Of a stretch of DNA of 64,000 nucleotides, positions 1 through 64,000 are shown in pieces. Where the stretch lies: assembly GCA_934277615.1 (NCBI GenBank), contig CAKQUV010000001.1, forward strand, positions 121,035 to 185,034, in the 5' to 3' direction. The notes beneath the pieces are model-generated. The model was not told where the DNA came from. It saw only the letters and a list, made by a program, of their open reading frames with translations, and searched no databases. Position 1 is the stretch's first letter. Every line of letters starts with the position of its first letter. The translations under genes were made by a program, and so were the position numbers. The stretch comes from an uncultured Clostridia bacterium (GTDB lineage: Bacteria; Bacillota; Clostridia; Christensenellales; CAG-917).

Positions 1-206
1 CCGTCGTGCGCCTCTACTGTCGTGCTTTTTGCGTCAACCGCAAGCGACAACACTTTTGCGACGTTGCTCATATCAACGTCCTGCGGCGAAAACTCAACCA
101 CTCTCTCTACGGACGGCGCGGTGTAAAACTTGCTTGCACTTATTTTCTCAAAATTGAACATATACTCCTCCGTTTCACAAAAACATATTCCGAAAAGTCT
201 TGCGAT

Positions 207-482
207 ATGACGAATAAATTTCAAATTATCGGCAAAAATCATTGTATGAGAGAAATCGGACAATCAATCACCGGCGCAAAAGAAAGAGTGCAAAAACTCG
301 TGGGCATACCCGTGCTTATGAAAATCAATACCGGAAGAGGAAAATCCACTCTTCTCAAAGGCGAGGTTACGGCGGTGTTCCCTGCCGTGTTCACGGTCAA
401 ATCCGACGACGGACAAAATCGCACCTTTTCATACTGCGACGTGCATACCAAAAACGTGCTGTTTCTCCCGCGCAAGGACTGA
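207..482 (+). CDS. veg: Veg-like small protein (DUF1021 family)
   Basis: Lies in ORF 6..482. An internal ATG at 207 (alternative 246) gives about 90 aa. LMKINTGRGKSTLLKGEVTAVFPAVFTVKSDDGQNRTFSYCDV matches my recollection of the B. subtilis Veg pattern. A strong terminator follows. Confidence 0.7.
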   Translation: MTNKFQIIGKNHCMREIGQSITGAKERVQKLVGIPVLMKINTGRGKSTLLKGEVTAVFPAVFTVKSDDGQNRTFSYCDVHTKNVLFLPRKD

Positions 483-664
483 AAACGGTATTTTGAATAT
501 ATTATGCGTATAAATAACGATATTTGCGTATAAGAAAAGGCGTTTCGGCAATAATCGTAATATATGGAAAACGCCGAAATCGACGCAAAAACAGTCGATT
601 TCGAAAGCACCCCAAAAGACGAAAACCATTGGCTTTCGCTCCTCATAATACTTCCCCTTATCAA

Positions 665-700
665 GCAAAAGACCGTCGCTTTGGACGGTCTTTTGCTTAT
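665..700. terminator. Bidirectional intrinsic terminator between convergent veg and protease genes
   Basis: 13-bp stem gcaaaagaccgtc/gacggtcttttgc with a 6-nt loop. An A-run lies upstream and a T-run downstream. Confidence 0.7.
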
Positions 701-771
701 ATAATTATTCGTGCTATTTGGTTGTTTTAGATATTAACCATAATTGCGGTTGCCTATTGTCGATATTGCTT

Positions 772-2664
772 TTACTCTTCCGTATCGTTCTTGGGCTCGT
801 CGATAAGCATCGGCTTTCTCTTCTTTGCCACAATCACGATGACGGTGATTATTGCCGCAAGCGCAATCGTAAGACCTACGATGAGCATTGACAAATCAAG
901 CGGACGAAGTATAAACGGCTTGACGATGGCGGTGAATTTGTATTGGAAATCCACAATTGAATTGTCGCCGAAACGTGCCGTAATATAATACGTGCCTGCT
1001 TTCTCGGGGGTGAAATCGAACGTCGCGCCGGATGCAACGTATTCGCCGTTGACGTACCACTTGGTTTCGGTGTTCGGATCGAGATATTTTACGCCCGTGA
1101 GCGCAAATGTCGTTGTTTCGGTTGTGTAAAGCGTTGCGCTCGAGGGTGCCTTCGATACGTCCTCTCCTGCTCTGTTTGCAAGCGTAACACGCACTTCGCC
1201 AACGTAATATTTTCCGTATTCTACGTGGATTTGTTGAGACGTTTCAAGCTTGTAATATGGCAACTTTGCCTTGACTATATAATCGCCGCCGCCCTGCGCC
1301 ACAAACGTCGTGCTCTTGCCTCTGCCGAGAGAGTGCTCTTCAAGCACGGCGGTATCGTCTGCGTCTTTTATCTTTTGCACAACCCATTCGACGCTGTTTT
1401 CGATTGCGGGATCAACCGCTCCGAGAGGCGCAATTTGCACGTCGAAATCGACGGGGGCTATTGCGTCCGCGCGCATATAAACCATATCGGTATAATCGCC
1501 CTCACCCAACGTGCCGTTGTGAACGAGCGTCATTTCGGTAGGAGTCGAATATCCGAGGTTTACGTCGTCGAGATTTGCGCTTGCGACCGTCAAAAGGTTG
1601 AGCGCGGGGAAAGTGTATGCGGAACTCGTGGAAGTCGCGCTTACGCTCACGGTCTTGGGATAATTCATCTTGCAGACAAGTCTTGCAACCGTTCTCGAAT
1701 CGACTTCTCTCGATTGCACTTTGCAGCGGAGTTTCAAAAGAGCGCTTGCAAAGCTCACGCTTGCCGCCGAAAGACTCGTGCCTGTCGCGTTGCCGTATGC
1801 GTTTGCGCCGATATAGCCCTTGGACGTATAGATATCTTGTCCCGGGGCGCAGATGTCCGTCGTATCGTGATAGAAAGACGACGAGTAAAGATTGCCGTCC
1901 GTGCCTTGGTTGGCAACGGATATCACGTTTGGCAAAGAAGCGGGATAGAACGCTTGATTTCTGCTGTCGGCACTCGATTGTTTGTTGCCCGCCGCCGCCA
2001 CGACCACGGAAGTTTCGCTGGCTTTGGATATCGCCAACTCAAAGGCGTTTCTTGCCGATTTGCCGTTGTCGTTGTAGCCTGCCGGCAAAAAGCCGAGGGA
2101 CATATTGACAACGTCCGCTTTGGCGTTGTTTGTCGCCCACTCCACCGCTTTTGTAAGGCTTGCAAGAGTAAATTTATTGTCGCCTTTGTCCGCTTTTATC
2201 GGATAAATTTTGATATAATCTTCAAGTCCGAACTCTTTGATGAGCATTGCTATTGCGCCTGCCACTTCCGAGCCGTGCTTTGTGGAGTTGTCGGATATAT
2301 CCACACTTCCGTCGGAGTTTACGCCGTTTGTATTGTAACCGAGGATTTCGCCTTTTGCGTTTTTGGCAAGTACGCCGTCAAAAAGCTCGTGCGACGCGTC
2401 TATACCCGTATCTATCACCGCGATAACGATAGGTTTGTCTATGCCGCTCAAATTCCAGTTTTCGGCAGCAATAACGGCTTTTGCGCCTTGCACGTCCAAA
2501 AAACCGTCCTTGTAATAGGACAAATCGTCTGTGTTTTTTTCTCCCCACGTCGTCGCATACGCAACGGAGGACGCGGGAGTGAGCACAGCCGAAAACACGC
2601 TTGCCGTAAGGACAAGCAGCGTTATTATCGCAATTATTCTCTTATTTGCAAGAGTAAGTTTCAT
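772..2664 (-). CDS. Secreted, membrane-anchored subtilisin-like serine protease (peptidase S8)
   Basis: D-H-S triad motifs occur in order: AVIDTGID, HGSEVAG, GTSLSAASV, plus the oxyanion motif AAAGN. Signal peptide is MKLTLANKRIIAIITLLVLTASVFSA, with the start moved to M13 at 2664. The C-terminus has beta-rich repeats and one TM anchor (LIVGLTIALAAIITVIVIV). Confidence 0.85.
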   Translation of the reverse strand: MKLTLANKRIIAIITLLVLTASVFSAVLTPASSVAYATTWGEKNTDDLSYYKDGFLDVQGAKAVIAAENWNLSGIDKPIVIAVIDTGIDASHELFDGVLAKNAKGEILGYNTNGVNSDGSVDISDNSTKHGSEVAGAIAMLIKEFGLEDYIKIYPIKADKGDNKFTLASLTKAVEWATNNAKADVVNMSLGFLPAGYNDNGKSARNAFELAISKASETSVVVAAAGNKQSSADSRNQAFYPASLPNVISVANQGTDGNLYSSSFYHDTTDICAPGQDIYTSKGYIGANAYGNATGTSLSAASVSFASALLKLRCKVQSREVDSRTVARLVCKMNYPKTVSVSATSTSSAYTFPALNLLTVASANLDDVNLGYSTPTEMTLVHNGTLGEGDYTDMVYMRADAIAPVDFDVQIAPLGAVDPAIENSVEWVVQKIKDADDTAVLEEHSLGRGKSTTFVAQGGGDYIVKAKLPYYKLETSQQIHVEYGKYYVGEVRVTLANRAGEDVSKAPSSATLYTTETTTFALTGVKYLDPNTETKWYVNGEYVASGATFDFTPEKAGTYYITARFGDNSIVDFQYKFTAIVKPFILRPLDLSMLIVGLTIALAAIITVIVIVAKKRKPMLIDEPKNDTEE

Positions 2665-2665
2665 T

Positions 2666-4111
2666 TTATGCCTTTTGGAGCAAGTCAAGCGAGTACGCAA
2701 GACGGCGCATTGTTTCGTCTTTTTTGAGCACTACCGCCATTTCGATAGCGCCGCCGGGGGTTACGGGTGCGCCGGTGAGCGCAACGCGCATTGAGAACAT
2801 AACTTGTCCGCTCTTTACTCCCACTTGTTCGGAATAGGTTTTTATACGCTCTTTGATAGCGTCCGCGTTCCAATCCTCGAAGTCTTTGAGTGCGTCGATT
2901 GCGGTCTGAACCGCTACCTTTGCGACGTCCTTGTTGACTTTCATCTTTTGATGCTCGTAAAGCGCAAGATCATATTCGCCAAACTCATTGAGGAATGCAA
3001 GTTTTTCAGGGATTTCGCTCAAGATATCAACTCTGGTTTGCATAAGCGAGGCAAGCTCTTTGACGTCGAAATCTTTGCCGTCGATTGCCTTTTCAATCCA
3101 CGGCTTTGCGACGGTCTCAAACTCCTCGGGGGTCATCGCCTTAAGATATTCGCCGTTGAGCCAACGCATCTTTGCCTCGTCGAAAATGGAACTGCTGTGA
3201 GAGATGCCGTCTGTGTCAAACTCCTCTATCATCTCTTGCATGGTCATTTTCTCTTTGTTGTTCTTGGGGCACCAGCCCAAAAGCGCGATATAGTTTACGA
3301 CTGCCTCGGGAAGATATCCTTTTGCGATAAAGTCCTCAAAGTTGGCGTCGCCGAAACGCTTGGAAAGTTTGCGCGTGGCGTCTTTCATAATGGGCGGAAG
3401 GTGCATATACATAGGTCTTTCCCATCCGAACGCGTCGTAAATGAGGTTATATTTGGGAGTGGAACTCAAATACTCCGTGCCTCTGATAACGTGCGTGATA
3501 CCCATAAGGTGGTCGTCGACGACGTTTGCGAAGTTGTACGTCGGAAGCCCGTCGCTCTTGAGAAGAACACCGTCCTCTATGTCCGCGCTGTCAACGCTTA
3601 TCTCTCCGAAAACCATATCCGTGTAGCTGGACACAACGCCCTCGGGCACTTTTTGTCTTATTACGTACGGCTCGCCTGCCGCAAGACGTTTTTGCACTTC
3701 CTCTTTGGAAAGATTACGGCAATGCTTGTCATAAGTGTGCACGCCGTTGGCGTCTTTGAGGCTTTCAAGCCTTTCTTTGTCGCAGAAACAATAGTACGCA
3801 CCGCCGAGTTCGACGAGTTTTTCGGCGTACTCTTTGTATATGCCCATACGCTCGGTTTGCACGTAAGGACCGTATCCGCCGTCTTTGTCGGGGCCTTCGT
3901 CGTAGGTGATACCCGCGGTTGCAAGCGTGCGATATACCATCTCGACTGCGCCTTCGACCTTTCTTTCTTGGTCGGTGTCCTCTATACGCAAAATAAACTT
4001 ACCGCCGTTTTTGCGTGCAAACAAAAACGCGTACAATCCCGTGCGGAGATTGCCGATATGCATAAAGCCCGTCGGGGACGGAGCAAATCTCGTTCTAACC
4101 GTGTTACTCAT
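2666..4111 (-). CDS. gltX: Glutamate--tRNA ligase
   Basis: The N-terminus RFAPSPTGFMHIGNLRTGLY is the class I HIGH-type motif and KLSKR is the KMSKS-type motif. Length is 481 aa. Confidence 0.95.
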   Translation of the reverse strand: MSNTVRTRFAPSPTGFMHIGNLRTGLYAFLFARKNGGKFILRIEDTDQERKVEGAVEMVYRTLATAGITYDEGPDKDGGYGPYVQTERMGIYKEYAEKLVELGGAYYCFCDKERLESLKDANGVHTYDKHCRNLSKEEVQKRLAAGEPYVIRQKVPEGVVSSYTDMVFGEISVDSADIEDGVLLKSDGLPTYNFANVVDDHLMGITHVIRGTEYLSSTPKYNLIYDAFGWERPMYMHLPPIMKDATRKLSKRFGDANFEDFIAKGYLPEAVVNYIALLGWCPKNNKEKMTMQEMIEEFDTDGISHSSSIFDEAKMRWLNGEYLKAMTPEEFETVAKPWIEKAIDGKDFDVKELASLMQTRVDILSEIPEKLAFLNEFGEYDLALYEHQKMKVNKDVAKVAVQTAIDALKDFEDWNADAIKERIKTYSEQVGVKSGQVMFSMRVALTGAPVTPGGAIEMAVVLKKDETMRRLAYSLDLLQKA

Positions 4112-4835
4112 AAAAATTTATACCTTCTTTCAAACAGTTCTTTACATTTTTGATTTTGTCGAGCATACCTTGCTCTTCAAACGAATAATAGTTTGCACCG
4201 CTAAACACATAGTGGTCAAGAAGCGCAATCCCCATTGCCGAGAGCGTCGTATATAGTTCTTGCGTTACATCCACGTCCTTTTGAGACGGTGAGGGATTTC
4301 CGCTGGGGTGATTGTGTGCGACAACCACATTGCACGCTTTGTTTTTGAGTGCGAAATCGACAATGACTCTCACATTGAGTTCCACTGCGTCGGCACTGCC
4401 TTTTGCAAGGCATCTTGCGTCTATCAAGCCGTCTCTGGCGTCGAGTGCGATTGCGTATAATTCCTCTTCGCGCAAGCCGTAAAACTTGTTGCCGAGAAAC
4501 TTGCGTATCTCTCCCCTGCCTTTTAGCGTTTGCTTTTCGCCCTCGCAATCTTGCATATATCTGCGCAAAATCTCGGGCAAACACGCAAAGAAAAGCGACG
4601 CGTTTTGCGTCATGCCGGCAATCTCGTTCAATCTCTTTTCGTCGGCGTTGAGAACGCCCGCCAATGAGCCGAATTTGTCAATAAGCGCATGCGCTATCTC
4701 GTTTGTGTCTTTTCTGGGCACGAACGCGTACAAAAGATATTCCAATATCTCGTGTTCTTCCAAAGTTGCTACGCCGCTTTTGCGTATGCGTGCACGCATA
4801 CGTTCGCGGTGTCCTTCGTGTACTTGTTTAGCCAT
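4104..4835 (-). CDS. radC: RadC-like JAB/MPN domain protein (UPF0758)
   Basis: The JAMM motif HNHPSGNPSPSQKD is present, with an N-terminal HhH-like region. The likely start is M19 (MAKQVHEGHRERM) at 4835. It overlaps the gltX start by 8 nt. Confidence 0.85.
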   Translation of the reverse strand: MAKQVHEGHRERMRARIRKSGVATLEEHEILEYLLYAFVPRKDTNEIAHALIDKFGSLAGVLNADEKRLNEIAGMTQNASLFFACLPEILRRYMQDCEGEKQTLKGRGEIRKFLGNKFYGLREEELYAIALDARDGLIDARCLAKGSADAVELNVRVIVDFALKNKACNVVVAHNHPSGNPSPSQKDVDVTQELYTTLSAMGIALLDHYVFSGANYYSFEEQGMLDKIKNVKNCLKEGINFYE

Positions 4836-4893
4836 TTTTAGTTTGCAGGGCAATACTTTTGCGTTGCTATCCTCTTTCGTCTTATTCAAACGC

Positions 4894-5310
4894 TCACAGT
4901 TCCGGATATTCCTTAAAGACGGTCTCGTCCAACTTAACGAGGCGTATAAGCACGGTTAGAGCGTCGTTTTCGTCCTTAAACCCATAGGTTTTGCCGATAA
5001 CCTTCCACGCTCCGTATGCGTGCAAAAAGTCGTACCAAAAATAACACTCGTCTTGAAGTTGGAAAATTTCGAGATAACTGAAAGACTCGTATTTGCTCCA
5101 ATGTTTAAGCACGTCGATGAGCGCGTTGACCTCTTCGTTGTCGTCGTAACGCGCGTGAATAAATTGAAGCATATACTTCTTGACCTCTTTGGAGAATGTC
5201 ATAACGCCTTGTTTGGCGTTTTCGATGTCCTTTATGATTGCGGCGATTTCGGGATCGTCGCTGTGTTTTTTGAGGACTTTTTGGCACGGAAATGCAAATG
5301 CGTTCGTCAT
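4894..5310 (-). CDS. Hypothetical protein (138 aa), no recognisable motif
   Basis: The ORF is co-directional with radC at a 5-nt gap. Composition is protein-like and aromatic-rich (FWYDFLHAYGAWK). Confidence 0.5.
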   Translation of the reverse strand: MTNAFAFPCQKVLKKHSDDPEIAAIIKDIENAKQGVMTFSKEVKKYMLQFIHARYDDNEEVNALIDVLKHWSKYESFSYLEIFQLQDECYFWYDFLHAYGAWKVIGKTYGFKDENDALTVLIRLVKLDETVFKEYPEL

Positions 5311-5391
5311 AATGCTTAATATTATAAACTAAACTAGTTTATAAATCAAGACGAATTGCACATTTGCGGTTTTTTCACGCCCTGCGAGGTT

Positions 5392-6114
5392 TTACGATTG
5401 GGCGGCAAACGCACATATTCCGTCCGCAATTACGCTTGCGATTCTAAATTGATACTCGGTTAAAATCAAATTTCTTTCGTCGGCAAAATTGCTCAAAAAC
5501 CCGCATTCTATAATGACGGACGGATAAGGACTACATTCGAGAAGATACTTTTTCGCACATAGCGGAGCGTATTCCCGTCCGCCGTCCGCAAGATTGATTT
5601 TTGCGTTGAGAATTGATTGCAAAACGTTTGCAAGCCTTGCGCCGTCCTCGCTTTTCTTGTTGAAAAACACTTGCGAGCCTCGGCGCGTGGGTGCGGAATA
5701 AAAATTTTGATGTATGCTGACCACCGCAAACGGCTTTGCCTCGTTGATAATCTCCCCGCGCTTAAACATATCCGCACGCTTTTTGTTGTTGTTTATCCCC
5801 TCAAACTCGTGCATTGCGTCGTTGCGCCGAGTGAACACGACGGTGTATCCGCGCGCTTTTAGAATTTCACCCAAGTAGATTGCTATTTTGAGGTTGACGA
5901 CCTTCTCTTCAATACCCGTTTTGATGCCCGTTACCCCCGAGTCTATCCCGCCGTGCCCTGCGTCTATCACTATTGTGGACTCGTGCGCTTTTTCGGTATT
6001 TACGGCGTTGATTATAAAGGGTGCGGAGGCGCAATACGACACCAAAAGCACCGCCATAAGGATTGCGCCGATTTTTGAATATTCTTTTTTGTTTCGACTC
6101 TTTTCGACACGCAT
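5392..6114 (-). CDS. cwlD: N-acetylmuramoyl-L-alanine amidase, CwlD-like (Amidase_3)
   Basis: Motifs are IVIDAGHGGIDSGVTG, VSIHQNF and ECGFLSN, with an N-terminal TM/signal segment. The start was moved to M23 (6114) because the longer ORF would run through the DnaA-box cluster. Confidence 0.8.
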   Translation of the reverse strand: MRVEKSRNKKEYSKIGAILMAVLLVSYCASAPFIINAVNTEKAHESTIVIDAGHGGIDSGVTGIKTGIEEKVVNLKIAIYLGEILKARGYTVVFTRRNDAMHEFEGINNNKKRADMFKRGEIINEAKPFAVVSIHQNFYSAPTRRGSQVFFNKKSEDGARLANVLQSILNAKINLADGGREYAPLCAKKYLLECSPYPSVIIECGFLSNFADERNLILTEYQFRIASVIADGICAFAAQS

Positions 6115-6160
6115 ATAGTTACAAAAGCAATTATATTCACGACGGCATAAAAATACGTGT

Positions 6161-6216
6161 TTTTCCACAAAGTTATCCACATTTTGACCTCAGATTGTGG
6201 ACAACTCGGTGGATAA
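6161..6216. promoter_or_regulatory. Cluster of four DnaA-box-like 9-mers in a divergent promoter region
   Basis: The boxes are TTTTCCACA (6161-6169), perfect TTATCCACA (6173-6181), tgtggacaa = TTGTCCACA on minus (6196-6204) and ggtggataa = TTATCCACC on minus (6208-6216). The arrangement is two-plus-two, head to head. Confidence 0.55.
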
Positions 6217-6399
6217 CCCCGTTTTCGACAAAATTTTCACCTCGTTAGAATACCGCTTTTTCAATAAGGTTTTTATGGTATTCTGCGTGCGTTTTTCGGC
6301 TCAATTCGACAATTTTCGCAAATCTATCTTGCCGTATTTTTCATTCTCTCTCGTCATATCGCAAAAGCTATTCGCATACGCTTTTTCGAGGTGTAAATT

Positions 6400-7356
6400 A
6401 TGACTCAATTTTCTCAATTGCAAAACAAACCCGTGCTTGAAAGAGAATCGTCCAATATTGTCGGACGCATAAAAAATGCATATTTTTCGCAAGGATGCAA
6501 ATGTATTGTATATTTGGTTATGAATAGTTGCAAAAACGGAGAGGAAACGCTTATTCCGTTTGACGACGTTTTGTCTTTTAAGGATGCAATCGTCGTGCAA
6601 AATTCCGTAAACTTCAAAAGCGCGCAAGATATAGACTTCACCGCCTTTACGACGGGAATTATGGATATGCCTATATATACGCAAGCGGGCGTACTGAAAG
6701 GCACCGTAAATGAAATCGAGTTCTCTCAAAGCGGAAAAGTGAGCAAAATATGCACGGAAACAGAGCAATTTTCGCCGTCGGCAATACTCTCTGTCGGCAA
6801 TGCGATAATCCTCAAGGGCGCGCAAAAAACGCCAAAAACAAAACCCGTCAAAATTCCCCGTCCGAGCGTTGAAACGCTTGCTGTGATAGAAACCGGCAAT
6901 CTATCCGCCCAAAAAGATAGCGCAAAGGTGAATGTTGCAAGGGATATTTGGGGCGGCACACGAAACGACGCCGACGACACGACGAACGATACGCCTAACG
7001 ATACGAAAATCACTGAAACGGCAACCGATGTCAAGCCCGATTATATTTTGCAAAACGCCGTATTGAAAACCGCACCGCCCGCAGTGTTCGTATCGGGCAA
7101 TTCTCCGCTCTTTACAAAGGACGCATTTGACGCAATCGTCGGCGAAGAGAGCGAATATGAAGATACACACACACCCACTCGCGTAATTTGCGATTATGAA
7201 TTTCTTTTGGGCAGAGTACTGGGGCAAGACCTATATACGTACGCAAACGTGCCTATTGCCAAGAAAGGAGATATCGTCACGGACGAACTCGTAAGCAAAG
7301 CCCGCCTTGCCGGCAAACTCGTCGAACTCACCTTAAATAGCATAAAGCAAGAGTGA
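6400..7356 (+). CDS. PRC-barrel-like domain protein with low-complexity linker
   Basis: RBS gaggtg lies 7 nt upstream. The N-terminal ~120 aa resembles YlmC/YmxH-type PRC barrels (LxxKPVxxxxxxxxGxIxxxxFxxxxxxIxYLV...IPFDDV). A central Asp/Thr-rich linker follows. Confidence 0.55.
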   Translation: MTQFSQLQNKPVLERESSNIVGRIKNAYFSQGCKCIVYLVMNSCKNGEETLIPFDDVLSFKDAIVVQNSVNFKSAQDIDFTAFTTGIMDMPIYTQAGVLKGTVNEIEFSQSGKVSKICTETEQFSPSAILSVGNAIILKGAQKTPKTKPVKIPRPSVETLAVIETGNLSAQKDSAKVNVARDIWGGTRNDADDTTNDTPNDTKITETATDVKPDYILQNAVLKTAPPAVFVSGNSPLFTKDAFDAIVGEESEYEDTHTPTRVICDYEFLLGRVLGQDLYTYANVPIAKKGDIVTDELVSKARLAGKLVELTLNSIKQE

Positions 7357-7420
7357 TAAAATTGTAACTACTTCTCTGCCACGCCTTGTATAAAGACGTG
7401 GCAAACGTTTTATATTAGCA

Positions 7421-7630
7421 TTAATAATTCTTTCTTCCAACGAGATAATCTATATCTACGTCAAAATAATCAGCCAAAAGCCACAAGGATTTTATGCTCG
7501 GTTCTTTCTTTTCAAGCAACCACGCACTTATGGTATTTTGTTTCAAACCGATTTTTTCGGCAAGTTTGCTTTGATTTAAGCCCTCGTCTTTCATAAGTTC
7601 TTTAATTCTTTTTGCAACTATTATTTCCAT
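7421..7630 (-). CDS. XRE-family helix-turn-helix transcriptional regulator
   Basis: LNQSKLAEKIGLKQNTISAWLLEKKEPSIKSLWLLADYFDVDIDYLVGR is the typical Cro/C1 HTH plus a DYL tail. The start was taken at M12. Confidence 0.8.
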   Translation of the reverse strand: MEIIVAKRIKELMKDEGLNQSKLAEKIGLKQNTISAWLLEKKEPSIKSLWLLADYFDVDIDYLVGRKNY

Positions 7631-7656
7631 AATGCAATACCTTCTATAAAAAAGTA

Positions 7657-7685
7657 TTGACATTTTAGCACTAAGGTAGTAATAT
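7657..7685 (+). promoter_or_regulatory. Sigma-A-type promoter for the 7728 gene
   Basis: TTGACA, a 17-nt spacer, then TAATAT. It lies about 40 nt upstream of the RBS ggaggt and ATG 7728, and overlaps the divergent XRE gene start. Confidence 0.5.
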
Positions 7686-7727
7686 TATGACAAACAAGCC
7701 CCTTGGGGCTAATGGAGGTAAAAAGAT

Positions 7728-8069
7728 ATGGGAATTAAAAACTTTTTCAAAAATATGCTCAGAATGAACACTGTTTGTTTGGGCAAAGTGAACGGATCCG
7801 GATTTGCCGGTTGCTACGTCGGACTTGCAAAGAAAAACGACGCTCCCGCATTGATGTTTTTCGGCTCGTCCTTGAAAGAGGATTATATCTTCAACAAAGA
7901 CGATATCGAAAACGTCACCGTTATCGGCAACGGTATGGAGAAAAATGCGAAAGGCGCAATGAGTTCGGTTACGAAGTATCAATTGAAATTCAAAGACGGC
8001 AAAACCGCAATTTGCTCAATAGACCAAAACGGCAGTTTTGTCAGCAATTTTGAAGCAAGAATATTCTAA
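7728..8069 (+). CDS. Hypothetical small protein (113 aa)
   Basis: It has a strong RBS (ggaggtaaaaagatATG), a consensus-like promoter and a strong terminator. It is divergent from an XRE regulator, forming a regulator/cargo pair. Confidence 0.6.
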   Translation: MGIKNFFKNMLRMNTVCLGKVNGSGFAGCYVGLAKKNDAPALMFFGSSLKEDYIFNKDDIENVTVIGNGMEKNAKGAMSSVTKYQLKFKDGKTAICSIDQNGSFVSNFEARIF

Positions 8070-8082
8070 TATTCATTATTGC

Positions 8083-8124
8083 AAAAAGCCCTCGTTACTC
8101 CAAGGACGAGGGCTTTTATTTTTT
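8083..8124 (+). terminator. Intrinsic terminator
   Basis: Stem gccctcgt/acgagggc, followed by the T-run ttttatttttt. Confidence 0.75.
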
Positions 8125-8651
8125 ATATTGAATATACTATAACTAATTGTAAATCTAAATAAATATCTTCTTTTTTATAAAAGTATCATCAATCAAAATA
8201 TTCCATCAGCGCAATTTATTGCGCCTAACGTTGCTCGTAGACAGGCGGAGCCAACGCAAAATCCGTCATCGCGATGATGACAATAAACTCGTTTATTGCC
8301 ATAAATCGCATTTGAATTTTGCTTTTCTAATCGCGCCGATAATTTTTGCTACTATATCTAATAGATACAAAACAACTACCACAATTTCGCAAAATTATCG
8401 GCTTGATGTTTTACCGTTTAATAAACGTTGCTCGTAGACAGGCGGAGCCGTAGTTTATAGAACGACGAAAAATCGTTGTGAGCATCAACTTTCTATCCGA
8501 GCAACTGCCGAGCCGTCTCAAAGTTGCGAGCCCATACGCAAAAAAGCAAGGCTTTGCTTGCTTTTTTGTAGGACGTTTGCGCCTAAATATGTGTCAAGTT
8601 ATCTCAGAGAGATAAGTGACACGTGTTTAGCATTCGGCGCAAAGAAAGTCG

Positions 8652-9974
8652 CTATTTGGTGCGACTTTCCTCGATTTTGGAGATTACGCGGACGACTACA
8701 TCAAGTCCAAGCCCCACCGTGTCTGGGCTGAAACGCTCGGGGACGTCACGGAAGGTGTGATAGTAGTCGGACATGACAGGGTTTTGAGCGGCAAAGGTGA
8801 TGGATTTGACGCCTGCGCGTTGGAAAGGCGTGGAATCGCAGCCGCCGACGGGATTTGCGATGTTGCCGGGCTTTTTGATGCCTGCTTCTTTCATTGCGTC
8901 GAAGAACATATTTTCCAAATCTTTGTCGAAGTGCGGGCAAAGCCAACTGTCGCCGTGGATAACCTCGAAATGCTCCGCATCGGCAACGGAGTCTATGTTG
9001 ATGTGATAGGCGTTGTCGAGCATGCCGTCGTCCTTGTGCTTGCGGGTAAATGCGATAGATCCGCGAAGACCTGACTCCTCCGCACCGACGTTGCAATCGA
9101 TAATACGGCAGTTTTTGGGCATTTTGTCGGGGTTTTCCTTGTAATACTTGACCACTTGATATGCGATGGAAACGCCCGTTGCGTTGTCCATTGCACCGGG
9201 GGAAGCAATCTCTTCCGTCTTTTCGTTATACATCGTGAGCAAGAAGGAGCAAGCAATTGCAAGCGGTGAGCCGTAAAGCGCGATTTGTGCAATTATGCTG
9301 TATGCCTGATATACGTTTAACAAAGTGCTGTAGGAAAGGTTGTCCCCGTATTGTATCATCATCGCAAGCACCGTAAGAGTGATACTGACGATTGTCGCCA
9401 CCGCAACCGCGATTGCGCCGAGGCCCAATCTCAACACGACGCCGACGAAACCGAGCTTGTATTGCGAAGCACTGAGTTTGAGCGTCCAACTCGTGTCGGT
9501 GTGTCCCGTGAGGTAAATCGTATAATCGTATTTGCCGTCTTCGGGAAGAAGCTCCGCATAAGTGTTTTGCGACACTTTGTGTTTGAAACACCAGTCAAAG
9601 CAAGTGTGATATTTGAACACGCTGACGAAAAGCCAAATCCACACGCAAATCATAAACATCGTGCAAACGAAGTGCATTGCGAGCGCGCCGTACATCGAGT
9701 TTGAAAACGATGACAAAATCGTTGCGATAAGCGTAAGCACGCAACCGATAATGCCCGCCCAACCTGCGTACGGAAGTCCGCCGATAGACGCGTGTGGCGC
9801 AAACACAAAGCTTTCGGTTACAGGATTGAGCCCGATTTCTTTGAGTTTGCCCGACATATAGTCGTGGTATTTTTTCTCGTTTTGAGAACCGGGAAGGCGC
9901 GGACCGATTTCATTGGCGGCATATTCCACCATTTCATACGCTTCGTCGCCGTACTTTTTGAGTTCTTCTCTCAT
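8652..9974 (-). CDS. Membrane-embedded M28-family metallopeptidase
   Basis: M28 metal-ligand motifs are GHTDTSW, MDNATGVS, GAEESGLRGS and YHTFRD. Five or six hydrophobic helices are inserted between the N-terminal lobe and the catalytic core. It is a paralog of 41949..43178. Confidence 0.75.
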   Translation of the reverse strand: MREELKKYGDEAYEMVEYAANEIGPRLPGSQNEKKYHDYMSGKLKEIGLNPVTESFVFAPHASIGGLPYAGWAGIIGCVLTLIATILSSFSNSMYGALAMHFVCTMFMICVWIWLFVSVFKYHTCFDWCFKHKVSQNTYAELLPEDGKYDYTIYLTGHTDTSWTLKLSASQYKLGFVGVVLRLGLGAIAVAVATIVSITLTVLAMMIQYGDNLSYSTLLNVYQAYSIIAQIALYGSPLAIACSFLLTMYNEKTEEIASPGAMDNATGVSIAYQVVKYYKENPDKMPKNCRIIDCNVGAEESGLRGSIAFTRKHKDDGMLDNAYHINIDSVADAEHFEVIHGDSWLCPHFDKDLENMFFDAMKEAGIKKPGNIANPVGGCDSTPFQRAGVKSITFAAQNPVMSDYYHTFRDVPERFSPDTVGLGLDVVVRVISKIEESRTK

Positions 9975-10046
9975 AATTTCCTCTCTATCTTTTATTTGTT
10001 ATAAAATGCGAGCGCAAAATTATGCGCCCGCACACTAAAACCTACG

Positions 10047-11330
10047 TTATTTGGTGATTTTTTCCATACCGCCCATGTACTTGCGGAGCACTTCGGGGAT
10101 GGTTACGCTGCCGTCGGCGTTTTGGAACTGTTCGACGATTGCAGGGATAAGGCGCGACGTTGCAAGTCCGCTGCCGTTGAGAGTGTGCACGTATTGAGGT
10201 TTGCCCGTCTTTGAATCGCGATAACGAGTGTTGTTGCGACGTGCCTGATAATCGTTGGCGTTGGAAACGGAAGAGCATTCTTTATAAATGCCCATGGACG
10301 GAATCCAAAGCTCGACGTCGTACGTTCTTGCCATAGAAGCGGAGCAATCGCCTGCGGCAAGTTTGCTGACTCTGAAATGCAAGCCCAGTTGCTCGACAAG
10401 GCGAGAAGCTTTTTCGACAAGCTCTTCAAAAGCCTCTTTGCTGTGCTCGGGATGAGCGTATTGCACCATTTCGATTTTGTTGAATTGGTGTCCTCTTATC
10501 ATGCCTCTCTCTTCCGCTCTTGCGCTGCCTGCTTCTTTTCTGAAGCACGGCGAGTATGCAAAGAACTTCATCGGGAGTTTGCTCTCGTCAATGATTTCGC
10601 CGGCGTACATATTGACAAGCGCGGTTTCTGCGGTCGGGAGCATAAAGCGGTTGCGCTTTCTGTCTTCGTCGCAATCGAGCCAATACACTTCGTCGCTGAA
10701 TTTGGGGAATTGACCTGCGCCGAATCCGCAATTGTAGCCGAGTTGGTAAGGCGGAAGGATAAATTCGTAACCGTCTTTAAGATGTTCGTCGACAAAGTAG
10801 TTGAGCAAAGCCCATTCCAAACGTGCGCCAACGCCTCTGTAAATCCAAAAACCGTTGCCTGAGAGTTTTACGCCTCTTTCGTAGTCTATCATGCCGAGAT
10901 CGGTGCAGATATCCACGTGGTTTTTTAGCGGAAAATCGAATTTGGGTTGTTCGCCGACGATTTTGATGACCTTGTTGTTTTCCTTTTCGCCGGGGAGCAA
11001 ATCCTCGTCGGGGATGTTGGGCATGCATGCGAGCGCGTCGTTGATTTTTGCGATAAGCTCGTTGATTTTTGCGTCGCCTGCGGCAATCTCGTCGCCGAGT
11101 TTTCTCATCTCGTCAAAGATAGGCTCAACGGGTTGTCCTGCCTTTTTGAGAACGGGGATTTGCGCGGAAACTTTGTTCTTTTGCGCTTTGAGTTGCTCGA
11201 TTTGCGTGATTGTGGCTTTTCTTTCGTCATCCCACTTAATCACGTCGGTAAAGTCCGCTTTATATCCTTTTTTTGCAAGTGCGTCAACGACTTCTTGCGG
11301 GTTGTTTCTGATTCTGATAAGGTCTAACAT
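10047..11330 (-). CDS. serS: Serine--tRNA ligase
   Basis: It has an N-terminal coiled-coil arm and class II motifs (FRKEAGSARAEERGMIRGHQF, TLNGSGLATSR). Length is 427 aa. Confidence 0.95.
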   Translation of the reverse strand: MLDLIRIRNNPQEVVDALAKKGYKADFTDVIKWDDERKATITQIEQLKAQKNKVSAQIPVLKKAGQPVEPIFDEMRKLGDEIAAGDAKINELIAKINDALACMPNIPDEDLLPGEKENNKVIKIVGEQPKFDFPLKNHVDICTDLGMIDYERGVKLSGNGFWIYRGVGARLEWALLNYFVDEHLKDGYEFILPPYQLGYNCGFGAGQFPKFSDEVYWLDCDEDRKRNRFMLPTAETALVNMYAGEIIDESKLPMKFFAYSPCFRKEAGSARAEERGMIRGHQFNKIEMVQYAHPEHSKEAFEELVEKASRLVEQLGLHFRVSKLAAGDCSASMARTYDVELWIPSMGIYKECSSVSNANDYQARRNNTRYRDSKTGKPQYVHTLNGSGLATSRLIPAIVEQFQNADGSVTIPEVLRKYMGGMEKITK

Positions 11331-11376
11331 ATATCCCTCTAAATGATTTTATTGTCTATTTTTGTGCGCTATGCGC

Positions 11377-13797
11377 TTATGCTATGATGTTTACGAGCCT
11401 GCCCGGCACCACGATAATTTTCTTGGGTGCACCGCTAAGTTGATCCTTGACTGTTTCGAGCGCTGCTTTTTCGATTTCTTCCTTGCTCGCGCCGTTTGCG
11501 ACAACCACTCTGCCGCGGAGTTTGGAATTGATTTGTACCGCAAGTTCCACCTCGTCGAGCACCATTGCGGACGGATCGAATTTGGGATACGCTTGATTGA
11601 ACACGCTGTACTCTTGTCCGAGCATCTCCCAAAGCTCCTCTGCAAAGTGCGGAGCGAACGGAGCAAGCAACAACACAAGGTCTTTTGCACAGTCCTTGTA
11701 AAACGCGTTCTTCTTGTCAACCGCGCTTTCGTATGCGTAGATTGCGTTGACAAATTCCATAAGACGAGCAACCGCCGTGTTGAACGAGAAAATACCGAGG
11801 TCGTTGGTTACGCACTTGATTGTGTTGTGTCGCACGCGATTGAGCTCCTTTTCCGCCTTTCCGAGCGGTTTTTCCTCAAAATTGACCTCATAACATTTCT
11901 TTACGATGCGCTCCACTCTATCAAAGAAACGATTGATGGAATCTAGACCGTTCTCGTTCCACGGGCCGCCCTCGATATAGTTGAATCCGAACATGAGATA
12001 CACTCTGAATATATCTGCTCCGAATTTTGAAATGCTGTCATCGGGAGATACAACGTTGCCGCGAGATTTGGACATTTTGTTGCCGTCCGGACCCAGAATT
12101 GTGCCTTGGTGAACGAGCGACAAGAACGGTTCGTCAAAGTCGAGATATCCCATATCTCTCAACGCCTTGGTGAAGAAACGCGCGTACAATAGGTGCATGC
12201 AAGCGTGTTCCGCGCCGCCGATGTACTTGTCTACGGGGAGCATCTTGTTTATCCACTCGCTGTCAAACGGCTTATCCGCATTGTGTGCGTCGGGGTATCT
12301 CAAGAAATACCAACTCGAGCATACGAACGTATCGAGCGTATCCGCGTCGCGTTTTGCAGGACGACCGCAAATCGGGCAAACGGTATCTTCAAATTCTTTG
12401 CACTTTTTGAGCGGTGATTCGCCGTCCGGCGTAAAGTTGACGTTGTGCGGAAGAAGTACGGGCAAATCCTTTTCGGGAACGGGCACGTCGCCGCAATGGT
12501 CGCAATGGATAATGGGGATAGGCGCGCCCCAGTAGCGTTGACGGCTTACAAGCCAGTCGCGCAAACGATAGTTGGTCTTTAAACCGCCCTTGCCCATGCT
12601 TTCGAGCTTTTTGAGGATTGCGAGCTTGCCTTCTTCGCTGGTCATACCGTCAAATTCGCCGCTGTTGCAGAGAATGCCGTATTCGCAGAAAGGCAATTCG
12701 TCGTTTTGTCCGTCCTTGCCTTTTATGACTCTCTCTACGGGCAATCCGAGTTTTTGGGCAAACACAAAGTCGCGCTCGTCGTGAGCCGCAACGCCCATAA
12801 CCGCACCCGTGCCGTAGCTTGCGATAACGTAGTCGGCAACCAAAATGGGCACTTCTCTGCCGTTGATGGGGTTGATTGCATAGGAGCCCGTAAGCACGCC
12901 CGTCTTTTCTCTCGTTGAGGACAAGCGGTCTATTTCCGTCGCCATTGCGCTCTTTTCTCTGTATGCCTCGACAGCCTCTTTCTGCTCGGGAGTTACAACA
13001 AGGTCGACAAGCGGGCTTTCGGGAGCAAGAACGACGTAGCTTACGCCGAAAATCGTATCCGCTCTTGTGGTGAACACTTTGAAAGTAACGTCTTTGCCTT
13101 TGACCGCAAATTCGATTTCGCCGCCGTAACTTCTGCCAATCCAGTTCTTTTGCATAAGTTTGGTCTTTTCAGGCCAATCGAGCTTGTCAAGACCGTCAAG
13201 CAATTCGTCCGCATAAGCGGTTATCTTGAAAAACCATTGATTGAGATTCTTGTGCGTAACCTGGCTTCCGCATCTTTCGCAAATGCCGCCTTGCGCCTGT
13301 TCGTTGGCAAGCACGGTGTTGCAGGACGGGCACCAATTGACGGGAGCCTCTTTGCGATATGCCAAGCCCTTTTTGTAGAGCTGCAAAAACATCCATTGCG
13401 TCCACTTGTAGTAATCGGGCATACATGTTTTGATTTCGTAATCCCAATCGTACATTGCGCCGATGCGTTTGAGCTGATTCTCCATCGTTTCGATGTTTTT
13501 GAGAGTGCTTTCTTGGGGGTGAATACCCGTCTTTATGGCGTAGTTTTCCGCAGGCAAACCAAATGCGTCAAAGCCCATCGGCTGAAACACCTCGTAACCT
13601 TGCATTCTCTTGAAGCGCGCAAACGTGTCTGCAGGACCGTAATTGTACCAATGCCCGGCATGAAGTTTTGCGCCCGAGGGATAAGAAAACATTTCAAGAC
13701 AATAATATTTCTTATCGACTTTGGAGCGGTCGAACTTATAAAGCCCCGTTTCCGCCCACTTCTTTTGCCATTTTGCTTCAATTTGCTTATAGTCCAT
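11377..13797 (-). CDS. leuS: Leucine--tRNA ligase
   Basis: Motifs are [14 protein letters not shown] (HIGH-type), KMSKSRGN, the CP1 editing domain and the zinc motif CPSC...CERCG. Length is 806 aa. Confidence 0.95.
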
Positions 13798-13963
13798 AAA
13801 CTTTAAGCACTCCTATACTCTAAAAATAATAATATTTAGTTTAATACCTAAATACCGCTGTTGTCAAGTAGTAAGAGAAAGCGTGTGGCGTGTGCAAGTG
13901 TGGTATTGATTTTAACCAGCAAAAGTGTTAAAATAAATTTTAGTTAAAATATAGGGGTATGTT

Positions 13964-15397
13964 GTGAAAAAAGTTGGTTTTGCGCTTTTGGCGGTTATAT
14001 TGGCGTTTTGCACTCTTGCGCTTTGCGCATGCAACGATGACGCGGACAGAGGCAACGGATACGTGCAGACGCAAGGCGTAAAAATCGTTGACGGCAACGG
14101 CAAGGCGATAGGTCTTTACGGTACGAACCTCGGCGGTTGGCTGGTGCAAGAGAGTTGGCTTGTTCCCACCGACATCGGCAAAGAGTACGGGCAAATCGAT
14201 ATGATGCTCTCGCTTGCAAACAGATTCGAGCTTGACGGCATGAACCGCCTTCTCGACGTGTATATGGACAACTGGGTTACGGAGGCGGATTTTGAAAGCA
14301 TCGCAAAACTCGGTTTCAACTGCGTGCGCATTCCCTTCACATACCTCAATCTAACCGACGCCGTAATGTTCGACGCAAGCGCAAACGAGTACGTGCGCAC
14401 TCCTTTTAAGGATTTGCAAATTCGGGAAAGCGGCTTCGCACGCCTCGATTGGGCGCTTCAGATGTGCCAAAAGTACGGTCTTTACGCCATACTTGACATG
14501 CACGGCGCGGTAGGCTCTCAAAGCGGCAACGACCATACCGGCGATATCGCTTACCCAAACGGCGGACTGCTTTGGAAAAACGACGAAACGGGCGAAATCT
14601 GCCGTCAGAAAAACAAAGAAATCTGGGTTGCGATTGCCGAAAGATACAAGGACAACAAGACGGTTGCGATGTACGACCTTCTCAACGAGCCGGGCATAAA
14701 AACGACTTTCGGACAATTGACGAGCAGCAAAACGGCGGATTATCACGACGAACTTTACAAGGCAATCCGCGAAGTCGATTCCAAGCACGTGATTTGCATG
14801 GAATCCTGCTGGTCGGCAATCAATATCCCCAACCCCTCGGAATACGGCTGGACCAACGTCGTATACGAATATCATCACTACAATTGGGCGAGCAACGGCA
14901 TATCCAACGACGTGTATTACGCAAACCTTGTCAACGACAACAATTCCGCAAAAGATTATAACGTGCCGATTTTGATTGGCGAATTCAACGTTTGGGGCGA
15001 TTCCCACAGCGACAAAGCAAACAAATGGGGCTCATCCCGCACTTCCACTCAAACGGACGAAGAGGCTTGGAACGGCGCAATGGAACTTTATTGCGACCTC
15101 GGCTGGAACTTCACCACGTGGAACTTCAAACATGCCGCCGAGCACTCCTCTTGGGGCGTCTTCAACTACAAAAAAGACGTCGTGGATATGGACAAACAAG
15201 CCAACTACCTCACCATGACGGAAGAAGAAATCGCAACGATTTGGGCAAGACACAACTCGAAAAACTACACCGTAAACCAAACGCTCGTCGATTGTATTAT
15301 TCCGCATATCGCGCATTTCAACGTGAACGGCAACGACACGAGAAGCACGGACGAGCTTGACAAAGACTATTACATTCTCCGTCAAAACTACACTTGA
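13964..15397 (+). CDS. Glycoside hydrolase family 5 lipoprotein (cellulase/glucanase-like)
   Basis: GTG start. The signal peptide ends in LALCAC. The acid/base motif is LLNEPG and the nucleophile motif is IGEFN. GxNLGGWLVQE is typical of GH5. Confidence 0.8.
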   Translation: MKKVGFALLAVILAFCTLALCACNDDADRGNGYVQTQGVKIVDGNGKAIGLYGTNLGGWLVQESWLVPTDIGKEYGQIDMMLSLANRFELDGMNRLLDVYMDNWVTEADFESIAKLGFNCVRIPFTYLNLTDAVMFDASANEYVRTPFKDLQIRESGFARLDWALQMCQKYGLYAILDMHGAVGSQSGNDHTGDIAYPNGGLLWKNDETGEICRQKNKEIWVAIAERYKDNKTVAMYDLLNEPGIKTTFGQLTSSKTADYHDELYKAIREVDSKHVICMESCWSAINIPNPSEYGWTNVVYEYHHYNWASNGISNDVYYANLVNDNNSAKDYNVPILIGEFNVWGDSHSDKANKWGSSRTSTQTDEEAWNGAMELYCDLGWNFTTWNFKHAAEHSSWGVFNYKKDVVDMDKQANYLTMTEEEIATIWARHNSKNYTVNQTLVDCIIPHIAHFNVNGNDTRSTDELDKDYYILRQNYT

Positions 15398-15487
15398 ACA
15401 AAATAGTACCGCTACAATAAACCGCTAAGTGTGGACACAAGGCTCGCTTTGTGCTACAATAATTCAATCAAAACAGGAAGAGGCATT

Positions 15488-16099
15488 ATGTTTGTTTCAT
15501 TCGAAGGTTGCGAAGGCGTAGGAAAATCCACGCAACTCAAACTACTCAAAAACTATCTCGACTCCACTTCTCAGGAGGCGGTTTACGTTCGCGAGCCGGG
15601 AAGCACGGACATCAGCGAGCAAATCCGCAAAGTCATTCTCAATCCGCAAAATACCGCTATGACGGACGTTACGGAGGCATATCTTTATGCCTCGAGCCGC
15701 GCGCAACTCGTGCGTGAAGTCATCAAGCCCGCACTCGCAGAAGGCAAGCTTGTGATATGCGACAGATACGTGGACAGTTCGGTTGCGTATCAGGGCTACG
15801 GAAGAGGTATGGGCGCGGATAAAATCTGGCAAATAAACGCCAATGCTATCGACGGTTGTTTGCCCGATATCACCGTTTTCCTCGACTTGAAACCGAGCGA
15901 ATCCTGGCGCACTTTCAGAATGCCCGACGACAGATTGGAACAAGAATCCAACGAGTTTTTTGACAAGGTATATGAGGGCTTTGATAACGAAATCAAGCGT
16001 TCAAACGGTCGTTTTGTGCGTATAAAACCCGATTTCGATAAAAACGTAACCTCTCAGAAGATAATTCAGGCATTGAGAGAAAGAGGTGCGATAAAGTGA
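15488..16099 (+). CDS. tmk: dTMP (thymidylate) kinase
   Basis: The P-loop is FVSFEGCEGVGKST and the DRY motif is CDRYVDSS. The start was taken at the ATG at 15488. Confidence 0.9.
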   Translation: MFVSFEGCEGVGKSTQLKLLKNYLDSTSQEAVYVREPGSTDISEQIRKVILNPQNTAMTDVTEAYLYASSRAQLVREVIKPALAEGKLVICDRYVDSSVAYQGYGRGMGADKIWQINANAIDGCLPDITVFLDLKPSESWRTFRMPDDRLEQESNEFFDKVYEGFDNEIKRSNGRFVRIKPDFDKNVTSQKIIQALRERGAIK

Positions 16100-17070
16100 A
16101 CGAAATCACCTTTGAAAAATCTTTGCGTGCGTCAAAAGCGTTTTCGCTGATAAGCAGCGATTTAAAGACGGGGCTTGGCCACGCCTATATGGTCGTATCC
16201 CCCGACGACGAAATCGTGGACGAGCTTTTTATGCTTACGGCGGCGAGCGTATATTGCGTATCGCACGAGGCTTGCCTCGATTGCGCAGAGTGCAAAAAGG
16301 TGCTTCACAACAACCAGCCCGACATCTATCACCTCTACCCCGTAAAAGACAAAATCAAGGTTGAGGACATCGAAGGGCTTTTGGACACGGTATCTGTCAA
16401 ATCGCTTTCGGGGCGCAAACTTTATTTTATCCACAGAGCAGATTTGATGAACGTACAAGCGCAAAACAAACTTCTCAAAACGCTTGAGGAGCCGCCGTCG
16501 GACGTAACCATTTTTCTCGGCGTCGCCAACGAGGCAGGCATGCTCGACACCATAAAGTCGCGCACGAGAGAGATTTACGTCGATATATTTGACGAGGACG
16601 TCGTGTATGAGGCGATGCTTGCGCTGGGGCTTGACAAAGAAATGAGCGCTATTGCCGCCGCCTGCAGCGAGGGGCAGCTGGGCAAGGCTCGCAAAATAGC
16701 CACTTCTCCAAAATACGCCGATTTATACAAGAGCGCGCTTTACGTCCTCAATAACCTTTCGCGCAGCAGCGACGTAGTGAAGGTGGACGGGCTTATCGCA
16801 ACGCAAGAGGACATACAAGGATTTTTGGACGTTCTCTCCATTATTTTGCGCGATATGCTCGTAAGCAAACAAAACGAAAAAATGATGTTGTCCAAACACG
16901 TAAGCGAGGACATAATAAATTTGAGCAGCCGATACAGCGAGCGCGCCATTGCGGAGATTATCCTCAAAATCAACGCCGTGCGCAAGAAACTTGCTCTCAA
17001 CGTCAGCGCAATCGCGACGATTGACGACTTGCTCTTCTCTATATTGGAGGTCAGACACAAATGGCAGTAA
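16096..17070 (+). CDS. holB: DNA polymerase III delta-prime subunit
   Basis: A 4-nt overlap with tmk matches the conserved tmk-holB order. It has a degenerate AAA+ region, the Cys cluster CxxCxxC and LLKTLEEPP. Confidence 0.8.
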   Translation: MNEITFEKSLRASKAFSLISSDLKTGLGHAYMVVSPDDEIVDELFMLTAASVYCVSHEACLDCAECKKVLHNNQPDIYHLYPVKDKIKVEDIEGLLDTVSVKSLSGRKLYFIHRADLMNVQAQNKLLKTLEEPPSDVTIFLGVANEAGMLDTIKSRTREIYVDIFDEDVVYEAMLALGLDKEMSAIAAACSEGQLGKARKIATSPKYADLYKSALYVLNNLSRSSDVVKVDGLIATQEDIQGFLDVLSIILRDMLVSKQNEKMMLSKHVSEDIINLSSRYSERAIAEIILKINAVRKKLALNVSAIATIDDLLFSILEVRHKWQ

Positions 17071-17915
17071 TTGTCGGAATAAAATTCAAAAACACCAACA
17101 AAGTGTATTACTTCGATCCCAAGGGTATCGAATTCAGCGAAGGCGACGGCGTGATTGTGGAAACGGCGCGCGGTTTGGAATACGCCACTTGCACCATTCC
17201 CAACAAGGACATGGACGAAAAAGAAATCGTGCAACCCTTGAAACCCGTCGTGCGCAAAGCCACCCCCGAAGACGTCAAAAAGGTGGAGAAAAACAGGCAA
17301 GACAAAGAGCACGCACTCAAAGTCATACGTGAAAAAGTTGCGGAAATGAACATCGATATGAAGCTCGTCGACGCCGAATACACCTTTGACCGCTCCAAAC
17401 TCATCTTCTACTTCACCGCAGAAGGCAGAGTGGATTTCAGAGAACTCGTGCGCGTGCTTGCGTCCATATTCAAAGTGCGTATAGAACTCCGCCAAATTTA
17501 CGAGCGCGACGACACTAAAATGCGCGGCGCGCTTGCTCCTTGCGGCCGCCCCTGCTGCTGCACCACCCACTTGCCGGACTTTGAAAAAGTGTCCATAAAA
17601 ATGGCAAAAGTGCAAGGCTTGAGCCTCAATCCGCAAAAAATCAGCGGCGTTTGCGGCCGACTTATGTGCTGCTTGAAGTACGAAAACGCCTATTACAGCG
17701 AAGTGTACAAACTTATGCCCAAAGTCGGCAGCAAGGTCAAAACTCCCGACGGCGAAGGCACGGTTGAATCCAACGACCTCATAAAGCAAACCGCCCGAGT
17801 GAAAGTTATGCTCAAAGACGGCAGTTTCGATGTCAAAACCTACGCCCTCGGCGATATGAAAATCAGCGAACGCCAATCCACGGCAGAGATTGACGCCCTT
17901 CCCGACCACGAATAA
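17061..17915 (+). CDS. ricT: PSP1-domain protein YaaT/RicT
   Basis: Conserved holB-yaaT synteny. It has the PSP1 C-terminal domain and the Cys cluster CGRPCCC...CGRLMCCL. Confidence 0.85.
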   Translation: MAVIVGIKFKNTNKVYYFDPKGIEFSEGDGVIVETARGLEYATCTIPNKDMDEKEIVQPLKPVVRKATPEDVKKVEKNRQDKEHALKVIREKVAEMNIDMKLVDAEYTFDRSKLIFYFTAEGRVDFRELVRVLASIFKVRIELRQIYERDDTKMRGALAPCGRPCCCTTHLPDFEKVSIKMAKVQGLSLNPQKISGVCGRLMCCLKYENAYYSEVYKLMPKVGSKVKTPDGEGTVESNDLIKQTARVKVMLKDGSFDVKTYALGDMKISERQSTAEIDALPDHE

Positions 17916-17987
17916 AACGGCGCGAGAAAGCGAATAACTTCGGCAGAGCCGTCCGATTGTAACGGCATACAAATAAAACCATCGCTT

Positions 17988-18188
17988 ATGATATGTGCTG
18001 AACGAATAAAAGAGTTGAGGCAAGAGAAAAACCTTTCACAAAGTGTGCTTGCTCAAAAAATCGGCGTAAGTCAAAAGGCTATTGACTACTGGGAGCGTGG
18101 CATCAACGAACCCAAGGCGACCTATATCGTTCGTTTGGCAGACTTTTTTGACGTATCGACGGATTATTTGCTTGGTAGAGAAAATTAA
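17988..18188 (+). CDS. XRE-family HTH regulator (66 aa)
   Basis: LSQSVLAQKIGVSQKAIDYWERGINEPKATYIVRLADFFDVSTDYLLGR. Confidence 0.75.
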   Translation: MICAERIKELRQEKNLSQSVLAQKIGVSQKAIDYWERGINEPKATYIVRLADFFDVSTDYLLGREN

Positions 18189-18263
18189 AAACCTCTTATA
18201 TTTAGCGCGTTTGCAAAACTTCGATATTTAAGCCCCTTGAACAACAATCCTAATTCCCTCTAT

Positions 18264-18390
18264 AAAAAACGCGATAAACAGATGAAGAACAAGAAAGGAC
18301 TGTTCGCACGGCAACCCTAATTTACTTTGCGTAAATGAGTTGACGGGCGGACAGTCCTGCCGAAGTTGTTCGCTGTTTAGCGCGTTTTTT
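18264..18390 (-). other. Conserved ~125-nt compound hairpin element (copy 1), terminator-like
   Basis: It starts 2 nt after the stop of the small ORF. A 17/18-bp basal stem is flanked by an A-run and a T-run. The internal blocks cgaacaacttcggcag and ctttcttgttcttcat are shared with 28921-29044. Confidence 0.45.
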
Positions 18391-18392
18391 GC

Positions 18393-18524
18393 TTACTTGC
18401 AGTCTTTGCAGTCGGAAACGCCCTTCTTCGCACGAGATTTCGTCGTCTTCTCTACTTTCGGTTCGCCGCAATGGCAGCCTTCGGATTTCTTGGTTTGTTT
18501 GCCGGTTGAATTTGTTTTTGCCAT
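18393..18524 (-). CDS. Unannotated 43-aa lysine-rich CxC...CxxC peptide
   Basis: It is below the ORF-track cutoff. Hand translation gives MAKTNSTGKQTKKSEGCHCGEPKVEKTTKSRAKKGVSDCKDCK. A strong RBS aaggag lies 6 nt before the ATG, and a hairpin element follows. Confidence 0.5.
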   Translation of the reverse strand: MAKTNSTGKQTKKSEGCHCGEPKVEKTTKSRAKKGVSDCKDCK

Positions 18525-18633
18525 AAATATCTCCTTTTATTTTGAGGCGTTGTGCCTCGGGTTATCCGTTTGAGCGGATTTGATTATAGTATGGTGAAAA
18601 GCGTGTGTTTATATACCTTGCGCAATCAAAAAA

Positions 18634-19323
18634 TTGTGGTATAATATGGATATGGTCAATATAGGAAACAGTTGGGATGCAATACTGAAAGAGGATTTTG
18701 AGAGCGAAAGTTATCAAAATCTGCGCAAATTTTTGGCGCAAGAGTATCGTGCGCATACGGTTTATCCCGATATGCACGACATTTTCAACGCGCTAAAAGC
18801 AACACCCTACGAGGCGGTGAAAGCGGTGATTTTGGGACAAGACCCCTATCACGGAGAAGGACAAGCTCACGGTATGTGCTTTTCCGTAAAGCCAAACGTC
18901 CCCGCTCCGCCCTCGCTTGTCAACATATTCAAGGAAATCGAGAGCGACGTAGGCGTAAAAAACACGTCGCCGTACCTTGTCAACTGGGCAAAGCAAGGCG
19001 TACTTCTTCTCAACACCGTGCTCACCGTGCGCGAAGGACAGCCCAACTCGCATAGGGGCATGGGCTGGGAAGTGCTGACAGACAGCATTATAAGAAAACT
19101 CAACGCGCGCAAAGAGCCTATCGTGTTTATGCTTTGGGGCGCAAACGCACGCTCCAAAAAGGCGTTGATAACCAATCCGCAACACTTGATTTTGGAATGT
19201 CCGCACCCCTCGCCCTTGTCGGCATACGCAGGATTTTTCGGCTGCAAGCACTTCTCAAAGTGCAACGACTTCCTCGCAAAGCACGGACAAACGCCCATTG
19301 ACTGGCGCACGGACGTACAATAA
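18634..19323 (+). CDS. ung: Uracil-DNA glycosylase (family 1)
   Basis: Motifs are GQDPYH, the water-activating loop and HPSPLS. The start may be M5 or M7 instead. Confidence 0.9.
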   Translation: MWYNMDMVNIGNSWDAILKEDFESESYQNLRKFLAQEYRAHTVYPDMHDIFNALKATPYEAVKAVILGQDPYHGEGQAHGMCFSVKPNVPAPPSLVNIFKEIESDVGVKNTSPYLVNWAKQGVLLLNTVLTVREGQPNSHRGMGWEVLTDSIIRKLNARKEPIVFMLWGANARSKKALITNPQHLILECPHPSPLSAYAGFFGCKHFSKCNDFLAKHGQTPIDWRTDVQ

Positions 19324-19341
19324 GAATATAAGAGGTATTAT

Positions 19342-19563
19342 ATGGATATCGCAAGAATAAACGAACTGGCAAAAAAGGCAAAAACCGTCGAACTCACCGA
19401 CGAGGAAAAAGCCGAGCAAGCAAAACTCCGCAAGGAATATATCCAAAGCGTCGTGGGCGACTTGCGCTCGCAACTTGACAACACCTACGTGCTGGACAAG
19501 GACGAAAACAAGGTCAAACTCACCGACTACAACAAAAATAACCAACCCCCGACGGATAAATAA
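19342..19563 (+). CDS. DUF896/UPF0291 family small protein
   Basis: INELAKKAKTVELTDEEKAEQAKLRKEYIQSVVGDLRSQL matches the YnzC-like pattern. Confidence 0.7.
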   Translation: MDIARINELAKKAKTVELTDEEKAEQAKLRKEYIQSVVGDLRSQLDNTYVLDKDENKVKLTDYNKNNQPPTDK

Positions 19564-19623
19564 CTTGATAATTGTCCGCACACGGATTATAATAAAAACT
19601 CAGTCAAACATCAGAGGGAAACA

Positions 19624-20166
19624 ATGGACAGATTTTACACCGTTGACATCAAAGGCTACAAAGCCGATTTACCTATACTTCCGCTCCCCAACGGGATTAG
19701 TATTTGCTTTTTCAACTTGCACGGCAATCAAGAGATGACCGAGCATTGCGGAAAAGAACTTGCCAAACTTCTCCACGGCTGCGATATCGTTCTCACCGCA
19801 GAGTCCAAAGGCTTGCAACTCTCGCACGTAATCGCGCGTGAACTCGGACAAAAGTATTACGCCGTATGCCGCAAGTCCAAAAAGCTCTATATGCAGGACG
19901 GCATAGAAACAAGCGTGCAATCAATCACCACGGGCGGCACTCAAACGCTGTATTTGTCCAAGCATGACGCAGACCTTCTCAAAGGCAAGAAAGTGGCAAT
20001 CGTCGACGACGTGGTATCCACCGGCGGCAGCCTCAAAGGTCTTGAACAAATCGTAAATCTCGCAGGCGGAATTATCTACAAAAAGGCTTTCGTACTTGCA
20101 GAGGGCGATGCGGCAAACCGCGACGATATAGTGTATCTCGCAAAGATTCCAATCATCACAGACTAA
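19624..20166 (+). CDS. Phosphoribosyltransferase-family protein (Apt/Xpt-like)
   Basis: The PRPP-binding motif is KVAIVDDVVSTGGSL. Confidence 0.7.
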   Translation: MDRFYTVDIKGYKADLPILPLPNGISICFFNLHGNQEMTEHCGKELAKLLHGCDIVLTAESKGLQLSHVIARELGQKYYAVCRKSKKLYMQDGIETSVQSITTGGTQTLYLSKHDADLLKGKKVAIVDDVVSTGGSLKGLEQIVNLAGGIIYKKAFVLAEGDAANRDDIVYLAKIPIITD

Positions 20167-20251
20167 TCGATATTTGTTGAAATCGGCATTTTATAATGCC
20201 GATTTGCATTGATAAACGCTTTATTGCGACAAAAAAGACACAATTTGACTT

Positions 20252-21472
20252 ATGCTTGAACTATTGATGCCTGCAGGCAATCTCAAAAAACTCAAAACTG
20301 CTTTCCACTTCGGCGCGGACGCCGTGTATATCGGCGGCAAGCAGTTTTCTTTGCGCGCCTTTGCGGACAACTTCACCGAAGAAGAGATGATAGAAGGCAT
20401 AAATTTTGCTCACGCGTTGGGCAAAAAAGTCTATGTTACCGTCAACATTTTTGCCAAAAATTCCGACCTCGAAAAGGCAAAAACTTACTTTGAATTTTTG
20501 CAAAAAATCGGCGCTGACGCAGTGCTTATAAGCGATATAGGTCTTGTAACGCTTTGCAAGGAAGTTGCCCCCAATCTTACGATACACCTCTCCACCCAAG
20601 CCAACACAACCAACCTGCTTGCAGTCAAATTTTGGCAAACCATGGGCGTAAAGCGCGTGGTACTTGCGCGCGAACTCGGCTATGACGAGATACTTGCCAT
20701 TCACAACGCCGTGCCTGATATGGAGTTTGAGGCGTTTGTGCACGGCGCAATGTGCATGAGTTACAGCGGACGTTGCTTGCTATCCTCTTATTTCAGCGAC
20801 CGCAGCGCGAACAGAGGCGCTTGCATACAGCCTTGCCGTTGGGGTTATCGCATCACGGAAACGGAGCGCCACGAGGGCAAACCGCTTGATATCGAGCAAG
20901 ACGAGAGAGGCACGTACTTTATGAACAGTCGCGATTTGCGACTTTTGCGCCACATCCCCGAAATTGCGCAATCCGGCATCGTTTCACTCAAAGTGGAAGG
21001 ACGTATGAAGAGCGAATTTTACGTCGCAACGGTGGCGTGCGCATATCGCAAGGCAATTGACGAGTATTTGTCCACTGGGCGCATTGACGACGTTGATATG
21101 CTTGAAACGCGCCTTGAAACAGTTGCTCATCGCACATATACCGACGCATATTTTGACGGCGACAATCTCAACACCGTATGTATGGACGAGGGGCAATCCG
21201 CAGAAAAATACATCTTCACTGCCGTCGTTCTCGACTATTCGGACGGCATAGTAACGGTCGAAATGCGCAATCGTTTCAGATCGAACGACGTTTTGCGAAT
21301 TCTCTCTCCCGACGAAAACGTTGATGACAAACTTTTCACCATCGGCGAGATAACCGACGTTCAATCGGGCGAAAAAACGGACGACGCAAAACTTGTGCAA
21401 CGCACGTATTCCTTTGCTTGCCCATACGCCGTGCAGAAAGGCGATTTGTTGCTTAAAGACGCCGGTATATAA
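20252..21472 (+). CDS. Peptidase U32 family protein
   Basis: LELLMPAGNLKKLKTAFHFGADAVYIGG and the E..VHGAMCMSYSGRC motif are typical of U32. Confidence 0.85.
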   Translation: MLELLMPAGNLKKLKTAFHFGADAVYIGGKQFSLRAFADNFTEEEMIEGINFAHALGKKVYVTVNIFAKNSDLEKAKTYFEFLQKIGADAVLISDIGLVTLCKEVAPNLTIHLSTQANTTNLLAVKFWQTMGVKRVVLARELGYDEILAIHNAVPDMEFEAFVHGAMCMSYSGRCLLSSYFSDRSANRGACIQPCRWGYRITETERHEGKPLDIEQDERGTYFMNSRDLRLLRHIPEIAQSGIVSLKVEGRMKSEFYVATVACAYRKAIDEYLSTGRIDDVDMLETRLETVAHRTYTDAYFDGDNLNTVCMDEGQSAEKYIFTAVVLDYSDGIVTVEMRNRFRSNDVLRILSPDENVDDKLFTIGEITDVQSGEKTDDAKLVQRTYSFACPYAVQKGDLLLKDAGI

Positions 21473-21521
21473 ACTTTATAATTTAAAATTATTCTGCATT
21501 ATTAAAAACTAAAATCAAAAA

Positions 21522-22068
21522 ATGCAACTTTCCCCCTTCCTCATGGTGTTTGGACTTCGGCGTTTGCGCACCGCAATCCGCCTCGTTCGCTTTGGCTACG
21601 ACACATTCACCGAATGTGTCGCTTAACGCGTCGCGCCCATATTCCGTTCCCCCTCTGCGCAATGCTTGAGGGAACCCACGGAACTGCTCCGCAGGGGGCA
21701 ACACGACGCGATTGACTTCGTAACAATCGCTATTCCGTCGCTTCGCTCCTTACGGCACGCGCATAGACAAGTATCGTTCCCTCATTATGCCACTCGTTCG
21801 CCGATAAAAAGAACAACACTTATCGGCTCACTTGTACTGCACCCACAAGGCTTCCACACACAAAAGACAAGCGAACGATAGCGCAATATATAAGATGAAA
21901 GCGCAGTCTTTTGTGTGAAGGAAAAAAGGAGCACCAAGGCAAAAAGCAAGCAATTGGCACAAGTGACAATTGTGGCTAAAAGCCTTGTGTGTGACGCAAG
22001 CTTGGCGCTCGATGCGGTCGGCGCCTTGCGCCTCCAGCTCCGAATAAGCACATACCGTTTACATATGC
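21522..22068 (-). ncRNA. Candidate structured RNA/repeat family, copy A (with ~170-nt hairpin insertion)
   Basis: Its reverse complement aligns with copies B and C over conserved blocks (gtgccgtaaggagcgaagcgacggaatagcgattg; atatgggcgcgacgcgttaa; gtagccaaagcgaacgaggcggattgcggtgcgcaaacgccgaagtccaaa). Stems differ by compensatory changes. Confidence 0.5.
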
Positions 22069-22115
22069 GTTTCTAATATGTTACATATCTATAATAAATT
22101 ATATTATAATAAACA

Positions 22116-22148
22116 ATAAAAAAGCACGCAATATTGCGTGCTTTTTTA
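22116..22148. terminator. Bidirectional intrinsic terminator
   Basis: Stem gcacgca/tgcgtgc with loop atat, flanked by aataaaaaa and tttttt. It lies downstream of the minus-strand membrane-protein operon. Confidence 0.7.
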
Positions 22149-22167
22149 TTGTTTAAATTGTTTGCAA

Positions 22168-24081
22168 TTAAGCCGTTACAGGCACATCGACGGCATCCGT
22201 TGCAGCAGGTGTTTCGCTGCTCTCGCCGTTTTCGGGAGTTTCGGGATTTTCCGGATTATCCTCCGAGCCGAGTTCCTTTGCAAGCATAATACGGTCGCGA
22301 GAATCTTCCGTTCTCTTACGAGTCTTTTCACCCATATCACGGCATACGCCTGCTGCGATGATGAGCACAACGCCGACTGCGCCGAGCGTGCAGAACCAGT
22401 TGCGCAAAGCCACAACGTTGATAACCGCAAAGAGCAAGTTGTCGCTGTCAACCCACGTTGCTTGCATGTAGCCGAGCATACCATAGGGAGCGTTCATCGA
22501 GAAGAGGTTGATTTCAAGCGCGTCGTCGTCATTGAGGCAAAGACCGATTTGAAGAGCCGAGCCTTGCGTTGCCGCCGCGATGACGTCTGCAAGATCTTCT
22601 TGAACCAAACCGCCGACCGCTTTCACTGCGCCGATTTGATCGAGCACGCCGAGAACCAAGTTGACGATTTCGTTATCGAGAGACGTGATTGCCATAGGAT
22701 CGCCGAGCATATCGAGAACAAGCCAGTTGATGGGGCGCTTTGTGTAGCCGGTGGAGAACATCATCCAACCGTCCTCGTTGTAGCCGTACATATCCTTGAC
22801 GACGTTTCCGTTTTGATCGACAAGCGTACCTTCATAAGGGAACGAACCGCCATTCTTGACATATTCGTCAACCATTGCCTTGTCGTACAATTGATAGAGG
22901 AAGTTGCCGTCGTCGCTATAAACGGTCTTGCCGCTGCCATCGGGATTCTCATAACCGGGTTGCGTATAGCTCCAGCCCTTGTTGAGGATGAGGCGCAACA
23001 CTACGGGGATAGTCATACGTCCGTTGACTTGTGCGTAAAGGAGAAGCGGATCGTCGAACGTGAGATAACCGTCTTGGTTGAAGCTGTTGTAGTTGTCGAT
23101 AAACAATTTCTTCACGCGCGGATTGTTGAAGCCTTCTTTGAGAAAGCCTTCGTATCCGCCGTTATTGGCGTTGAAGTATTTGTAGATATAGTCTGTGATT
23201 GCAAGACCGAGAGCACGTCTTTCAACGCTGTTGCTGAAAGCATAGTCATAGTCGTTGAGGATGTCGAACTTGTAGATGAAATCAAAAAGTTCAATCTTTG
23301 CAGGATTTGCCTTTCTGAGATTTTCGATGGCTTTGTCTATGGTTTCGATGTCCATATAGTTTTCGTACCATTCGTTAAATCTATCTCTAATATACTCGTT
23401 GTCATATTCAAGTCCGGTGCGTTTTACGAGAGTTTTGTAGGAGAAGTCGCCGTTTTCCTTGATTGTCAATGCGCCGGTATCTGCGTCAACTTCAAATTCG
23501 TTGAGGTTGCCGTTGAGCACGTTGTACATAAAGAAATCTCTTTCGAGTTTTGCATTCTTCTCTGCCTGAGCCTCGCCGTTGTAATACAAGTCCTCGCAAT
23601 AGAGAGTGCTTTGCGTTGCCTTTGCGATTACGTCGGGGAAAATATAGGTAAGAATAAGTCCGAACACGCAAGTGAGGCATACAAACGCAATGAGCGTGCG
23701 CACTGTTTGCGAACGGATGCTTCTCTTGGAGTTCTTTCTCGTTACGACAAGCGCAATCGTCATGAATATCACGCCGAAAAGGCCTGCGATAATCACGCCG
23801 ACGAACGGCCAGAAGGAATAGTACGGCACAAGATTGTGGCACTTGATGCCGAGCACGAGCGAGATTATGAAGATTGGCAGATATGCAAGCACATACAGCA
23901 CAATCGACGCCACCGTATACAAAACGGACGTTCTGGATTGGTCGTTTTTGGTGCGTTTGCTTATCGGAAAGGCTTTATCGACCTTTGTTTCTGCGACTTC
24001 TTCATTGTTTTGTTGCGTATCGACGATTTCGTCTTGAACTGCGTTGTTCATTTCTTCAACTGCATTATAATTGTCGCTCAT
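22168..24081 (-). CDS. Large polytopic membrane protein, unknown function (637 aa)
   Basis: It has an acidic N-terminal tail, about 4 TM helices, a ~400-aa extracytoplasmic domain rich in Y/N/D, C-terminal TMs and an acidic PE-rich tail. It sits 1 nt downstream of the 894-aa gene. Confidence 0.7.
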   Translation of the reverse strand: MSDNYNAVEEMNNAVQDEIVDTQQNNEEVAETKVDKAFPISKRTKNDQSRTSVLYTVASIVLYVLAYLPIFIISLVLGIKCHNLVPYYSFWPFVGVIIAGLFGVIFMTIALVVTRKNSKRSIRSQTVRTLIAFVCLTCVFGLILTYIFPDVIAKATQSTLYCEDLYYNGEAQAEKNAKLERDFFMYNVLNGNLNEFEVDADTGALTIKENGDFSYKTLVKRTGLEYDNEYIRDRFNEWYENYMDIETIDKAIENLRKANPAKIELFDFIYKFDILNDYDYAFSNSVERRALGLAITDYIYKYFNANNGGYEGFLKEGFNNPRVKKLFIDNYNSFNQDGYLTFDDPLLLYAQVNGRMTIPVVLRLILNKGWSYTQPGYENPDGSGKTVYSDDGNFLYQLYDKAMVDEYVKNGGSFPYEGTLVDQNGNVVKDMYGYNEDGWMMFSTGYTKRPINWLVLDMLGDPMAITSLDNEIVNLVLGVLDQIGAVKAVGGLVQEDLADVIAAATQGSALQIGLCLNDDDALEINLFSMNAPYGMLGYMQATWVDSDNLLFAVINVVALRNWFCTLGAVGVVLIIAAGVCRDMGEKTRKRTEDSRDRIMLAKELGSEDNPENPETPENGESSETPAATDAVDVPVTA

Positions 24082-24082
24082 A

Positions 24083-26713
24083 TTATTCTACCTCCTTTTG
24101 CGTATTTTCTTCCGCAGGCAAGGCGGTATCCTCCGTGGAGGTTGCGTCTGCGTCTTGCGCGACGTTTTCGTCTTGCAAAACGTTTTTGCCTTTCTTTTTG
24201 TTGCGTTTTTTGCCCTCTTTCACTATAGCGGTGCCGTTTGCGTATTCACGTTCTTTCTCTGCGCATACAAAGCTGAGGAAGTAGAAGAATACCACAAGAC
24301 CGGTGAAGAACATAAGCATATCTCTGAGCGAGAAGAGCGGATACATTCTCGGTTTGTATGAGAGATCAACCTTGACTTGTCTTACCGCGTCGAGAGAAGT
24401 AAGACCGAGCGCGGACGGATACGTGCCTGCGCCGATGGTGTCGCCAACAAGAATAGAACCCATCATTTTTCCGTACGTTTGAGCTTCGTATTGTGCTTTG
24501 TAGAATTTCTTTACCGCTGCGTCCACTTCGCCCATTTCGGGATCGATAAATTCCCAGAACGGTTTGATGAACGGCGATTGATAGAAATACAAACCTTGCA
24601 ATACGTTTACGAGAATAGAGGTTATGTCGATAACGGGTTGATAATAAGCGCTGCCGTCCGCTCTCTTTGCTTCTTTGAAGAGCGGAATTTCAATGCCGCT
24701 GATACTGAGCCCTTTCACCGTTTCACCGTTGACGGTGAGATCCTTGAGTACAAGACCGCCGACAAGTTTGCCAATGGTGTTTTTCACGAGGATATTGTAA
24801 AGGTCGATGCCGAACGTGTTGAGCACGCCGTCAAGAGCCGTGTTGAGGAATTGAGAGAGGTGATCGAGATCAAACGCATAATCGTCCTCGCCGAGGAGCG
24901 CGTTGTCAAAGTCGATATCGAGCAACACGTCGCCGCCCTCTGTAGCTTTGGCGGGGTTGGTGCCCATATTACCCTCTTCGTCCGCTCTTACGAGTGCGAC
25001 GTAAAGGTTGTCTTTCTTTTGTCCGAAGATTTCGCCTTTGTAAATCAACACAAGGCTTGCGTTCTTCAATTCGTAACTGTCGTCAGCGCCGACCAAGGAT
25101 TTGATGAGTCCGCCGAGCGTTGTTCCGCCGACGGTGCTGTTCATATCTGCGCCCATCTCTTTGAGGCTCCAACCTTTTTCAAGTTTGGTAAGTATAGGTG
25201 CAATGATGTTTGCAATGGTCGTTTGCTTGCCGTCAAAGTTGATGGAAATGCTGTTGATAAGAGGGATTTTTTCGCCGAGTTTCTTGACAATTTCGCTTGC
25301 GCCGTAATCACCGCTTGCGTTCTTGTCGAGCAACAAGTCGAAAAGTTGGTTGTCGCCGAGCAATGCGCCCACTTGAGCAACAAGATAATCGAGTCTACCG
25401 TGAGTCAAAGAGAATCTATCTGTGAAATAAACTTCTTGATCGTAATACGCGCTCTCTCTTGCGCTTGCCTCGGACGTGTAATACGTGTCGCGAGTGGCAA
25501 TTGCGTTTTGAATAATCATCGCAACTTCAGAAGCATACGTGTCGGAGGTTACGATTGTTTGAGATTCATAATAGTCCTCGAGGATTTCAAGAACGTTGTA
25601 AAGACTGAATACCCAGCCATCGGACATCAATCCGTTGGGATTGTAAATACCCGTGCCGTAGTCGCCTTCCGTGGTGTTGACGACGCTCACCGTGCCGCCT
25701 GCCGCACCTTCGGGAAGTTCTTTGCCGTCTGCGTCAACGTATACCGTGCCGACGGGCATCAAGTCTTTGGCGTACCATACGTAAACGTATTGACCGTTCT
25801 TTTTGGACGCGCCGACGGTTTCCCATTTGCCTTTCTTTTCGTTGTATTGAACGGTTTTGTAACCTTTCTCTTTATACCAGTAATTGGAATAGGTTTTTCC
25901 GTTGATAACGAGTTTTCCGTCAATCGGTTTGAGCTCGACAAGTTGATTTCTTTCAACGTCGGTAATTCTGCCGTCGCCCGGCTCAATGTTGTTGTTCTTG
26001 TCGGCATTGACTCTGGATTCGCCGGTATTCTCATCGACGGTAAAACTGATATCCACGCCGACTTCGACCATTCCGTCCTCTTCGTCGGAGATGATGTAGC
26101 CGTAAGTTACGGGCTTGTTGGAGATGTTGCCTGCAACACCGCCCTTGTCTTTGCCTTCCATCTCGACGTTGTAGGCTTTTTTGAGCAAGTCGATTTTTTC
26201 AATGAGTTTGGTCGTCTCGTTCTTGCTTGCCGCATTTGAAGAAAGCGTGCGATAGTAGGAAAGTTGCGTTTTGTAATCTGCAACAGTAACGCCGTCTCCG
26301 TATGCCTTCTTTGCGTCGGCTGCGATTTGCTCGATTTGAGATTCAAACACAGCGTCCATAACAAAGCCGGTCAAAAGCATAACGACAAGGCACGTCGCGA
26401 CAACCGCAAACATTCTCACTCTGCTGCTTTTCACCGTTTTTGCAAGGATGATGTGCACAATGGAAATAATCGCCCAAAGAGCAAATGCGATCCAAACGCC
26501 GTAAAGAGCGGGTGCGGTGATGTACGACTCCATTTGCATGAAGAAACCGAGTGCGCTTGTGCTCACCGTGTCGCCCATAAACGGGTCATGACCGAGGAAC
26601 TTGACTGTCGTGAAACACACGGCAACCATAAACAGCGGAAGACCAAGCATATAGAACACGATTTTCAGTGCGCGATACAACTTGACCTTTTGGTACTGTT
26701 GATTTTGGCTCAT
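24083..26713 (-). CDS. Large polytopic membrane protein, unknown function (~876 aa)
   Basis: RBS aaggag precedes M19 (MSQNQQYQKV), placing the start at 26713. It has 4 N-terminal TMs, a ~650-aa extracytoplasmic domain, a C-terminal TM and a lysine-rich then acidic tail. Confidence 0.7.
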   Translation of the reverse strand: MSQNQQYQKVKLYRALKIVFYMLGLPLFMVAVCFTTVKFLGHDPFMGDTVSTSALGFFMQMESYITAPALYGVWIAFALWAIISIVHIILAKTVKSSRVRMFAVVATCLVVMLLTGFVMDAVFESQIEQIAADAKKAYGDGVTVADYKTQLSYYRTLSSNAASKNETTKLIEKIDLLKKAYNVEMEGKDKGGVAGNISNKPVTYGYIISDEEDGMVEVGVDISFTVDENTGESRVNADKNNNIEPGDGRITDVERNQLVELKPIDGKLVINGKTYSNYWYKEKGYKTVQYNEKKGKWETVGASKKNGQYVYVWYAKDLMPVGTVYVDADGKELPEGAAGGTVSVVNTTEGDYGTGIYNPNGLMSDGWVFSLYNVLEILEDYYESQTIVTSDTYASEVAMIIQNAIATRDTYYTSEASARESAYYDQEVYFTDRFSLTHGRLDYLVAQVGALLGDNQLFDLLLDKNASGDYGASEIVKKLGEKIPLINSISINFDGKQTTIANIIAPILTKLEKGWSLKEMGADMNSTVGGTTLGGLIKSLVGADDSYELKNASLVLIYKGEIFGQKKDNLYVALVRADEEGNMGTNPAKATEGGDVLLDIDFDNALLGEDDYAFDLDHLSQFLNTALDGVLNTFGIDLYNILVKNTIGKLVGGLVLKDLTVNGETVKGLSISGIEIPLFKEAKRADGSAYYQPVIDITSILVNVLQGLYFYQSPFIKPFWEFIDPEMGEVDAAVKKFYKAQYEAQTYGKMMGSILVGDTIGAGTYPSALGLTSLDAVRQVKVDLSYKPRMYPLFSLRDMLMFFTGLVVFFYFLSFVCAEKEREYANGTAIVKEGKKRNKKKGKNVLQDENVAQDADATSTEDTALPAEENTQKEVE

Positions 26714-26940
26714 AATGTTCTCCTTAACTTCTCGTGCCCACGCCCACGTATGTAAGCGTGCGCACAATATATATAATATTACTTTTCTATCATATCATAA
26801 CAAAAATCATATTTCAATACGATTTTTACAATTTTTTCTCGACACAACAAGTTGTGGTCGCACATAACGCCGTGCGAATATGTGGCTTTTATTACACTTC
26901 ACTTGTTTGAAAACGTGCAAAAAGCGTCGTCCGCGAACTT

Positions 26941-27365
26941 GTGCGCAGGCTTATTAACGGACACTCGTTCAAGGCGTTCTTATACACGAAATGTGCCTAT
27001 TCGGAGCTTCGAGCCGCAGGGCGGCGAGCGGATAAGTGCCGAGCTTGACGATTAGTACAAGTGAGCCAACGAGTGTTGTTCTTTTCGTTGGCGAACGAGT
27101 GGCACAACAAGTGAACGATACTCTTCTATGCGAGTGCCGTAAGGAGCGAAGCGACGGAATAGCGATTGCTACGGAGTCAATCGCGTCTTGCCCCTCTTGC
27201 GAACGATGTTTTGCTTAAGTAGAGTAATGATGTGTATTTGAGCAATATGGGCGCGACGCGTTAAGCAACCCGTCTGGTAGACGAGTTGTAGCCAAAGCGA
27301 ACGAGGCGGATTGCGGTGCGCAAACGCCGAAGTCCAAAGCCCGAAGGGAAGGGGTGATGTTGCAT
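26941..27365 (+). ncRNA. Candidate structured RNA/repeat family, copy B
   Basis: Same conserved blocks as copies A and C. The hairpin gccaacga-GTGTTGTTCTTT-tcgttggc reads gccgataa-GTGTTGTTCTTT-ttatcggc in copy A, which is 3 compensatory pairs. Confidence 0.5.
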
Positions 27366-27575
27366 TAGAGGAGTTACTGCGCACTCATTCAAAAAGACTA
27401 TTCTATCGGCGCAATTATTAATAATACAAACCGCATTTTTTGTGTGCATATAATTCGTTTTCGCGTTTTAATCTTAAAACTCGCGCAAAATGATTTTACT
27501 TTAGATATTGCTTTTAGTTCGATTGCAGTATATTATAAAAATACACAGGCGAAAGCCACATTTCAGGAGGAAATT

Positions 27576-28922
27576 ATGTCATATATCAGTGAAGTCATTG
27601 AACAGACCGAATTGAAAAACCCGGGACAACCCCAGTTTATGCAAACGGTTAAAGAGGTTCTTACGTCTCTCGCACCCGCTGTCGAACAACACGAAGAAAC
27701 TATGAGAAAAAACGTTATTCTCGAGCGTCTTGTAGAGCCCGACAGACAAATTATGTTCCGCGTGCCTTGGATGGACGACAACGGCGTATATCACGTCAAT
27801 CGCGGTTTCCGCGTTCAATTCAACAACGCAATCGGACCGTACAAAGGCGGTTTGCGCTTCCAAAAAGACGTCAACCTCGACGCAATGAAGTTCCTCGGCT
27901 TTGAGCAAACTTTCAAAAACTCCCTCACTTCCCTTCCTATGGGCGGTGCAAAGGGCGGCGCAGACTTTGATCCCACCGGCAAGAGCGACGCTGAAATTAT
28001 GCGTTTCTGCCAATCGTTTATGAACGAGCTTTATCGCCACATCGGCCCCAACATGGACGTTCCAGCAGGCGACATGGGCGTTGGTGGAAGAGAAATCGGT
28101 TATCTCTTCGGTCAATACAAGAAAATCGTCGGTTCTTACGAAAACGGCGTTCTCACCGGCAAAGGTTTGAGCTACGGCGGCTCCCTCATTCGCCCCGAAG
28201 CAACAGGATACGGCGCAACGTACTTCCTTGACGAAGTGCTCAAACACGAAGGCGAACAACTCAAGGGCAAGACCTTCTGCCTCAGCGGTTTCGGCAACGT
28301 CGCTTGGGGCGCGACCGCAAAAATCACCGAGCTCGGCGGCAAGGTCGTTACACTCTCCGGTCCCGACGGATATATCTACGATCCGGACGGCGTAAGCGGT
28401 GAAAAGATTGATTATATGCTCGAAATGCGTGCGTCTAACCGCAACAAAGTCAAAGATTACGCAGACAAATACGGTTGTGAATTCGTCGCAGGCAAGAAGC
28501 CTTGGGGCAACGTCAAAGCAGACGTCTATATGCCCTGCGCAAGACAAAACGAAGTCCTCCTCGAAGACGCAGAGGCTATGGTCAAACTCGGAGTTCCCGT
28601 GCTCAACGAAGTTTCCAACATGCCCACCACCAACGAGGCAATCGCATACTTGCAAGATCACGGCGTTCTCATCACTCCGTCCAAAGCGGTCAACGCAGGC
28701 GGCGTAGCGACCAGCGGTCTTGAAATGTCTCAAAACAGCGAACGTCTTTCCTGGACGGCAGAAGAAGTCGATGCAAAACTCAAACAAATCATGAAAGGCA
28801 TCCACAACCAAATCTGCGACGCTCTCAACTCGTACGGCCTCGACTACAACCTCGTCAAAGGTGCAAACCTTGCTGGTTTCAAGAAGGTTTACGAGGCAAT
28901 GCTCGCTCAAGGCATCAACTAA
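27576..28922 (+). CDS. gdhA: NADP-specific glutamate dehydrogenase
   Basis: RBS aggagg plus ATG 27576. Motifs include GPYKGGLRF and LPMGGAKGG. Length is 448 aa. Confidence 0.95.
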   Translation: MSYISEVIEQTELKNPGQPQFMQTVKEVLTSLAPAVEQHEETMRKNVILERLVEPDRQIMFRVPWMDDNGVYHVNRGFRVQFNNAIGPYKGGLRFQKDVNLDAMKFLGFEQTFKNSLTSLPMGGAKGGADFDPTGKSDAEIMRFCQSFMNELYRHIGPNMDVPAGDMGVGGREIGYLFGQYKKIVGSYENGVLTGKGLSYGGSLIRPEATGYGATYFLDEVLKHEGEQLKGKTFCLSGFGNVAWGATAKITELGGKVVTLSGPDGYIYDPDGVSGEKIDYMLEMRASNRNKVKDYADKYGCEFVAGKKPWGNVKADVYMPCARQNEVLLEDAEAMVKLGVPVLNEVSNMPTTNEAIAYLQDHGVLITPSKAVNAGGVATSGLEMSQNSERLSWTAEEVDAKLKQIMKGIHNQICDALNSYGLDYNLVKGANLAGFKKVYEAMLAQGIN

Positions 28923-29044
28923 AAGGCTGTAAAATAGCGAATAACTGCGGCAGCACCCCATGATTTGCAAATCACGTACGACAGTACGTTGGGTTTGCAC
29001 CTCACGGGGTGCTTTCTTGTTCTTCATCTATTTTACAGCCTTTT
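28921..29044 (+). other. Conserved ~125-nt compound hairpin element (copy 2), terminator-like
   Basis: It begins within the gdhA stop codon. It has a perfect 17-bp basal stem aaaaggctgtaaaatag/ctattttacagcctttt. The inner stem is cacccc/ggggtg, where copy 1 has gactgt/acagtc. The ctttcttgttcttcat block is identical in both copies. Confidence 0.45.
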
Positions 29045-29061
29045 AGAATTTATGTTTTATG

Positions 29062-29468
29062 GGTGCACCTATTAACGGAATATGCCTCTTCGGAGACGGA
29101 ACTCGAGCCGCAGGGCGGCGAGCTAGTCGAGCGCCAAGCTTGACGAAAAGTACAAGCGACTGCGCCGTGTTGTTGCGTAGCTGGCGCACAAAGCGCAGTG
29201 GCATAATGAGGGAAATGTCCCTATCTATGCGCGTGCCGTAAGGAGCGAAGCGACGGAATAGCGATTGGTACGAAGTCAATCGCGTCGCGTGTCCCCCTGC
29301 GGAGCAGTTCCGTGGGTTCCCTCAAACGAAGTGCAGAGGGGGAATGGAATATGGGCGCGACGCGTTAAACGACACATTCGGCGAATGTGTCGTAGCCAAA
29401 GCGAACGAGGCGGATTGCGGTGCGCAAACGCCGAAGTCCAAACACCGTGAGGAAGGGGGAAATTGCAT
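29062..29468 (+). ncRNA. Candidate structured RNA/repeat family, copy C
   Basis: It is closest to copy A in its conserved blocks. It lies between the convergent 3' ends of gdhA and guaB. Confidence 0.5.
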
Positions 29469-29492
29469 TTAAAATATTTACAGCAACTTCGC

Positions 29493-30989
29493 TCAGTAAT
29501 TCTTATTTTTTATCATAACGTCGTGCGCGCCGCCTTCGACGATGCTTGTTGCGGACACGAGCGTGAGTTTTGCGTCTTTGTGCAAGTCCTCGATTGTCGT
29601 AACGCCGCAGTTGCACATGGTGGATTTGACTTTATAAAGGCTCTTGCGCACGTTGTCGGAGAGTTTGCCTGCATACGGAACGTAAGAATCGACGCCCTCT
29701 TCAAACGAAAGTCCGCTCTTTCCGCCGAGGTCGTAACGTTGCCAGTTTCTCGCGCGGTTGCTGCCCTCGCCCCAATATTCTTTGACGTAGTTGCCGTTGA
29801 TATTGAGTTTTGCCGTGGGGCTTTCGTCAAATCTTGCAAAATATCTGCCAAGCATAATGAAATCCGCGCCCATAGCAAGCGCAAGCGTCATATGGTAGTC
29901 TTGCACGATGCCGCCGTCCGAGCAAATGGGGATATATATGCCCGTTTCCTTGTAGTATTCATCGCGCGCCGCCGCCACTTCGATAAGTGCGGTTGCCTGA
30001 CCTCTGCCTATGCCCTTCGTTTCACGCGTAATACAGATAGAGCCGCCGCCTATGCCCACTTTGACAAAATCAGCGCCTGCTTTTGCCAAAAACAAAAATC
30101 CGTCTCTGTCCACCACGTTGCCTGCTCCTACAAGCACGCTATCGCCGTATTTCGACCTTATAAAATCAATGGTTTTTTGCTGCCAGACGGTATATCCCTC
30201 GCTGCTGTCTATACAAAGCACGTCCGCGCCTGCCTCGACAAGGAGAGGAACTCTCTTTTCGTAATCGAGGGTGTTTATACCTGCGCCGACGAGATATCTC
30301 TTTTCGCCATCAAGCACTTCGAGCGGATTTTCTTTGTGCTGCTCATAGTCCTTTCTGAACACGAAATATAGCAATCTGTCCTCACCGTCCACGATAGGCA
30401 ACGTGTTGAGCTTGTTATCCCAAATAATATCGTTTGCCTCGGAAAGCGTTACGCTCGACGGCGCAACCACAAGTTTTTCTCTCGGAGTCATAAACGAGGA
30501 CACTTTGTCATCGAGCGACATTCTCGACACACGGTAATCCCTGCTTGTAACCATACCCAAAAGCTTGCCGTTTGACGTGCCGTCCGACGTTATGGCAATG
30601 GTATTGTGTCCGTTTCTCTCGACGAGATCCAGTACGTCTTTTAGCGTATCGTCGGGAGTAAGGTTGCTGTCGCTCACCACAAAGCCCGCTTTGTATGCTT
30701 TGACTCTACGCACCATATTCGCCTCGTTCTCGGGAGATTGCGAGCCGTATATAAAAGAAATTCCGCCCTCTTTGGCAAGCGCAATAGCCATTTTGTCATC
30801 GCTGACCGATTGCATAATTGCCGAAACGAGCGGAATATTCAACGTGATTTTGGGTGCTTCGCCTTTCTTGAACTTGACGAGCGGAGTTTGCAAACTGACG
30901 TTTGCAGGAATGCATTTTTCCGACGTATATCCCGGAATAAGCAGATACTCGCTGAAAGTCCTCGAGGGTTCTTGAGAATACTTTGCCAT
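29493..30989 (-). CDS. guaB: IMP dehydrogenase
   Basis: It has the catalytic loop [11 protein letters not shown], a tandem CBS insert and a C-terminal flap. Length is 498 aa. Confidence 0.95.
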
Positions 30990-31083
30990 ATTTCACCTCT
31001 ATAAAAATTTTTTGTATTTTACCATAAAAACCGCCATCTTCAAACCGTTTTGCAACCAAATCTCAAAATTAATTTTTCCTACC

Positions 31084-31112
31084 AAAAAGACGGCGTTTCC
31101 GCCGTCCTTTTT
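31084..31112. terminator. Bidirectional intrinsic terminator downstream of the GtrA-like gene
   Basis: aaaaagacggcg-tttc-cgccgtcctttttt. Confidence 0.7.
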
Positions 31113-31128
31113 TCAAATTGTTTGTATG

Positions 31129-31779
31129 TTATTGTTGGTCTGCGCCGCCTTGTTCGTCCGTCGTTTGCTTTGCGTCTTCGCTTGAGGCGACTTCTTCCGC
31201 ATTCTCATCGGCTTTTTTCGCTTTGGGCTTTCTGAACACCACAAACTTCTGCCACATAAACTCTAGCGCAAAGTTGATGATCATAACCGTACCTTCCGCA
31301 ATGATACCTGCAAGCGTAGCGTTTATCTTTGCAGAAAGCAACGGCTCAATCGTGCAGACGTACCACGTTTGGAAAGGATAAAACGGCACGTAGAACAAGA
31401 ATGCCAGAATCATTGCCTTGGGAACGTTGCTTGCGTCCTTAAAAGTGAACTTGCGATTGAGCGTGAAGTTCCAAAGTATAGACGCGCAAAGCGCAACGGT
31501 CGTTGCGACAAAAGTATTGATTGCCGTCGGTTGGATAAAGTTGATTGTCTTTCCGTCATCGGGGATGACGTTGTGCAGTATCGTGAACACAACAAGCTGA
31601 ATGATACCTGCGCTTGCGGCGCAAAGCGCGTATTTGATAAACTGCATTACGCCCTGACGCTTTTCTTTTTTGGCTTGTTTCTCGGCGTGTTTCACGCTGT
31701 AATCCGCAAGTATTCCGCTCGGCTTTTGCTCTCCGCAAACCTCTTGAACCTCTGCTGCTTGTGCGACGTTTTCGTCCAT
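31129..31779 (-). CDS. GtrA-family membrane protein
   Basis: FIKYALCAASAGIIQLVVFTILHNV and 4 TM helices match the GtrA-like pattern. The C-terminus has an acidic tail. The start was taken at M10. Confidence 0.7.
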   Translation of the reverse strand: MDENVAQAAEVQEVCGEQKPSGILADYSVKHAEKQAKKEKRQGVMQFIKYALCAASAGIIQLVVFTILHNVIPDDGKTINFIQPTAINTFVATTVALCASILWNFTLNRKFTFKDASNVPKAMILAFLFYVPFYPFQTWYVCTIEPLLSAKINATLAGIIAEGTVMIINFALEFMWQKFVVFRKPKAKKADENAEEVASSEDAKQTTDEQGGADQQ

Positions 31780-32021
31780 AATTTGTACCTCTATAAAAGT
31801 ATACAATCAGTTTAACAATCTAAATTTGCGATGTCAATATCTATCTTGATATTACTATATTTTTCTATACCGTCTGACATCGTTGTCAACGTATATTCCA
31901 CCTAAATCAATGAGCGCCGCAAAGTCCGTTTTTCTTTTCGCTTTGTGTCGATTTTGCACGAATAACGATTTTATATATTGTTTTGTGCTTATAAACACTG
32001 CCTTTTGGCAAAAATGCGCTT

Positions 32022-33452
32022 GTGAATATATCAGGGCTCGAGCAACTTCTCAAATCAACTTTCTCTCATAGCGACGACTTCAAGTGCCGTCGTCTTTTTG
32101 TCGGACAAAAGGAATGCATGTTTGCCTATCTTGACGGCAACATAGACAAAATGCTCTTTGAGCAAGACATAGTACGTCCTCTCAAAAATGCCGAAGATTT
32201 TGAAAAACCATATCTCAAGGACTTGCAAAACAAGGTTGCATATGCCGATGAAATCGACGTTGTGCCTGTAGCTCAAACGCCCGAAAAAATCGCGTGCTGC
32301 GACATCGCCTTTTATATTGACGGCGAGAATGACGCATACGTTTTTTCTTTGCGAAAACCCAGTGCGCGCGCAATAGGCGAGCCGCCTACGGCCAGCGTTA
32401 TGAAAGGACCTCGCGAGGGATTTATAGAGGAAATCAAAACCAATATGTCCCTCATTCGTCGCCGCATAAAATCGCCAGACCTTGTGGTGAAAACTTTTCA
32501 GGTGGGGCGTTATTCCTCAACGACGGTTGCGCTGATGTATATCCGAGGTATTGCCGACGATGCAATCGTCGAACAATTATCTCACAAAATCGAACGCATA
32601 GACGTTGACGGAGTTGTGGATAGCGCATACGTGCTTTCCTTTATCCAAACTCGCAAAAACTCTTTCTTTTTGCAGGCGGGTTCCACGGAAAAACCCGATG
32701 TCGCCAGCGCAAAACTTCTGGAAGGACGCGTTGCGATAATCGTTGACGGCTCTCCAATCGTCATTACGCTCCCCTATCTCGTATTCGAGGACGTTCAGGA
32801 CGGTTACGATTACTATTCGGGCGACTGGCGCGCCTCTATGATAAGGATGTTCCGCATGCTCGGCGCACTTTTGACAGTGCTGCTGCCCGGCGCATACGTT
32901 GCTCTTCAAACCTACCACTTTCAACTGCTGCCCATAAAGTTTCTTATGACGCTTATGGCGGCAACCACCAACATCCCGTTCCCTCCGGCAATAGAAATGT
33001 TGCTTGTCATGACGCTGTTTGAAATACTCAATCAAGCGTCCATCCGCATGCCGAGATACTTCGGAATATCCCTCTCCGTCGTCGGCGCAATCGTGCTTGG
33101 CGACACGGCGGTAAAAGCAGGGCTCATATCTTCGCCAAGCGTGCTTGTGGTTGCGCTCTCGGCAATAGGCATATTCTGTGTGCCCGACCAGGTAGGTCCG
33201 ATGTCGATAATGAGATTTTTGTTTTTGTGCGTGAGTGCGGTTACGGGATTCGTGGGCATGATAGTGCTTACAATCGTCATCATCGCTTATCTTGCAAGCC
33301 TCGACAACTTCGGCACTCCCTACCTCGCGCCTTACGCCCCTCGCATCATCCCAGACCTACAGGACGGCGTATTAAAAGCGAACGCGTCGTCTATGGAACT
33401 GCGCCCCTACTCTATCCCGACGACAAACCGTCGCCGTATAAGAAAATCATAA
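32022..33452 (+). CDS. Spore germinant receptor, A subunit (GerA family)
   Basis: GPREGFIEEIKTNMSLIRRRIKSPDL plus C-terminal TM helices. GTG start. Confidence 0.85.
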   Translation: MNISGLEQLLKSTFSHSDDFKCRRLFVGQKECMFAYLDGNIDKMLFEQDIVRPLKNAEDFEKPYLKDLQNKVAYADEIDVVPVAQTPEKIACCDIAFYIDGENDAYVFSLRKPSARAIGEPPTASVMKGPREGFIEEIKTNMSLIRRRIKSPDLVVKTFQVGRYSSTTVALMYIRGIADDAIVEQLSHKIERIDVDGVVDSAYVLSFIQTRKNSFFLQAGSTEKPDVASAKLLEGRVAIIVDGSPIVITLPYLVFEDVQDGYDYYSGDWRASMIRMFRMLGALLTVLLPGAYVALQTYHFQLLPIKFLMTLMAATTNIPFPPAIEMLLVMTLFEILNQASIRMPRYFGISLSVVGAIVLGDTAVKAGLISSPSVLVVALSAIGIFCVPDQVGPMSIMRFLFLCVSAVTGFVGMIVLTIVIIAYLASLDNFGTPYLAPYAPRIIPDLQDGVLKANASSMELRPYSIPTTNRRRIRKS

Positions 33453-33468
33453 AACAAGAACTTTAACT

Positions 33469-34704
33469 ATGCAAAACTTTACTGTAAAACACGGATTGCG
33501 CAAAAACCTACCCATAGGCACACTATACAACAGTCAGGTGGCGTCAATTATTCTTATGGTAGGAATAGCCTTCAAACTCTCCGCCGCCCCCGGAATGATA
33601 TCCTCGTATTACGGCTCTTCCACGCTTTGGGTTTTCATATCTTTTTCCGTGGTTGAACTTATATGCGCCTTTATGATATTCGCCTTTTCTCGCATGAGCG
33701 GCGACGGTTTTTTGATTGCCACCAATTCGCTTTGGTACAAAGCGATATGCGCCGTTGCATTTGTGCTTTTGAGCATAAAATGCACGTTCTATTTTTGCTA
33801 TTGCGCCTCATACCTCACCCACGAATTGTTTACGGGCGCGCAACCCGTCTTTATATACGTACTCATCATAGTGCCGATAATCTATCTCGGAGCGAAAGGC
33901 ACTCGCTCTATAGCGCGCTCTTGCGAGTTGTTTGCGCCGCTGTTTCTGGCAGTGATAATCCTCAATCTCGCATTTTTGGACACGGAATTCGACATAGGTC
34001 GCAATCTCCCCGTTTTCTCGGTAAGTCCCGTCGACTTCTTTTCAAAGCTTCCGCATTACGGGCTATGGCTTGGCGATTTGTTGCCTTTTGCATTTATACG
34101 CATTCGCAATAAAAAACTGCCCTATATAACGTGCGGCGTTGCGATAACGTGGGTGCTTGCCAACCTAATCGTAATGTTCGGAGTGGCAATTTACGGCGAC
34201 GCGCTCAAAATGGTGTCCGACCTTCTCATCCACATCGCGAGTTTCAACCAACTATCTCTCGAAATAGGCAGAATGGAATGGACAAACCTCTTTGTCATCC
34301 TTGCGATGTCCATATTCTCCATATCCTTTCTATACGACGGCGCAAACAACGCCTTCCGACGTGCGTTCGGCTCGGCGGTACCCTCAAAAATCATATGCCC
34401 TATCGTAATTCTTTGCACGGCGATATTCGTAACGTCCACTCAAACGGTAACGGATTTTGCCGTAGGCGCATTCGGCTACGCATTGTCGATAACGTCCGTT
34501 GCCGTACCCCTTTTATTCCTTATTTTCGCCCTTGTGCAAAAGCGAAAAATGCGCGGATTTTACAATGCTGCCGACAGCGAATATATACCTCAAAAAGTCA
34601 AAAAACCGTCCGTTCCCGACAGTGAACTCGACGGCGTATTATGCAACGAAAAAGGCACTTGCGCAACGCTTGCCGCACACGGCGCGACAGGAGGCGACCA
34701 ATGA
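33469..34704 (+). CDS. Spore germinant receptor, B subunit (APC-type permease-like)
   Basis: About 10 TM helices, in the operon position after the A subunit. Confidence 0.8.
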   Translation: MQNFTVKHGLRKNLPIGTLYNSQVASIILMVGIAFKLSAAPGMISSYYGSSTLWVFISFSVVELICAFMIFAFSRMSGDGFLIATNSLWYKAICAVAFVLLSIKCTFYFCYCASYLTHELFTGAQPVFIYVLIIVPIIYLGAKGTRSIARSCELFAPLFLAVIILNLAFLDTEFDIGRNLPVFSVSPVDFFSKLPHYGLWLGDLLPFAFIRIRNKKLPYITCGVAITWVLANLIVMFGVAIYGDALKMVSDLLIHIASFNQLSLEIGRMEWTNLFVILAMSIFSISFLYDGANNAFRRAFGSAVPSKIICPIVILCTAIFVTSTQTVTDFAVGAFGYALSITSVAVPLLFLIFALVQKRKMRGFYNAADSEYIPQKVKKPSVPDSELDGVLCNEKGTCATLAAHGATGGDQ

Positions 34705-35855
34705 AAAAACAGACGGTTCCATCCTATCTCGCACGCACAAAATGGTTTGTCTTTGCCCTCATTACGCTCATCCTCATAGTGTTCGGTCGCACGGTGGAAA
34801 CGCCCTCGCTCACCAAATCCGCCGTGGTGCTGGGCATAGGCATAGACTATGCGGAGGACGCCTCTCTTTTCACCGTAAGCGCGCAATGTGTTCTTGTCGG
34901 GTCGTCAAGCGGCGACACGTCGGAAACGACTTTCAACACCTACTCGTCATCGGGCAATACTATTGCAGGCGCAATGGATGGTATTTCACGCAAAATGGGG
35001 TTAATCATATCGCTTGCGCATTGTAATGTGGTTGTTATGTCGCAATCCGCGCTTAAACTCGATCATATGCAACTTATATATCCACTCACGGAAATGTACG
35101 CTTTGCCCGAGCAAACCATAATCGTCTCCTGCCCGGATTCGCCCGAAAAACTGCTCTCTTTGCGTGTAGGTTCGACGCTCAGCGCGCCCTTCTTTTTGCA
35201 GCAAGCGCTCATAAACGAAGAGAGTTCCGACGGTATGATCCGCACCACCTCAAAGGACTTCTTGGCACGCTCGCTATCTCGCAGCGAGGCAAACGCAGTG
35301 CCCTATATCAAGGTGCAAAAACTACAAAGTCCGCCCATTAGTCAGCAAGGCAACGACGAGGATTCATACGAACTTCTGATAGGCGACGCGCTTGTGTTTA
35401 ATCACAACAAATTTGCAGTGATAGACAAGGAGCACGCCGAGGTGCTTGCCCTCTTCCTCGGACACGGCGTAACCGGCACTTTCAACTACACTGATTCAGA
35501 GGGCGGTTCTATGGAATTTAAGGTGCTCAAAAAAGACGTCAAACTAAAAGCGAACGGGCGCGACGTAAAAGCGGAAATCAATCTTTCCGTCGATTTGAGC
35601 GACGTGCAGAACGTAAGCACCGACAAAGTGCTTTCAAGCGCGGACGAAATAGTAAAGCGGTACGCCCAAAACCTTGCGGACGATATAAAAGCCAAATTCG
35701 AATATCTTTATGAGTTTTCAAAAAAGGAAAATATCGACTTTTTGAATTTGCAGACAAAAGCTTATCAATCGGTGGGGCGCGCTCTCGAGCATGACTGTCT
35801 TTCTACCATATCTTTCACCCCAACCGTCAAAATCAGCGTACGAGAAACGGGCTGA
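34701..35855 (+). CDS. Spore germinant receptor, C subunit (Ger(x)C family)
   Basis: An ATGA overlap with the B subunit places the start at M21 of the tracked ORF. The N-terminal anchor is followed by AVVLGIGIDY, typical of Ger(x)C. Confidence 0.75.
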   Translation: MKKQTVPSYLARTKWFVFALITLILIVFGRTVETPSLTKSAVVLGIGIDYAEDASLFTVSAQCVLVGSSSGDTSETTFNTYSSSGNTIAGAMDGISRKMGLIISLAHCNVVVMSQSALKLDHMQLIYPLTEMYALPEQTIIVSCPDSPEKLLSLRVGSTLSAPFFLQQALINEESSDGMIRTTSKDFLARSLSRSEANAVPYIKVQKLQSPPISQQGNDEDSYELLIGDALVFNHNKFAVIDKEHAEVLALFLGHGVTGTFNYTDSEGGSMEFKVLKKDVKLKANGRDVKAEINLSVDLSDVQNVSTDKVLSSADEIVKRYAQNLADDIKAKFEYLYEFSKKENIDFLNLQTKAYQSVGRALEHDCLSTISFTPTVKISVRETG

Positions 35856-36088
35856 TTCACGCCCGTTCGCTTTGCGCTCATATAGTAAAGCGGAGGCTTT
35901 TATGGACTACACACTTCCCGACGACGCGACAATGGAAAAAATGCGCCAAGCCTATAACGAACAACTCTCTCGCAAGGCGGACGCGCTCTGCTACATACCC
36001 GACGCTGTAAGCGTCGCGCCCGAACGCTTTACGTGCGCGCATATTTTATTTCTTTACATTGCAATGCTTTTGAGGTATAATAACGGGT

Positions 36089-37753
36089 ATGGAAATCAAA
36101 TTTATGACGCCCACGGAAGTGTGGGAGGGATTCGATGCTCACAAAGCGCCTTTGGAAGCATCAATAATCTCGGCGCAATCGCAAGATAACATCGTTTGCT
36201 CGCAGCAGATATTCACGGCGGACACGACAAAAGAAGGTCGCGTGCGTGTCTTTTGCAAGATTTATTACGACGGACGTTGGCAAGACAAACGCCCTGCGCT
36301 TTTGGTTTTGCCCTCTTTTGACAACCCCTATTCCAACGAGGCGATACGCTATCTCGTGGAGGAGGGCTACGTTACTTGCCTGCTCGATTATTGCGGAACT
36401 TTTGTGGATACCCACACCTCTTACCCCTCGGATTTGAGCTTTGCCGCACTCCCCTCTTGCAGAGAGCATCTTGACGACATTCACGGCGGCGCGCGCAACA
36501 CGCCTTGGTTTGTATGGAGCAAGGTCGCAAGAAGAGCCATAAGTCTGCTCGAAGAGCAAAGCCTTGTGGCGGCAGACCGTATTGGCGTAATAGGATTCGG
36601 CATAGGCGCTCAGCTTTCGTGGCAAGTTGCAGGCACGGACAACAGAGTACGTGCGCTTGTCGCGGCAAACGGCGGCGGCTACCGCTGGGCAACCGACAGC
36701 CCCAAATTCCTGGGCAAGGACATCCCGTCCGACGACGAGCAACTTGCATATTCCACAGGCGTGGGCGCGGAAACGTACGCAATGTTTGTGCATTGCCCCA
36801 CACTTGCGATTGCAACCAGAGATTCCGTTGCTTGCGACGTTGACAGAATCGGCGACATGCTCGACCTTGTCAAATGCAAGGAAAAACAACTCATAATATC
36901 CGACTCCTGCGGTCAACAATTGACAAAATCCGTCGGCGCCGCCTGCCTTTGCTGGCTGCGCAAGCATCTTGCCTCCGACGGCGACGAAGCCGCAACTATG
37001 CCGACAATGAAATTTGACACCACGGACGGTAGATTGTACGTTCGCGTCAACTCCGCAAAAGGCGCAAAATCTCGCAGATTGTACATAAGCTACGGCGAGC
37101 CGATATCCAAGGAACGCTATTGGCGAGTGCTTGACATCAAGCAAAAAGTCGGCGAACACGAGTATGTATGCGACGTGCCCGTGTATGACGAAAACGAACT
37201 TATAGTGGCATACGCCACAATCGATTACGACGACGGCGACATCATCTCCACAAAAGTTATCGACGTCATTCCCTCAAAGCACGACGTTACGGCAATCGAC
37301 TCTGCTATGCGCAATTCCAGCATCATTTACGACGGAAGTATGGGTATAGGCGGCTTCTCTGCAAAGTCCGATTCCGCACTCCTTGACGAAAACTCCCTCA
37401 AAGTCAAAGAAGGTCCTTTCGGCATAAAGGGAATTACGCTCGACAGCGGAGTTCTCTCTCTTTGCCGCAGTATACACGAGATGAAGGCGCTTCCTCGCTC
37501 TGCGTCGCTGCACATAGACGCATACTCAAAAACCGAGCGCAAATTGGAAGTGTCCGTATTGTCTTATCCGGAGCTCAAACGCTACACCGCTCATGCCGAC
37601 CTCACCGGCGGCGAGTTCTGGCAAAAATTGCTTTTCGAATGTTCCGACTTCAAGAGCGAAGAAGGCAGAACACTATCCGCTTTCAGCAACGCGAAAGTGA
37701 TTGAAGTCATCTCTGTGGACGGCGCGATACTCAACAATTTTTTGTGGATTTGA
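36089..37753 (+). CDS. Alpha/beta-hydrolase-fold-like protein, nucleophile position degenerate
   Basis: The N-terminal third resembles acetyl-xylan-esterase/dienelactone-hydrolase folds. The elbow reads VIGFGIGAQ (G-F-G-I-G), so the Ser is absent. Confidence 0.5.
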   Translation: MEIKFMTPTEVWEGFDAHKAPLEASIISAQSQDNIVCSQQIFTADTTKEGRVRVFCKIYYDGRWQDKRPALLVLPSFDNPYSNEAIRYLVEEGYVTCLLDYCGTFVDTHTSYPSDLSFAALPSCREHLDDIHGGARNTPWFVWSKVARRAISLLEEQSLVAADRIGVIGFGIGAQLSWQVAGTDNRVRALVAANGGGYRWATDSPKFLGKDIPSDDEQLAYSTGVGAETYAMFVHCPTLAIATRDSVACDVDRIGDMLDLVKCKEKQLIISDSCGQQLTKSVGAACLCWLRKHLASDGDEAATMPTMKFDTTDGRLYVRVNSAKGAKSRRLYISYGEPISKERYWRVLDIKQKVGEHEYVCDVPVYDENELIVAYATIDYDDGDIISTKVIDVIPSKHDVTAIDSAMRNSSIIYDGSMGIGGFSAKSDSALLDENSLKVKEGPFGIKGITLDSGVLSLCRSIHEMKALPRSASLHIDAYSKTERKLEVSVLSYPELKRYTAHADLTGGEFWQKLLFECSDFKSEEGRTLSAFSNAKVIEVISVDGAILNNFLWI

Positions 37754-37786
37754 AAATAATTTGCAAAAGATAAAATATACTTTGAT

Positions 37787-38410
37787 ATGCAAGATTCATT
37801 ACAAACGGACATCCCGGAAGTTCAGCCCGAACACAACAACTCAAAGCGCATAATCATATCCGTGATATGCGTGCTTTTGGTTGTGGCGCTTGCGGTAACT
37901 AGCGCGTTGCTCCTCAAAAAGTACGTGTTCTCGTCCTTCATTGTGGACGGCATATCAATGTATCCCACTCTTGACGGCGGCAACGGCGCAATGATAGAGG
38001 GCGACAGCGACAAGGAACGCACCAACGGCGAAGTTCTATATCTCAACAAAAAGGCAGAGCTAAGACGCGGCGATATCGTAGTCTTTACGCCGGACTGGAT
38101 TGCGGACGGAAAGACCGGGCAAAACGCCTCTCTCGTAAAGCGCGTAATTGCGCTCGGCGGCGACCATATTCAAATAACGGGCGGCAAAGTATACGTCAAC
38201 GGCGAAGCGCTTGACGAGCCTTATATAAACAGCGATTCCGTCATGGAAGAAGAGATAGATTTGGTCGTACCCGACGGACAAATGTTTTGCATGGGCGACA
38301 ACCGCAACCACTCTGCCGATAGTCGCGTTTACGGTTGCGCAAGCCTCGATACGCTTGTGGGAAAGTGCTTCCTGATAAAAGGTCTGGACGGTAAATTGCG
38401 CAAGCCTTAA
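37787..38410 (+). CDS. lepB: Signal peptidase I
   Basis: N-terminal TM, then GISMYPTL (catalytic Ser), VKRVIALGGD (Lys) and GDNRNHSADSR. Confidence 0.9.
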   Translation: MQDSLQTDIPEVQPEHNNSKRIIISVICVLLVVALAVTSALLLKKYVFSSFIVDGISMYPTLDGGNGAMIEGDSDKERTNGEVLYLNKKAELRRGDIVVFTPDWIADGKTGQNASLVKRVIALGGDHIQITGGKVYVNGEALDEPYINSDSVMEEEIDLVVPDGQMFCMGDNRNHSADSRVYGCASLDTLVGKCFLIKGLDGKLRKP

Positions 38411-38561
38411 TTCATAGAAAGCCGTTGTTGCAAACAACTCAAACGACAAAAACGATGCAAACAATACGACAAATTATGCCGCTTGCAATACCATTTGCGC
38501 CTCGTCCAAGAGTTGCATTATATTGCAAAATCAACGGTTTATGACACAAAAATATATGTTT

Positions 38562-38594
38562 AAACTCTCGCTTTGGGCGAGAGTTTGTTTTTTT
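38562..38594 (+). terminator. Intrinsic terminator
   Basis: Stem aactctcgc/gcgagagtt, then tgttttttt. Confidence 0.7.
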
Positions 38595-38694
38595 GTTTAT
38601 ATTGTGATTTGACTTTAAAGATGCGAAATTCTTGTGTAGCAACGGCTTGCAGAGCAAGCCGTCGCCGTCTCCCTCCCGACCTCCCAAAATCAAA

Positions 38695-39405
38695 TCATTT
38701 TATTTCTTCGATATAGTGGATGTATTCGATACTTCTCAACGCCTCGATAATTTCATCGTGCGTTTTGTATTTTTTAAGCTCTTTACTTTCAATGGAAAGT
38801 CGCAAAGAATACACGCTGAGTCCCGAGTTGATAAAAGCCGAATTGAGTTCCACGTCGTCTATGCGCATGCCCAGTTGTCGAAGGGTTGACATAAACGTTT
38901 GCAAATCGTTTTTGGACAACAATTCAAGATGAATTTCAAAGTGGCTGGAGCGTTGTTTGAGATATTTTTCAAGCGTCGGAAACGCTTGCAAAATCACCAC
39001 GTAAACAACAAGCAATACAAGCGCGATTGTGTATAATCCTGCGCCGACTATAAGCCCGAAAACACTGCACGACCACAGCCACGCCGATGTCGTAAGACCT
39101 TTGATTTGGTTTTTTGCGCCAAACAAAATGGAGTTGCCGCCAAGCATCGCAGTGCCGATTATCGCGCCAACCGAACAGACAGGCACTTTGAGTCCGAAAC
39201 TTGCGTCAATCAACATACACGCCGTTGACGACAGCGAGAGCAAAATGAACGTTTTAAGCCCTGCGGTGTGTCCTTTTGTGGACCTTTCGCACCCCACGTA
39301 AAACGCAAACAGCACGGGCACCAACACCCTCAACAATATGGAATATACCGTAACGGTATAAGACCATTCCCCCATAACCCTGGCAAGCGGATCGATATAA
39401 TTCAT
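38695..39405 (-). CDS. mgtC: MgtC/SapB family protein
   Basis: N-terminal MgtC membrane domain (RVLVPVLFAFYVGCERSTKGHTAGLKTFILLSL) plus a C-terminal ACT-like soluble domain. Confidence 0.8.
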   Translation of the reverse strand: MNYIDPLARVMGEWSYTVTVYSILLRVLVPVLFAFYVGCERSTKGHTAGLKTFILLSLSSTACMLIDASFGLKVPVCSVGAIIGTAMLGGNSILFGAKNQIKGLTTSAWLWSCSVFGLIVGAGLYTIALVLLVVYVVILQAFPTLEKYLKQRSSHFEIHLELLSKNDLQTFMSTLRQLGMRIDDVELNSAFINSGLSVYSLRLSIESKELKKYKTHDEIIEALRSIEYIHYIEEIK

Positions 39406-39415
39406 TTTGCACCTC

Positions 39416-40825
39416 CTATCTCTTTACACGTTGTCTTGAATTGAACAAATAGTATTCTTCTGCGGCATCGTCAAACGCCTTTTCGTCCTCCTGGACGGGT
39501 TCGGGCGGTGGCAAAGCCTGTCTGATGTGGTTGATTTTATCTATAAGCACCTCTACGTCGCTCTTCCCTGCCACATCTTCCACCTTTTCGTCCGGAACGA
39601 CCGTATTTATATCGTTGGAATAGGACTTAGACAGATACAGCGCAAGTTTTGCACACGCCGGGCCTATAAGTTCATACAGCACGCTGGATGCAAGTATTAT
39701 GGTTTCCAGCGCGCTTCCCGTATCGCCGCCGATCGTTCTCGAAGCAAGCGTGGCAAGACCAATGGCAACGCCTGCCTGCGGTATGAGCGCAAGCCCCAGA
39801 TAGTTGCGCACTTTCTTGTCCTTTTTGGTTACAAGACAGCCGAGGAAGGAACCGCCGTATTTGCCGAGTATTCTCACAAAGAAATACACGACGCCTATCA
39901 CGAGCAATGACACACCGCCCACCGATCCGCCGCTTGTAACGAGCGCGTCAAGTTTGAAATTCACTCCCGAGCGCACAAAAAACAACAGCAGTATAGGCGG
40001 CGAGAAATAGTTGAGTTGTTTGAAGAGTTTGTCGTCGCCGGACGTATTCATATACACCGTACCCATAGCCATACAGCCGAGAAGCGGTGACACGTCCATA
40101 AACGAGCATATCCCGCAAAAGCCGAATATCGTCGCAACGGCAATAATAAGACGGTTGTCCGTCGAGCGTTTGGATATGAGCAGTTTTAGCAAAAATCCGA
40201 GCAAACCGCCAACGACGAACGCCACGATATTGTACACGATAGGCAGCAATACGTTTCCCACGGTAACAGTGCCGGCAAGCGAGGCGGTTGCAACCGCAAT
40301 AGCCACGGAAAACGCCACAAGCCCCACCACGTCGTCCAGCGCCACTACCTGCAAAAGCGTATCCACAAAATCGCCTTTTGAATTGGTCTGTCTTATCGTC
40401 ATCATAGTGGACGCAGGCGCGGTAGCTGCCGCGAGCGCGCCGAGCACGATTGAGAACGGCAAGCTCAACCCGAGCGCAAAATACATCACCAAAAACACGA
40501 CAATGGAAGCAAGCAACGCCTCGAATACGGTTATAACGATATTTTTACCACCGTTCTTTTTGAGTGTGGACATTTTAAAGAACTCACCCGTACTGAACGC
40601 AATAAACGCAAGCGCGATATCCGCAAGGAAACTCATTCCTTCCACGACTTTGGTCGGGATAACATTGATGCAATACGGACCTATCAATATGCCCGCGATA
40701 ATATACCCCGTGACGTTGGGGAGTTTAAGTTTTTTTGTCAAGCGCGACATAACGTATCCCGCGATGAGCATGACCGCGACGGATATTATGACTTGCGATA
40801 CGCTTGAAAAATTTTGCAACAACAT
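39416..40825 (-). CDS. Cation:proton antiporter (CPA family)
   Basis: About 12 TM helices. It has a typical Na+/H+ exchanger N-terminus (LPNVTGYIIAGILIGP) and a soluble acidic tail. Confidence 0.8.
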   Translation of the reverse strand: MLLQNFSSVSQVIISVAVMLIAGYVMSRLTKKLKLPNVTGYIIAGILIGPYCINVIPTKVVEGMSFLADIALAFIAFSTGEFFKMSTLKKNGGKNIVITVFEALLASIVVFLVMYFALGLSLPFSIVLGALAAATAPASTMMTIRQTNSKGDFVDTLLQVVALDDVVGLVAFSVAIAVATASLAGTVTVGNVLLPIVYNIVAFVVGGLLGFLLKLLISKRSTDNRLIIAVATIFGFCGICSFMDVSPLLGCMAMGTVYMNTSGDDKLFKQLNYFSPPILLLFFVRSGVNFKLDALVTSGGSVGGVSLLVIGVVYFFVRILGKYGGSFLGCLVTKKDKKVRNYLGLALIPQAGVAIGLATLASRTIGGDTGSALETIILASSVLYELIGPACAKLALYLSKSYSNDINTVVPDEKVEDVAGKSDVEVLIDKINHIRQALPPPEPVQEDEKAFDDAAEEYYLFNSRQRVKR

Positions 40826-40963
40826 CTTTTCACCTCGACTTTTCCGTTTATTTTTCGGATTTGTCTTGCCAAGTTGGTAATGTTATGTTATGATTTTGTC
40901 ATCATAAAGTCAAATTATTGATGTTTATATGTTGATAACTATTCATAATAATTGAGGTGTATT

Positions 40964-41872
40964 ATGTCATTGCTTGACGACAGACTTGACACGCTTATCA
41001 CCGTGTGCGAAACAAAGAACTTTACAAAAGCAGGCGAGATTTTATCGCTTACCCAACCTGCGGTAAGCCAACACATAAAGAAATTGGAAGAAGAACTCAA
41101 CACAACGCTTTTTTTGCGTAAAAAGGGTGAATTGGTCCTCTCTCCAGAGGGCGAAATCGCGCTATTGTATGCGCGGAGAATGAAAGCCCTTGCCGAAAAG
41201 ATGCAAGAAAAAATCAAGAACGCCAAGTACAACATCAGCAAAATCCGCATAGGCATCACTCACACGCAAGAGAGCGGTTTTATGGTCGAGGCTTTGTCCA
41301 AAATGGCGCTCGGCGACGATAATCTAAACATAACGCTAATAACTGACAATATAAAAAATCTTTATGATATGTTGGAAAATTTTGAAATCGATATCGCAAT
41401 TATCGAGGAAAAACCCACCAATCCGTCTTTCAACTTTATGGTTATCGACACGGATATGTTGCTTTGCATGACCTCGCCACAGAATCCGCTTGCCAAAAAG
41501 ACGGCAATCACCCTGTCCGAGCTCAAAAAGCAACACCTTATCTTGCGCTTGCCCTCTTCTTCCACCCGTGAGAAGTTTGAAAGCGCCCTCACGTCTATAG
41601 GCGAATCCCTTGACGACTTTGACGTAACAATTGAGGTTGACAGCATCGCCACCATCCGCAATCTCGTCAAAAAAGACATCGGCGTATCAATACTTTCAAA
41701 GAGCGCGTGTTACAAGGAAATCAACAAAGGCTCGCTCGTCGCGCTTCCGATAGAAAACCTGAGCATGATTCGAGAAACCGCGATAGTCTATCACCGCACG
41801 TTCTCACATCCAAACATCATAGAAGGCATATCCAGAGCGTACAACGATATGGCAAACATGCTCAAAAAGTAA
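40964..41872 (+). CDS. LysR-family transcriptional regulator
   Basis: The HTH is FTKAGEILSLTQPAVSQHIKKLEEEL, followed by a LysR substrate-binding domain. It is divergent from the antiporter-mgtC operon. Confidence 0.85.
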   Translation: MSLLDDRLDTLITVCETKNFTKAGEILSLTQPAVSQHIKKLEEELNTTLFLRKKGELVLSPEGEIALLYARRMKALAEKMQEKIKNAKYNISKIRIGITHTQESGFMVEALSKMALGDDNLNITLITDNIKNLYDMLENFEIDIAIIEEKPTNPSFNFMVIDTDMLLCMTSPQNPLAKKTAITLSELKKQHLILRLPSSSTREKFESALTSIGESLDDFDVTIEVDSIATIRNLVKKDIGVSILSKSACYKEINKGSLVALPIENLSMIRETAIVYHRTFSHPNIIEGISRAYNDMANMLKK

Positions 41873-41948
41873 ACTTTAGTCCTGCGCGCATATTGACTTA
41901 TAAAAAGGATTTATTTATAATCTAATTATTCCGATAAGGAGAAAAAAT

Positions 41949-43178
41949 ATGAAACTCACAAAACTCAAAGACAACAAGGCGCAGAGTGCGCAATATATGC
42001 ACGGGTTTATATCCCACGTGATAAAATCCTTCGGGAAGCGCGACTGCGGTAGCAAAGGCGAAGTAGACGCGGTAAAATATATGGCGCAAGAAGTCGCGCC
42101 CTATGCAACCGACGTAAAAACTGAGCCGTACGACGTGCACACTCTTGCATTTATGGGCTGGATTTACATCACCGTAACGCTCATTCTCGGCGCTTTCGTA
42201 AGCGCGTTCTTTATGCCGATGCTCTCAATTATCCTCATTTGCGTAGGCATGGCGCTTATGGTTCTGGAATTCGTATTCTACCGTCAAGTGGTAGATTTTC
42301 TCTTCCCCAAACGCCAATCTCTCAACATGACCGCAATCAAAAAGCCGCAAGGCGAAGTCAAACGTCGCGTGCTCATATCGGGACACGCGGACGCGGCATA
42401 CGAGTGGACTCTCAACTATTATTTGGGCGGGAAAGCGTTTATCGCGCACTTCCTCATCTCCATTATCGGTATTCTGTACTTTATGGCAGTCGCAATCGCG
42501 GCGTGCGTAAAGGGCGCAATTTTCACGCCTATCACCGACCGGGCAATATTTATCGCGCTTTGCTGCAGCGGCGTATTCGTGCCGTTCTGGATACTTATGT
42601 ACTTCCTCTTCAATCCTCGCGTGATTGCAGACGGCGCAACGGACAACCTAACGGGTTGCGCAATGGGCATAAGTTTCCTCAAAGCGCTCAGCGACAACGG
42701 CATAGAGTTTGAAAACACCGAAGTCGGCTGCATTTGCGCAGGCGGCGAAGAGGCAGGTTTGCGCGGCTCCAAAGCATGGGTGAAAGCGCACAAAAACGAC
42801 TTCAAAGACTGCCCCACCACAATACTTTGCATCGATACTATTCGCGAGGACGACCATATTTTGGTCAACTACAAGGATATGAACGGCTTTATCAAATGCG
42901 ACCCCGAAGCAACCGAGCTTTGGCTGGATGCGTGCAAGGAAGAAGGTATCCCCTGCAAAAAAGGCAGCGTGGCTCTCGGCGCAACGGACGCGGCGGCTTA
43001 TACGCAAGGCGGCTTCAACAGCGTTTGCGTAACCGCAATGAACTTCAATCTTCCCAGATACTACCACACTCGCCTCGACGTCGCAGAGGACGTAAACGAG
43101 GATTGCCTTGCCAAAACTTTCAGCGTGCTTTGCTCCTTCGTTGAGAAAATCGACGACCTCGCTCAAAAAGAAAACTGA
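41949..43178 (+). CDS. Membrane-embedded M28-family metallopeptidase (paralog of 8652..9974)
   Basis: Motifs are SGHADAAYEW, TDNLTGCAMG, GGEEAGLRGS and YHTRLD, with the same inserted TM bundle. Confidence 0.75.
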   Translation: MKLTKLKDNKAQSAQYMHGFISHVIKSFGKRDCGSKGEVDAVKYMAQEVAPYATDVKTEPYDVHTLAFMGWIYITVTLILGAFVSAFFMPMLSIILICVGMALMVLEFVFYRQVVDFLFPKRQSLNMTAIKKPQGEVKRRVLISGHADAAYEWTLNYYLGGKAFIAHFLISIIGILYFMAVAIAACVKGAIFTPITDRAIFIALCCSGVFVPFWILMYFLFNPRVIADGATDNLTGCAMGISFLKALSDNGIEFENTEVGCICAGGEEAGLRGSKAWVKAHKNDFKDCPTTILCIDTIREDDHILVNYKDMNGFIKCDPEATELWLDACKEEGIPCKKGSVALGATDAAAYTQGGFNSVCVTAMNFNLPRYYHTRLDVAEDVNEDCLAKTFSVLCSFVEKIDDLAQKEN

Positions 43179-43256
43179 TCGATAACGCCTCGCAAACTCG
43201 CAAATTTGCGCCACATCGCAAAGTATGCAAAAACTCTTTTATCACAACATCCACAA

Positions 43257-43285
43257 ATCCCCCGACGATGTCGGGGTTTTTGTTT
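43257..43285 (+). terminator. Intrinsic terminator
   Basis: Stem ccccgac/gtcgggg with loop gat, then tttttgttt. Confidence 0.7.
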
Positions 43286-43405
43286 GCGCCTTATATCGGT
43301 CTGCGCAACAAAACATGTTAGAATTTGAAAAATAAAAACGGCAAATCGAAAGCGTGCGGACAGAAACATAAATCGCAATATTTTTTTCAATATTTGCGAA
43401 AGAAC

Positions 43406-43434
43406 TTGTCAAAACCGTTTTTTTGAGTTACAAT
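43406..43434 (+). promoter_or_regulatory. Sigma-A-type promoter upstream of the tRNA-Pro repeat array
   Basis: TTGTCA, a 17-nt spacer, then TACAAT. Confidence 0.5.
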
Positions 43435-43487
43435 ACCTATGCTGTTTGAGAGAAATGCGCAAAATGCGGCAATCTCAAAGGCAGTAA

Positions 43488-43904
43488 AAAACAATTTAAT
43501 GATTCTAATCGGGGTATAGCGCAGTTTGGTTTGCGATAAGCAACGACCGCAAACAAAGTTGTTCCGTATCCGACATCGTCACCTGTCGCGTTGTGTCGAA
43601 AACGCAAGACCTGACGGAAATGCGCGAGCGCGCTCCCAAACATAAGGACACGCCGTCGAATAAAGGCAGTAATGATACAAACTTAATAATTCTAATCGGG
43701 GTATAGCGCAGTTTGGTTTGCGATAAGCAACGACCGCAAACAAAGTTGTTCCGTATCCGACATCGTCACCTGTCGCGTTGTGTCGAAAACGCAAGACCTG
43801 ACGGAAATGCGCGAGCGCGCTCCCAAACATAAGGACACGCCGTCGAATAAAGGCAGTAATGATACAAACTTAATAATTCTAATCGGGGTATAGCGCAGTT
43901 TGGT
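43488..43904 (+). repeat. Tandem 187-bp duplication carrying the first 21 nt of tRNA-Pro
   Basis: Units 43510-43696 and 43697-43883 are identical by eye. Each begins cggggtatagcgcagtttggt, as does the real tRNA at 43884. A partial diverged copy lies upstream. Confidence 0.9.
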
Positions 43905-43960
43905 AGCGCGCTTGACTGGGGGTCAAGAGGCCATGGGTTCAAGTCCCGTTACTCCGACCA
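43884..43960 (+). tRNA. tRNA-Pro (anticodon GGG)
   Basis: Hand-folded cloverleaf: acceptor cggggta/tactccg, D arm gcgc-agtttggta-gcgc, anticodon arm cttga-CUGGGGG-tcaag, T arm atggg-ttcaagt-cccgt. CCA is encoded. Length is 77 nt. Confidence 0.9.
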
Positions 43961-43969
43961 CAAACTTCG

Positions 43970-44002
43970 CTGAGTGCATACATTGTGTGCACTCAGTTTT
44001 TT
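43970..44002 (+). terminator. Intrinsic terminator after tRNA-Pro
   Basis: Stem ctgagtgca/tgcactcag, then tttttt. Confidence 0.8.
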
Positions 44003-44221
44003 ATATCCGTTCAACTTGCGCTTGCGCAAACGTTGAAACGGATATAAAAACAAGCACGCCTTGCGTGCCGAAGTTTGTGTAGTGGAACGAGCCATTAGGC
44101 GAAGTACCACAAAACTATCGTAGCAGAGTACCTCTGCCAAGTTTCTTGAATTGGAACGAACGAAGTGAGTACCACAAAACTTCATCGTTTCTTATCGAAT
44201 CTATCAAATGACGTTCAAAAA

Positions 44222-44250
44222 TTGATTTTTTGCAATCGTTGTGTTATTAT
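44222..44250 (+). promoter_or_regulatory. Possible sigma-A promoter for tRNA-Arg
   Basis: TTGATT, a 17-nt spacer, then TATTAT, ending 12 nt before the tRNA 5' end. Confidence 0.45.
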
Positions 44251-44262
44251 AAAAGCACTCAA

Positions 44263-44339
44263 GTTTCCGTAGCTCAGCAGGATAGAGCGTTCGCCTCCTA
44301 AGCGAAAGGCCGTGGGTTCGACTCCCGCCGGGAACACCA
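44263..44339 (+). tRNA. tRNA-Arg (anticodon CCU)
   Basis: Hand-folded cloverleaf: acceptor gtttccg/cgggaac, D arm gctc-agcaggata-gagc, anticodon arm ttcgc-CUCCUAA-gcgaa, T arm gtggg-ttcgact-cccgc. CCA is encoded. Length is 77 nt. Confidence 0.9.
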
Positions 44340-44726
44340 ATCACACCCCCACAGGGGTGTGTTTGTTTTTCTTGCGGTAGTTGTGCGCCTTGCGCACGTG
44401 CTTCGCACTCGACCCCACTTCCGTGGCTGACGCTTCGCTATTCCGTCATTCCATTCCTTACGACTCCCGCCGGGAACACCAATCACACCCCCACAGGGGT
44501 GTGTTTGTTTTTCTTGCGGTAGTTGTGCGCCTTGCGCACGTGCTTCGCACTCGACCCCACTTCCGTGGCTGACGCTTCGCTATTCCGTCATTCCATTCCT
44601 TACGACTCCCGCCGGGAACACCAATCACACCCCCACAGGGGTGTGTTTGTTTTTCTTGCGGTAGTTGTGTGCTTTGCGCACATGCTTTACACCCGCCCCC
44701 TCTTCCGTGGCTGACGCTTCGCTATT
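44319..44726 (+). repeat. Tandem 142-bp repeats, each starting with the last 21 nt of tRNA-Arg plus its terminator
   Basis: cgactcccgccgggaacacca occurs at 44319, 44461 and 44603. Each is followed by the hairpin cacaccccc-aca-ggggtgtg plus a T-run. Units 1 and 2 are identical. Unit 3 is diverged and is cut off at ~44726 by the stop codon of the first island gene. Confidence 0.9.
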
Positions 44727-47172
44727 CAACCTCATCCAACATTTTTGTAAGCTCTTCTATACAGTTGTCATACTCGTTATTGTCTGGATCAATTCTTTTT
44801 AACCAACTATACATTAATATGCCTTTTTCAATAGGAATACGATGTCTGTCAACGTAAGACAAAATGCGCCAAGCTTCGGCTACATCTTTTATGTCGTCGA
44901 TCATTTCCAACGTTATGTGTGCTTTTCCGTCTTCGGTTGGTGCCATTGTGGCGTTTAAACATTTCTCAATGATGGGAATCATTACGTTTATTGCTCTCAA
45001 ATAATGCTCTCGAATATCGTATAATTCCTCTTCTGTCATTTCGAGATCGTTTGAGTTTTTAGATTCAGCTCTGTCCATCTGTTTTTCTAACAGTGTGGAC
45101 GCAATCGCCATATTCCCCTTGTATATACTTCTTCTACATTCGGGGAAATCGGCTTTAGACAGAACCTTGTTTAGTAAATCGATAGATTCTTTATAACACG
45201 ATAGTTCTTCCTCGATTTTTCCTTGTGCATGATTTAATTTTGCTATGTGACTATAACAATTCGCTTTATCGCTATAATCTTCCACAGCATCAGACTGTTT
45301 CAATACTTGCTCAATGTAGCCAATCGCCTCGGAAAACCATGCTTTGGCATCTTCAAACTCATTTAGCTTTGTGCACTCAATCCCTGCTCTGAAGCAAACA
45401 ACAAAAGCCACTCTATAATACGGCAGTTTTTGCTTGTCTATTAAAAAACGCTTAATCAACTCCATTGCCTTGTCATAGTAATCTAAGCTTGCTTCGCCAT
45501 TATAATCTGCGATGGCGCCGAGATTACTATACATTATTGCCATTACATATGCATTATCTTCTTTATTTCGCACAGACTCTCCGTGCGAATGATTTTGTAT
45601 TGAGAAAGCCGATTCTATATAGTCTTTAGCATATTCGAGATCTCCTGCCTTTAAAAACAGCGTCCCCAGATTATTATAAACTTCTGCCAAATAATCCCCT
45701 GCCGACTCAATATGATTTGAATAGCAGCGTTCCATTAAATCTTTTGCTTTTCTATAAGATTTTGCGGCAGCGGACATCTCGTTTTCAGTACTATAGCAAA
45801 ATGCCAATTTGTTATAACACAGGTTATAATAATAAAGAGTTTTTCCATTCAATTTACTTTCATCTATTAACGATAAAAGTTTTATCGCCTCTTCAAGTTT
45901 TTCTATCGCTTGATTCAATCTATAAATCTCTATCAACAAACTTGCACAATTGCAAATAGATCCGACATAATCCAAATACTCATCTTGATTATCCGGTGAG
46001 GCTTTATCTTTTTTTATTTCTATAATCGTGTTTTGGTATGCAATTGCTTTATCGTAATCAATAGAGACGCCATGCCCCCTATGATAAATGTCAACAAGCT
46101 TTTCTATTGCAGGTAAATAATTATATTCCGAACACTTTGTTAATATCGTTATCCCTTTTTCCGTATTAACCTCTACGTCTATACCGAATAAATACGCCAA
46201 TCCAATAAGGTATTTATGTTCAGGTAAAAAGTCGTTGTTTTTTACATTTAAATAAGACAAGGCGTCTATCAGTGAACTGTCGAAAACAGGTTTGTCGTGA
46301 ACGTTTACCAATTCGGGAATATCATCAAACGCATCAAACACCGATTGTTTATTCGTTTCCACCAACTCTACCGGGAATATGTATTTACCTCTCGCTTTTG
46401 CAATAGGATACTCTGTGGTAATAATATAATTGAGTTCATTGACTACGTTTGGAGTGATCACCACGGAAAAAACATCGCATTTGTCGATCTCCTGCTCTAT
46501 TTCATAATTAAAGTTTTCTCCGGGCGTTAAAAATTCGTCATACCAAACCCCGACATCTTCAAGTTTATCGTTTTCATGCATCAACTTTATGAATTCATTG
46601 GCGTATTTTCTGTCTTTTTTTCTATAACTAACAAACACATGCGCATCGAATTCTGATTTTATTTGTTCGATTGTTTCATCTTCCAATAAAACAGATTTTA
46701 AAAATCTTTCCAGCTTCTTGGAAAATGGAATTGAAGTATTGTCCAAGTCAAATCTGGACATGAATTGGACATTGCCAAAAATCTTATTATATGATTCTAA
46801 AATATCTGTCTCTTGTAAAATCGGTAAAATCGGGATACGTTTTTCTCTTATAAATACAAATTCTTTAGAATTTATCAAATTGCTATCACTTAAAAATCTA
46901 TTTGTAATCGGAATCACAATTAGTTGCATTTGTCCCAACGTCAATTCCAAATCATCCTCTATATATTCGCTCGAATCCGGCTTATACCAAATAGAACAAT
47001 TTGCAACATCCAGAATATCCCTGCATATTTCGTCAAAAAACAATTTATAGTCTTCAGAGTGAGCGAAAAAATAAACCCTAGCCTTCCCCGTTGGCAAACT
47101 ATCCCCTCGAGTTTTGCATAATAATTGCATAATACTTAGCCCCTTTATCGTTAAATTAGCATAACGATTCAA
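44722..47172 (-). CDS. Tandem TIR-like domains fused to Sel1/TPR repeats (816 aa)
   Basis: The first TIR-like module is RVYFFAHSEDY...CSIWYKPD...LIVIPIT. The second is canonical: HVFVSYRKKDRKYANEF...VGVWYDEFLTPGENF...DVFSVVITPNVVNE. Sel1-like repeats follow (IYHRGHGVSIDYDKAIAY), then a long TPR-like region. The gene is AT-rich. An alternative start is at 47130. Confidence 0.75.
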   Translation of the reverse strand: MNRYANLTIKGLSIMQLLCKTRGDSLPTGKARVYFFAHSEDYKLFFDEICRDILDVANCSIWYKPDSSEYIEDDLELTLGQMQLIVIPITNRFLSDSNLINSKEFVFIREKRIPILPILQETDILESYNKIFGNVQFMSRFDLDNTSIPFSKKLERFLKSVLLEDETIEQIKSEFDAHVFVSYRKKDRKYANEFIKLMHENDKLEDVGVWYDEFLTPGENFNYEIEQEIDKCDVFSVVITPNVVNELNYIITTEYPIAKARGKYIFPVELVETNKQSVFDAFDDIPELVNVHDKPVFDSSLIDALSYLNVKNNDFLPEHKYLIGLAYLFGIDVEVNTEKGITILTKCSEYNYLPAIEKLVDIYHRGHGVSIDYDKAIAYQNTIIEIKKDKASPDNQDEYLDYVGSICNCASLLIEIYRLNQAIEKLEEAIKLLSLIDESKLNGKTLYYYNLCYNKLAFCYSTENEMSAAAKSYRKAKDLMERCYSNHIESAGDYLAEVYNNLGTLFLKAGDLEYAKDYIESAFSIQNHSHGESVRNKEDNAYVMAIMYSNLGAIADYNGEASLDYYDKAMELIKRFLIDKQKLPYYRVAFVVCFRAGIECTKLNEFEDAKAWFSEAIGYIEQVLKQSDAVEDYSDKANCYSHIAKLNHAQGKIEEELSCYKESIDLLNKVLSKADFPECRRSIYKGNMAIASTLLEKQMDRAESKNSNDLEMTEEELYDIREHYLRAINVMIPIIEKCLNATMAPTEDGKAHITLEMIDDIKDVAEAWRILSYVDRHRIPIEKGILMYSWLKRIDPDNNEYDNCIEELTKMLDEVE

Positions 47173-47173
47173 T

Positions 47174-48262
47174 TTACTTCCCTCGTATTGCTATAGATAC
47201 AAACACCGCAAGTTCGCCGTCTTTGCCTATCGCTTGACTATGCTGTGCGTCAATCTGCTCTTTTATCGGCAAATCCCAGTCAAGCGTAACAAGCTCGTCC
47301 CCGAACACAAGCCGGAACAAACTCCCCTTTTTATCCAATGTCGCAATGTCCCCGTTAAAACTGCAAAGCGAATTGTCATTCCCAAATTTTTTGACAATGC
47401 CTCTTTTGTTGTAATGCGCAAATACTCTTAGCAATACCGCAAGCGGCGTATCCGACAAATCCGCCTTCACCATAACGGTGGTATGTACTTTGTTCAGCCA
47501 CAACGGTATCTCTTTCGGGCGTTCCTCTTTTCCCACGAGTTTTTTCCTCAAATCGTCGATTTGCGACATAATTGCGCTCACTTCGGTATCTTCTGCCAAA
47601 GGCGTTTCATCCGCGGATTCTTCACTTTGCGGTTCTTCCTCTTGCGACACTCTCGCATTGGCAATGATTTTGGAAAGTTCCTCCTCTTCCTTCTCTTCCT
47701 CGGCTTTTCTCGCCGCTGCGGCCCTTTCCTGCCGTTCACCTTCCGCGTCCATCTTCCGCTTCATTTCGGCTTTGTCCTTTTTGAACATGTTTACCATTTT
47801 GATGTAATCATCTTCGCCTATTGTGCCACGATACATATCTCCGTCCTGCACGACAAGCCCTCTCGCTTGCAAATACGCAAGCGTGGCGTCCACGTCGATT
47901 GCGGCGTCTTTTGACGCGGCGCGAAGCTCATCGACGGTCTTTCCTTCGAGATCTTCCAGCATTCTAATGACGTTAAATGCCTGCATATCTATCTCATACA
48001 TAATCTCTTTAAGCTCGCTGTTGGAGAACTCCTTTTTCCAATCTCCGTTCTCTTTGCGCACCTGCTCGATTTTCTCATTATCTTCCGTAACGGCAAACTC
48101 ACCGTCCCCGCTTTCCTCGATAATGCCTTTCCCCAGCAAATATCGCATAACGTCAAAAGCCTCTTCATAAGAGCAACTTCCGATAGCCGCCACGCTTTCG
48201 AGATTGACGGATTTTGTTTTCATCATTTTTCTGAGAGATCTTATCAACAGTCTATCGTCCAT
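47174..48262 (-). CDS. Hypothetical protein: two winged-helix-like modules, acidic coiled coil, beta-rich C-terminus
   Basis: The ORF stops 1 nt before the next gene. AFDVMRYLLGKGIIEE and ATLAYLQARGLVVQDG look like wHTH recognition regions. There is an EEKEEEE linker. No enzymatic motif was seen. Confidence 0.55.
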   Translation of the reverse strand: MDDRLLIRSLRKMMKTKSVNLESVAAIGSCSYEEAFDVMRYLLGKGIIEESGDGEFAVTEDNEKIEQVRKENGDWKKEFSNSELKEIMYEIDMQAFNVIRMLEDLEGKTVDELRAASKDAAIDVDATLAYLQARGLVVQDGDMYRGTIGEDDYIKMVNMFKKDKAEMKRKMDAEGERQERAAAARKAEEEKEEEELSKIIANARVSQEEEPQSEESADETPLAEDTEVSAIMSQIDDLRKKLVGKEERPKEIPLWLNKVHTTVMVKADLSDTPLAVLLRVFAHYNKRGIVKKFGNDNSLCSFNGDIATLDKKGSLFRLVFGDELVTLDWDLPIKEQIDAQHSQAIGKDGELAVFVSIAIRGK

Positions 48263-48283
48263 TTTACACCTTTCGCTTAGATA

Positions 48284-50866
48284 TTATTTCTTCCAGAATA
48301 CGCGCGCGACGTTTACGATATCATAATCGTTGTACGTTTCGTCAAGCATAGAAAACGGCACCAGACAATCATGTTCGTTTCTGGCTTTTCCCGCTTTTTT
48401 TGGCGCTTTACGACGCTCTTCAAAATCATCTTCGCTTTCGCCCTCTTGTCTTGAAGGCATTTTTTGATTGAACGTCCAGCCACCGGCAATATACGACCTA
48501 TTCCACCTCTCGTGCTCGAGCTCTGCCAGCAACCGCACCTCGTCGTAAGTATAAGCGCTCGTACAATAGCACTCCCTCATCGCCGCCATAACTTTCATAA
48601 ACAAGGACGCGGACTTGTTCGATTCTCTTTCTGCGAGAGTAACCTCTTTCCATTCCGTTCTCAAACACTCTTTGTCCTCGTTTTGCACAGCCGTATTGAA
48701 ATCGCGCAACAAAGTGTAATACCCACCGTTTTTATCCGGGGTTTCTCTGTTGGGAAAATACTGTTTCATTTCCGGAACTTGATTTTCGAGCTGTTCTCTT
48801 CTGAGGAGCACGTATGCGTGATTGTACTTCATCTGCTCGTCCTCGTCGATGATTTGATTGTACGAGTAAATCTCATCCCTGTTTCCGAAAACGATCACTT
48901 TCAAATTGCCGTATCGTTTGGCGTCGTCATCGCTCCAGTTGATTCTGTCGCGGTTTTTCTTATTGAGGATATTGATTGCAATCGTTTGCAACTTTGCAGG
49001 TCTTGCCGCATTGCGCAGATTGTTGAGTTCGTGTTTGATATCCGCAAGCAAGGCGTTTGCCATCTTGATATTATCCTCGTCTTTCCCGAGGGCAACTATT
49101 ATAAGGTTATATTCCTGCGAGCGCGAATCTGCGCCCGTTCTCGAATCCAGATAATCCAGATAATCCGAGCTGAAACACGACGCATTGTGCATAACCACCA
49201 CAGGCAACTTCATTTGATTTTCGATGTCCTCGAGCGTCGCCGCGCGATCTTTTTTGAAATCCGAGGAAAGATTCATCGTTTTGCCGACTAAGCTATGATA
49301 CGTCGTATCGATTTTCTCTCTACGTTTGTTCCTGATTTGTTCTTCAATCTCGTTTTGACTAAGAACGCCCTTGTCGTCGACGCACACGATCAACGGATGT
49401 TGCAATTCAAAAATACCGCTCACAGAACCTGCGTCTTTATCGAATATGTCGGCTCTGAATTGCGTCGGCATGTGGTAATCGGGCTGTTTGTTGTCTATTT
49501 TAGTCGACATAACATAGGATTGCAACATAGTCCTTTGGCCCGTCGCGCCAAAGCCGACAACCATGACTTTGTACGTCGATTCGCCCGTATCCTGAATCAA
49601 CGAATTCGCGTCCCACTCATTGTTTCTTGCCTCCGCAAACAGTTTTGCGGTTATGTCGGACTCGTTGACAATATGCAAGGAAAACTCATTCTCATTGACG
49701 ACGCCGCGAGGATTGCGCACTTCGATTGCTCCGTTTTCAAGCACGGACGCCTTCTCGCGATTTTTACGGTGAATTCGCGGATTTGCGGATTCTAAGCCGC
49801 TATCTACGCACTTTTTCTTGTAATTGTCGTAATACGTGTAGTTTATATCTCTGTTTGTAAGTATGTAGTAATCGACAAAAACAGGTTTCTTGTTGCATTC
49901 CACGATTTCTCGCGCGACGTTCTCGATTTCGTTAAATACGATTTCCGTATTCACGGTTTCTTCGCCGCTGAAATCCTCGTCGTTATGCATTGCAAAAATA
50001 TGGATTCTGCTGCTTTTTGCCTTGGCTTTGACAACGATTTTTTTGCCTTTTCGTTTATCTTTTTCCTCATCGTTTTGCGGCGGTTTTGTTTCAAAAAACA
50101 CGTTGTCTACATATAGTCCGAGCCTCTTGAGCATGGAAGATTCCTTATCGCCGGTTTTCTTTGAGTAAGACCAGAATATATATCCGTTGGACATAATCTC
50201 TCTGTGCAGCGGATTTTTACGGTCGAAAGACCCGATATCGTCGCCTGCAAAAATCACTTTACTTCTTCTAGGTTTTTCGGGTTTTTGAGCGTCTTTACCT
50301 GCGCCTTTGTCCTCTCGATATGCCTTTAGTGCCTTTTTGTAATTTTCCTTATCTTTGAACCTCTTTTCGTTGATGCTGTTTGCCAAAAGCAACGAATCCT
50401 GCGTTACGGACGTAAACAAATATATATCGGTATTCGTATCCGTTTTCAACCTCAAACGCAGGAAGAACAGCAACACGCCGCTGTACATCTCATAGCTGAT
50501 TCTTGTAAGGATGATACTGAAGAACACAAGCCCCGCAAGCGCCGAACTTCCAGAATACAGCCATTGCACCAGCACTCCGCCCACTTCTCCGGGGGATGAC
50601 AAGCCCTCGAATTCGAGTCCGCCGATGCTCGAATAAATGGAATAAAAGACCGTTGCAAGTCCGTCATCGAACGCGTCCGGTCTGCCCGCCGCAAAAACGG
50701 CAAATTTAACGCCAAAACTAAACGCAAACACAATAGCTATAAAAAACAACTCAACCGCAAACTTTGCGCCGGAAAATCTTTTCCTTGCCGCAATGTATGC
50801 AAACATAATCAAACCATACGCCGTCAATAAAGCTACTGCCCCTATAACTGCTCCGAGTGCCGCCAT
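48284..50866 (-). CDS. TM + Rossmann-like + C-terminal RyR-domain protein (860 aa)
   Basis: About 4 N-terminal hydrophobic helices. The glycine-rich motif is VMVVGFGATGQ. The C-terminus is LAELEHERWNRSYIAGGWTF...EHDCLVPFSMLDETYNDYDI, which fits the bacterial RyR-domain pattern EH-x-RW...GW...H-x-x-LVP(F/Y). It is a full-length paralog of 53320..55803. Confidence 0.65.
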   Translation of the reverse strand: MAALGAVIGAVALLTAYGLIMFAYIAARKRFSGAKFAVELFFIAIVFAFSFGVKFAVFAAGRPDAFDDGLATVFYSIYSSIGGLEFEGLSSPGEVGGVLVQWLYSGSSALAGLVFFSIILTRISYEMYSGVLLFFLRLRLKTDTNTDIYLFTSVTQDSLLLANSINEKRFKDKENYKKALKAYREDKGAGKDAQKPEKPRRSKVIFAGDDIGSFDRKNPLHREIMSNGYIFWSYSKKTGDKESSMLKRLGLYVDNVFFETKPPQNDEEKDKRKGKKIVVKAKAKSSRIHIFAMHNDEDFSGEETVNTEIVFNEIENVAREIVECNKKPVFVDYYILTNRDINYTYYDNYKKKCVDSGLESANPRIHRKNREKASVLENGAIEVRNPRGVVNENEFSLHIVNESDITAKLFAEARNNEWDANSLIQDTGESTYKVMVVGFGATGQRTMLQSYVMSTKIDNKQPDYHMPTQFRADIFDKDAGSVSGIFELQHPLIVCVDDKGVLSQNEIEEQIRNKRREKIDTTYHSLVGKTMNLSSDFKKDRAATLEDIENQMKLPVVVMHNASCFSSDYLDYLDSRTGADSRSQEYNLIIVALGKDEDNIKMANALLADIKHELNNLRNAARPAKLQTIAINILNKKNRDRINWSDDDAKRYGNLKVIVFGNRDEIYSYNQIIDEDEQMKYNHAYVLLRREQLENQVPEMKQYFPNRETPDKNGGYYTLLRDFNTAVQNEDKECLRTEWKEVTLAERESNKSASLFMKVMAAMRECYCTSAYTYDEVRLLAELEHERWNRSYIAGGWTFNQKMPSRQEGESEDDFEERRKAPKKAGKARNEHDCLVPFSMLDETYNDYDIVNVARVFWKK

Positions 50867-50942
50867 AATTTATCCCCTTTTCTTTTGTTTTTCAAAATAG
50901 TGATTTATTACATCTAAACGCGTCTTTTTGCAAAAACGCGGA

Positions 50943-51467
50943 TCATTCCAATATCTTGTCGATAAGCCCGTACCCCAATGCTTCTTTTGCGCTCATCCAC
51001 TTATCTCTTTCGCAATCCGCATGCAGCGTCTCGAGCGATTTGTCCATGTTATCCGCCATAATGGTTTCCAATTCGTTTCTGGATTTCGCCATATCTTCCG
51101 CAATACGTTGCATTGCGGTTTGAGGACGTGGCACTCCTTGCCTAAGCTGCATAAGCGGCTGATGAATAAGCATTCTGCTATGCGGCAAGGCATATCTTTT
51201 GCCCTTCTCTCCGCACGAAAGCAAGAATGCGCCCATGGACGCAGCCATGCCGTAGCATACGGTGGAAACGGGTGCTTTGATGAGCTTTATCGTATCGTAG
51301 ATTGCCAATCCGTAAACTATGCTGCCGCCGTTTGAATTGATATACAAACTTATCTCTTTGTTTTCGTCCTGTCTGTTGAGCTCGAGCAACTGCAAAATGA
51401 CTTTCATTGCGGAATCTTCATCCACCGTTCCGTTCAATAGCACTATACGAGGGTTATTGTTTTTCAT
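50943..51467 (-). CDS. ClpP-family serine protease, N-terminally truncated, catalytic triad intact
   Basis: It aligns by eye to E. coli ClpP from ~residue 30 onward, using my recalled E. coli sequence: YINSNGGS, GMAASMGAFLL (Ser), MLIHQP (His), CERDKWMSAKEALGYGLID (Asp). It lacks the axial-loop segment that contains DIYSRLL. Confidence 0.85.
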   Translation of the reverse strand: MKNNNPRIVLLNGTVDEDSAMKVILQLLELNRQDENKEISLYINSNGGSIVYGLAIYDTIKLIKAPVSTVCYGMAASMGAFLLSCGEKGKRYALPHSRMLIHQPLMQLRQGVPRPQTAMQRIAEDMAKSRNELETIMADNMDKSLETLHADCERDKWMSAKEALGYGLIDKILE

Positions 51468-51482
51468 ATCGTTCTCCTCCTT

Positions 51483-52031
51483 TCACTCGAGTATCTCGTC
51501 GACAATTCCGTATTCCAAAGCCTGTTGTGCGCTTAGGCTCACCCCGACTTCGCAATCTCGGTGTATTTTGTCAAAATCCGTATTCGTCTTTTGAGCAAGC
51601 ATATTCTCAAAAATCTCTCTTTCAAGCTTGACTTCTTTTGCCTCGATTGCAATCTCCGTCTCCTGATTGGCGCCGGATTGCAACATCCCGTACGGCTGCT
51701 CGAAAGAAATCTGACTATGTCTGAGCGCATATCTTTTTCCCTTGGCGCAACACGCAAGCAACAGCGCGCTATACCCGTCCGCCATGCCGACGCACGTCCC
51801 GGATATTGGCGCTTTTATGGTGTTCATCGTATCGATAATCGCCATCATATCCAAGTAACTTCCGCCGCTCGAGCCGATAAACAACTGAATATCTTCCTTC
51901 TCGCTTTTGGCATTGTAATCCATCATCTGAAAAATAATGCTCGCCGCCTTGTCCGAATTGACATATCCGCTCACGACGATAATACGGCTCTCCTCCAGCT
52001 CCTCACCAAGCGACCTAGCCTCTTTTGCCAT
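51483..52031 (-). CDS. ClpP-fold pseudoprotease (all three catalytic residues replaced)
   Basis: RBS aggagg plus M46 of the tracked ORF. In the same hand alignment to recalled E. coli ClpP, GMADGYSALLL puts Gly at the Ser position, ISFEQP puts Glu at the His position, and DCEVGVSLSA puts Gly at the Asp position. The stop lies 15 nt upstream of the active paralog. Confidence 0.75.
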   Translation of the reverse strand: MAKEARSLGEELEESRIIVVSGYVNSDKAASIIFQMMDYNAKSEKEDIQLFIGSSGGSYLDMMAIIDTMNTIKAPISGTCVGMADGYSALLLACCAKGKRYALRHSQISFEQPYGMLQSGANQETEIAIEAKEVKLEREIFENMLAQKTNTDFDKIHRDCEVGVSLSAQQALEYGIVDEILE

Positions 52032-52102
52032 AATCCTTCCTCCTGTTCCATGTGTATGATATTGAACTATATTCATCCTTAAGTTGCGACATTTTATTTG
52101 CA

Positions 52103-53278
52103 TCAATTGTATACATATGGAAGAATTTCTTTTAGACTCTTCAATCTGCGGATAAAATGATGCCAAATTTTATCATTATAAAAATCTGTATTTTTAGGGT
52201 TGATACAAAGAGTTTCAACCATTGTTGTATAAATGAACTCATCATTAAACGAATTCCCTACATATAAAATGTCTTTTGGTGAAACATGTGTCGACTGAAT
52301 AATTTTGTTTACAAATCGCGCTTTCCCCTCAAAGTCATATGGCGTACCTATAATGCCATTTAACATTCCCTGATCATCAAAAGTAAATCGATTCGCTTTA
52401 ATCTCTGTAAAACAATCTACAAGTTCTTTCCCCAATACGCATTCCACATATTGTTTAATTGATCCAGATACATTGTATAATTTTATTCCCTTGGATTTTA
52501 ATTCCATTATCACTTCTCTGGCATCATCAACGAGTTGTGCTCTTTGAGCCACTTCTTTTATATGATGTTTGTTGCACCCCACTTTTATGAACATTTTTTC
52601 TGTTATTTCACACCATTCATCATGAGAAATTTCATTATTGCTGAATTGCTTGTGATATTTTTCGCATTCACTAACATCATAACCCAAGATAGTCCACATC
52701 AGTTCCCATGTATTAGAATCTACACGCGGTTTAGTAAGTGTTCCATCGAAATCAAATACCACTATCTTTTTATTAACATGTTGAGAAACCAATTCGCTAA
52801 ATATAAGTTCTATAACTTGGCTTTTATATTGAAACACATACGGAACCGGTGGCGAGCCAATAATTCTTTTCATTGCATCTTCTCCCCAAAGAGCAGATAC
52901 TATATCTTGGTTAACCATACCATTTGTTTCGTTTTCCCATGCAAAATCTGGAAAAATCACGGGAATAAACTTTACATTTTTATTTTTTAACACCTCATCC
53001 ATCTCAATCCTTGTAACCGAATTGAGATTTGGTGTGCCATTGACAATAAACCCCTCAAAAAAATTTTTTGTTAATAGCATAATGAAATTTTCTACATTAC
53101 CCAAATATTTTTGAGGATCTAGTAAAAAATTCCTCATTTCGCTCGCATAAATTTTTTCTGGAGAATAGTAAGTTGCACCTACTTCTTCACTTTTTTGACT
53201 CATCGCAACATAGATCTCATTTGCGATTTGAATTCCTGCAGATGAGCCTCCCCGATAGCAAATAAAATTTCTATACAT
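52103..53278 (-). CDS. TIR domain fused to HAD-superfamily (PSP-like) phosphatase
   Basis: N-terminus is MYRNFICYRGGSSAG...FIMLLTKNFFEG...RIEMDEVL (TIR-like). C-terminal HAD motifs are VVFDFDGTLTK (I), VSGS (II), K-x (III) and VGNSFNDE (IV). The gene is AT-rich. Confidence 0.75.
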   Translation of the reverse strand: MYRNFICYRGGSSAGIQIANEIYVAMSQKSEEVGATYYSPEKIYASEMRNFLLDPQKYLGNVENFIMLLTKNFFEGFIVNGTPNLNSVTRIEMDEVLKNKNVKFIPVIFPDFAWENETNGMVNQDIVSALWGEDAMKRIIGSPPVPYVFQYKSQVIELIFSELVSQHVNKKIVVFDFDGTLTKPRVDSNTWELMWTILGYDVSECEKYHKQFSNNEISHDEWCEITEKMFIKVGCNKHHIKEVAQRAQLVDDAREVIMELKSKGIKLYNVSGSIKQYVECVLGKELVDCFTEIKANRFTFDDQGMLNGIIGTPYDFEGKARFVNKIIQSTHVSPKDILYVGNSFNDEFIYTTMVETLCINPKNTDFYNDKIWHHFIRRLKSLKEILPYVYN

Positions 53279-53319
53279 TATCGTTTCCTCTTTGCCAATG
53301 GCGCACATGCTCTGTGCGC

Positions 53320-55803
53320 TTAAGCCTTTCTTTTGTGCGTTTTCTTCTTCTTGCCTGCGCTTTCGCCTTTATTCTCGGCGTTTTTAGCCTCTGCGTTTTG
53401 ATTTTCGGCGTTTTGGCTTTCTGCGCCTTTTTTCTCTGCTTCTATTTCCTTTTCGCTCTTCCTTTTCACGATCATGTACCCGTTTTGATTGAGTAACCAC
53501 ACCAAATCGTCCATAATCTGATAATCGTATTTGATAACGTCAGTCTTTTCTTCGCTGCAGTTATCTTTCTTAGCCATAATCTTGCGGAATTCCACAAGCC
53601 CCTCGAACGTGGTAACGTTTCCGTGCCGTCTGAGCGCGAGATTTTTGGAATCGCCATTCTCGATTTGCTCGATAGTTGACGGAATAACGCCGTTGGATAT
53701 CATATAAGCGTTCCATCTTTGATGTTCGAGGATGGCCATAGCCTGTCTTTTACTGCCATTCACAAAGTCTATGGTATATTTGACAGGGAGTTTGCCTTTG
53801 ATACCGTCTCTTTCCTTGCCGTAGACAATGGGATCGCCCTCTTCGTATTTCTTTTCATACTCGGCGCAAGTGTCTTTTTCGTCATTGGTTCTCGGTATAT
53901 AGTCATAGCCCAAAAGATTGAGCTTTTCTCTTATGCACATACACACGTACACGTTGTTATCTCGCTGTATCTGCGATTGCGCATACCAACTCTTAAGAGC
54001 GTCTCTCTTCACGTCCTCTTCGTATTCATACTTGGTATCGCCGACAAAAAGCCGTCCGTCCGTGGGCTTTTCCGCCTCGGAAGAGTTGATTGCCGCAACC
54101 ATCGCCGCCGCCTTTTCCTTGTCCGCCTCATACCATTTCTTTATGTAATCCAAAAGCGTCATTTTCCCGTCTTTGACGGCTTGTCTGTCTTTTGCGATGT
54201 CCACTTTCTTGTACTTCGCGTCCTCGAGTTGATACGTCATGTGTTTATCTCTTGCCATCATCTCCTGATTTTCATCCACGATTTGAGAGAGATTGTACAC
54301 AAGGTTCCTCTCTATGCCGAAAGTGATAAATTCTTCTTTTAGTTTTGCTTCTTTGAATGTCGTTATGGTGTCTTTGATACCGTTAGACAACTTGTCGCTT
54401 CTTATCTTCACAAACACTTTGGTCTTATCGTACAAGCCCCATTCTTTGAGTTTTGCGACGATTTTTTCTACCATATCAAGGTTTGCCATATCCGAGCCGA
54501 ACGCGATTATCACGTAATTGAACGCACCCTCAACGTCAATATCTCTCTTTACCGATTCATAAAATCCTGCATCGTTCACGTCGAGTTTTTGACGGAAAAC
54601 AATGTTTGCGGGCTTTGGAGGCAACGGCAAGTATTTGCTCTTATCTGCCCTATCGAGCACCTCGTTTTCATACCTGAAATATGTGTGATTGAGGTTTTTA
54701 TCGTTCTCTGCGTCGCGCTTGTCGTAAACGTAATAGTTCACGTCTTTTTGCACGAGTTTTCCGTCTTTTTTCGTCAAGAATTGATTGTTGGCAACAGACG
54801 TAAGGAACACTTGTTGGCTTGTTTTGCCAAAGCCGATCATCACCACGTTCATGTTCACGTCCGATCTTATCGTGGCGCTATCGTAGTCTATCTGCTCTTC
54901 CGTCATATACCTTGTAAGCGGATAATTGCTCACAAAATCTCTGGCAATCAACTTGTACTTGTTGATGTAATGCACGCATCCCTTAGTAAGTTCCACATAT
55001 TGCAGATACGACGTCATGTTTTCGGGCTCGCCGAACACGTAGACGTTGACGCCTCTTTTTTCGTCTATTACGAAATCCGACAATTTCATCTCTTCTATGG
55101 TTTTGCTCACCTGCTGCACGTATATGAGATTCTGAGATTCGTCCTCGGTGTTGATTATCACGTTGATTTGCTTTTTGGTGAAGTCCTTAAAAGTCTTTAT
55201 CAGCGTTTTGTCAAGGTCGTCGCCCTTCTCAAATTTGATATGAGCAACCTTTTGCGCATAGCAGAAGTCCAGTATCTCATCCGTGCTTTCCGAAAGCAGC
55301 ACCACGTCCGTTTTTTCGTCTGCGGACTTGATTATGTCAACGTTATGCTCGTTGTATCCGACTACCACAAAAACCTTTTTGCTTCCCTTCGTCATCTTGA
55401 CCTTTTCGGCAAAGTTGAACATTTTTCTGTGGAATATCGTAACGGCAAATAAGATTGCGTTGAGCGTTACGAGAACAAAGCAGATGTCCATCACCGCGCG
55501 ATAGAACACGTTGTCCGCCATAAGTGCGGACACCATACTGTAGTTATAGCTCAAGACGACCAGCTCGATAGTCGCTTTTACAGAGCGCAACAGCGACTCC
55601 CAAATCGACGCGCCCGAATAGGCGATGCCCATCCAATACATGGGTATTGCCACTATATAAATCAAAGCAAACTGACCTTTTTTAAATCCCTTCAAAAACT
55701 TCAGTTTTTCTTCTCTGTTCAACAAGAACAGCCTTACGATGACGCCGACGACGATTGCCAGCATACATACAAGACACAGTGCTATAACAACGTTCATAAA
55801 CAC
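53320..55803 (-). CDS. TM + Rossmann-like + C-terminal RyR-domain protein (827 aa), paralog of 48284..50866
   Basis: N-terminal TMs. VVMIGFGKTSQQ corresponds to VMVVGFGATGQR. FNYVIIAFGSDMANLDM corresponds to YNLIIVALGKDEDNIKM. The C-terminus is AILEHQRWNAYMISNG...HGNVTTFEGL...YDYQIMDDL, followed by a lysine/glutamate-rich tail. Confidence 0.65.
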   Translation of the reverse strand: MFMNVVIALCLVCMLAIVVGVIVRLFLLNREEKLKFLKGFKKGQFALIYIVAIPMYWMGIAYSGASIWESLLRSVKATIELVVLSYNYSMVSALMADNVFYRAVMDICFVLVTLNAILFAVTIFHRKMFNFAEKVKMTKGSKKVFVVVGYNEHNVDIIKSADEKTDVVLLSESTDEILDFCYAQKVAHIKFEKGDDLDKTLIKTFKDFTKKQINVIINTEDESQNLIYVQQVSKTIEEMKLSDFVIDEKRGVNVYVFGEPENMTSYLQYVELTKGCVHYINKYKLIARDFVSNYPLTRYMTEEQIDYDSATIRSDVNMNVVMIGFGKTSQQVFLTSVANNQFLTKKDGKLVQKDVNYYVYDKRDAENDKNLNHTYFRYENEVLDRADKSKYLPLPPKPANIVFRQKLDVNDAGFYESVKRDIDVEGAFNYVIIAFGSDMANLDMVEKIVAKLKEWGLYDKTKVFVKIRSDKLSNGIKDTITTFKEAKLKEEFITFGIERNLVYNLSQIVDENQEMMARDKHMTYQLEDAKYKKVDIAKDRQAVKDGKMTLLDYIKKWYEADKEKAAAMVAAINSSEAEKPTDGRLFVGDTKYEYEEDVKRDALKSWYAQSQIQRDNNVYVCMCIREKLNLLGYDYIPRTNDEKDTCAEYEKKYEEGDPIVYGKERDGIKGKLPVKYTIDFVNGSKRQAMAILEHQRWNAYMISNGVIPSTIEQIENGDSKNLALRRHGNVTTFEGLVEFRKIMAKKDNCSEEKTDVIKYDYQIMDDLVWLLNQNGYMIVKRKSEKEIEAEKKGAESQNAENQNAEAKNAENKGESAGKKKKTHKRKA

Positions 55804-55878
55804 TCCTCGCTATACGGATATACTTAATAGTATTATAATATCATACTTAATGTAGTTTTCATAGTATAACTTTGCGAT

Positions 55879-58017
55879 TTACGCTCTTTTGACGCGTTTT
55901 TCATCGATTTCGATATCTCCCGAGCAATAATCGACGACTTCGCCCTTTTCGCCTTTATCGCCTTTACTGCCGCTCAAAGCAAAGAGTCCGCCGTCTCCTC
56001 CGGGACCTCCGTCGCCGCCGCTGCCTGCATAACCCTTTCTGAGCGTTATTTTCCCCGTGAAATCGTGAGCGCTCACTTTTTCGCAATCTATTGCGTATCC
56101 GGAATTGCCGCCTTTTCCTCCCGTTCCGCCTTTGCCGCCGCTTTGACCTATCGACCCGTTCGAGCCTTTTTCGCCCATACCGCCCGTTCCGCCGTTGCCG
56201 GCAGTGAGCGCAATACGCCCCTTGCCGGTAAATGTTACGTTCTTTCCGCTTATAGCCGCTTTGCCTGCCTCACCGTCTTTACCCGTCAGACCGGACTTTC
56301 CCGTTTCGCCCCATATATTATTTCGTCCGTACACTTTGATTTCGACGTTTTCCGAGCTCAAAACGAGTCCGCCGTGAGTTATATTCACGTCGCACAATAT
56401 AACCTTTTCCGCCGCCGTCTTAATCGTAAGCGAATACTGCTTATCGTAATCGGACTTTATCACCAACGTTTTGCAGTTCTCGCCCGTAACGATAGTCGTG
56501 CCGACGGAATCCGCAACGTTAGAAATATCCAACGCCACGATCTCCTCGTTCAGGTATTGTCTTGACTCCTCGAAAGAATATATGCGCACCGTTTCGTAAT
56601 TCAAAAGCGTTTCCGTTTTCGGCTTGCCCACGCCGCAGTATATTTCCATTCCTAAACAAGTCAGCATAATCACCATTGAAAGAGCGATTGTTCCTACCGT
56701 TTCGGCAACGTCGCCGCCTTTTCTCGATATTACGACAAAAATTATCGCGCATATCAACAACCCGGGTATAGCCAACGCCGGCGCTAACGCCATCGCTTCG
56801 CAGAACATCATTAAAAAGAGATATCCGCTTTTTTTATCGGAAATCCACGCCATTCCCGCCGTCGTCGCTATGGACGCAATAATACTTGCTCCCGTCGCAA
56901 CGCCCAAATAAATCTTTACACGGAAAGGATCGGCGTCTATCAAATAAGTGAATTCTGTAAAGCATAATATGTAATCGCTCTTCATGTATCCCAGCCACAT
57001 ACACGTAAGCCCCACCGCGCAAGAAAGGAAGGTCAGCAAAAGCGGCACTTTTTCTTCGTTGTACGTAACGCACAACAACGAGATAGCGGAAGTGGCAAAT
57101 ATTCCCACGTAACCGGCAATAGTAGGGCTTACCCCCAAAAATACAGTCGATGAGATAAAATAGAACGTGCTTATTTCAAGCTCTTTATCATCGGCGAGTT
57201 TCCAACATCTGATTATGACGTGAATCACGGAAACAAAACAACACGCGGACGAAACGTATAAAACGACCGGGGGAACCGCATCAAAAAACAAAGAGAGCGG
57301 TCTAATATATCCGTTTTTGAAATAAAAAATGTATTGATACAGTTGCCCTGCGATAAATGCGATTATCGGAACTATTACGGCAAAGACTTTGCAAACTATC
57401 TTATTGCGATACTCTTTAAGTCTTGCTCTCTCCTCTTCGCTCAACGTTTCGTCCGCTACGTCCGTCGTGATCGTCGTGGTCGGACGTGTCGGCGCTGTTG
57501 TACGTCTTGTCGTATCCGTCGTGCTTGTCGTCGTACTAGGACGTGTAGGAGTCGTCGGACGCGTCGGCGTAATCGGGCGCGTCGGAGCAGGTTCTTCCGA
57601 CGACGAAAATGCGTCCGTTTTGAACGCACTCTCATCAACGGTTTTTGCCGTAGGTTTTGCTTTCAACGCCCTGCAATTTCTAAACGCCTCGGGGCCGATA
57701 CTGTCAAGCGTACCCTCGCACACGACGTTTTCGAGATTGACGCAGTCTTTGAACGCTTGCATTAATATGCTCAGGACTTCGTCGTGCAAGACGACGGTTT
57801 TTATATTCTTGTTGCCCTCGAAAGCACGCTCTCCGATTACGTTGTATTCCGACGGCACGATGAGCGCGCCCGACACTATATCGAGCGCCAGAGCCTTCTC
57901 GCGCGTCAAAACAGACTTGCGGTTTTCCACCACAAATTTCTCCGTGCATCCGCACAGTTCGCAAGCGGTAAGCGAATCGTCGTTATCCGAATTACAATTT
58001 TTACAAACCCACGTCAT
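55879..58017 (-). CDS. Zinc-ribbon + BspA-type LRR + Pro/Thr linker + multi-TM + glycine-rich C-terminal domain protein (712 aa)
   Basis: The zinc ribbon is CKNCNSDNDDSLTACELCGC. The LRR_5-like region is IGERAFEGNKNIKTVVL...AFKDCVNLENV...EAFRNCRAL. The linker is PTRPITPTRPTTPTRP. About 9 hydrophobic helices follow. The C-terminus has G-rich runs (GGKGGTGGKGGNSG, GSGGDGGPGGDGG, GDKGEKGE). Confidence 0.65.
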   Translation of the reverse strand: MTWVCKNCNSDNDDSLTACELCGCTEKFVVENRKSVLTREKALALDIVSGALIVPSEYNVIGERAFEGNKNIKTVVLHDEVLSILMQAFKDCVNLENVVCEGTLDSIGPEAFRNCRALKAKPTAKTVDESAFKTDAFSSSEEPAPTRPITPTRPTTPTRPSTTTSTTDTTRRTTAPTRPTTTITTDVADETLSEEERARLKEYRNKIVCKVFAVIVPIIAFIAGQLYQYIFYFKNGYIRPLSLFFDAVPPVVLYVSSACCFVSVIHVIIRCWKLADDKELEISTFYFISSTVFLGVSPTIAGYVGIFATSAISLLCVTYNEEKVPLLLTFLSCAVGLTCMWLGYMKSDYILCFTEFTYLIDADPFRVKIYLGVATGASIIASIATTAGMAWISDKKSGYLFLMMFCEAMALAPALAIPGLLICAIIFVVISRKGGDVAETVGTIALSMVIMLTCLGMEIYCGVGKPKTETLLNYETVRIYSFEESRQYLNEEIVALDISNVADSVGTTIVTGENCKTLVIKSDYDKQYSLTIKTAAEKVILCDVNITHGGLVLSSENVEIKVYGRNNIWGETGKSGLTGKDGEAGKAAISGKNVTFTGKGRIALTAGNGGTGGMGEKGSNGSIGQSGGKGGTGGKGGNSGYAIDCEKVSAHDFTGKITLRKGYAGSGGDGGPGGDGGLFALSGSKGDKGEKGEVVDYCSGDIEIDEKRVKRA

Positions 58018-58037
58018 CTTCCCAAATCCACACTTTA

Positions 58038-58952
58038 TCAGTACAATTTATCGCATTCAACTGCAAGTTCTGAAATCGACTTTGCATTGCTGCCTCTGCC
58101 GACCGCTTTGAAAACCCATTCGCTGCCAACCCTTGTCGCAATCCCTACGACCAACGCCGTATTGCCGCCCATGTTTGCGTTTACCCTATATTCCACAAGC
58201 GGAGTGTGCGAAACGGGATCGTAAAGTTTTATGTACATATTCTTCACTTTGGACAAATTCTGCTTTCTTTTCACGCAGTCGTATATGTTGAGCACAAACA
58301 CGAGTTTATCTCTGTCCGTCGGCACTTTGTCCAAAAACACGTCTATGTTTTCATCGTCTACGTTTGGTCCTATATCGACGCCCGTAAGGTTGTCGCCGTG
58401 ATGCACCACGCATCCGCTCGGATGTTTCAATTTTCCGAAATACACGATGTCGAATCCTCTTTGCCCCATCACGAACACCGACGAATCGATATCCATATTC
58501 GCTCTTTCGGTTGCGCCGACGGGATCCCATCCCAATCCGACGACAATTCTCTTCAACGGCTTATTGTTGAATCTGATTTTAATCTCCTGCCCTTGCGACA
58601 ACCTGATTACGTCGCCGTCTTTATAGCCCGATACTCTCGTCGCGTCCGAATAGTCGATTTTCATATTCTTGCAATATATGCATTGAAAATCCGCGCCTCT
58701 GCCGCCCTGGCATTCTCTTGCCTTGCAGGCGCAGCCTCCGACAACGCGACTGCGGCACTTGTCGCACGGCAAAAGCGTTGAATTTGTCTCGAACTTTGCC
58801 TGCCTTATTTCGGAGGTCATAACTTTCGCCTCGTCGGCGGATATTTCCAAAAAGTTTACGACCTTCCACTCGCCGCCGAATTGTTTGATTTCCAAACCGA
58901 AATGCTTTCCCGTAAGCGAACATTGCGCTTTCAAAAACTTCGTGTTTTCCAT
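58038..58952 (-). CDS. Cys-rich zinc-ribbon N-terminus fused to a TerD-family domain
   Basis: The Cys cluster is CDKCRSRVVGGCACKARECQ...CIYC. The TerD core is VGLGWDP...MDIDSSVFVM...VVHHGDNLTG...DDENIDVFLDKVP...LVFVLNIY. Confidence 0.75.
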   Translation of the reverse strand: MENTKFLKAQCSLTGKHFGLEIKQFGGEWKVVNFLEISADEAKVMTSEIRQAKFETNSTLLPCDKCRSRVVGGCACKARECQGGRGADFQCIYCKNMKIDYSDATRVSGYKDGDVIRLSQGQEIKIRFNNKPLKRIVVGLGWDPVGATERANMDIDSSVFVMGQRGFDIVYFGKLKHPSGCVVHHGDNLTGVDIGPNVDDENIDVFLDKVPTDRDKLVFVLNIYDCVKRKQNLSKVKNMYIKLYDPVSHTPLVEYRVNANMGGNTALVVGIATRVGSEWVFKAVGRGSNAKSISELAVECDKLY

Positions 58953-58954
58953 TT

Positions 58955-60004
58955 TTAGACCTCCAAATATTTTTTATCTATCCCCTCGGACAACAGCAAC
59001 GCTTTTCTTTGCCGTATCTGCGCTTGCACAAGAAGTCGCAAAGGCGTTCTCCCCGAGCAAACCCAGGTCGCGCGTTTTGTCCACGTCCTGTTGTATGCCA
59101 TTTCTTTATCAGTGCAACCGAAATACTTGTCTATCGTCTTGTCCGCCGACGTTGCGTCCCACGTTACGTCAACGTGAAAATACTCTTTATTGTCAAACGA
59201 AACGACGTTCCAGGCGTGCGTACACAACTGACCTTTAACTTGTCCGTGCACGACGTAGCACGTAATTCCCTGCGTATCCAGCAATCTTTTGTACGCCTCC
59301 GCAAAGCCTTGGCACACGCACTTTTTATTGACAAGCGCGCCGTATGCGCTTTGTTTGTACCCTTTATCCACGGGATTAAGTTTCTTCCCTCCCGTGTACC
59401 AGTATTCCACCGTCTTGGCAAGATAGTTGTGCGCGACGTACGCTTTTATCTCGGGCGTCATGCTTTTTGAAAAGATTGCGCTTGCGACCTCTTTCAGTTT
59501 GTCGTTCAATTCTCTTTTAAGCATATCCGAGAGCACTTTGCCGATTCTGTATTCAAATTTGAAAACGGCAAATTTGATTTTGTAAGTTTTCCAGGTATAC
59601 GGCTGATACGACACGATTTGCAGATTTGAATAAAACGCCTTATTCGCGACAAAGTCCGAATACAACGCTTTATAATCCAAATCAACCCCGGGTTTTGGAA
59701 AAACAACCAATCGTTTTTGAAATTGTTCCACGGCGTTTATCATAGCGTCCTCGGCTTGATATCCGTCGCTAACGTTCACGATATCCTGCCTTTTGACTTC
59801 CGTGTTTGTGTATTTAAAATCAAAAACGACTTTCCCTTCAACCACTTTCGTTTTCTGTTCGGCAATATAAACGCCTATCCCGGGATCTTTCGCTACCGCC
59901 TGCGCTATGACGGCGGCAGGGGACGTTCCTCCCTCATATTCGATGTGGAGTTGAAAGTCGTATATCCCGTCTATAAATGCGTCTATATTGTTTACCGTGA
60001 TCAT
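58955..60004 (-). CDS. Transglutaminase-like cysteine protease-fold protein
   Basis: The start was moved to M62 (MITVNN) at 60004, 2 nt after the kinase stop. The Cys-His-Asp core is KKCVCQGFAEAYKRLL...CTHAWNVVSF...YFHVDVTWD. Confidence 0.75.
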   Translation of the reverse strand: MITVNNIDAFIDGIYDFQLHIEYEGGTSPAAVIAQAVAKDPGIGVYIAEQKTKVVEGKVVFDFKYTNTEVKRQDIVNVSDGYQAEDAMINAVEQFQKRLVVFPKPGVDLDYKALYSDFVANKAFYSNLQIVSYQPYTWKTYKIKFAVFKFEYRIGKVLSDMLKRELNDKLKEVASAIFSKSMTPEIKAYVAHNYLAKTVEYWYTGGKKLNPVDKGYKQSAYGALVNKKCVCQGFAEAYKRLLDTQGITCYVVHGQVKGQLCTHAWNVVSFDNKEYFHVDVTWDATSADKTIDKYFGCTDKEMAYNRTWTKRATWVCSGRTPLRLLVQAQIRQRKALLLSEGIDKKYLEV

Positions 60005-60006
60005 TT

Positions 60007-61449
60007 TTATTTCTTCTTTGCGTATCCGAACATTACGAGTTGGTGTATCAACACAAATTGATTTGTGCCGTCTTTTCTCATTAAAACGTAGCCTTTTCTG
60101 CCGTTTTTCTGATGTTTTGCAATGCCTGCGTACCCGTCGCTTTTCGCTTTTTCGCCGTCTATACAATACCCTGCGTCCGTATCCCAAACTTCGTTCGACA
60201 AAACAAACGCTGCGGTTGTCGATTCTTTTTTCTTTTCATCCGCGCTCGACGGAGCGACAACCCAGCCAAGAATTTTCAGCGTATTTATGGAGAACACGTT
60301 GCTCGTGCCGTCCGCTCTATAGAATTTATAACAATTCACGCCCTTTCTGTTGATTCTTTTCGATGACGCAAATCCGCTTTCTCTGAGCTTTGCGATATCG
60401 AATTTGCATTTGTGCTCTTCCCACGGCTCGCAATAGCCTTTCGGCACTTCTGTATCTGAATCTCTCGTCGTCGCGCTCGGCTTTATCGGGGATACCGCCG
60501 TCATTCCTTCAATAACGACGCCTTGTCCTTCGTCGAAAGGAAGAACGCGCTTGCTTTTCAGCACGTCCAGCACCTCCTGAGCGGAAATTCTCTTTTCGGG
60601 ATCGGCATACAGCATATTCGCAATCAAGCGTTGCATATATTCGTCTTTTATCTTTTTGGATATCACAAGCTTTGCGTCCGAAACCAACGCCTCTCCGCAA
60701 TACACCACTTTTCCCTCGTCCGCTTTGGCTTTCAACTTGTCGCTAAGCCCCGTGATTTTGGGGAATTCGCCTTTTGTCAGATAGTTATAAAAGACGATAC
60801 CCAGCGAAAACACGTCGGATTTTGTGGACAATTTCGCCATAGCGTCCTCTTCGCATTCGCTGATAAGGCACCAGGTGAGCTCCGGCGACATATATAGTTG
60901 ATCTCCGCCCAAATCTTTTTCTCTCACGCTGTTTGCAAAATAGCTCTTATCGAAGTCGATGATTTTTGCAACCACTTTCCCCGACGAATTTCTTGCGGCG
61001 AGGATATTTGTGCGTTTTAAGTCGCTATGCACGATGTTTTTTCCGTGGATATCCTTGATGGCTTTTGCCGCCGTCATCATCACGAAATTCAACTCGTCGC
61101 CCGATAGCTCCATTATCTTTTCGTCCTCTATGAGGTCGTTGATAAACTCGGTGGCTTCTATAAAGTTGATATCGTCCACAAACCATTTCGTCGGCAAAAT
61201 GATGTTTCCGCCCTCGCACGCAATCGTCGAAAGAGCCTCGTTTATGGCGGATCTGTATTTTACAAAGTCGTTGAACTCGGCGTTTAGTCTTGCAAAAAGT
61301 CTGTCGCTCGTCGCCGCGTTTTTTCTGGGCTTTTTGTATTCGCCGTAGCGTTTGAGAAAGTATTTTTTGCTTCCCTTTGTCGCCAAAGCCGTAAAGCCGA
61401 CGTTCGATACCTTCCAATCCCCTATCAGTTCATATCCCCCGACATTCAT
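60007..61449 (-). CDS. Ser/Thr protein kinase with two C-terminal ~60-aa repeats
   Basis: Motifs are YFLKRY (catalytic Lys region), IVHSDLKRTNIL (HxDLKxxN), IIDFDKS (DFG variant) and YMSPE (APE). The C-terminal repeats are GYC...RKG...Y..R.DGT...F....L...G(W/Y). Confidence 0.8.
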   Translation of the reverse strand: MNVGGYELIGDWKVSNVGFTALATKGSKKYFLKRYGEYKKPRKNAATSDRLFARLNAEFNDFVKYRSAINEALSTIACEGGNIILPTKWFVDDINFIEATEFINDLIEDEKIMELSGDELNFVMMTAAKAIKDIHGKNIVHSDLKRTNILAARNSSGKVVAKIIDFDKSYFANSVREKDLGGDQLYMSPELTWCLISECEEDAMAKLSTKSDVFSLGIVFYNYLTKGEFPKITGLSDKLKAKADEGKVVYCGEALVSDAKLVISKKIKDEYMQRLIANMLYADPEKRISAQEVLDVLKSKRVLPFDEGQGVVIEGMTAVSPIKPSATTRDSDTEVPKGYCEPWEEHKCKFDIAKLRESGFASSKRINRKGVNCYKFYRADGTSNVFSINTLKILGWVVAPSSADEKKKESTTAAFVLSNEVWDTDAGYCIDGEKAKSDGYAGIAKHQKNGRKGYVLMRKDGTNQFVLIHQLVMFGYAKKK

Positions 61450-63209
61450 ACTCTTGCCCCCTTAAAATACTTCTTATAACTCCTCTCGTATTCGGCATAT
61501 ATTTCATCTCTTACGCCGATTTTTTTCAATATCTGCTCGTTTTCTTCTTCGAGTGCGGCAAGTTTTTCTTCTTTCTCTTCACACTCTTGCGCGTCGAGCA
61601 AATCTCTTTTTCCTTCCCAAATCTTTCGTATAATCTCGTTGCGCCTCGTTCTCCAAAACCGCATCGTGCATTGCGCTATCATATCGCGTTGCTGCCTGCC
61701 GCAAAGATCGTTCTGCTCTTCGTCTATGGCGCTAAGCTCGTCCAAAATTGCTCGAAACTCTTCCTTCTTTTCGGCAAGTTTTCTCATCTGCTTTGCGCTA
61801 TGCGTTTCGATATTGAAAGAAACGTACTGCCCCGACAATTCGCCTCGCAAAAGCATATCGAACAGCGTTTCGTTATCTTCCTCGTTCACCGACTCGCTCA
61901 AGAACTGCTTTTTATTGTCATCGAACCAATCCATGGTTTTCTTTTTCGCAATCTCGACTTTCGCTTCCAGCGCGTGCAGTTTTTCAAGAAACTCTTCTTT
62001 CGCTTTGATAAACGGCTCGTATTGCGCCTCTCTCATCAATCCGAAAACATACTGAAACACCCTATTTGAATTTATCCAATCCGTCGCGTTTTCAAGAATG
62101 ATATCGTCTTTCTTTTCCTCTATTTTTTGCGCCTCGTCCGAATAATCCGCCTCGAATATGTCCGACAGCCTGCTTACGATGTGTTTTTTTATATAATACA
62201 GCCTGTCTTTCACGGCTCTTTTGAAAACGTCGTAATCCTCTTTGCCCTTGAAATCGTTGTATCCGAACATTTGCAACGCCATAGAATTGCTGTCGTCGTG
62301 CCTTCCGATGCGCTTGTATTCTTCCTCAAAGTTTAATGCTGCCTCCTCTGTCGAGTTTGCCTTGTAAAACGCTTCGAGAAAGGTCATTTCCATCTCGAGA
62401 GGCGAGGCATAACACGAGCATTTGTAACAGCCGTCCGTTGCGACGAACACTACGCACGGTTTGTCGAAACTCGCGTATCTCGATTCAATCTTAAAATCGC
62501 GCGACAAAGTTATGAGGTTATACATCGTTTCGGCGTCTTCGTGATCGTCCGTTATTTGAGCAAGCCCGTCCTTATTCCACATATACGCGCGAGAGTCGCC
62601 CGCCCACAAAAACACGGCTCTGACGGATTTCTTTTCTTCTTTGACGAGCGCGATTTGCAGCGTCGTCGGAAGCAGATATGCCCCGGTAACGCTCGTTTCT
62701 ATTTCCAAATCTATTTTCTTCGCTATTTTTTCAAGTTTATAGCGGATTTCTATTGCAAGTTTTTGCGCGTATTCGCTCAACACGTCGTCAATTTTATCCT
62801 GATTGTTTTGTATATCCTCAAACAGTTTTTCTTTGTCGAATGCTTTGACATACTTGATTTCGTACAAGGCGATAGCCGCCACAAGGCGAGAAGCAAAATA
62901 TCCGCTCGTCCTTATTGCGCTTTCGCATTCGAAATAATAATCTTTCATCTCGAAAATTTCAGAAAAGCCGTTCACGACGTAATCGACAAAATCCTCGTCC
63001 ACATCCCCTTTATACACGTCGCCAAAGACAAGTTCATAGAACTTGTCTTTGTCTACGATTCCCCTATCTGCCTTCTTGTGCGGGTATCCGCCTCTTCCTC
63101 CCAATCCGTCCGCGACGAGCAAAATCCCATCCTTCGCATACGGATGCGCGTCCTCCCCGATATAAACTTTGGGTTCCCCTTTTTGTATTTTTTGATTGTA
63201 AACAATCAT
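61446..63209 (-). CDS. PP2C-family phosphatase with long helical C-terminal extension
   Basis: RBS gggggaaaaggg plus M9 at 63209. Motifs are LLVADGLGGRGG, WAGDSRAY, ITDDHE and VATDGC. It overlaps the kinase start by 4 nt. Confidence 0.8.
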   Translation of the reverse strand: MIVYNQKIQKGEPKVYIGEDAHPYAKDGILLVADGLGGRGGYPHKKADRGIVDKDKFYELVFGDVYKGDVDEDFVDYVVNGFSEIFEMKDYYFECESAIRTSGYFASRLVAAIALYEIKYVKAFDKEKLFEDIQNNQDKIDDVLSEYAQKLAIEIRYKLEKIAKKIDLEIETSVTGAYLLPTTLQIALVKEEKKSVRAVFLWAGDSRAYMWNKDGLAQITDDHEDAETMYNLITLSRDFKIESRYASFDKPCVVFVATDGCYKCSCYASPLEMEMTFLEAFYKANSTEEAALNFEEEYKRIGRHDDSNSMALQMFGYNDFKGKEDYDVFKRAVKDRLYYIKKHIVSRLSDIFEADYSDEAQKIEEKKDDIILENATDWINSNRVFQYVFGLMREAQYEPFIKAKEEFLEKLHALEAKVEIAKKKTMDWFDDNKKQFLSESVNEEDNETLFDMLLRGELSGQYVSFNIETHSAKQMRKLAEKKEEFRAILDELSAIDEEQNDLCGRQQRDMIAQCTMRFWRTRRNEIIRKIWEGKRDLLDAQECEEKEEKLAALEEENEQILKKIGVRDEIYAEYERSYKKYFKGARV

Positions 63210-63225
63210 CCCTTTTCCCCCTAGG

Positions 63226-63263
63226 AAAAACAAACGGATTGCCCCAAGGGGAGCAATCCGTTT
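63226..63263 (-). terminator. Intrinsic terminator-like hairpin between the vWA and PP2C genes
   Basis: The minus strand reads caaacggattgctccccttggggcaatccgtttgttttt, with an ~11-bp stem and a T-run. It ends ~15 nt before the PP2C RBS. Confidence 0.5.
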
Positions 63264-63336
63264 GCGTCAACAGGCACAAAGCCTTTTTGTAACAATTCTT
63301 TGCTCCGTAAGTTATCTCGGACAAATAAATGTCGCA

Positions 63337-63987
63337 TTAAATTGAGTTTACCAACATGTGTATGCAAGTGGCGATATCCGTGTCGCTACAACCGTCGCCT
63401 GCTTTGGACGCCGAATGGAACGTGTTTTTCCAGTCCACCAAATCGGACCACGGCTCGGTGTCGGGCGCGAATATGAGCAATCTCTTTGCTTTCTCCTCCA
63501 TCTCTTGACCTTCCCACCATTCGTGCAATTCCGCAAGGTCTGCCGGCATATCGCCCGGATAGCTGGATGACGATTTTCTCGCGCCGAGCGCAAGTGCCGG
63601 AGCGTCTGTCCACATGATGATGACGTGGCGTCTTTTGGAGCCCGATCTCACCCAATCGGATTTCATCGCCAAAGCAATTGCTTCAAGCGAGTTTTCGGGA
63701 CCGTCGCCGCCGCCCGTCGCCTCTATTCCGTTGACGAAATTGTGGAAGTCCGTGCTTTCGTCGTCGAGCACGAAGAACTTGGACTCCACCATAGGCTCCG
63801 TGTCGCAGCCGTAATCTCTGAACGCAATCACCTTGATACGCAATTGTTGTACGGATTTATCTTTTGCTTCCATCTCCTGGACAAATTTGCGATAGAAAGA
63901 AAGCGCGTTTGCTTTTACGTCGTTGATGATTGACGACATGCTTCCCGTTGCGTCGATACACATAACGATATCTACATTGTAATCCAA
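63337..63987 (-). CDS. von Willebrand factor A (vWA) domain protein, TerY-like
   Basis: MIDAS-type motifs are VMCIDATGSMS, GGGDGPE and IIMWTDA. Length is 216 aa, and the start lies 13 nt from the window end. Confidence 0.8.
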   Translation of the reverse strand: MDYNVDIVMCIDATGSMSSIINDVKANALSFYRKFVQEMEAKDKSVQQLRIKVIAFRDYGCDTEPMVESKFFVLDDESTDFHNFVNGIEATGGGDGPENSLEAIALAMKSDWVRSGSKRRHVIIMWTDAPALALGARKSSSSYPGDMPADLAELHEWWEGQEMEEKAKRLLIFAPDTEPWSDLVDWKNTFHSASKAGDGCSDTDIATCIHMLVNSI

Positions 63988-64000
63988 CCCTTGATTTGTA

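Follow-up and report, generated by a model that had tools for sequence, protein, structure and literature searches.

A conserved pair of ClpP-like genes, one catalytically dead and both without the axial hairpin, recurs beside non-Clp genes in gut Firmicutes

Introduction

In the usual view, the N-termini of a ClpP core form its gate and no motors other than the Clp AAA+ unfoldases drive it. Cyanobacteria, plastids and apicoplasts have subunits, termed 'ClpR', that are fully dead. The locus described here lies in a 64-kb stretch of DNA (the window) from an uncultured Clostridia bacterium, and it carries two adjacent ClpP-like genes that differ in the state of their catalytic residues. Both products are truncated at the end that normally gates the pore.

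The recurrence of the pair beside the same unusual genes suggests an undescribed protease machine that works without the normal Clp motors. The preferred reading, to which a probability of roughly 0.45 is given, is that the two proteins make up a gate-less ClpP/pseudo-ClpP core that is dedicated to a modular system not yet described, with non-Clp partners; the role of that system is probably conflict-related. No description of such a ClpP/dead-ClpP pair was found in the searchable literature, including conflict-system papers from the Aravind laboratory.

The gene pair and its catalytic residues

The pair and its neighbours are listed in Table 1. Both proteins carry the domain of the ClpP peptidase family (MEROPS S14/PF00574) over essentially their full length: the Pfam CLP_protease profile matches the 174-aa protein with E=1.2e-59 (profile positions 16-180 of 182) and the 182-aa protein with E=6.3e-42 (positions 9-180). 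The Ser-His-Asp catalytic triad is present in the shorter protein and missing from the longer one. In HMMER alignments to B. subtilis ClpP (3tt6/3tt7) the 174-aa protein retains GMAASMG, IHQP and ERD, and the triad positions of the 182-aa protein are occupied by Gly, Glu and Gly. A sequence-only reading had already called the first protein intact and the second triad-less, and had asked whether a proper alignment would bring the catalytic residues back; the alignments bear out the distinction and restore none of them. Identity to canonical ClpP is 50-55% for the active subunit, which has an insertion of 4-5 residues after its QPL motif.

Table 1. Features of the Clp pair and the surrounding gene array in the window
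Feature	Length	Coordinates	Strand	Description
Upstream co-directional context		55879..63987	(-)	VWA, PP2C-like, Ser/Thr kinase, transglutaminase-like, TerD and BspA-type LRR genes (Pfam)
F11, membrane protein	827 aa	53320..55803	(-)	Three TM helices, RyR-like EHQRWN motif; distant F1 paralogue
HAD protein	401 aa	52103..53308	(-)	C-terminal HAD-IB phosphatase half (HAD Pfam and NCBIfam matches)
ClpR-like pseudo-protease subunit	182 aa	51483..52031	(-)	Gly86/Glu111/Gly163 instead of Ser/His/Asp
ClpP-like active subunit	174 aa	50943..51467	(-)	Intact triad Ser77/His102/Asp155
F1, membrane protein	860 aa	48284..50866	(-)	Three predicted N-terminal TM helices, Rossmann-like alpha/beta domains, C-terminal RyR
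F5 (F5/F10 family)	362 aa	47174..48262	(-)	Two N-terminal winged-helix-like domains, acidic linker, small conserved C-terminal domain
TIR-TPR protein	816 aa	44722..47172	(-)	Downstream end of array; TIR_2 E=9.3e-12, TPR_12 E=1.5e-13

N-terminal truncation and predicted structure

Each gene begins with an ATG behind a strong ribosome-binding site, AAGGAGGAG ahead of the ATG at 51467 for the active gene and AGGAGGAAGG ahead of the ATG at 52031 for the dead gene; the gap between them in the window is 15 nt. A stop codon lies directly 5' of the active ATG. A TTG-initiated 227-aa ORF was considered for the dead subunit and rejected: it overlaps the preceding gene, its extra 45 residues are not ClpP-like, and it is missing from most sampled homologues, whose usual length is about 177-184 aa. 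The ribosome-binding sites, the upstream stop codon and the homologue lengths thus allow both starts to be taken as fixed. A longer start, which could have undone the truncation, does not exist for either gene in a form that brings back the ClpP N-terminus.

Housekeeping ClpP begins with an axial hairpin (mature residues about 1-17) and helix A, elements that form the gate of the pore and make contact with the unfoldase. The hairpin is missing in both window proteins, and helix A in the active one. In the active subunit about 6 residues precede Arg27 (E. coli mature numbering), and a Pro lies directly ahead of it. Its AF2 model (pLDDT 94.7) has strand 1, at residues 8-12, as the first structural element, and the protein therefore lacks the axial hairpin and helix A alike; a Foldseek comparison of the model with solved ClpP structures gave a TM score of 0.93 and an rmsd of about 1.1 A. 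The dead subunit has about 15 residues ahead of Arg27 and so retains a helix-A-like segment; what it lacks is the hairpin only. The sequence-only reading had placed both starts at about E. coli residue 30. The truncation of both proteins stands; its exact extent has been refined and differs between the two.

Conservation and phylogeny

Across MAGs of gut Clostridia and Bacilli, 25 distinct loci carry the pair in this order. In every one of them the dead gene directly precedes the active gene, both on one strand, and the pairwise distances of dead and active proteins across the loci correlate (r=0.84). This strict pairing and co-evolution favour the proposal that the two proteins are subunits of one particle.

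The dead clade spans about 20 clusters at 50% identity. Ser and His are gone in every sampled member, and the Asp position is kept in a few. The motifs QPYG, NQQTEIAIEA and HxDCExG are nearly invariant across 36-66% identity; together with the constant loss of Ser and His, they indicate that the dead subunit is under purifying selection. Bootstrapping recovers the clade as monophyletic in 190-195 of 200 replicates. The active family, with at least 120 clusters of 170-188 aa, is monophyletic in 188-196 of 200. Several derived traits set both subunits apart from canonical ClpP, namely a 3-residue insertion after residue 125, H116, R146, E150, H165, C168 and the N-truncation. The NJ grouping of the two subunits as sisters was found in 175 of 200 bootstraps with a 95-sequence set vs 85 of 200 with a 126-sequence set, and because of this drop in the larger tree the sister relationship is not relied on.

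The dead clade was also compared with 20 other ClpP-like proteins with atypical triads, a few of them still with Ser-His or His-Asp, drawn from a 1.8-billion-protein library; these lie nearer canonical ClpP than the dead clade does, although the sequences are unnamed and ClpR is not positively among them. In this comparison the dead clade stands alone, apart from other triad-less ClpP-like proteins, and since the latter are nearer canonical ClpP, its triad was probably lost independently. It is ClpR-like in being a conserved triad-less paralogue paired with an active ClpP, its gene always adjoining that of the active paralogue.

Tests against protein family and defence models

Both proteins fall below the cut-offs of the cellular ClpP models. 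NCBIfam TIGR00493, the housekeeping ClpP equivalog, scores the active and dead subunits at 189.4 and 137.8 bits (cut-off 308.6), and the subfamily NF001368 at 208.7 and 151.9 bits (cut-off 249). On the phage head-maturation model NF045542, whose cut-off is 120, they reach 79.6 and 34.4 bits. The best viral relatives carry the PHROGs label 'head maturation protease' (phrog_94; 2e-35 and 2.4e-10). Both proteins score far better on cellular ClpP models than on phage ones and their context is chromosomal, which answers the prophage question raised with the first description of the pair. Pfam matches to capsid, portal or terminase were absent among the scanned ORFs of the window (the island genes and 12 others).

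PADLOC-DB v2 has no match for the Clp pair, F1, F5, F11, the HAD protein, F2 or other proteins of the sister loci; the TIR-TPR protein has weak ThsB/TIR matches. A known defence system was rejected as an explanation, the core proteins being without any PADLOC model match.

Conserved and variable neighbours

F1 is the commonest downstream neighbour, with full-length homologues directly downstream of the pair in 14 of the 25 loci. RyR is matched by Pfam in all 18 members of its family (best E=4.5e-6), and a Gly-rich loop, GIGGLxFEG, flanked by the predicted TM helices, is invariant. The AF2 model of F1 (pLDDT 75.8, pTM 0.76) has no significant fold match in the PDB. The layout of TM helix, Gly-rich loop and TM helix invites the speculation that F1 is a P-loop ion channel; Pfam finds no ion-channel domain in it, only faint TrkA_N matches. 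Wherever the contig continues, F1 is followed by a member of the F5/F10 family. F5, F10 and singletons were joined into this family by reciprocal HMM searches (E 1e-7 to 1e-19), and F5 matches the homologue in L011 by BLASTP with E=2e-14. A profile search of F5 against the PDB yielded a weak MarR-like match (about 1e-3), and Pfam HTH_45 is faint only.

On the upstream side, the F11 family is present in the window, L015 and L016, and F11 is immediately upstream of the ClpR-like gene in L015, L016 and L009. An F11 HMM matches an F1 member with E=2.8e-8, and F11 and F1 share weak BLASTP similarity. The HAD gene that separates F11 from the pair in the window has a GC content of 0.333 vs 0.44-0.51 in its neighbours, and it is missing from L009, a locus otherwise 98-100% identical to the window; it is probably a later insertion outside the core. 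Its product has no Pfam match in the N-terminal 176 aa even at E<=10.

The TIR-TPR gene is likewise low in GC (0.352). It has an internal deletion in L005 and a 35%-identical paralogue at another position in L022; low GC and variability among related loci mark it as a neighbour rather than a part of the core. Comparison of the window, L009 and L022 shows a hotspot upstream of the pair, in which cargo, TIR genes included, is exchanged. The sequence-only reading had spoken of a TIR/RyR island. Pfam supports TIR for the 816-aa TPR protein only and does not confirm it for the HAD protein, and since the TIR genes are probably later low-GC insertions, one of them absent in L009, the term 'TIR island' fits the neighbourhood and not the system. 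It is the RyR membrane protein and the winged-helix protein that are conserved alongside the pair, joined in other genomes by a VirD4-like ATPase and an IGF-tailed Sel1 protein.

The order of the genes further upstream is kept in L001-L006 and largely in L022. For the TerY-P-like triad among them, Pfam in the window matches VWA (2.7e-11), Pkinase (2.3e-25) and, weakly and below the cut-off, PP2C_2 (1.6e-3). A VWA-kinase-PP2C triad also comes after the F2-F3 genes in L038. PADLOC gave no TerY match for these upstream genes, only generic kinase matches. A strong terminator-like hairpin lies between the VWA gene and the rest of the array.

Pfam detects no AAA+ domain in any gene of the island, and an E. 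coli ClpX query found no match in the whole window (E>1), in agreement with the initial observation that the island has no Clp-type ATPase. In the sampled loci the pair is never linked to clpX, and is consistently linked to non-Clp genes.

An ATPase and an IGF-tailed protein in sister loci

Two further genes, F2 and F3, are present in 14 of the 25 loci and both are missing from the window. F3 is a soluble VirD4/TraG-like ATPase without a TM segment, in which the Walker A and B motifs are invariant; its PADLOC match is to mad8 only (1.4e-7). F2 is a Sel1-repeat protein (PDB profile match 6.6e-9) whose C-terminal end carries, as its last residues or close to them, an invariant (I/L)GF. All 15 distinct F2 sequences end in ...KKIGF[RKN], EIGF, PLGFN or KKLGFNVKGGK. 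(I/L)GF is the tripeptide by which Clp unfoldases dock on ClpP. Among 275 other proteins of these loci, two have [IL]GF in the last 12 residues. A scan seeded with F2, which introduces no bias towards Clp, came upon the Clp pair adjoining in four of the five loci with enough flank; in L038 the IGF-tailed F2 and F3 are kept with no Clp pair within 7 kb.

On the ClpP side, docking-pocket positions 48, 62, 90, 92, 112, 114 and 189 are hydrophobic or aromatic in most sequences of both subunits; L018/L042 account for most of the exceptions, which fall at 90, 92 and 112. Polar residues have replaced the original ones at positions 49 and 82. Whether or not a locus has F2 makes no difference to its pocket residues. 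No IGF-type tail was found among the window proteins. The internal V/IGFG motifs of F1 and F11 resemble, by sequence, the Rossmann GxGxxG loop. Since the window has neither F2 nor F3, IGF docking is not a direct explanation of the window locus.

Chromosomal setting

The context of the pair is chromosomal, with housekeeping genes as flanks. In L013, L024, L025, L027, L031 and L036 the module occupies the same slot between lon-engB and ruvCAB-queA-tgt, L024 showing the ruv side only (its contig ends at F3) and L025 the lon side only (its contig ends in F1). Such a fixed slot across species is no less compatible with a stable cellular function than with defence. In L018, L020/L034, L028-L030, L032 and L035 the pair has quite different neighbours and no F1. 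The dead-subunit family is absent from IMG/VR. A plasmid origin was rejected: PLSDB yields only canonical ClpP, at 41% identity or less.

Proposed mechanism

In the preferred reading the two genes would encode the subunits of one ClpP-family peptidase, a catalytic subunit and a structural pseudo-protease, joined in a putative hetero-oligomer. Both are without the hairpins that gate the axial pore and that ClpX, ClpA and ClpC need for productive binding. Because both have lost the hairpin, the particle is proposed to be not a housekeeping Clp core but the proteolytic part of a separate conserved module. The window version of the module would consist of F11, the ClpR-like and ClpP-like genes, F1 and F5 with its tandem winged helices; about half of the related loci add to it the VirD4/TraG-like ATPase, which adjoins the Sel1-(I/L)GF protein.

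The barrel of R and P subunits is predicted to be gate-less, and docking partners, rather than a gate of its own, would control it. Where present, the Sel1-IGF tail may plug into the partly retained hydrophobic pockets and so couple the barrel to the ring of the VirD4-like ATPase, much as the IGF loops of ClpX do. In the window variant without F2 and F3, the barrel might work by itself on substrates that are unfolded or tethered, or else act via the membrane proteins encoded with it. The likely substrates would be the co-encoded winged-helix or membrane proteins, or proteins of an invader. A role in conflict or defence is suggested by the TerY-P-like triad, TerD, the TIR cassettes and the variable cargo around a constant core.

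A more specific version of this mechanism is unlikely as it stands. It postulates a new class of energy-dependent protease, in which a soluble VirD4/TraG-type ATPase of the FtsK-HerA superfamily, not AAA+, would be coupled to the gate-less ClpP/pseudo-ClpP barrel by a Sel1 adaptor via its C-terminal IGF; the window would then be an ATPase-less derivative wired to RyR membrane proteins in a Ter/TIR defence island. Since coupling proteins recognise conjugative relaxases and other transferred proteins, a VirD4-coupled machine of this kind could capture and destroy incoming plasmid or phage proteins.

Alternative explanations

The alternative that survives best, doubtful though it is, makes the pair a lineage-specific housekeeping protease of Christensenellales-type Clostridia. 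The protease would process the RyR membrane protein encoded beside it or control its quality, one possibility being that a channel-like protein is turned over in a regulated way; no conflict role would fall to the protease, and the TIR and Ter genes would be unrelated neighbours. The common lon-engB/ruvCAB site in several species-level genomes and a high mirror-tree correlation with F1 (r=0.91) agree with this, as do the low-GC insertion of the TIR genes (one missing in L009), the lack of a PADLOC match for the pair and its absence from plasmid and viral collections. It is harder to reconcile with the loci where the pair has quite different neighbours and no F1, with the swapping of TIR and other cargo upstream of the pair, and with the TerY-P-like triads that, independently in the window and in L038, adjoin parts of the system. 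A VirD4-like ATPase would also be odd equipment for the quality control of a membrane protein.

N-terminal deletion or ADEP opens the ClpP pore and leads to ATPase-independent degradation of unfolded proteins. The pair might thus encode an autonomous, gate-less and 'self-digesting' effector that breaks down unfolded or nascent proteins without an ATPase; its toxicity would serve abortive infection, and the dead subunit or neighbouring proteins would restrain it. The truncations are real and conserved, the window has no unfoldase gene and the neighbourhood is defence-like, all as this explanation expects; yet a constitutively open protease at a fixed site in many species would be costly, the simplest loci have no identifiable linked sensor or inhibitor, and the active-looking ATPase and IGF-tailed protein in half of the loci point to action that depends on partners. 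The explanation is accordingly rather improbable.

The loss of the hairpin from both subunits, and of helix A from one, also bears on the idea that these are ordinary extra ClpP isoforms of the ClpP1/ClpP2 type, assembling with or alongside housekeeping ClpP and served by the host ClpX or ClpC. The N-terminal hairpin and helix A are needed for functional ClpX/ClpA coupling. Scores below the NCBIfam ClpP cut-offs (TIGR00493, NF001368) and consistent linkage to non-Clp genes, never to clpX, stand further against the idea, and it is very improbable, even though the active subunit resembles canonical ClpP at the identity given above and keeps the triad and most pocket residues, and hetero-tetradecamers of paralogous ClpPs are well known in the literature.

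Prophage ClpP-like head-maturation proteases, which the phrog_94 label of the best viral relatives and the equal lack of an axial segment in phage ClpP-like proteases might suggest, and decaying duplicated genes have next to no chance of being the explanation: the model scores favour cellular ClpP, phage structural genes are missing among the scanned ORFs, the flanks are housekeeping genes, the dead family is absent from viral contigs, and the ORFs are intact over 25 loci.

Comparison with known systems

Among the closest known systems are the ClpP3/ClpR cores of cyanobacteria and plastids and apicoplast ClpR, in which an active paralogue is paired with a triad-less one. The analogy, drawn at the outset, is apt as description, the dead subunit being nevertheless a clade of its own. 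The clpP3 and clpR genes of Synechococcus are adjacent, and so are those of the window pair; an insertion near the start of the handle region is another common feature. By analogy with ClpR cores, the conservation of the dead subunit points to a structural or regulatory function. Unlike ClpP3/ClpR, both window subunits are without the axial hairpin and the active one also without helix A, neither ClpC nor ClpX is linked, and the host is a Firmicute.

The ClpP1/ClpP2 hetero-tetradecamers of Mycobacterium, Listeria, Chlamydia, Pseudomonas and Streptomyces are similar in that two co-evolving paralogues would assemble into a single particle, with catalysis confined to some of its sites or rings. 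Their paralogues have complete or nearly complete triads and full N-termini and are driven by ClpX or ClpC1 via LGF/IGF loops, whereas the window pair combines one fully dead subunit with truncation of both. ClpP that has been N-terminally deleted, or activated by ADEP, has no gate because its axial loops are lost or displaced, and it is the nearest functional analogue of a natural hairpin-less ClpP; these are laboratory mutants or drug-bound forms of the housekeeping enzyme, and the window type is a naturally truncated, conserved family with a dead partner. Phage prohead proteases (NF045542, phrog_94) share the ClpP fold and the short N-terminus, but the window pair is below the family cut-off, has no phage context and was not found in viral contig collections.

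The (I/L)GF tail of F2, a candidate dock, has the tripeptide of the (I/L/V)G(F/L) loops of ClpX, ClpA and ClpC in the position of a proteasome-activator tail. The activators PAN, Mpa and Bpa/PafE carry C-terminal HbYX or GQYL tails. Unlike ClpX, ClpA and ClpC, F2 is not AAA+. The upstream array of the window, with VWA, PP2C-like, kinase, transglutaminase-like and TerD genes at its start, resembles the TerY-P (VWA, PP2C phosphatase, Ser/Thr kinase) and Ter clusters; we know of no described TerY-P system that contains ClpP homologues.

Set beside these systems, the pair represents a conserved gut-Firmicute family in which the gate has been discarded, a dead subunit fixed, and the partners are non-Clp proteins: RyR membrane proteins, winged-helix proteins, a VirD4-like ATPase and a Sel1-IGF protein. 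If the proposed couplings are correct, the family would add to the kinds of machine able to supply or regulate a ClpP chamber. The pair also offers a natural model of a gate-less ClpP, relevant to ADEP-type activators, and would add a protease-based module to the catalogue of conflict systems of the abundant, uncultured Clostridia of the human gut.

The active and inactive subunits

The two Clp genes of the island are 15 nt apart, and strong Shine-Dalgarno sequences (AGGAGGAAGG, AAGGAGGAG) lie 5' of both. In HMMER alignments to the solved B. subtilis ClpP, GMAASMG, IHQP and ERD (Ser77, His102 and Asp155) are intact in the downstream 174-aa protein, and the upstream 182-aa, ClpR-like protein has Gly, Glu and Gly at the three catalytic positions (Gly86, Glu111 and Gly163). 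These alignments and the Pfam matches confirm the sequence-only reading of one catalytically intact and one triad-less ClpP.

For residue numbering, both subunits were aligned to an E. coli ClpP sequence in which S97, H122 and D171 fall correctly. The active subunit has only ~6 residues ahead of Arg27, the last one Pro, and its AF2 model (pLDDT 94.7) opens at strand 1; the axial hairpin and helix A are therefore both missing from this subunit. The remainder of the model matches solved ClpP with a TM score of 0.93 and ~1.1 Å rmsd. The dead subunit, with ~15 residues ahead of Arg27, retains a helix-A-like segment and lacks the hairpin. Thus the N-terminal segment is missing from both, as first proposed, with the refinement that the dead subunit has lost the hairpin only. 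Longer starts do not restore it: a stop codon immediately 5' of the active gene bars any extension, and the sole extension of the dead ORF, a TTG start overlapping the preceding gene, was rejected, as the 45 added residues resemble no ClpP and most of the homologues sampled measure ~177-184 aa.

Coordinates of features in the window and in related loci (L handles)
Locus	Feature	Coordinates (strand)	Remarks
Window	Whole island	63987 to 44722	13 co-directional genes
Window	Island genes 1-6, in order: VWA; PP2C-like; Ser/Thr kinase; transglutaminase-like; TerD; BspA-type LRR	55879-63987	VWA, PP2C-like and kinase: TerY-P-like triad; LRR_5 protein at 55879-58017
Window	Terminator-like hairpin	63265-63230	strong; 16-bp stem; between VWA gene and remaining island
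Window	Gene 7, F11 (827-aa membrane protein)	53320-55803	
Window	Gene 8, 401-aa HAD protein	52103-53308	GC 0.333
Window	Gene 9, ClpR-like	51483-52031(-)	Pfam CLP_protease E=6.3e-42
Window	Gene 10, ClpP-like	50943-51467(-)	Pfam CLP_protease E=1.2e-59
Window	Gene 11, F1 (860-aa membrane/RyR protein)	48284-50866	
Window	Gene 12, F5 (362-aa winged-helix protein)	47174-48262	
Window	Gene 13, TIR-TPR	44722-47172	GC 0.352
Window	Two identical 20-nt GC-rich hairpins, CACACCCCCACAGGGGTGTG	44484-44503; 44626-44645	142 nt apart; just 3' of TIR-TPR stop
Window	ORFs of 637, 894 and 554 aa	22168-24081(-); 24083-26767(-); 36089-37753(+)	outside island; no Pfam match at E<=1e-5
L009	F11 directly followed by ClpR	2250-2420	no HAD gene
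L011	LRR_5 protein	815-3550	
L018	836-aa multi-TM protein	674-3184	
L018	96-aa RyR-domain protein	3185-3475(-)	F1 HMM E=3e-8
L018	LRR_5 protein	12110-16147	
L028	LRR_5 protein		
L038	In order: 1941-aa BspA/Listeria-Bacteroides-repeat protein; F2 (ends EIGF); F3; 289-aa protein; VWA; kinase; PP2C-like	427-14010	LRR_5 protein at 427-6252

A conserved two-subunit family

Active and dead subunits form a paired, co-evolving duo. In all 25 distinct loci the two genes share a strand, with the dead gene directly 5' of the active one; the loci come from Christensenellaceae, other Clostridia and some Bacilli MAGs, in gut samples of human (Hadza among them), ruminant and other origin. When the dead subunit was searched against 5.8 billion proteins, a distinct set of ~20 clusters of ~180 aa at 50-99% identity was returned, beneath which there was nothing but generic ClpP at ~40% identity. 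A profile search of 1.84 billion representatives likewise gave ~20 dead-type clusters at 50% identity, of 176-184 aa save one of 197 aa, all missing Ser and His. Clusters of the short active form (170-188 aa) are more numerous, at least 120. Within the dead clade QPYG, NQQTEIAIEA (the handle) and HxDCExG are near-invariant across 36-66% identity, which puts the protein under purifying selection as a pseudo-enzyme.

Simple NJ trees on Kimura distances recovered each clade as monophyletic in 188-196 of 200 bootstraps; the two were sisters in 175/200 with 95 sequences and in 85/200 with 126. Both share derived features not found in canonical ClpP: the truncation, a 3-residue insertion after residue 125, and P86, H116, R146, E150, H165 and C168. 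A common origin of the two clades is likely. Other ClpP-like library proteins with atypical triads, none carrying a ClpR label, are closer to canonical ClpP than the dead clade, which argues that the triad was probably lost independently and not inherited in its lost state from classical ClpR. Pairwise ClpR distances correlate with those of the ClpP-like subunit (r=0.84), F1 (0.91) and F2 (0.94), which fits co-inheritance, with shared phylogeny as a confounder.

Constant partners and exchangeable cargo

ORFs of 21 loci were clustered and reference proteins were mapped by tblastn. Linkage to the RyR-domain membrane protein and the winged-helix protein is conserved. Most of the 25 loci were found through the Clp pair, so that neighbour frequencies, the F2-seeded set excepted, are conditional on its presence; on that footing F1 is the immediate downstream neighbour of the pair in 14 of 25, where it aligns full-length at 24-36% identity. 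All 18 F1 members tested match Pfam RyR (best 4.5e-6). F1 has 2-3 predicted N-terminal TM helices around an invariant GIGGLxFEG loop, followed in the AF2 model (pLDDT 75.8) by Rossmann-like domains; a PDB fold search with this model gave no significant match. At residues ~60-125, a short helix (66-80) and the invariant Gly-rich loop (consensus IYSGIGGLTFEGL, low pLDDT) lie between the predicted TM helices. By analogy, the layout recalls the outer helix, pore helix, filter, inner helix and RCK of P-loop cation channels; Pfam found no channel domain in F1. Reciprocal HMM searches unite F5 and F10 in one family, positioned after F1, with weakly supported MarR-like winged helices. F11, a distant F1 paralogue, precedes ClpR in the window, L015 and L016. 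In L018, a Bacilli-type locus without F1, the stand-alone RyR protein and the multi-TM protein lie just upstream of F2-F3-ClpR-ClpP, and RyR function may be supplied in trans. Large BspA-type LRR (LRR_5) proteins occur near the Clp pair or F2-F3 in five otherwise different loci.

Other genes beside the pair turn over. The HAD and TIR-TPR genes are low in GC, the other eleven island genes having 0.44-0.51; L009, otherwise 98-100% identical, lacks the HAD gene; and in the 92%-related L022 the site of F11 and HAD is taken by a different TIR-TPR protein. This makes the TIR genes exchangeable cargo rather than constant partners, and the region looks like a hotspot for cassette exchange. Of the earlier "TIR/RyR island", the RyR half stands as a constant partner and the TIR half does not; the HAD N-terminus, read as TIR, had no Pfam match. 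In L005 the TIR-TPR gene is internally deleted, and in L022 it has been replaced or relocated. The CACACCCCCACAGGGGTGTG hairpins score as terminators on either strand; they could be paired bidirectional terminators or else a small repeat element at the island border. PADLOC did not recognise the window's VWA/PP2C-like/kinase triad.

An ATPase and a candidate docking tail in sister loci

Linkage to an intact-looking VirD4-type ATPase (F3) and an IGF-tailed Sel1 protein (F2, 302 aa) is frequent: F3 always adjoins F2, and both occur in 14 of the 25 pair-selected loci. Both are absent from the window, and the docking idea is therefore not directly applicable there. F3 matches Pfam T4SS-DNA_transf (4e-30) and the NCBIfam CD1115 family (210 bits, under the 250 cut-off); its Walker A and B motifs are invariant, and TM segments are absent. 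Its C-termini (L011, L013, L016, L018, L024, L025, L027, L031, L036) are often short acidic tails, some with an aromatic end (…NDDDF, …GDDFDF, …KKDDDY, …DDDDDDNFFFGRSRRR). F-plasmid TraD binds TraM via an acidic Phe-terminated tail; the F3 tails resemble it, and the counterpart of TraM could be the co-encoded winged-helix protein.

F2 has a Sel1 repeat at its centre (PDB 6ork by profile search, E=6.6e-9) and is best conserved in its C-terminal tail, ...W-K-x-(I/V/L)-T-N-(S/A)-(S/A)-x-x-P-(S/A/T/N)-(K/R)-x-(I/L)-G-F. Eleven sequences end in IGF plus one residue, one exactly in IGF, one in LGFN and two in LGF plus seven residues. The tripeptide (I/L/V)G(F/L) is that of the ClpX, ClpA and ClpC loops entering hydrophobic pockets between ClpP subunits; in C-terminal placement the F2 motif is similar to the tails of proteasome activators (HbYX, GQYL). 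Of the 275 other proteins in these loci, just 2 (0.7%) have [IL]GF within the last 12 residues, and the chance probability is ~0.06, allowing for roughly ten neighbour families inspected. Invariance across 37-61% identity adds weight to the docking lead. In both subunits, most sequences have hydrophobic residues at pocket positions 48, 62, 90, 92, 112, 114 and 189; those at 49 and 82 are polar, and no pocket residue distinguished loci with F2 from those without. The F2 tail is a plausible candidate for docking on the predicted Clp barrel.

In an F2-seeded scan of JGI metagenomes, F3 adjoined in 6/6 loci and the Clp pair was present in 4/5 with enough flank. In the exception, L038, F2-F3 is followed by a weak, under-cut-off match to the anthrax-lethal-factor-like metallopeptidases (E=1.5e-5) and then by a VWA-kinase-PP2C triad. 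A different putative protease appears to sit where the Clp pair would be, which hints at an exchangeable protease module and at a second link to TerY-P-like triads.

Proposed working and alternatives

The general picture that we favour, at a probability of about 0.45, is a gate-less hetero-chamber controlled by docking and serving a conflict system. Active and dead subunits would build one hetero-oligomeric chamber, governed by docked partners and not by its own N-termini. Where there is a Sel1-IGF protein, it may link this chamber to the ATPase ring. The chamber of the window variant would work alone or via the co-encoded membrane and winged-helix proteins, perhaps as a processing or effector protease.

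A stable proteolysis system particular to the lineage, acting on the RyR membrane protein and standing outside defence, is less probable. The module order F3-F2, ClpR-ClpP-F1-F10 recurs in L013, L024, L025, L027, L031 and L036. Both flanks are visible in L013 and L027, lon-engB on one side and ruvCAB-queA-tgt on the other; a single flank is visible in L025 (lon-engB) and in L024, L031 and L036 (ruv), and the L016 module lies between rtcB and dnaG-rpoD. This placement among housekeeping genes indicates stable inheritance in a group of species and an F3 ATPase there that is not part of a conjugative element. On the other side are the TIR and HAD cargo turnover and the Ter-type neighbours beside the pair. 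An autonomous toxic effector is unlikely; the missing gate would suit it, and the conserved linkage to partners would not. Conventional isoforms served by ClpX/C are improbable: no AAA+ gene is present in the island, as the sequence-only reading had it for Clp-type ATPases, an E. coli ClpX query had no match in the whole 64 kb, and neither protein reaches the NCBI ClpP cut-offs. Gene decay or a phage head-maturation protease can be dismissed, the latter rejected on model scores (active and dead, 208.7 and 151.9 bits with cellular NF001368; 79.6 and 34.4 with phage NF045542, cut-off 120), on the chromosomal Clostridial setting (LeuRS, GluRS, IMPDH, GDH, GerA) and on the lack of phage structural-gene matches among the window ORFs scanned. 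The PHROGs "head maturation protease" matches are merely the best viral relatives, and IMG/VR viral contigs and PLSDB plasmids contained no dead-subunit family, just generic ClpP at <=41% identity.

Comparison with known systems

PADLOC, NCBIfam and Pfam yielded neither a system model nor a family specific to the pair, and in the searchable literature no description was found of truncated ClpP paired with pseudo-ClpP, or of such a pair linked to RyR, VirD4-like or Sel1-IGF proteins. It is unlikely, though a minority possibility, that F3, F2 and ClpR/P make up an energy-dependent protease of a genuinely new type. Among the nearest known things are the ClpP1P2 hetero-complexes and laboratory ClpP with N-terminal deletions or opened by ADEP. 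The ClpP3/ClpR cores have the active/dead logic in common with the pair but differ in their full N-termini, ClpC partner and lineage.

What the first reader, a model, noticed from the sequence alone, without database searches (positions are those of the whole stretch)
52103..53278. TIR domain fused to a PSP-like HAD phosphatase
The N-terminal ~150 aa carries TIR hallmarks (FICYRGG..., hydrophobic beta-strand FIMLLTKNFF, acidic RIEMDEVL). The C-terminal ~230 aa carries all four HAD motifs (DFDGTLT, SGS, K, GNSFNDE).

A phosphatase fused to a TIR could trim a phosphorylated NAD(P)-derived product or inactivate a signal. I do not recall this fusion in described TIR defence systems. The gene is visibly more AT-rich than its neighbours (spot counts 27-40% GC), which suggests cassette-like acquisition.
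Basis: partly seen in the sequence, partly recalled or inferred. Interest (0 to 1): 0.65.

Follow-up and report, generated by a model that had tools for sequence, protein, structure and literature searches.

The report
SARM1-like TIR fused to HAD phosphatase
This gene really does encode an NAD-cleaving type immune domain (TIR) fused to a phosphatase domain, a rare and undescribed pairing that belongs to a larger uncharacterised family in which the same phosphatase module is attached to many different anti-phage "weapon" domains.

Summary
Window 52103-53278 (minus strand) encodes a 391-aa protein with a good ribosome-binding site.

- **TIR domain (residues 1-165).** No Pfam model detects it, but the AlphaFold model matches TIR structures, best SARM1. 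An invariant Glu92 aligns with the SARM1 catalytic Glu642.
- **HAD domain (residues 171-391).** It is a HAD-IB, PSP/cN-III-like phosphatase with all four motifs. Motif IV is always GNSxND (Asn in place of the first Asp).
- **Composition.** The gene has 33% GC (GC3 27%) against 47% for the window.
- **Distribution.** The fusion is rare (about 78 clusters), found in rumen and gut Firmicutes. Its gene neighbours vary and often include Abi or TIR genes. NCBI annotates a homologue only as "HAD-IB family phosphatase". No paper describing the fusion was found.

New context found here:
- The same TIR (about 60% identity) heads NB-ARC-TPR STAND proteins.
- The same HAD module (194 clusters at 50% identity) sits C-terminal to DUF4062, SIR2, PNP, calcineurin-like, HD-CE, deaminase and NTase domains.

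It favours a common nucleotide-type ligand for the HAD, acting as a sensor/threshold module (preferred) or as a co-effector. I class it as a new variant of a known kind, of moderate to high interest.

The parts
52103..53278 (-). Complete TIR*-HAD* gene (391 aa plus stop codon 52103-52105).
   Evidence: The ORF is. The start was fixed by 30 homologues that begin MYRNF and by the sequence itself. About 78 clusters share the architecture at 38-91% identity.
53287..53290 (-). Shine-Dalgarno-like GAGG, 8 nt upstream of the ATG at 53278.
   Evidence: Read directly from the sequence.
53301..53319 (-). Short hairpin GCGCACA-GAGCA-TGTGCGC in the 41-nt spacer after the upstream gene's stop codon. There is no T-run, so its function is unknown.
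   Evidence: Read directly from the sequence. The terminator scan did not call it.
52784..53278 (-). TIR* domain, aa 1-165: a SARM1-like TIR fold that Pfam does not detect.
   Evidence: AF2 pLDDT 87, pTM 0.84. The best Foldseek PDB hits are all TIR, with SARM1 at E 1.2e-5. hhalign gives a colinear alignment to SARM1 TIR. There is no Pfam hit.
53003..53005 (-). Codon GAG for Glu92, the predicted TIR catalytic glutamate.
   Evidence: It aligns with SARM1 Glu642. It is invariant in alignments A1, A2 and A4, including the STAND-fused copies.
52106..52768 (-). HAD* domain, aa 171-391: HAD-IB with a C1 helical cap, PSP/cN-III-like.
   Evidence: Pfam, NCBIfam TIGR01488 above its cutoff, PDB profile search and Foldseek.
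52745..52753 (-). HAD motif I: D176 (nucleophile), F, D178 (Asp+2 general acid/base).
   Evidence: Read from the sequence. Among the 150 HAD* representatives plus the query (151 rows), D176 is present in 149 and D178 in 140.
52241..52258 (-). HAD motif IV: G341-N342-S-F-N345-D346. The family signature is GNSxND, with Asn where canonical HADs have the Mg-binding Asp.
   Evidence: Read from the sequence. In the 151-row alignment (query plus 150 representatives), N342 is present in 150 rows (the other is a gap), and N345 and D346 in all 151.

Best explanation
This is a horizontally acquired, stand-alone conflict (anti-phage or abortive-infection type) gene.

**TIR\* (N-terminal).** TIR* is a catalytically competent, SARM1-like NAD+ glycohydrolase effector. 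Its Glu92 is equivalent to SARM1 Glu642.

**HAD\* (C-terminal).** HAD* is not a tailoring enzyme for the TIR product. It is a family-wide, interchangeable partner module. Its invariant active site and Trp-rich cap bind, and normally dephosphorylate, one common phosphorylated small molecule, most likely a nucleotide monophosphate-type metabolite that rises during infection.

**Proposed working.**
1. At basal ligand levels HAD* turns the ligand over and the TIR stays off. This is threshold setting, as MisB does in the Metis system.
2. When ligand saturates HAD* (cap closed, or the aspartyl-phosphate state populated), the change is passed on to the TIR.
3. The TIR self-associates, as TIR NADases must, and depletes NAD+. 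This stops phage replication and host growth.

**Shown here.** Both folds, both sets of catalytic residues, the modular architectures, the non-conserved gene context and the foreign base composition.

**Inferred.** The defence role, NADase activity, the nature of the ligand, and the HAD-to-TIR coupling.
For: **TIR fold and catalytic Glu.**. Glu92, Tyr8 and Arg9 are invariant.

**Effector position of TIR\*.** The same TIR* (57-64% identity) sits at the N-terminal effector position of about 835-aa NB-ARC-TPR STAND proteins. In the fusion, HAD* therefore occupies the place of a sensor/switch module.

**Size and partners of the HAD\* family.**
- An exhaustive search gave 194 clusters at 50% identity with E<1e-30, and HAD* is almost always C-terminal.
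- Partner domains among the 150 best representatives: DUF4062 TIR-like (27), PNP (19), SIR2 (9), calcineurin-like (6), NTase-conflict (5), deaminase (3), HD-CE (2) and an HTH-only form (at least 26).

**Partners are defence-type subfamilies.** They match PADLOC models for the CBASS PN-superfamily and calcineurin-like effectors and for ThsA-type SIR2. In those systems these domains are tethered to small-molecule sensor domains.

**One conserved pocket.** W191, W195, W222, S271, K319, N342 and D346 are about 100% conserved whatever the partner. That implies a single ligand.

**Turnover is dispensable in some members.** Asp+2 is replaced by Gly in 9 of the 150 representatives, spread over five architecture classes.

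**Precedent.** In Metis, the HAD protein MisB dephosphorylates the nucleotide trigger m6dAMP to set the threshold of an NAD+-cleaving effector (bioRxiv 10.1101/2025.11.05.686725).

**Mobility and defence context.**
- GC 33% against 47% for the window.
- Neighbours are unrelated across 8 contexts, and 5 of the 8 contain TIR, AbiLi/KwaB-like or similar genes.
- The HTH-HAD* relative P0103 lies near an integrase and two large neighbouring genes, one with a weak adenosine-deaminase hit, that could be RADAR-like.
Against: - There is no experimental datum for this family.
- No independent sensor-type behaviour of any HAD domain is known. In other tested defence systems the HAD is described as an effector or co-effector: Chp (PMC12715507) and PUA-Cal-HAD (10.64898/2026.01.15.699771).
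- Stand-alone HAD* proteins (about 225 aa) and HTH-HAD*-AAA forms exist. These fit an effector role as well or better.
- The catalytic residues are intact in this particular protein.
- The interdomain geometry is uncertain (full-length pTM 0.59), so no structural coupling could be shown.
- The defence role rests on context and domain identity only.
- The gene is not on phage or plasmid records, which neither supports nor refutes a defence role.
Confidence: 0.4

Rival explanations
1. Dual-effector enzyme. HAD* is a second catalytic weapon. It dephosphorylates ATP, dNTPs, NMPs or NAD precursors such as NMN, and it works alongside the TIR NADase. NAD+ and nucleotide pools would then collapse together, and NAD+ resynthesis would be blocked. 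Sensing would reside elsewhere: in the HTH of relatives, in oligomerisation, or in binding of an unknown phage protein.
For: - Every experimentally studied defence HAD has been assigned nucleotide phosphatase activity. Chp dephosphorylates ATP, dATP and IMP (PMC12715507). The PUA-Cal-HAD HAD converts dATP to dADP in a cascade with calcineurin-CE. DS-9 pairs a metallophosphatase with a HAD.
- A fused calcineurin-like-HTH-HAD* class exists (P0173).
- Stand-alone HAD* proteins and HTH-HAD*-AAA forms lack another effector domain.
- Catalytic motifs are near-invariant.
- Structural neighbours include 5'-nucleotidase cN-III. Several relatives hit PF05822 UMPH-1 above its cutoff.
Against: - Asp+2 is replaced by Gly in 9 of 150 representatives across classes. 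That is hard to reconcile with a high-flux phosphatase.
- Motif IV Asn replaces the Mg-binding Asp everywhere.
- Two toxic activities and no recognisable sensor in a 391-aa protein would need unexplained control.
- HAD* takes the position of NB-ARC-TPR, SLOG or SAVED-type sensor modules relative to the same effector subfamilies.
Confidence: 0.3
2. The HAD trims or inactivates a phosphorylated NAD(P)-derived product of its own TIR domain. Candidates are 2'-phospho-ADPR from NADP+, pRib-AMP-type molecules, or a signalling nucleotide.
For: Fusion of two enzymes often marks consecutive steps. TIRs are known (general knowledge) to make phosphorylated ADPR derivatives. In L007 a separate TIR_2 gene sits beside His_Phos_1 and NUDIX genes, which shows that TIR plus product-processing pairings exist nearby.
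Against: The same HAD* pocket is fused to PNP, deaminase, HD-CE, calcineurin-like, NTase and AAA domains, whose products differ chemically from TIR products. No downstream receptor for a signal is conserved next to the gene.
Confidence: 0.1
3. Not immunity. The protein is a housekeeping or salvage enzyme. The TIR-like domain would act as a nucleotide N-glycosidase (DNPH1/deoxyribosyltransferase-like), and the HAD would dephosphorylate the sugar phosphate or a nucleotide.
For: TIR shares its fold with DNPH1/NDT enzymes, and DNPH1 appears as a weak Foldseek hit (rank 50, E 0.086). Some copies sit among metabolic genes.
Against: - The best structural and motif similarity is to NADase TIRs, not to DNPH1.
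- The same TIR* heads STAND NTPases.
- The distribution is sporadic and the GC content foreign.
- A frameshifted copy exists in L014.
- Neighbours include Abi and TIR genes.
- Partner domains in the family match CBASS and Thoeris effector models.
Confidence: 0.07

Closest known systems
SARM1-type and bacterial TIR NADase effectors (TIR-STING, TIR-SAVED, SPARTA TIR-APAZ, bacterial TIR-NLR/STAND)
   Same: The fold is the same. The betaA motif F-I-x-Y-R matches, as does the catalytic Glu position (E92 with E642) and the SARM1-like 'P-I/V-I-x-x-F-x-W' segment. Close paralogues (about 60% identity) head NB-ARC-TPR STAND proteins.
   Different: No Pfam TIR model detects it. SARM1 W638 is replaced by an invariant Ser87. 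The domain is fused directly, through a linker of about 5 aa, to a HAD phosphatase rather than to SAVED, STING, APAZ, SAM-ARM or NB-ARC.
Metis / PUA-Cal-HAD / DS-9 (calcineurin-like MisA plus HAD MisB)
   Same: This is a defence system that pairs an NAD+/nucleotide-destroying effector with a C1-capped HAD phosphatase acting on a nucleotide. A fused calcineurin-like-HTH-HAD* class exists in the present HAD* family.
   Different: In Metis the HAD is a separate protein with motif IV G204-D205...D210 and a motif I-to-II spacing of 115 aa (from the paper). Here motif IV is GNSxND and the spacing is 95 aa. There is no PUA domain and no metallophosphatase neighbour here. The effector here is a TIR.
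Chp (HAD-4TM-CARF effectors of type III CRISPR)
   Same: A HAD phosphatase domain is fused in one polypeptide to another immune module.
   Different: In Chp the HAD is the effector and CARF the sensor, and the protein is membrane-bound. The present protein has no TM segment and no CARF domain, and it has its own TIR effector.
Thoeris (ThsB TIR plus ThsA SIR2-SLOG)
   Same: It is TIR-based NAD chemistry in defence. The SIR2 partners of HAD* in sister architectures match ThsA-type SIR2 models.
   Different: No ThsA-like receptor lies next to the gene. The TIR* is not matched by the ThsB models. It is a single-gene unit with variable neighbours.
Phosphoserine phosphatase SerB / cytosolic 5'-nucleotidase III (HAD-IB / IE)
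   Same: The core and the four-helix C1 cap are the same (TM 0.77-0.81 to PSP; cN-III E 3e-11). Motifs I-III are canonical.
   Different: It fails the SerB equivalog threshold (51 against 144 bits). PSP Glu20 is not conserved in the alignment. It has the GNSxND motif IV and three invariant cap Trp residues.

Membership tests
TIR domain superfamily (NADase-competent) | Flavodoxin-like alpha/beta fold with five parallel strands and the TIR helix order | tested here: met
   AF2 model with pLDDT 87 and pTM 0.84. The top 15 Foldseek PDB hits are all TIR, with SARM1 at E 1.2e-5 and TM 0.72.
TIR domain superfamily (NADase-competent) | Conserved catalytic glutamate equivalent to SARM1 E642 | tested here: met
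   E92 aligns with E642 in a colinear 138-column hhalign alignment. It is invariant in A1, A2 and A4.
TIR domain superfamily (NADase-competent) | Match to a curated TIR sequence model (Pfam TIR, TIR_2, ThsB_TIR, CAP12-PCTIR_TIR, DUF4062, SEFIR) | tested here: not met
   No Pfam family hit at E<=10 for aa 1-170. No PADLOC hit. This is a divergent family that only structure recognises.
TIR domain superfamily (NADase-competent) | NAD+ glycohydrolase or cyclase activity | not testable with these tools
   Needs enzymology.
HAD superfamily, subfamily IB (C1 cap) | Motif I DxDx(T/V), motif II S/T, motif III K | tested here: met
   D176-F-D178-G-T180, S271 and K319. Each is conserved in 140-151 of the 151 aligned sequences.
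HAD superfamily, subfamily IB (C1 cap) | Motif IV acidic pair (GDxxxD or DD) | tested here: inconclusive
   The motif is G-N342-S-F-N-D346. The first Asp is Asn in every aligned member of the 151-row alignment (150 rows; the other is a gap), and the second Asp is invariant. Whether Mg2+ binding and turnover are normal is unknown.
HAD superfamily, subfamily IB (C1 cap) | Curated model score and a four-helix cap between motifs I and II | tested here: met
   TIGR01488 HAD-SF-IB scores 55.9 bits against a cutoff of 45. Helices span 190-262 in the model. TM to PSP structures is 0.77-0.81.
Phosphoserine phosphatase SerB (equivalog) | Score above the TIGR00338 cutoff, and PSP substrate residues | tested here: not met
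   51.4 bits against a cutoff of 144.15. PSP Glu20 is not matched in the alignment.
Metis / PUA-Cal-HAD | Adjacent PUA-calcineurin-like (MisA) gene plus a stand-alone HAD | tested here: not met
   No metallophosphatase or PUA gene lies in the window neighbourhood or in 8 homologous contexts. Motif IV and motif spacing differ from the published HAD. The ECOR28 HAD sequence itself could not be obtained for a direct alignment.
Thoeris | ThsB-type TIR next to a ThsA (SIR2/Macro-SLOG or TM) receptor | tested here: not met
   No PADLOC ThsA or ThsB hit for the target or its neighbours. Neighbours vary between genomes.
Bacterial TIR-STAND (TIR-NB-ARC-TPR) | NB-ARC/STAND NTPase and repeat sensor after the TIR | tested here: not met
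   The target has a HAD instead. Close TIR* paralogues in L015, L017, L018, L019 and L024 do have NB-ARC-TPR.
Effector-(HTH)-HAD* modular family (defined here) | C-terminal HAD* with GNSxND and cap motifs TWExxW / (T/S)H.EWC, preceded by a nucleotide/NAD-targeting domain | tested here: met
   The target has all signature residues. It lacks the HTH linker present in most other classes.

The most novel reading that the evidence does not exclude
HAD* would be a previously unrecognised kind of immune sensor: an enzymatic small-molecule sensor or aspartyl-phosphate switch. It would be HAD-fold and mechanistically akin to response-regulator receiver domains. It would read the level of an infection-derived phosphorylated nucleotide and gate at least ten different effector types (TIR*, DUF4062, SIR2, PNP, calcineurin-like, HD-CE, deaminase, NTase and others). 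TIR*-HAD* would be its most compact form, with no HTH.
Probability: 0.3. Interest if true: 0.85.

Novelty: new variant of a known kind. Interest (0 to 1): 0.62.

Why it matters
TIR NADases are central to immunity in bacteria, plants and animals, and how each one is switched on is the key question. Three things follow if this reading is right.

- **A hidden TIR family.** It reveals a SARM1-like TIR family that sequence models miss. Public annotation of a homologue reads only "HAD-IB family phosphatase".
- **A compact test case.** It gives a 391-aa, single-gene system for asking what a HAD phosphatase does in immunity. That question is currently contested: two preprints on the same system (Metis and PUA-Cal-HAD) assign the HAD opposite roles.
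- **A larger uncharacterised family.** It exposes about 200 clusters at 50% identity in which one conserved HAD module partners with most of the known nucleotide/NAD-targeting effector domains. Identifying its single conserved ligand could define a new infection signal or a new nucleotide-depletion route.

Tried and rejected
**Searches that found nothing for the N-terminal domain**
- Pfam on aa 1-170 gave nothing even at E<=10.
- A PDB sequence-profile search gave no N-domain hit.
- PADLOC gave nothing for the target.

**Searches for the gene itself or its mobile carriers**
- The exact-sequence contig look-up of the window protein found it not on record.
- Viral contigs, the phage collection (only a weak gph hit) and plasmids showed no relatives. 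There is therefore no evidence that the gene is phage- or plasmid-borne.

**An incomplete search**
- The N-domain profile search returned only 25 mostly fragmentary proteins. It missed the approximately 78 full-length proteins known. I treat it as incomplete and did not use it as a census. It reached no canonical TIR.

**Literature**
- Searches for TIR-HAD or HAD plus TIR found no description of the fusion.
- The modularity-network and DUF4062 papers do not mention HAD fusions.

**Ideas considered and rejected**
- Operon coupling to the flanking genes mem827 or ClpP. mem827 recurs only in L001, with another gene in between. ClpP does not recur in any other context.
- A true phosphoserine phosphatase.
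- A hidden HTH between the TIR and the HAD. The model shows only the last TIR helix, 149-163.

**A statistical caveat**
- hhalign of A4 against the single SARM1 sequence is statistically weak (E 0.015-0.053, probability about 1%). The TIR call rests on the Foldseek structure match; the alignment is used only to place Glu92.
Full report
**1. The observation**

The minus-strand ORF 52103..53308 is a real gene. Thirty full-length homologues begin at MYRNFICYRGG. That is the ATG at 53278, which has a GAGG 8 nt upstream.

The gene has 33.0% GC and GC3 27%. The window has 46.6% GC, and neighbouring genes have GC3 52-60%. Only 0.24% of equal-length windows are as AT-rich. The other low-GC segment in the window is the TIR_2-TPR gene at 44722-47172.

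**2. The C-terminal half is a HAD-IB phosphatase**

- Pfam Hydrolase, HAD and Put_Phosphatase cover aa 171-346.
- NCBIfam HAD-SF-IB is passed (55.9 bits against a cutoff of 45). The SerB equivalog is not (51 against 144).
- A profile search of PDB sequences hits phosphoserine phosphatases.
- The full-length AF2 model has pLDDT 86. It matches PSPs at TM 0.77-0.81 and cytosolic 5'-nucleotidase III at E 3e-11.
- Motifs I-III are canonical: D176xD178GT, S271, K319.
- Motif IV is G-N342-S-F-N-D346.

"PSP-like" is therefore right at subfamily and fold level, but the protein is not a phosphoserine phosphatase.

**3. The N-terminal half is a TIR domain that sequence models miss**

- Pfam finds nothing even at E<=10.
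- The AF2 model of aa 1-170 is confident (pLDDT 87, pTM 0.84).
- Its best PDB matches are TIR domains only. SARM1 scores E 1.2e-5 and TM 0.72. The rest include MyD88, SPARTA TIR-APAZ, TIR-STING, IL-1RAPL2, RRS1, SEFIR and TIR-SAVED.
- Other flavodoxin-like folds (Ras, ArsH, azoreductase) appear only at E>0.02 with lower probability.
- I confirmed the SARM1 TIR sequence against the PDB and aligned the family profile to it. The alignment is colinear over 138 columns.
- Matched segments: FICYRGGS with FISYRRNS, NFIMLLTKNFF with NFVLVLSPGAL, SVTRIE with DWV-HKE, and FIPVIFPDFAW with IVPIIDGFEW.
- This places Glu92 on the catalytic Glu642. The hhalign statistics are weak (E 0.015-0.053, probability about 1%), so the fold call rests on the Foldseek match and the alignment is used only to place the residue.
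- Glu92, Tyr8 and Arg9 are invariant in all homologues, including the STAND-fused ones.

The domain is not a non-TIR fold without the Glu, and the architecture is not common or characterised.

**4. Distribution of the fusion**

- The full-length architecture is found in about 78 clusters at 90% identity (38-91% identity to the query). All come from metagenomes and MAGs.
- Species-representative genomes place it in uncultured Clostridia from rumen, caecum and gut of buffalo, reindeer, yak and rabbit.
- At 50% clustering only two representatives remain.
- NCBI names one member "HAD-IB family phosphatase".
- It is absent from viral contigs, phage records and plasmids.

Gene neighbourhoods are not conserved:
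- glycoside hydrolases (L004);
- polysaccharide biosynthesis genes, with a TIR_2/His_Phos_1/NUDIX set nearby (L007);
- housekeeping genes (L008, L010);
- gyrBA followed by AbiLi and a KwaB-like gene (L013);
- a CAP12/Pycsar-type TIR protein beside a frameshifted copy (L014);
- a TIR_2 gene 2 bp upstream (L001).

The one partial recurrence is with L001-L003. There the same kinase, transglutaminase-like, TerD and large membrane protein backbone precedes the gene, and a TIR-TPR homologue follows it. In that comparison TIR*-HAD* is 72% identical while the backbone proteins are 37-57% identical. This fits a shared insertion hotspot rather than an operon.

**5. Two modular relationships that change the interpretation**

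(a) The same TIR* (57-64% identity) forms the N-terminus of 832-837-aa NB-ARC-TPR STAND proteins in rumen Bacilli and Clostridia. That is the classical effector position.

(b) An exhaustive phmmer search with the HAD half found 956 hits, 194 of them at E<1e-30, among clusters at 50% identity. The module is almost always C-terminal.

I clustered the N-terminal extensions and ran Pfam on representatives (PF01048 and PF13289 annotations). The classes are:

| N-terminal class | Representatives among the top 150 |
|---|---|
| DUF4062 | 27 |
| PNP_UDP | 19 |
| SIR2_2 | 9 |
| Calcineurin-like | 6 |
| NTase-conflict | 5 |
| Cytidine deaminase | 3 |
| HD-CE | 2 |
| Rossmann oxidoreductase | 1 |
| HTH-only (about 360 aa) | at least 26 |

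There are also HTH-HAD*-AAA forms and stand-alone HAD* proteins.

- DUF4062 was recently shown to be a TIR-like NADase (bioRxiv 10.64898/2026.05.01.722283).
- Most classes have an XRE-type HTH between the effector and the HAD*. TIR*-HAD* does not.
- The partner domains match PADLOC models for the CBASS PN-superfamily and calcineurin-like effectors and for ThsA, Dsr and LmuA-type SIR2.
- The HTH-HAD* relative P0103 lies next to an integrase and two large neighbouring genes, one with a weak adenosine-deaminase hit, that could be RADAR-like.

**6. The HAD\* signature**

Figures below are from a 151-row alignment: the 150 representatives plus the query.
- Nucleophile Asp 149, Ser 151 and Lys 149 of 151.
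- Motif IV Asn342 in 150 rows (the other is a gap) and never Asp; Asn345 and Asp346 in all 151.
- Cap Trp191 151, Trp195 150 and Trp222 150 of 151.

The binding pocket is therefore the same whatever the partner. That implies one common ligand. The aromatic-rich cap and the similarity to cN-III suggest a nucleotide, but this is an inference.

The Asp+2 general acid/base is replaced by Gly in 9 of the 150 representatives. These are spread over the deaminase, PNP, SIR2, HD-CE and HTH-only classes. Catalytic turnover is therefore not universally required.

**7. Mechanism**

It is disfavoured because products of PNP, deaminase, HD, NTase and calcineurin-like domains are chemically unrelated to TIR products, yet the pocket is invariant.

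Two readings remain.

*Preferred (0.4).* HAD* is a ligand-handling regulatory module that sets a threshold and senses the ligand, and TIR* is the NAD+-depleting effector.
- HAD* occupies the place that NB-ARC-TPR, SLOG or SAVED occupy with the same effector subfamilies.
- It is the only candidate sensor in this 391-aa protein.
- Asp+2 is dispensable in some lineages.
- In Metis the HAD protein MisB dephosphorylates the trigger m6dAMP to prevent autoimmunity.

*Rival (0.3).* HAD* is a co-effector nucleotide phosphatase.
- This is the role reported for Chp and for the PUA-Cal-HAD HAD.
- Stand-alone HAD* and HTH-HAD*-AAA forms fit it.
- It would also rationalise pairing with an NADase by blocking NAD+ resynthesis. 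That last point is an inference from general knowledge.

Lesser rivals are product trimming (0.1) and a non-immune salvage enzyme (0.07).

None of the catalytic activities has been measured.

**8. Comparison with known systems**

The protein works like a TIR NADase abortive-infection effector. It does not meet the membership criteria of:
- Thoeris (no ThsA);
- TIR-STAND (no NTPase);
- Metis / PUA-Cal-HAD (no PUA-calcineurin partner; different motif IV and motif spacing);
- Chp (no TM segment or CARF domain);
- SerB.

Full-text searches found no description of a TIR-HAD fusion or of the effector-HTH-HAD* family. Subscription-only papers, for example some comparative-genomics surveys of conflict systems, are not searchable, so prior mention cannot be fully excluded.

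**9. Verdict**

This is a new variant of a known kind: a TIR immune effector with a novel partner module. The added value is that it points to a sizeable uncharacterised modular family. Interest 0.62.

Noticed in passing
window 43493-44744 (tRNA-Pro 43884-43960, tRNA-Arg 44263-44339): The minus-strand gene array 63987->44722 ends at two tRNA genes that are embedded in tandem repeats. One repeat is 142 nt x3 (44319-44744), starting inside the 3' end of tRNA-Arg. The other is 187 nt x2 plus a partial copy (43493-43904), carrying the 5' part of tRNA-Pro. This looks like an island boundary or repeated att-like tRNA fragments.
   Followed up: partly
window 44722-47172 (-): An 816-aa TIR_2 + TPR protein, also low in GC (35%), probably a separate acquired defence gene. 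A 41%-identical homologue lies downstream of the TIR*-HAD* gene in L001.
   Followed up: partly
window 50943-51467 and 51483-52031 (-): Two adjacent ClpP paralogues lie directly downstream of the target. The second starts at ATG 52031 with a strong AGGAGG. They are not found next to TIR*-HAD* in any other context examined.
   Followed up: partly
window 48284-50866 and 53320-55803 (-): Two large membrane proteins (860 and 827 aa) flank the target/ClpP block. They are very distant paralogues sharing a C-terminal RyR-like 'EH(E/Q)RWN' segment. A 37%-identical homologue of the 827-aa protein precedes the gene region in L001.
   Followed up: partly
window 58038-63987 (-): A cluster of vWA, an unknown 595-aa protein, a Ser/Thr kinase, a transglutaminase-like protein and TerD, followed by a BspA-type LRR protein. 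It resembles a TerY-P/Ter-like stress or defence cluster and is syntenic in L001-L003.
   Followed up: partly
L014 10001-11172: The TIR*-HAD* copy in a reindeer Clostridia MAG is frameshifted (195 aa plus remainder). It sits next to a CAP12/Pycsar-type TIR protein.
   Followed up: partly
HAD* family representatives P0147, P0160, P0167, P0180, P0208, P0210, P0221, P0223, P0261: Asp+2 of HAD motif I is Gly (DFGGT) in 9 of 150 representatives across five architecture classes. Motif IV is always GNSxND.
   Followed up: yes
L007 1-2994: An operon-like set of TIR_2 (442 aa), an unknown 215-aa protein, a His_Phos_1 phosphatase and NUDIX lies 5 kb from a TIR*-HAD* homologue. It may be a separate system combining a TIR with enzymes that process NAD-derived products.
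   Followed up: no
L030-L033 8896-13089: The HTH-HAD* relative P0103 lies near an integrase. It is also near a 919-aa protein with a weak adenosine-deaminase hit and an adjacent 886-aa protein. I suspect a RADAR-like pair from the sizes and the deaminase hit, but did not test this.
   Followed up: no
PADLOC model PDLC05002 (PDC-S34): Several HAD* relatives (P0079, P0175, P0103, P0263, P0111) weakly match the single-gene phage-defence candidate PDC-S34 over their HAD region (E 1e-6 to 7e-4). The window protein does not match at E<=0.01.
   Followed up: no
L001 11333-13148: In L001 the TIR*-HAD* gene is followed by a DUF5919 protein and an inositol-monophosphatase-family (Inositol_P) gene, then by three radical-SAM/SPASM genes and another TIR protein.
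   Followed up: no
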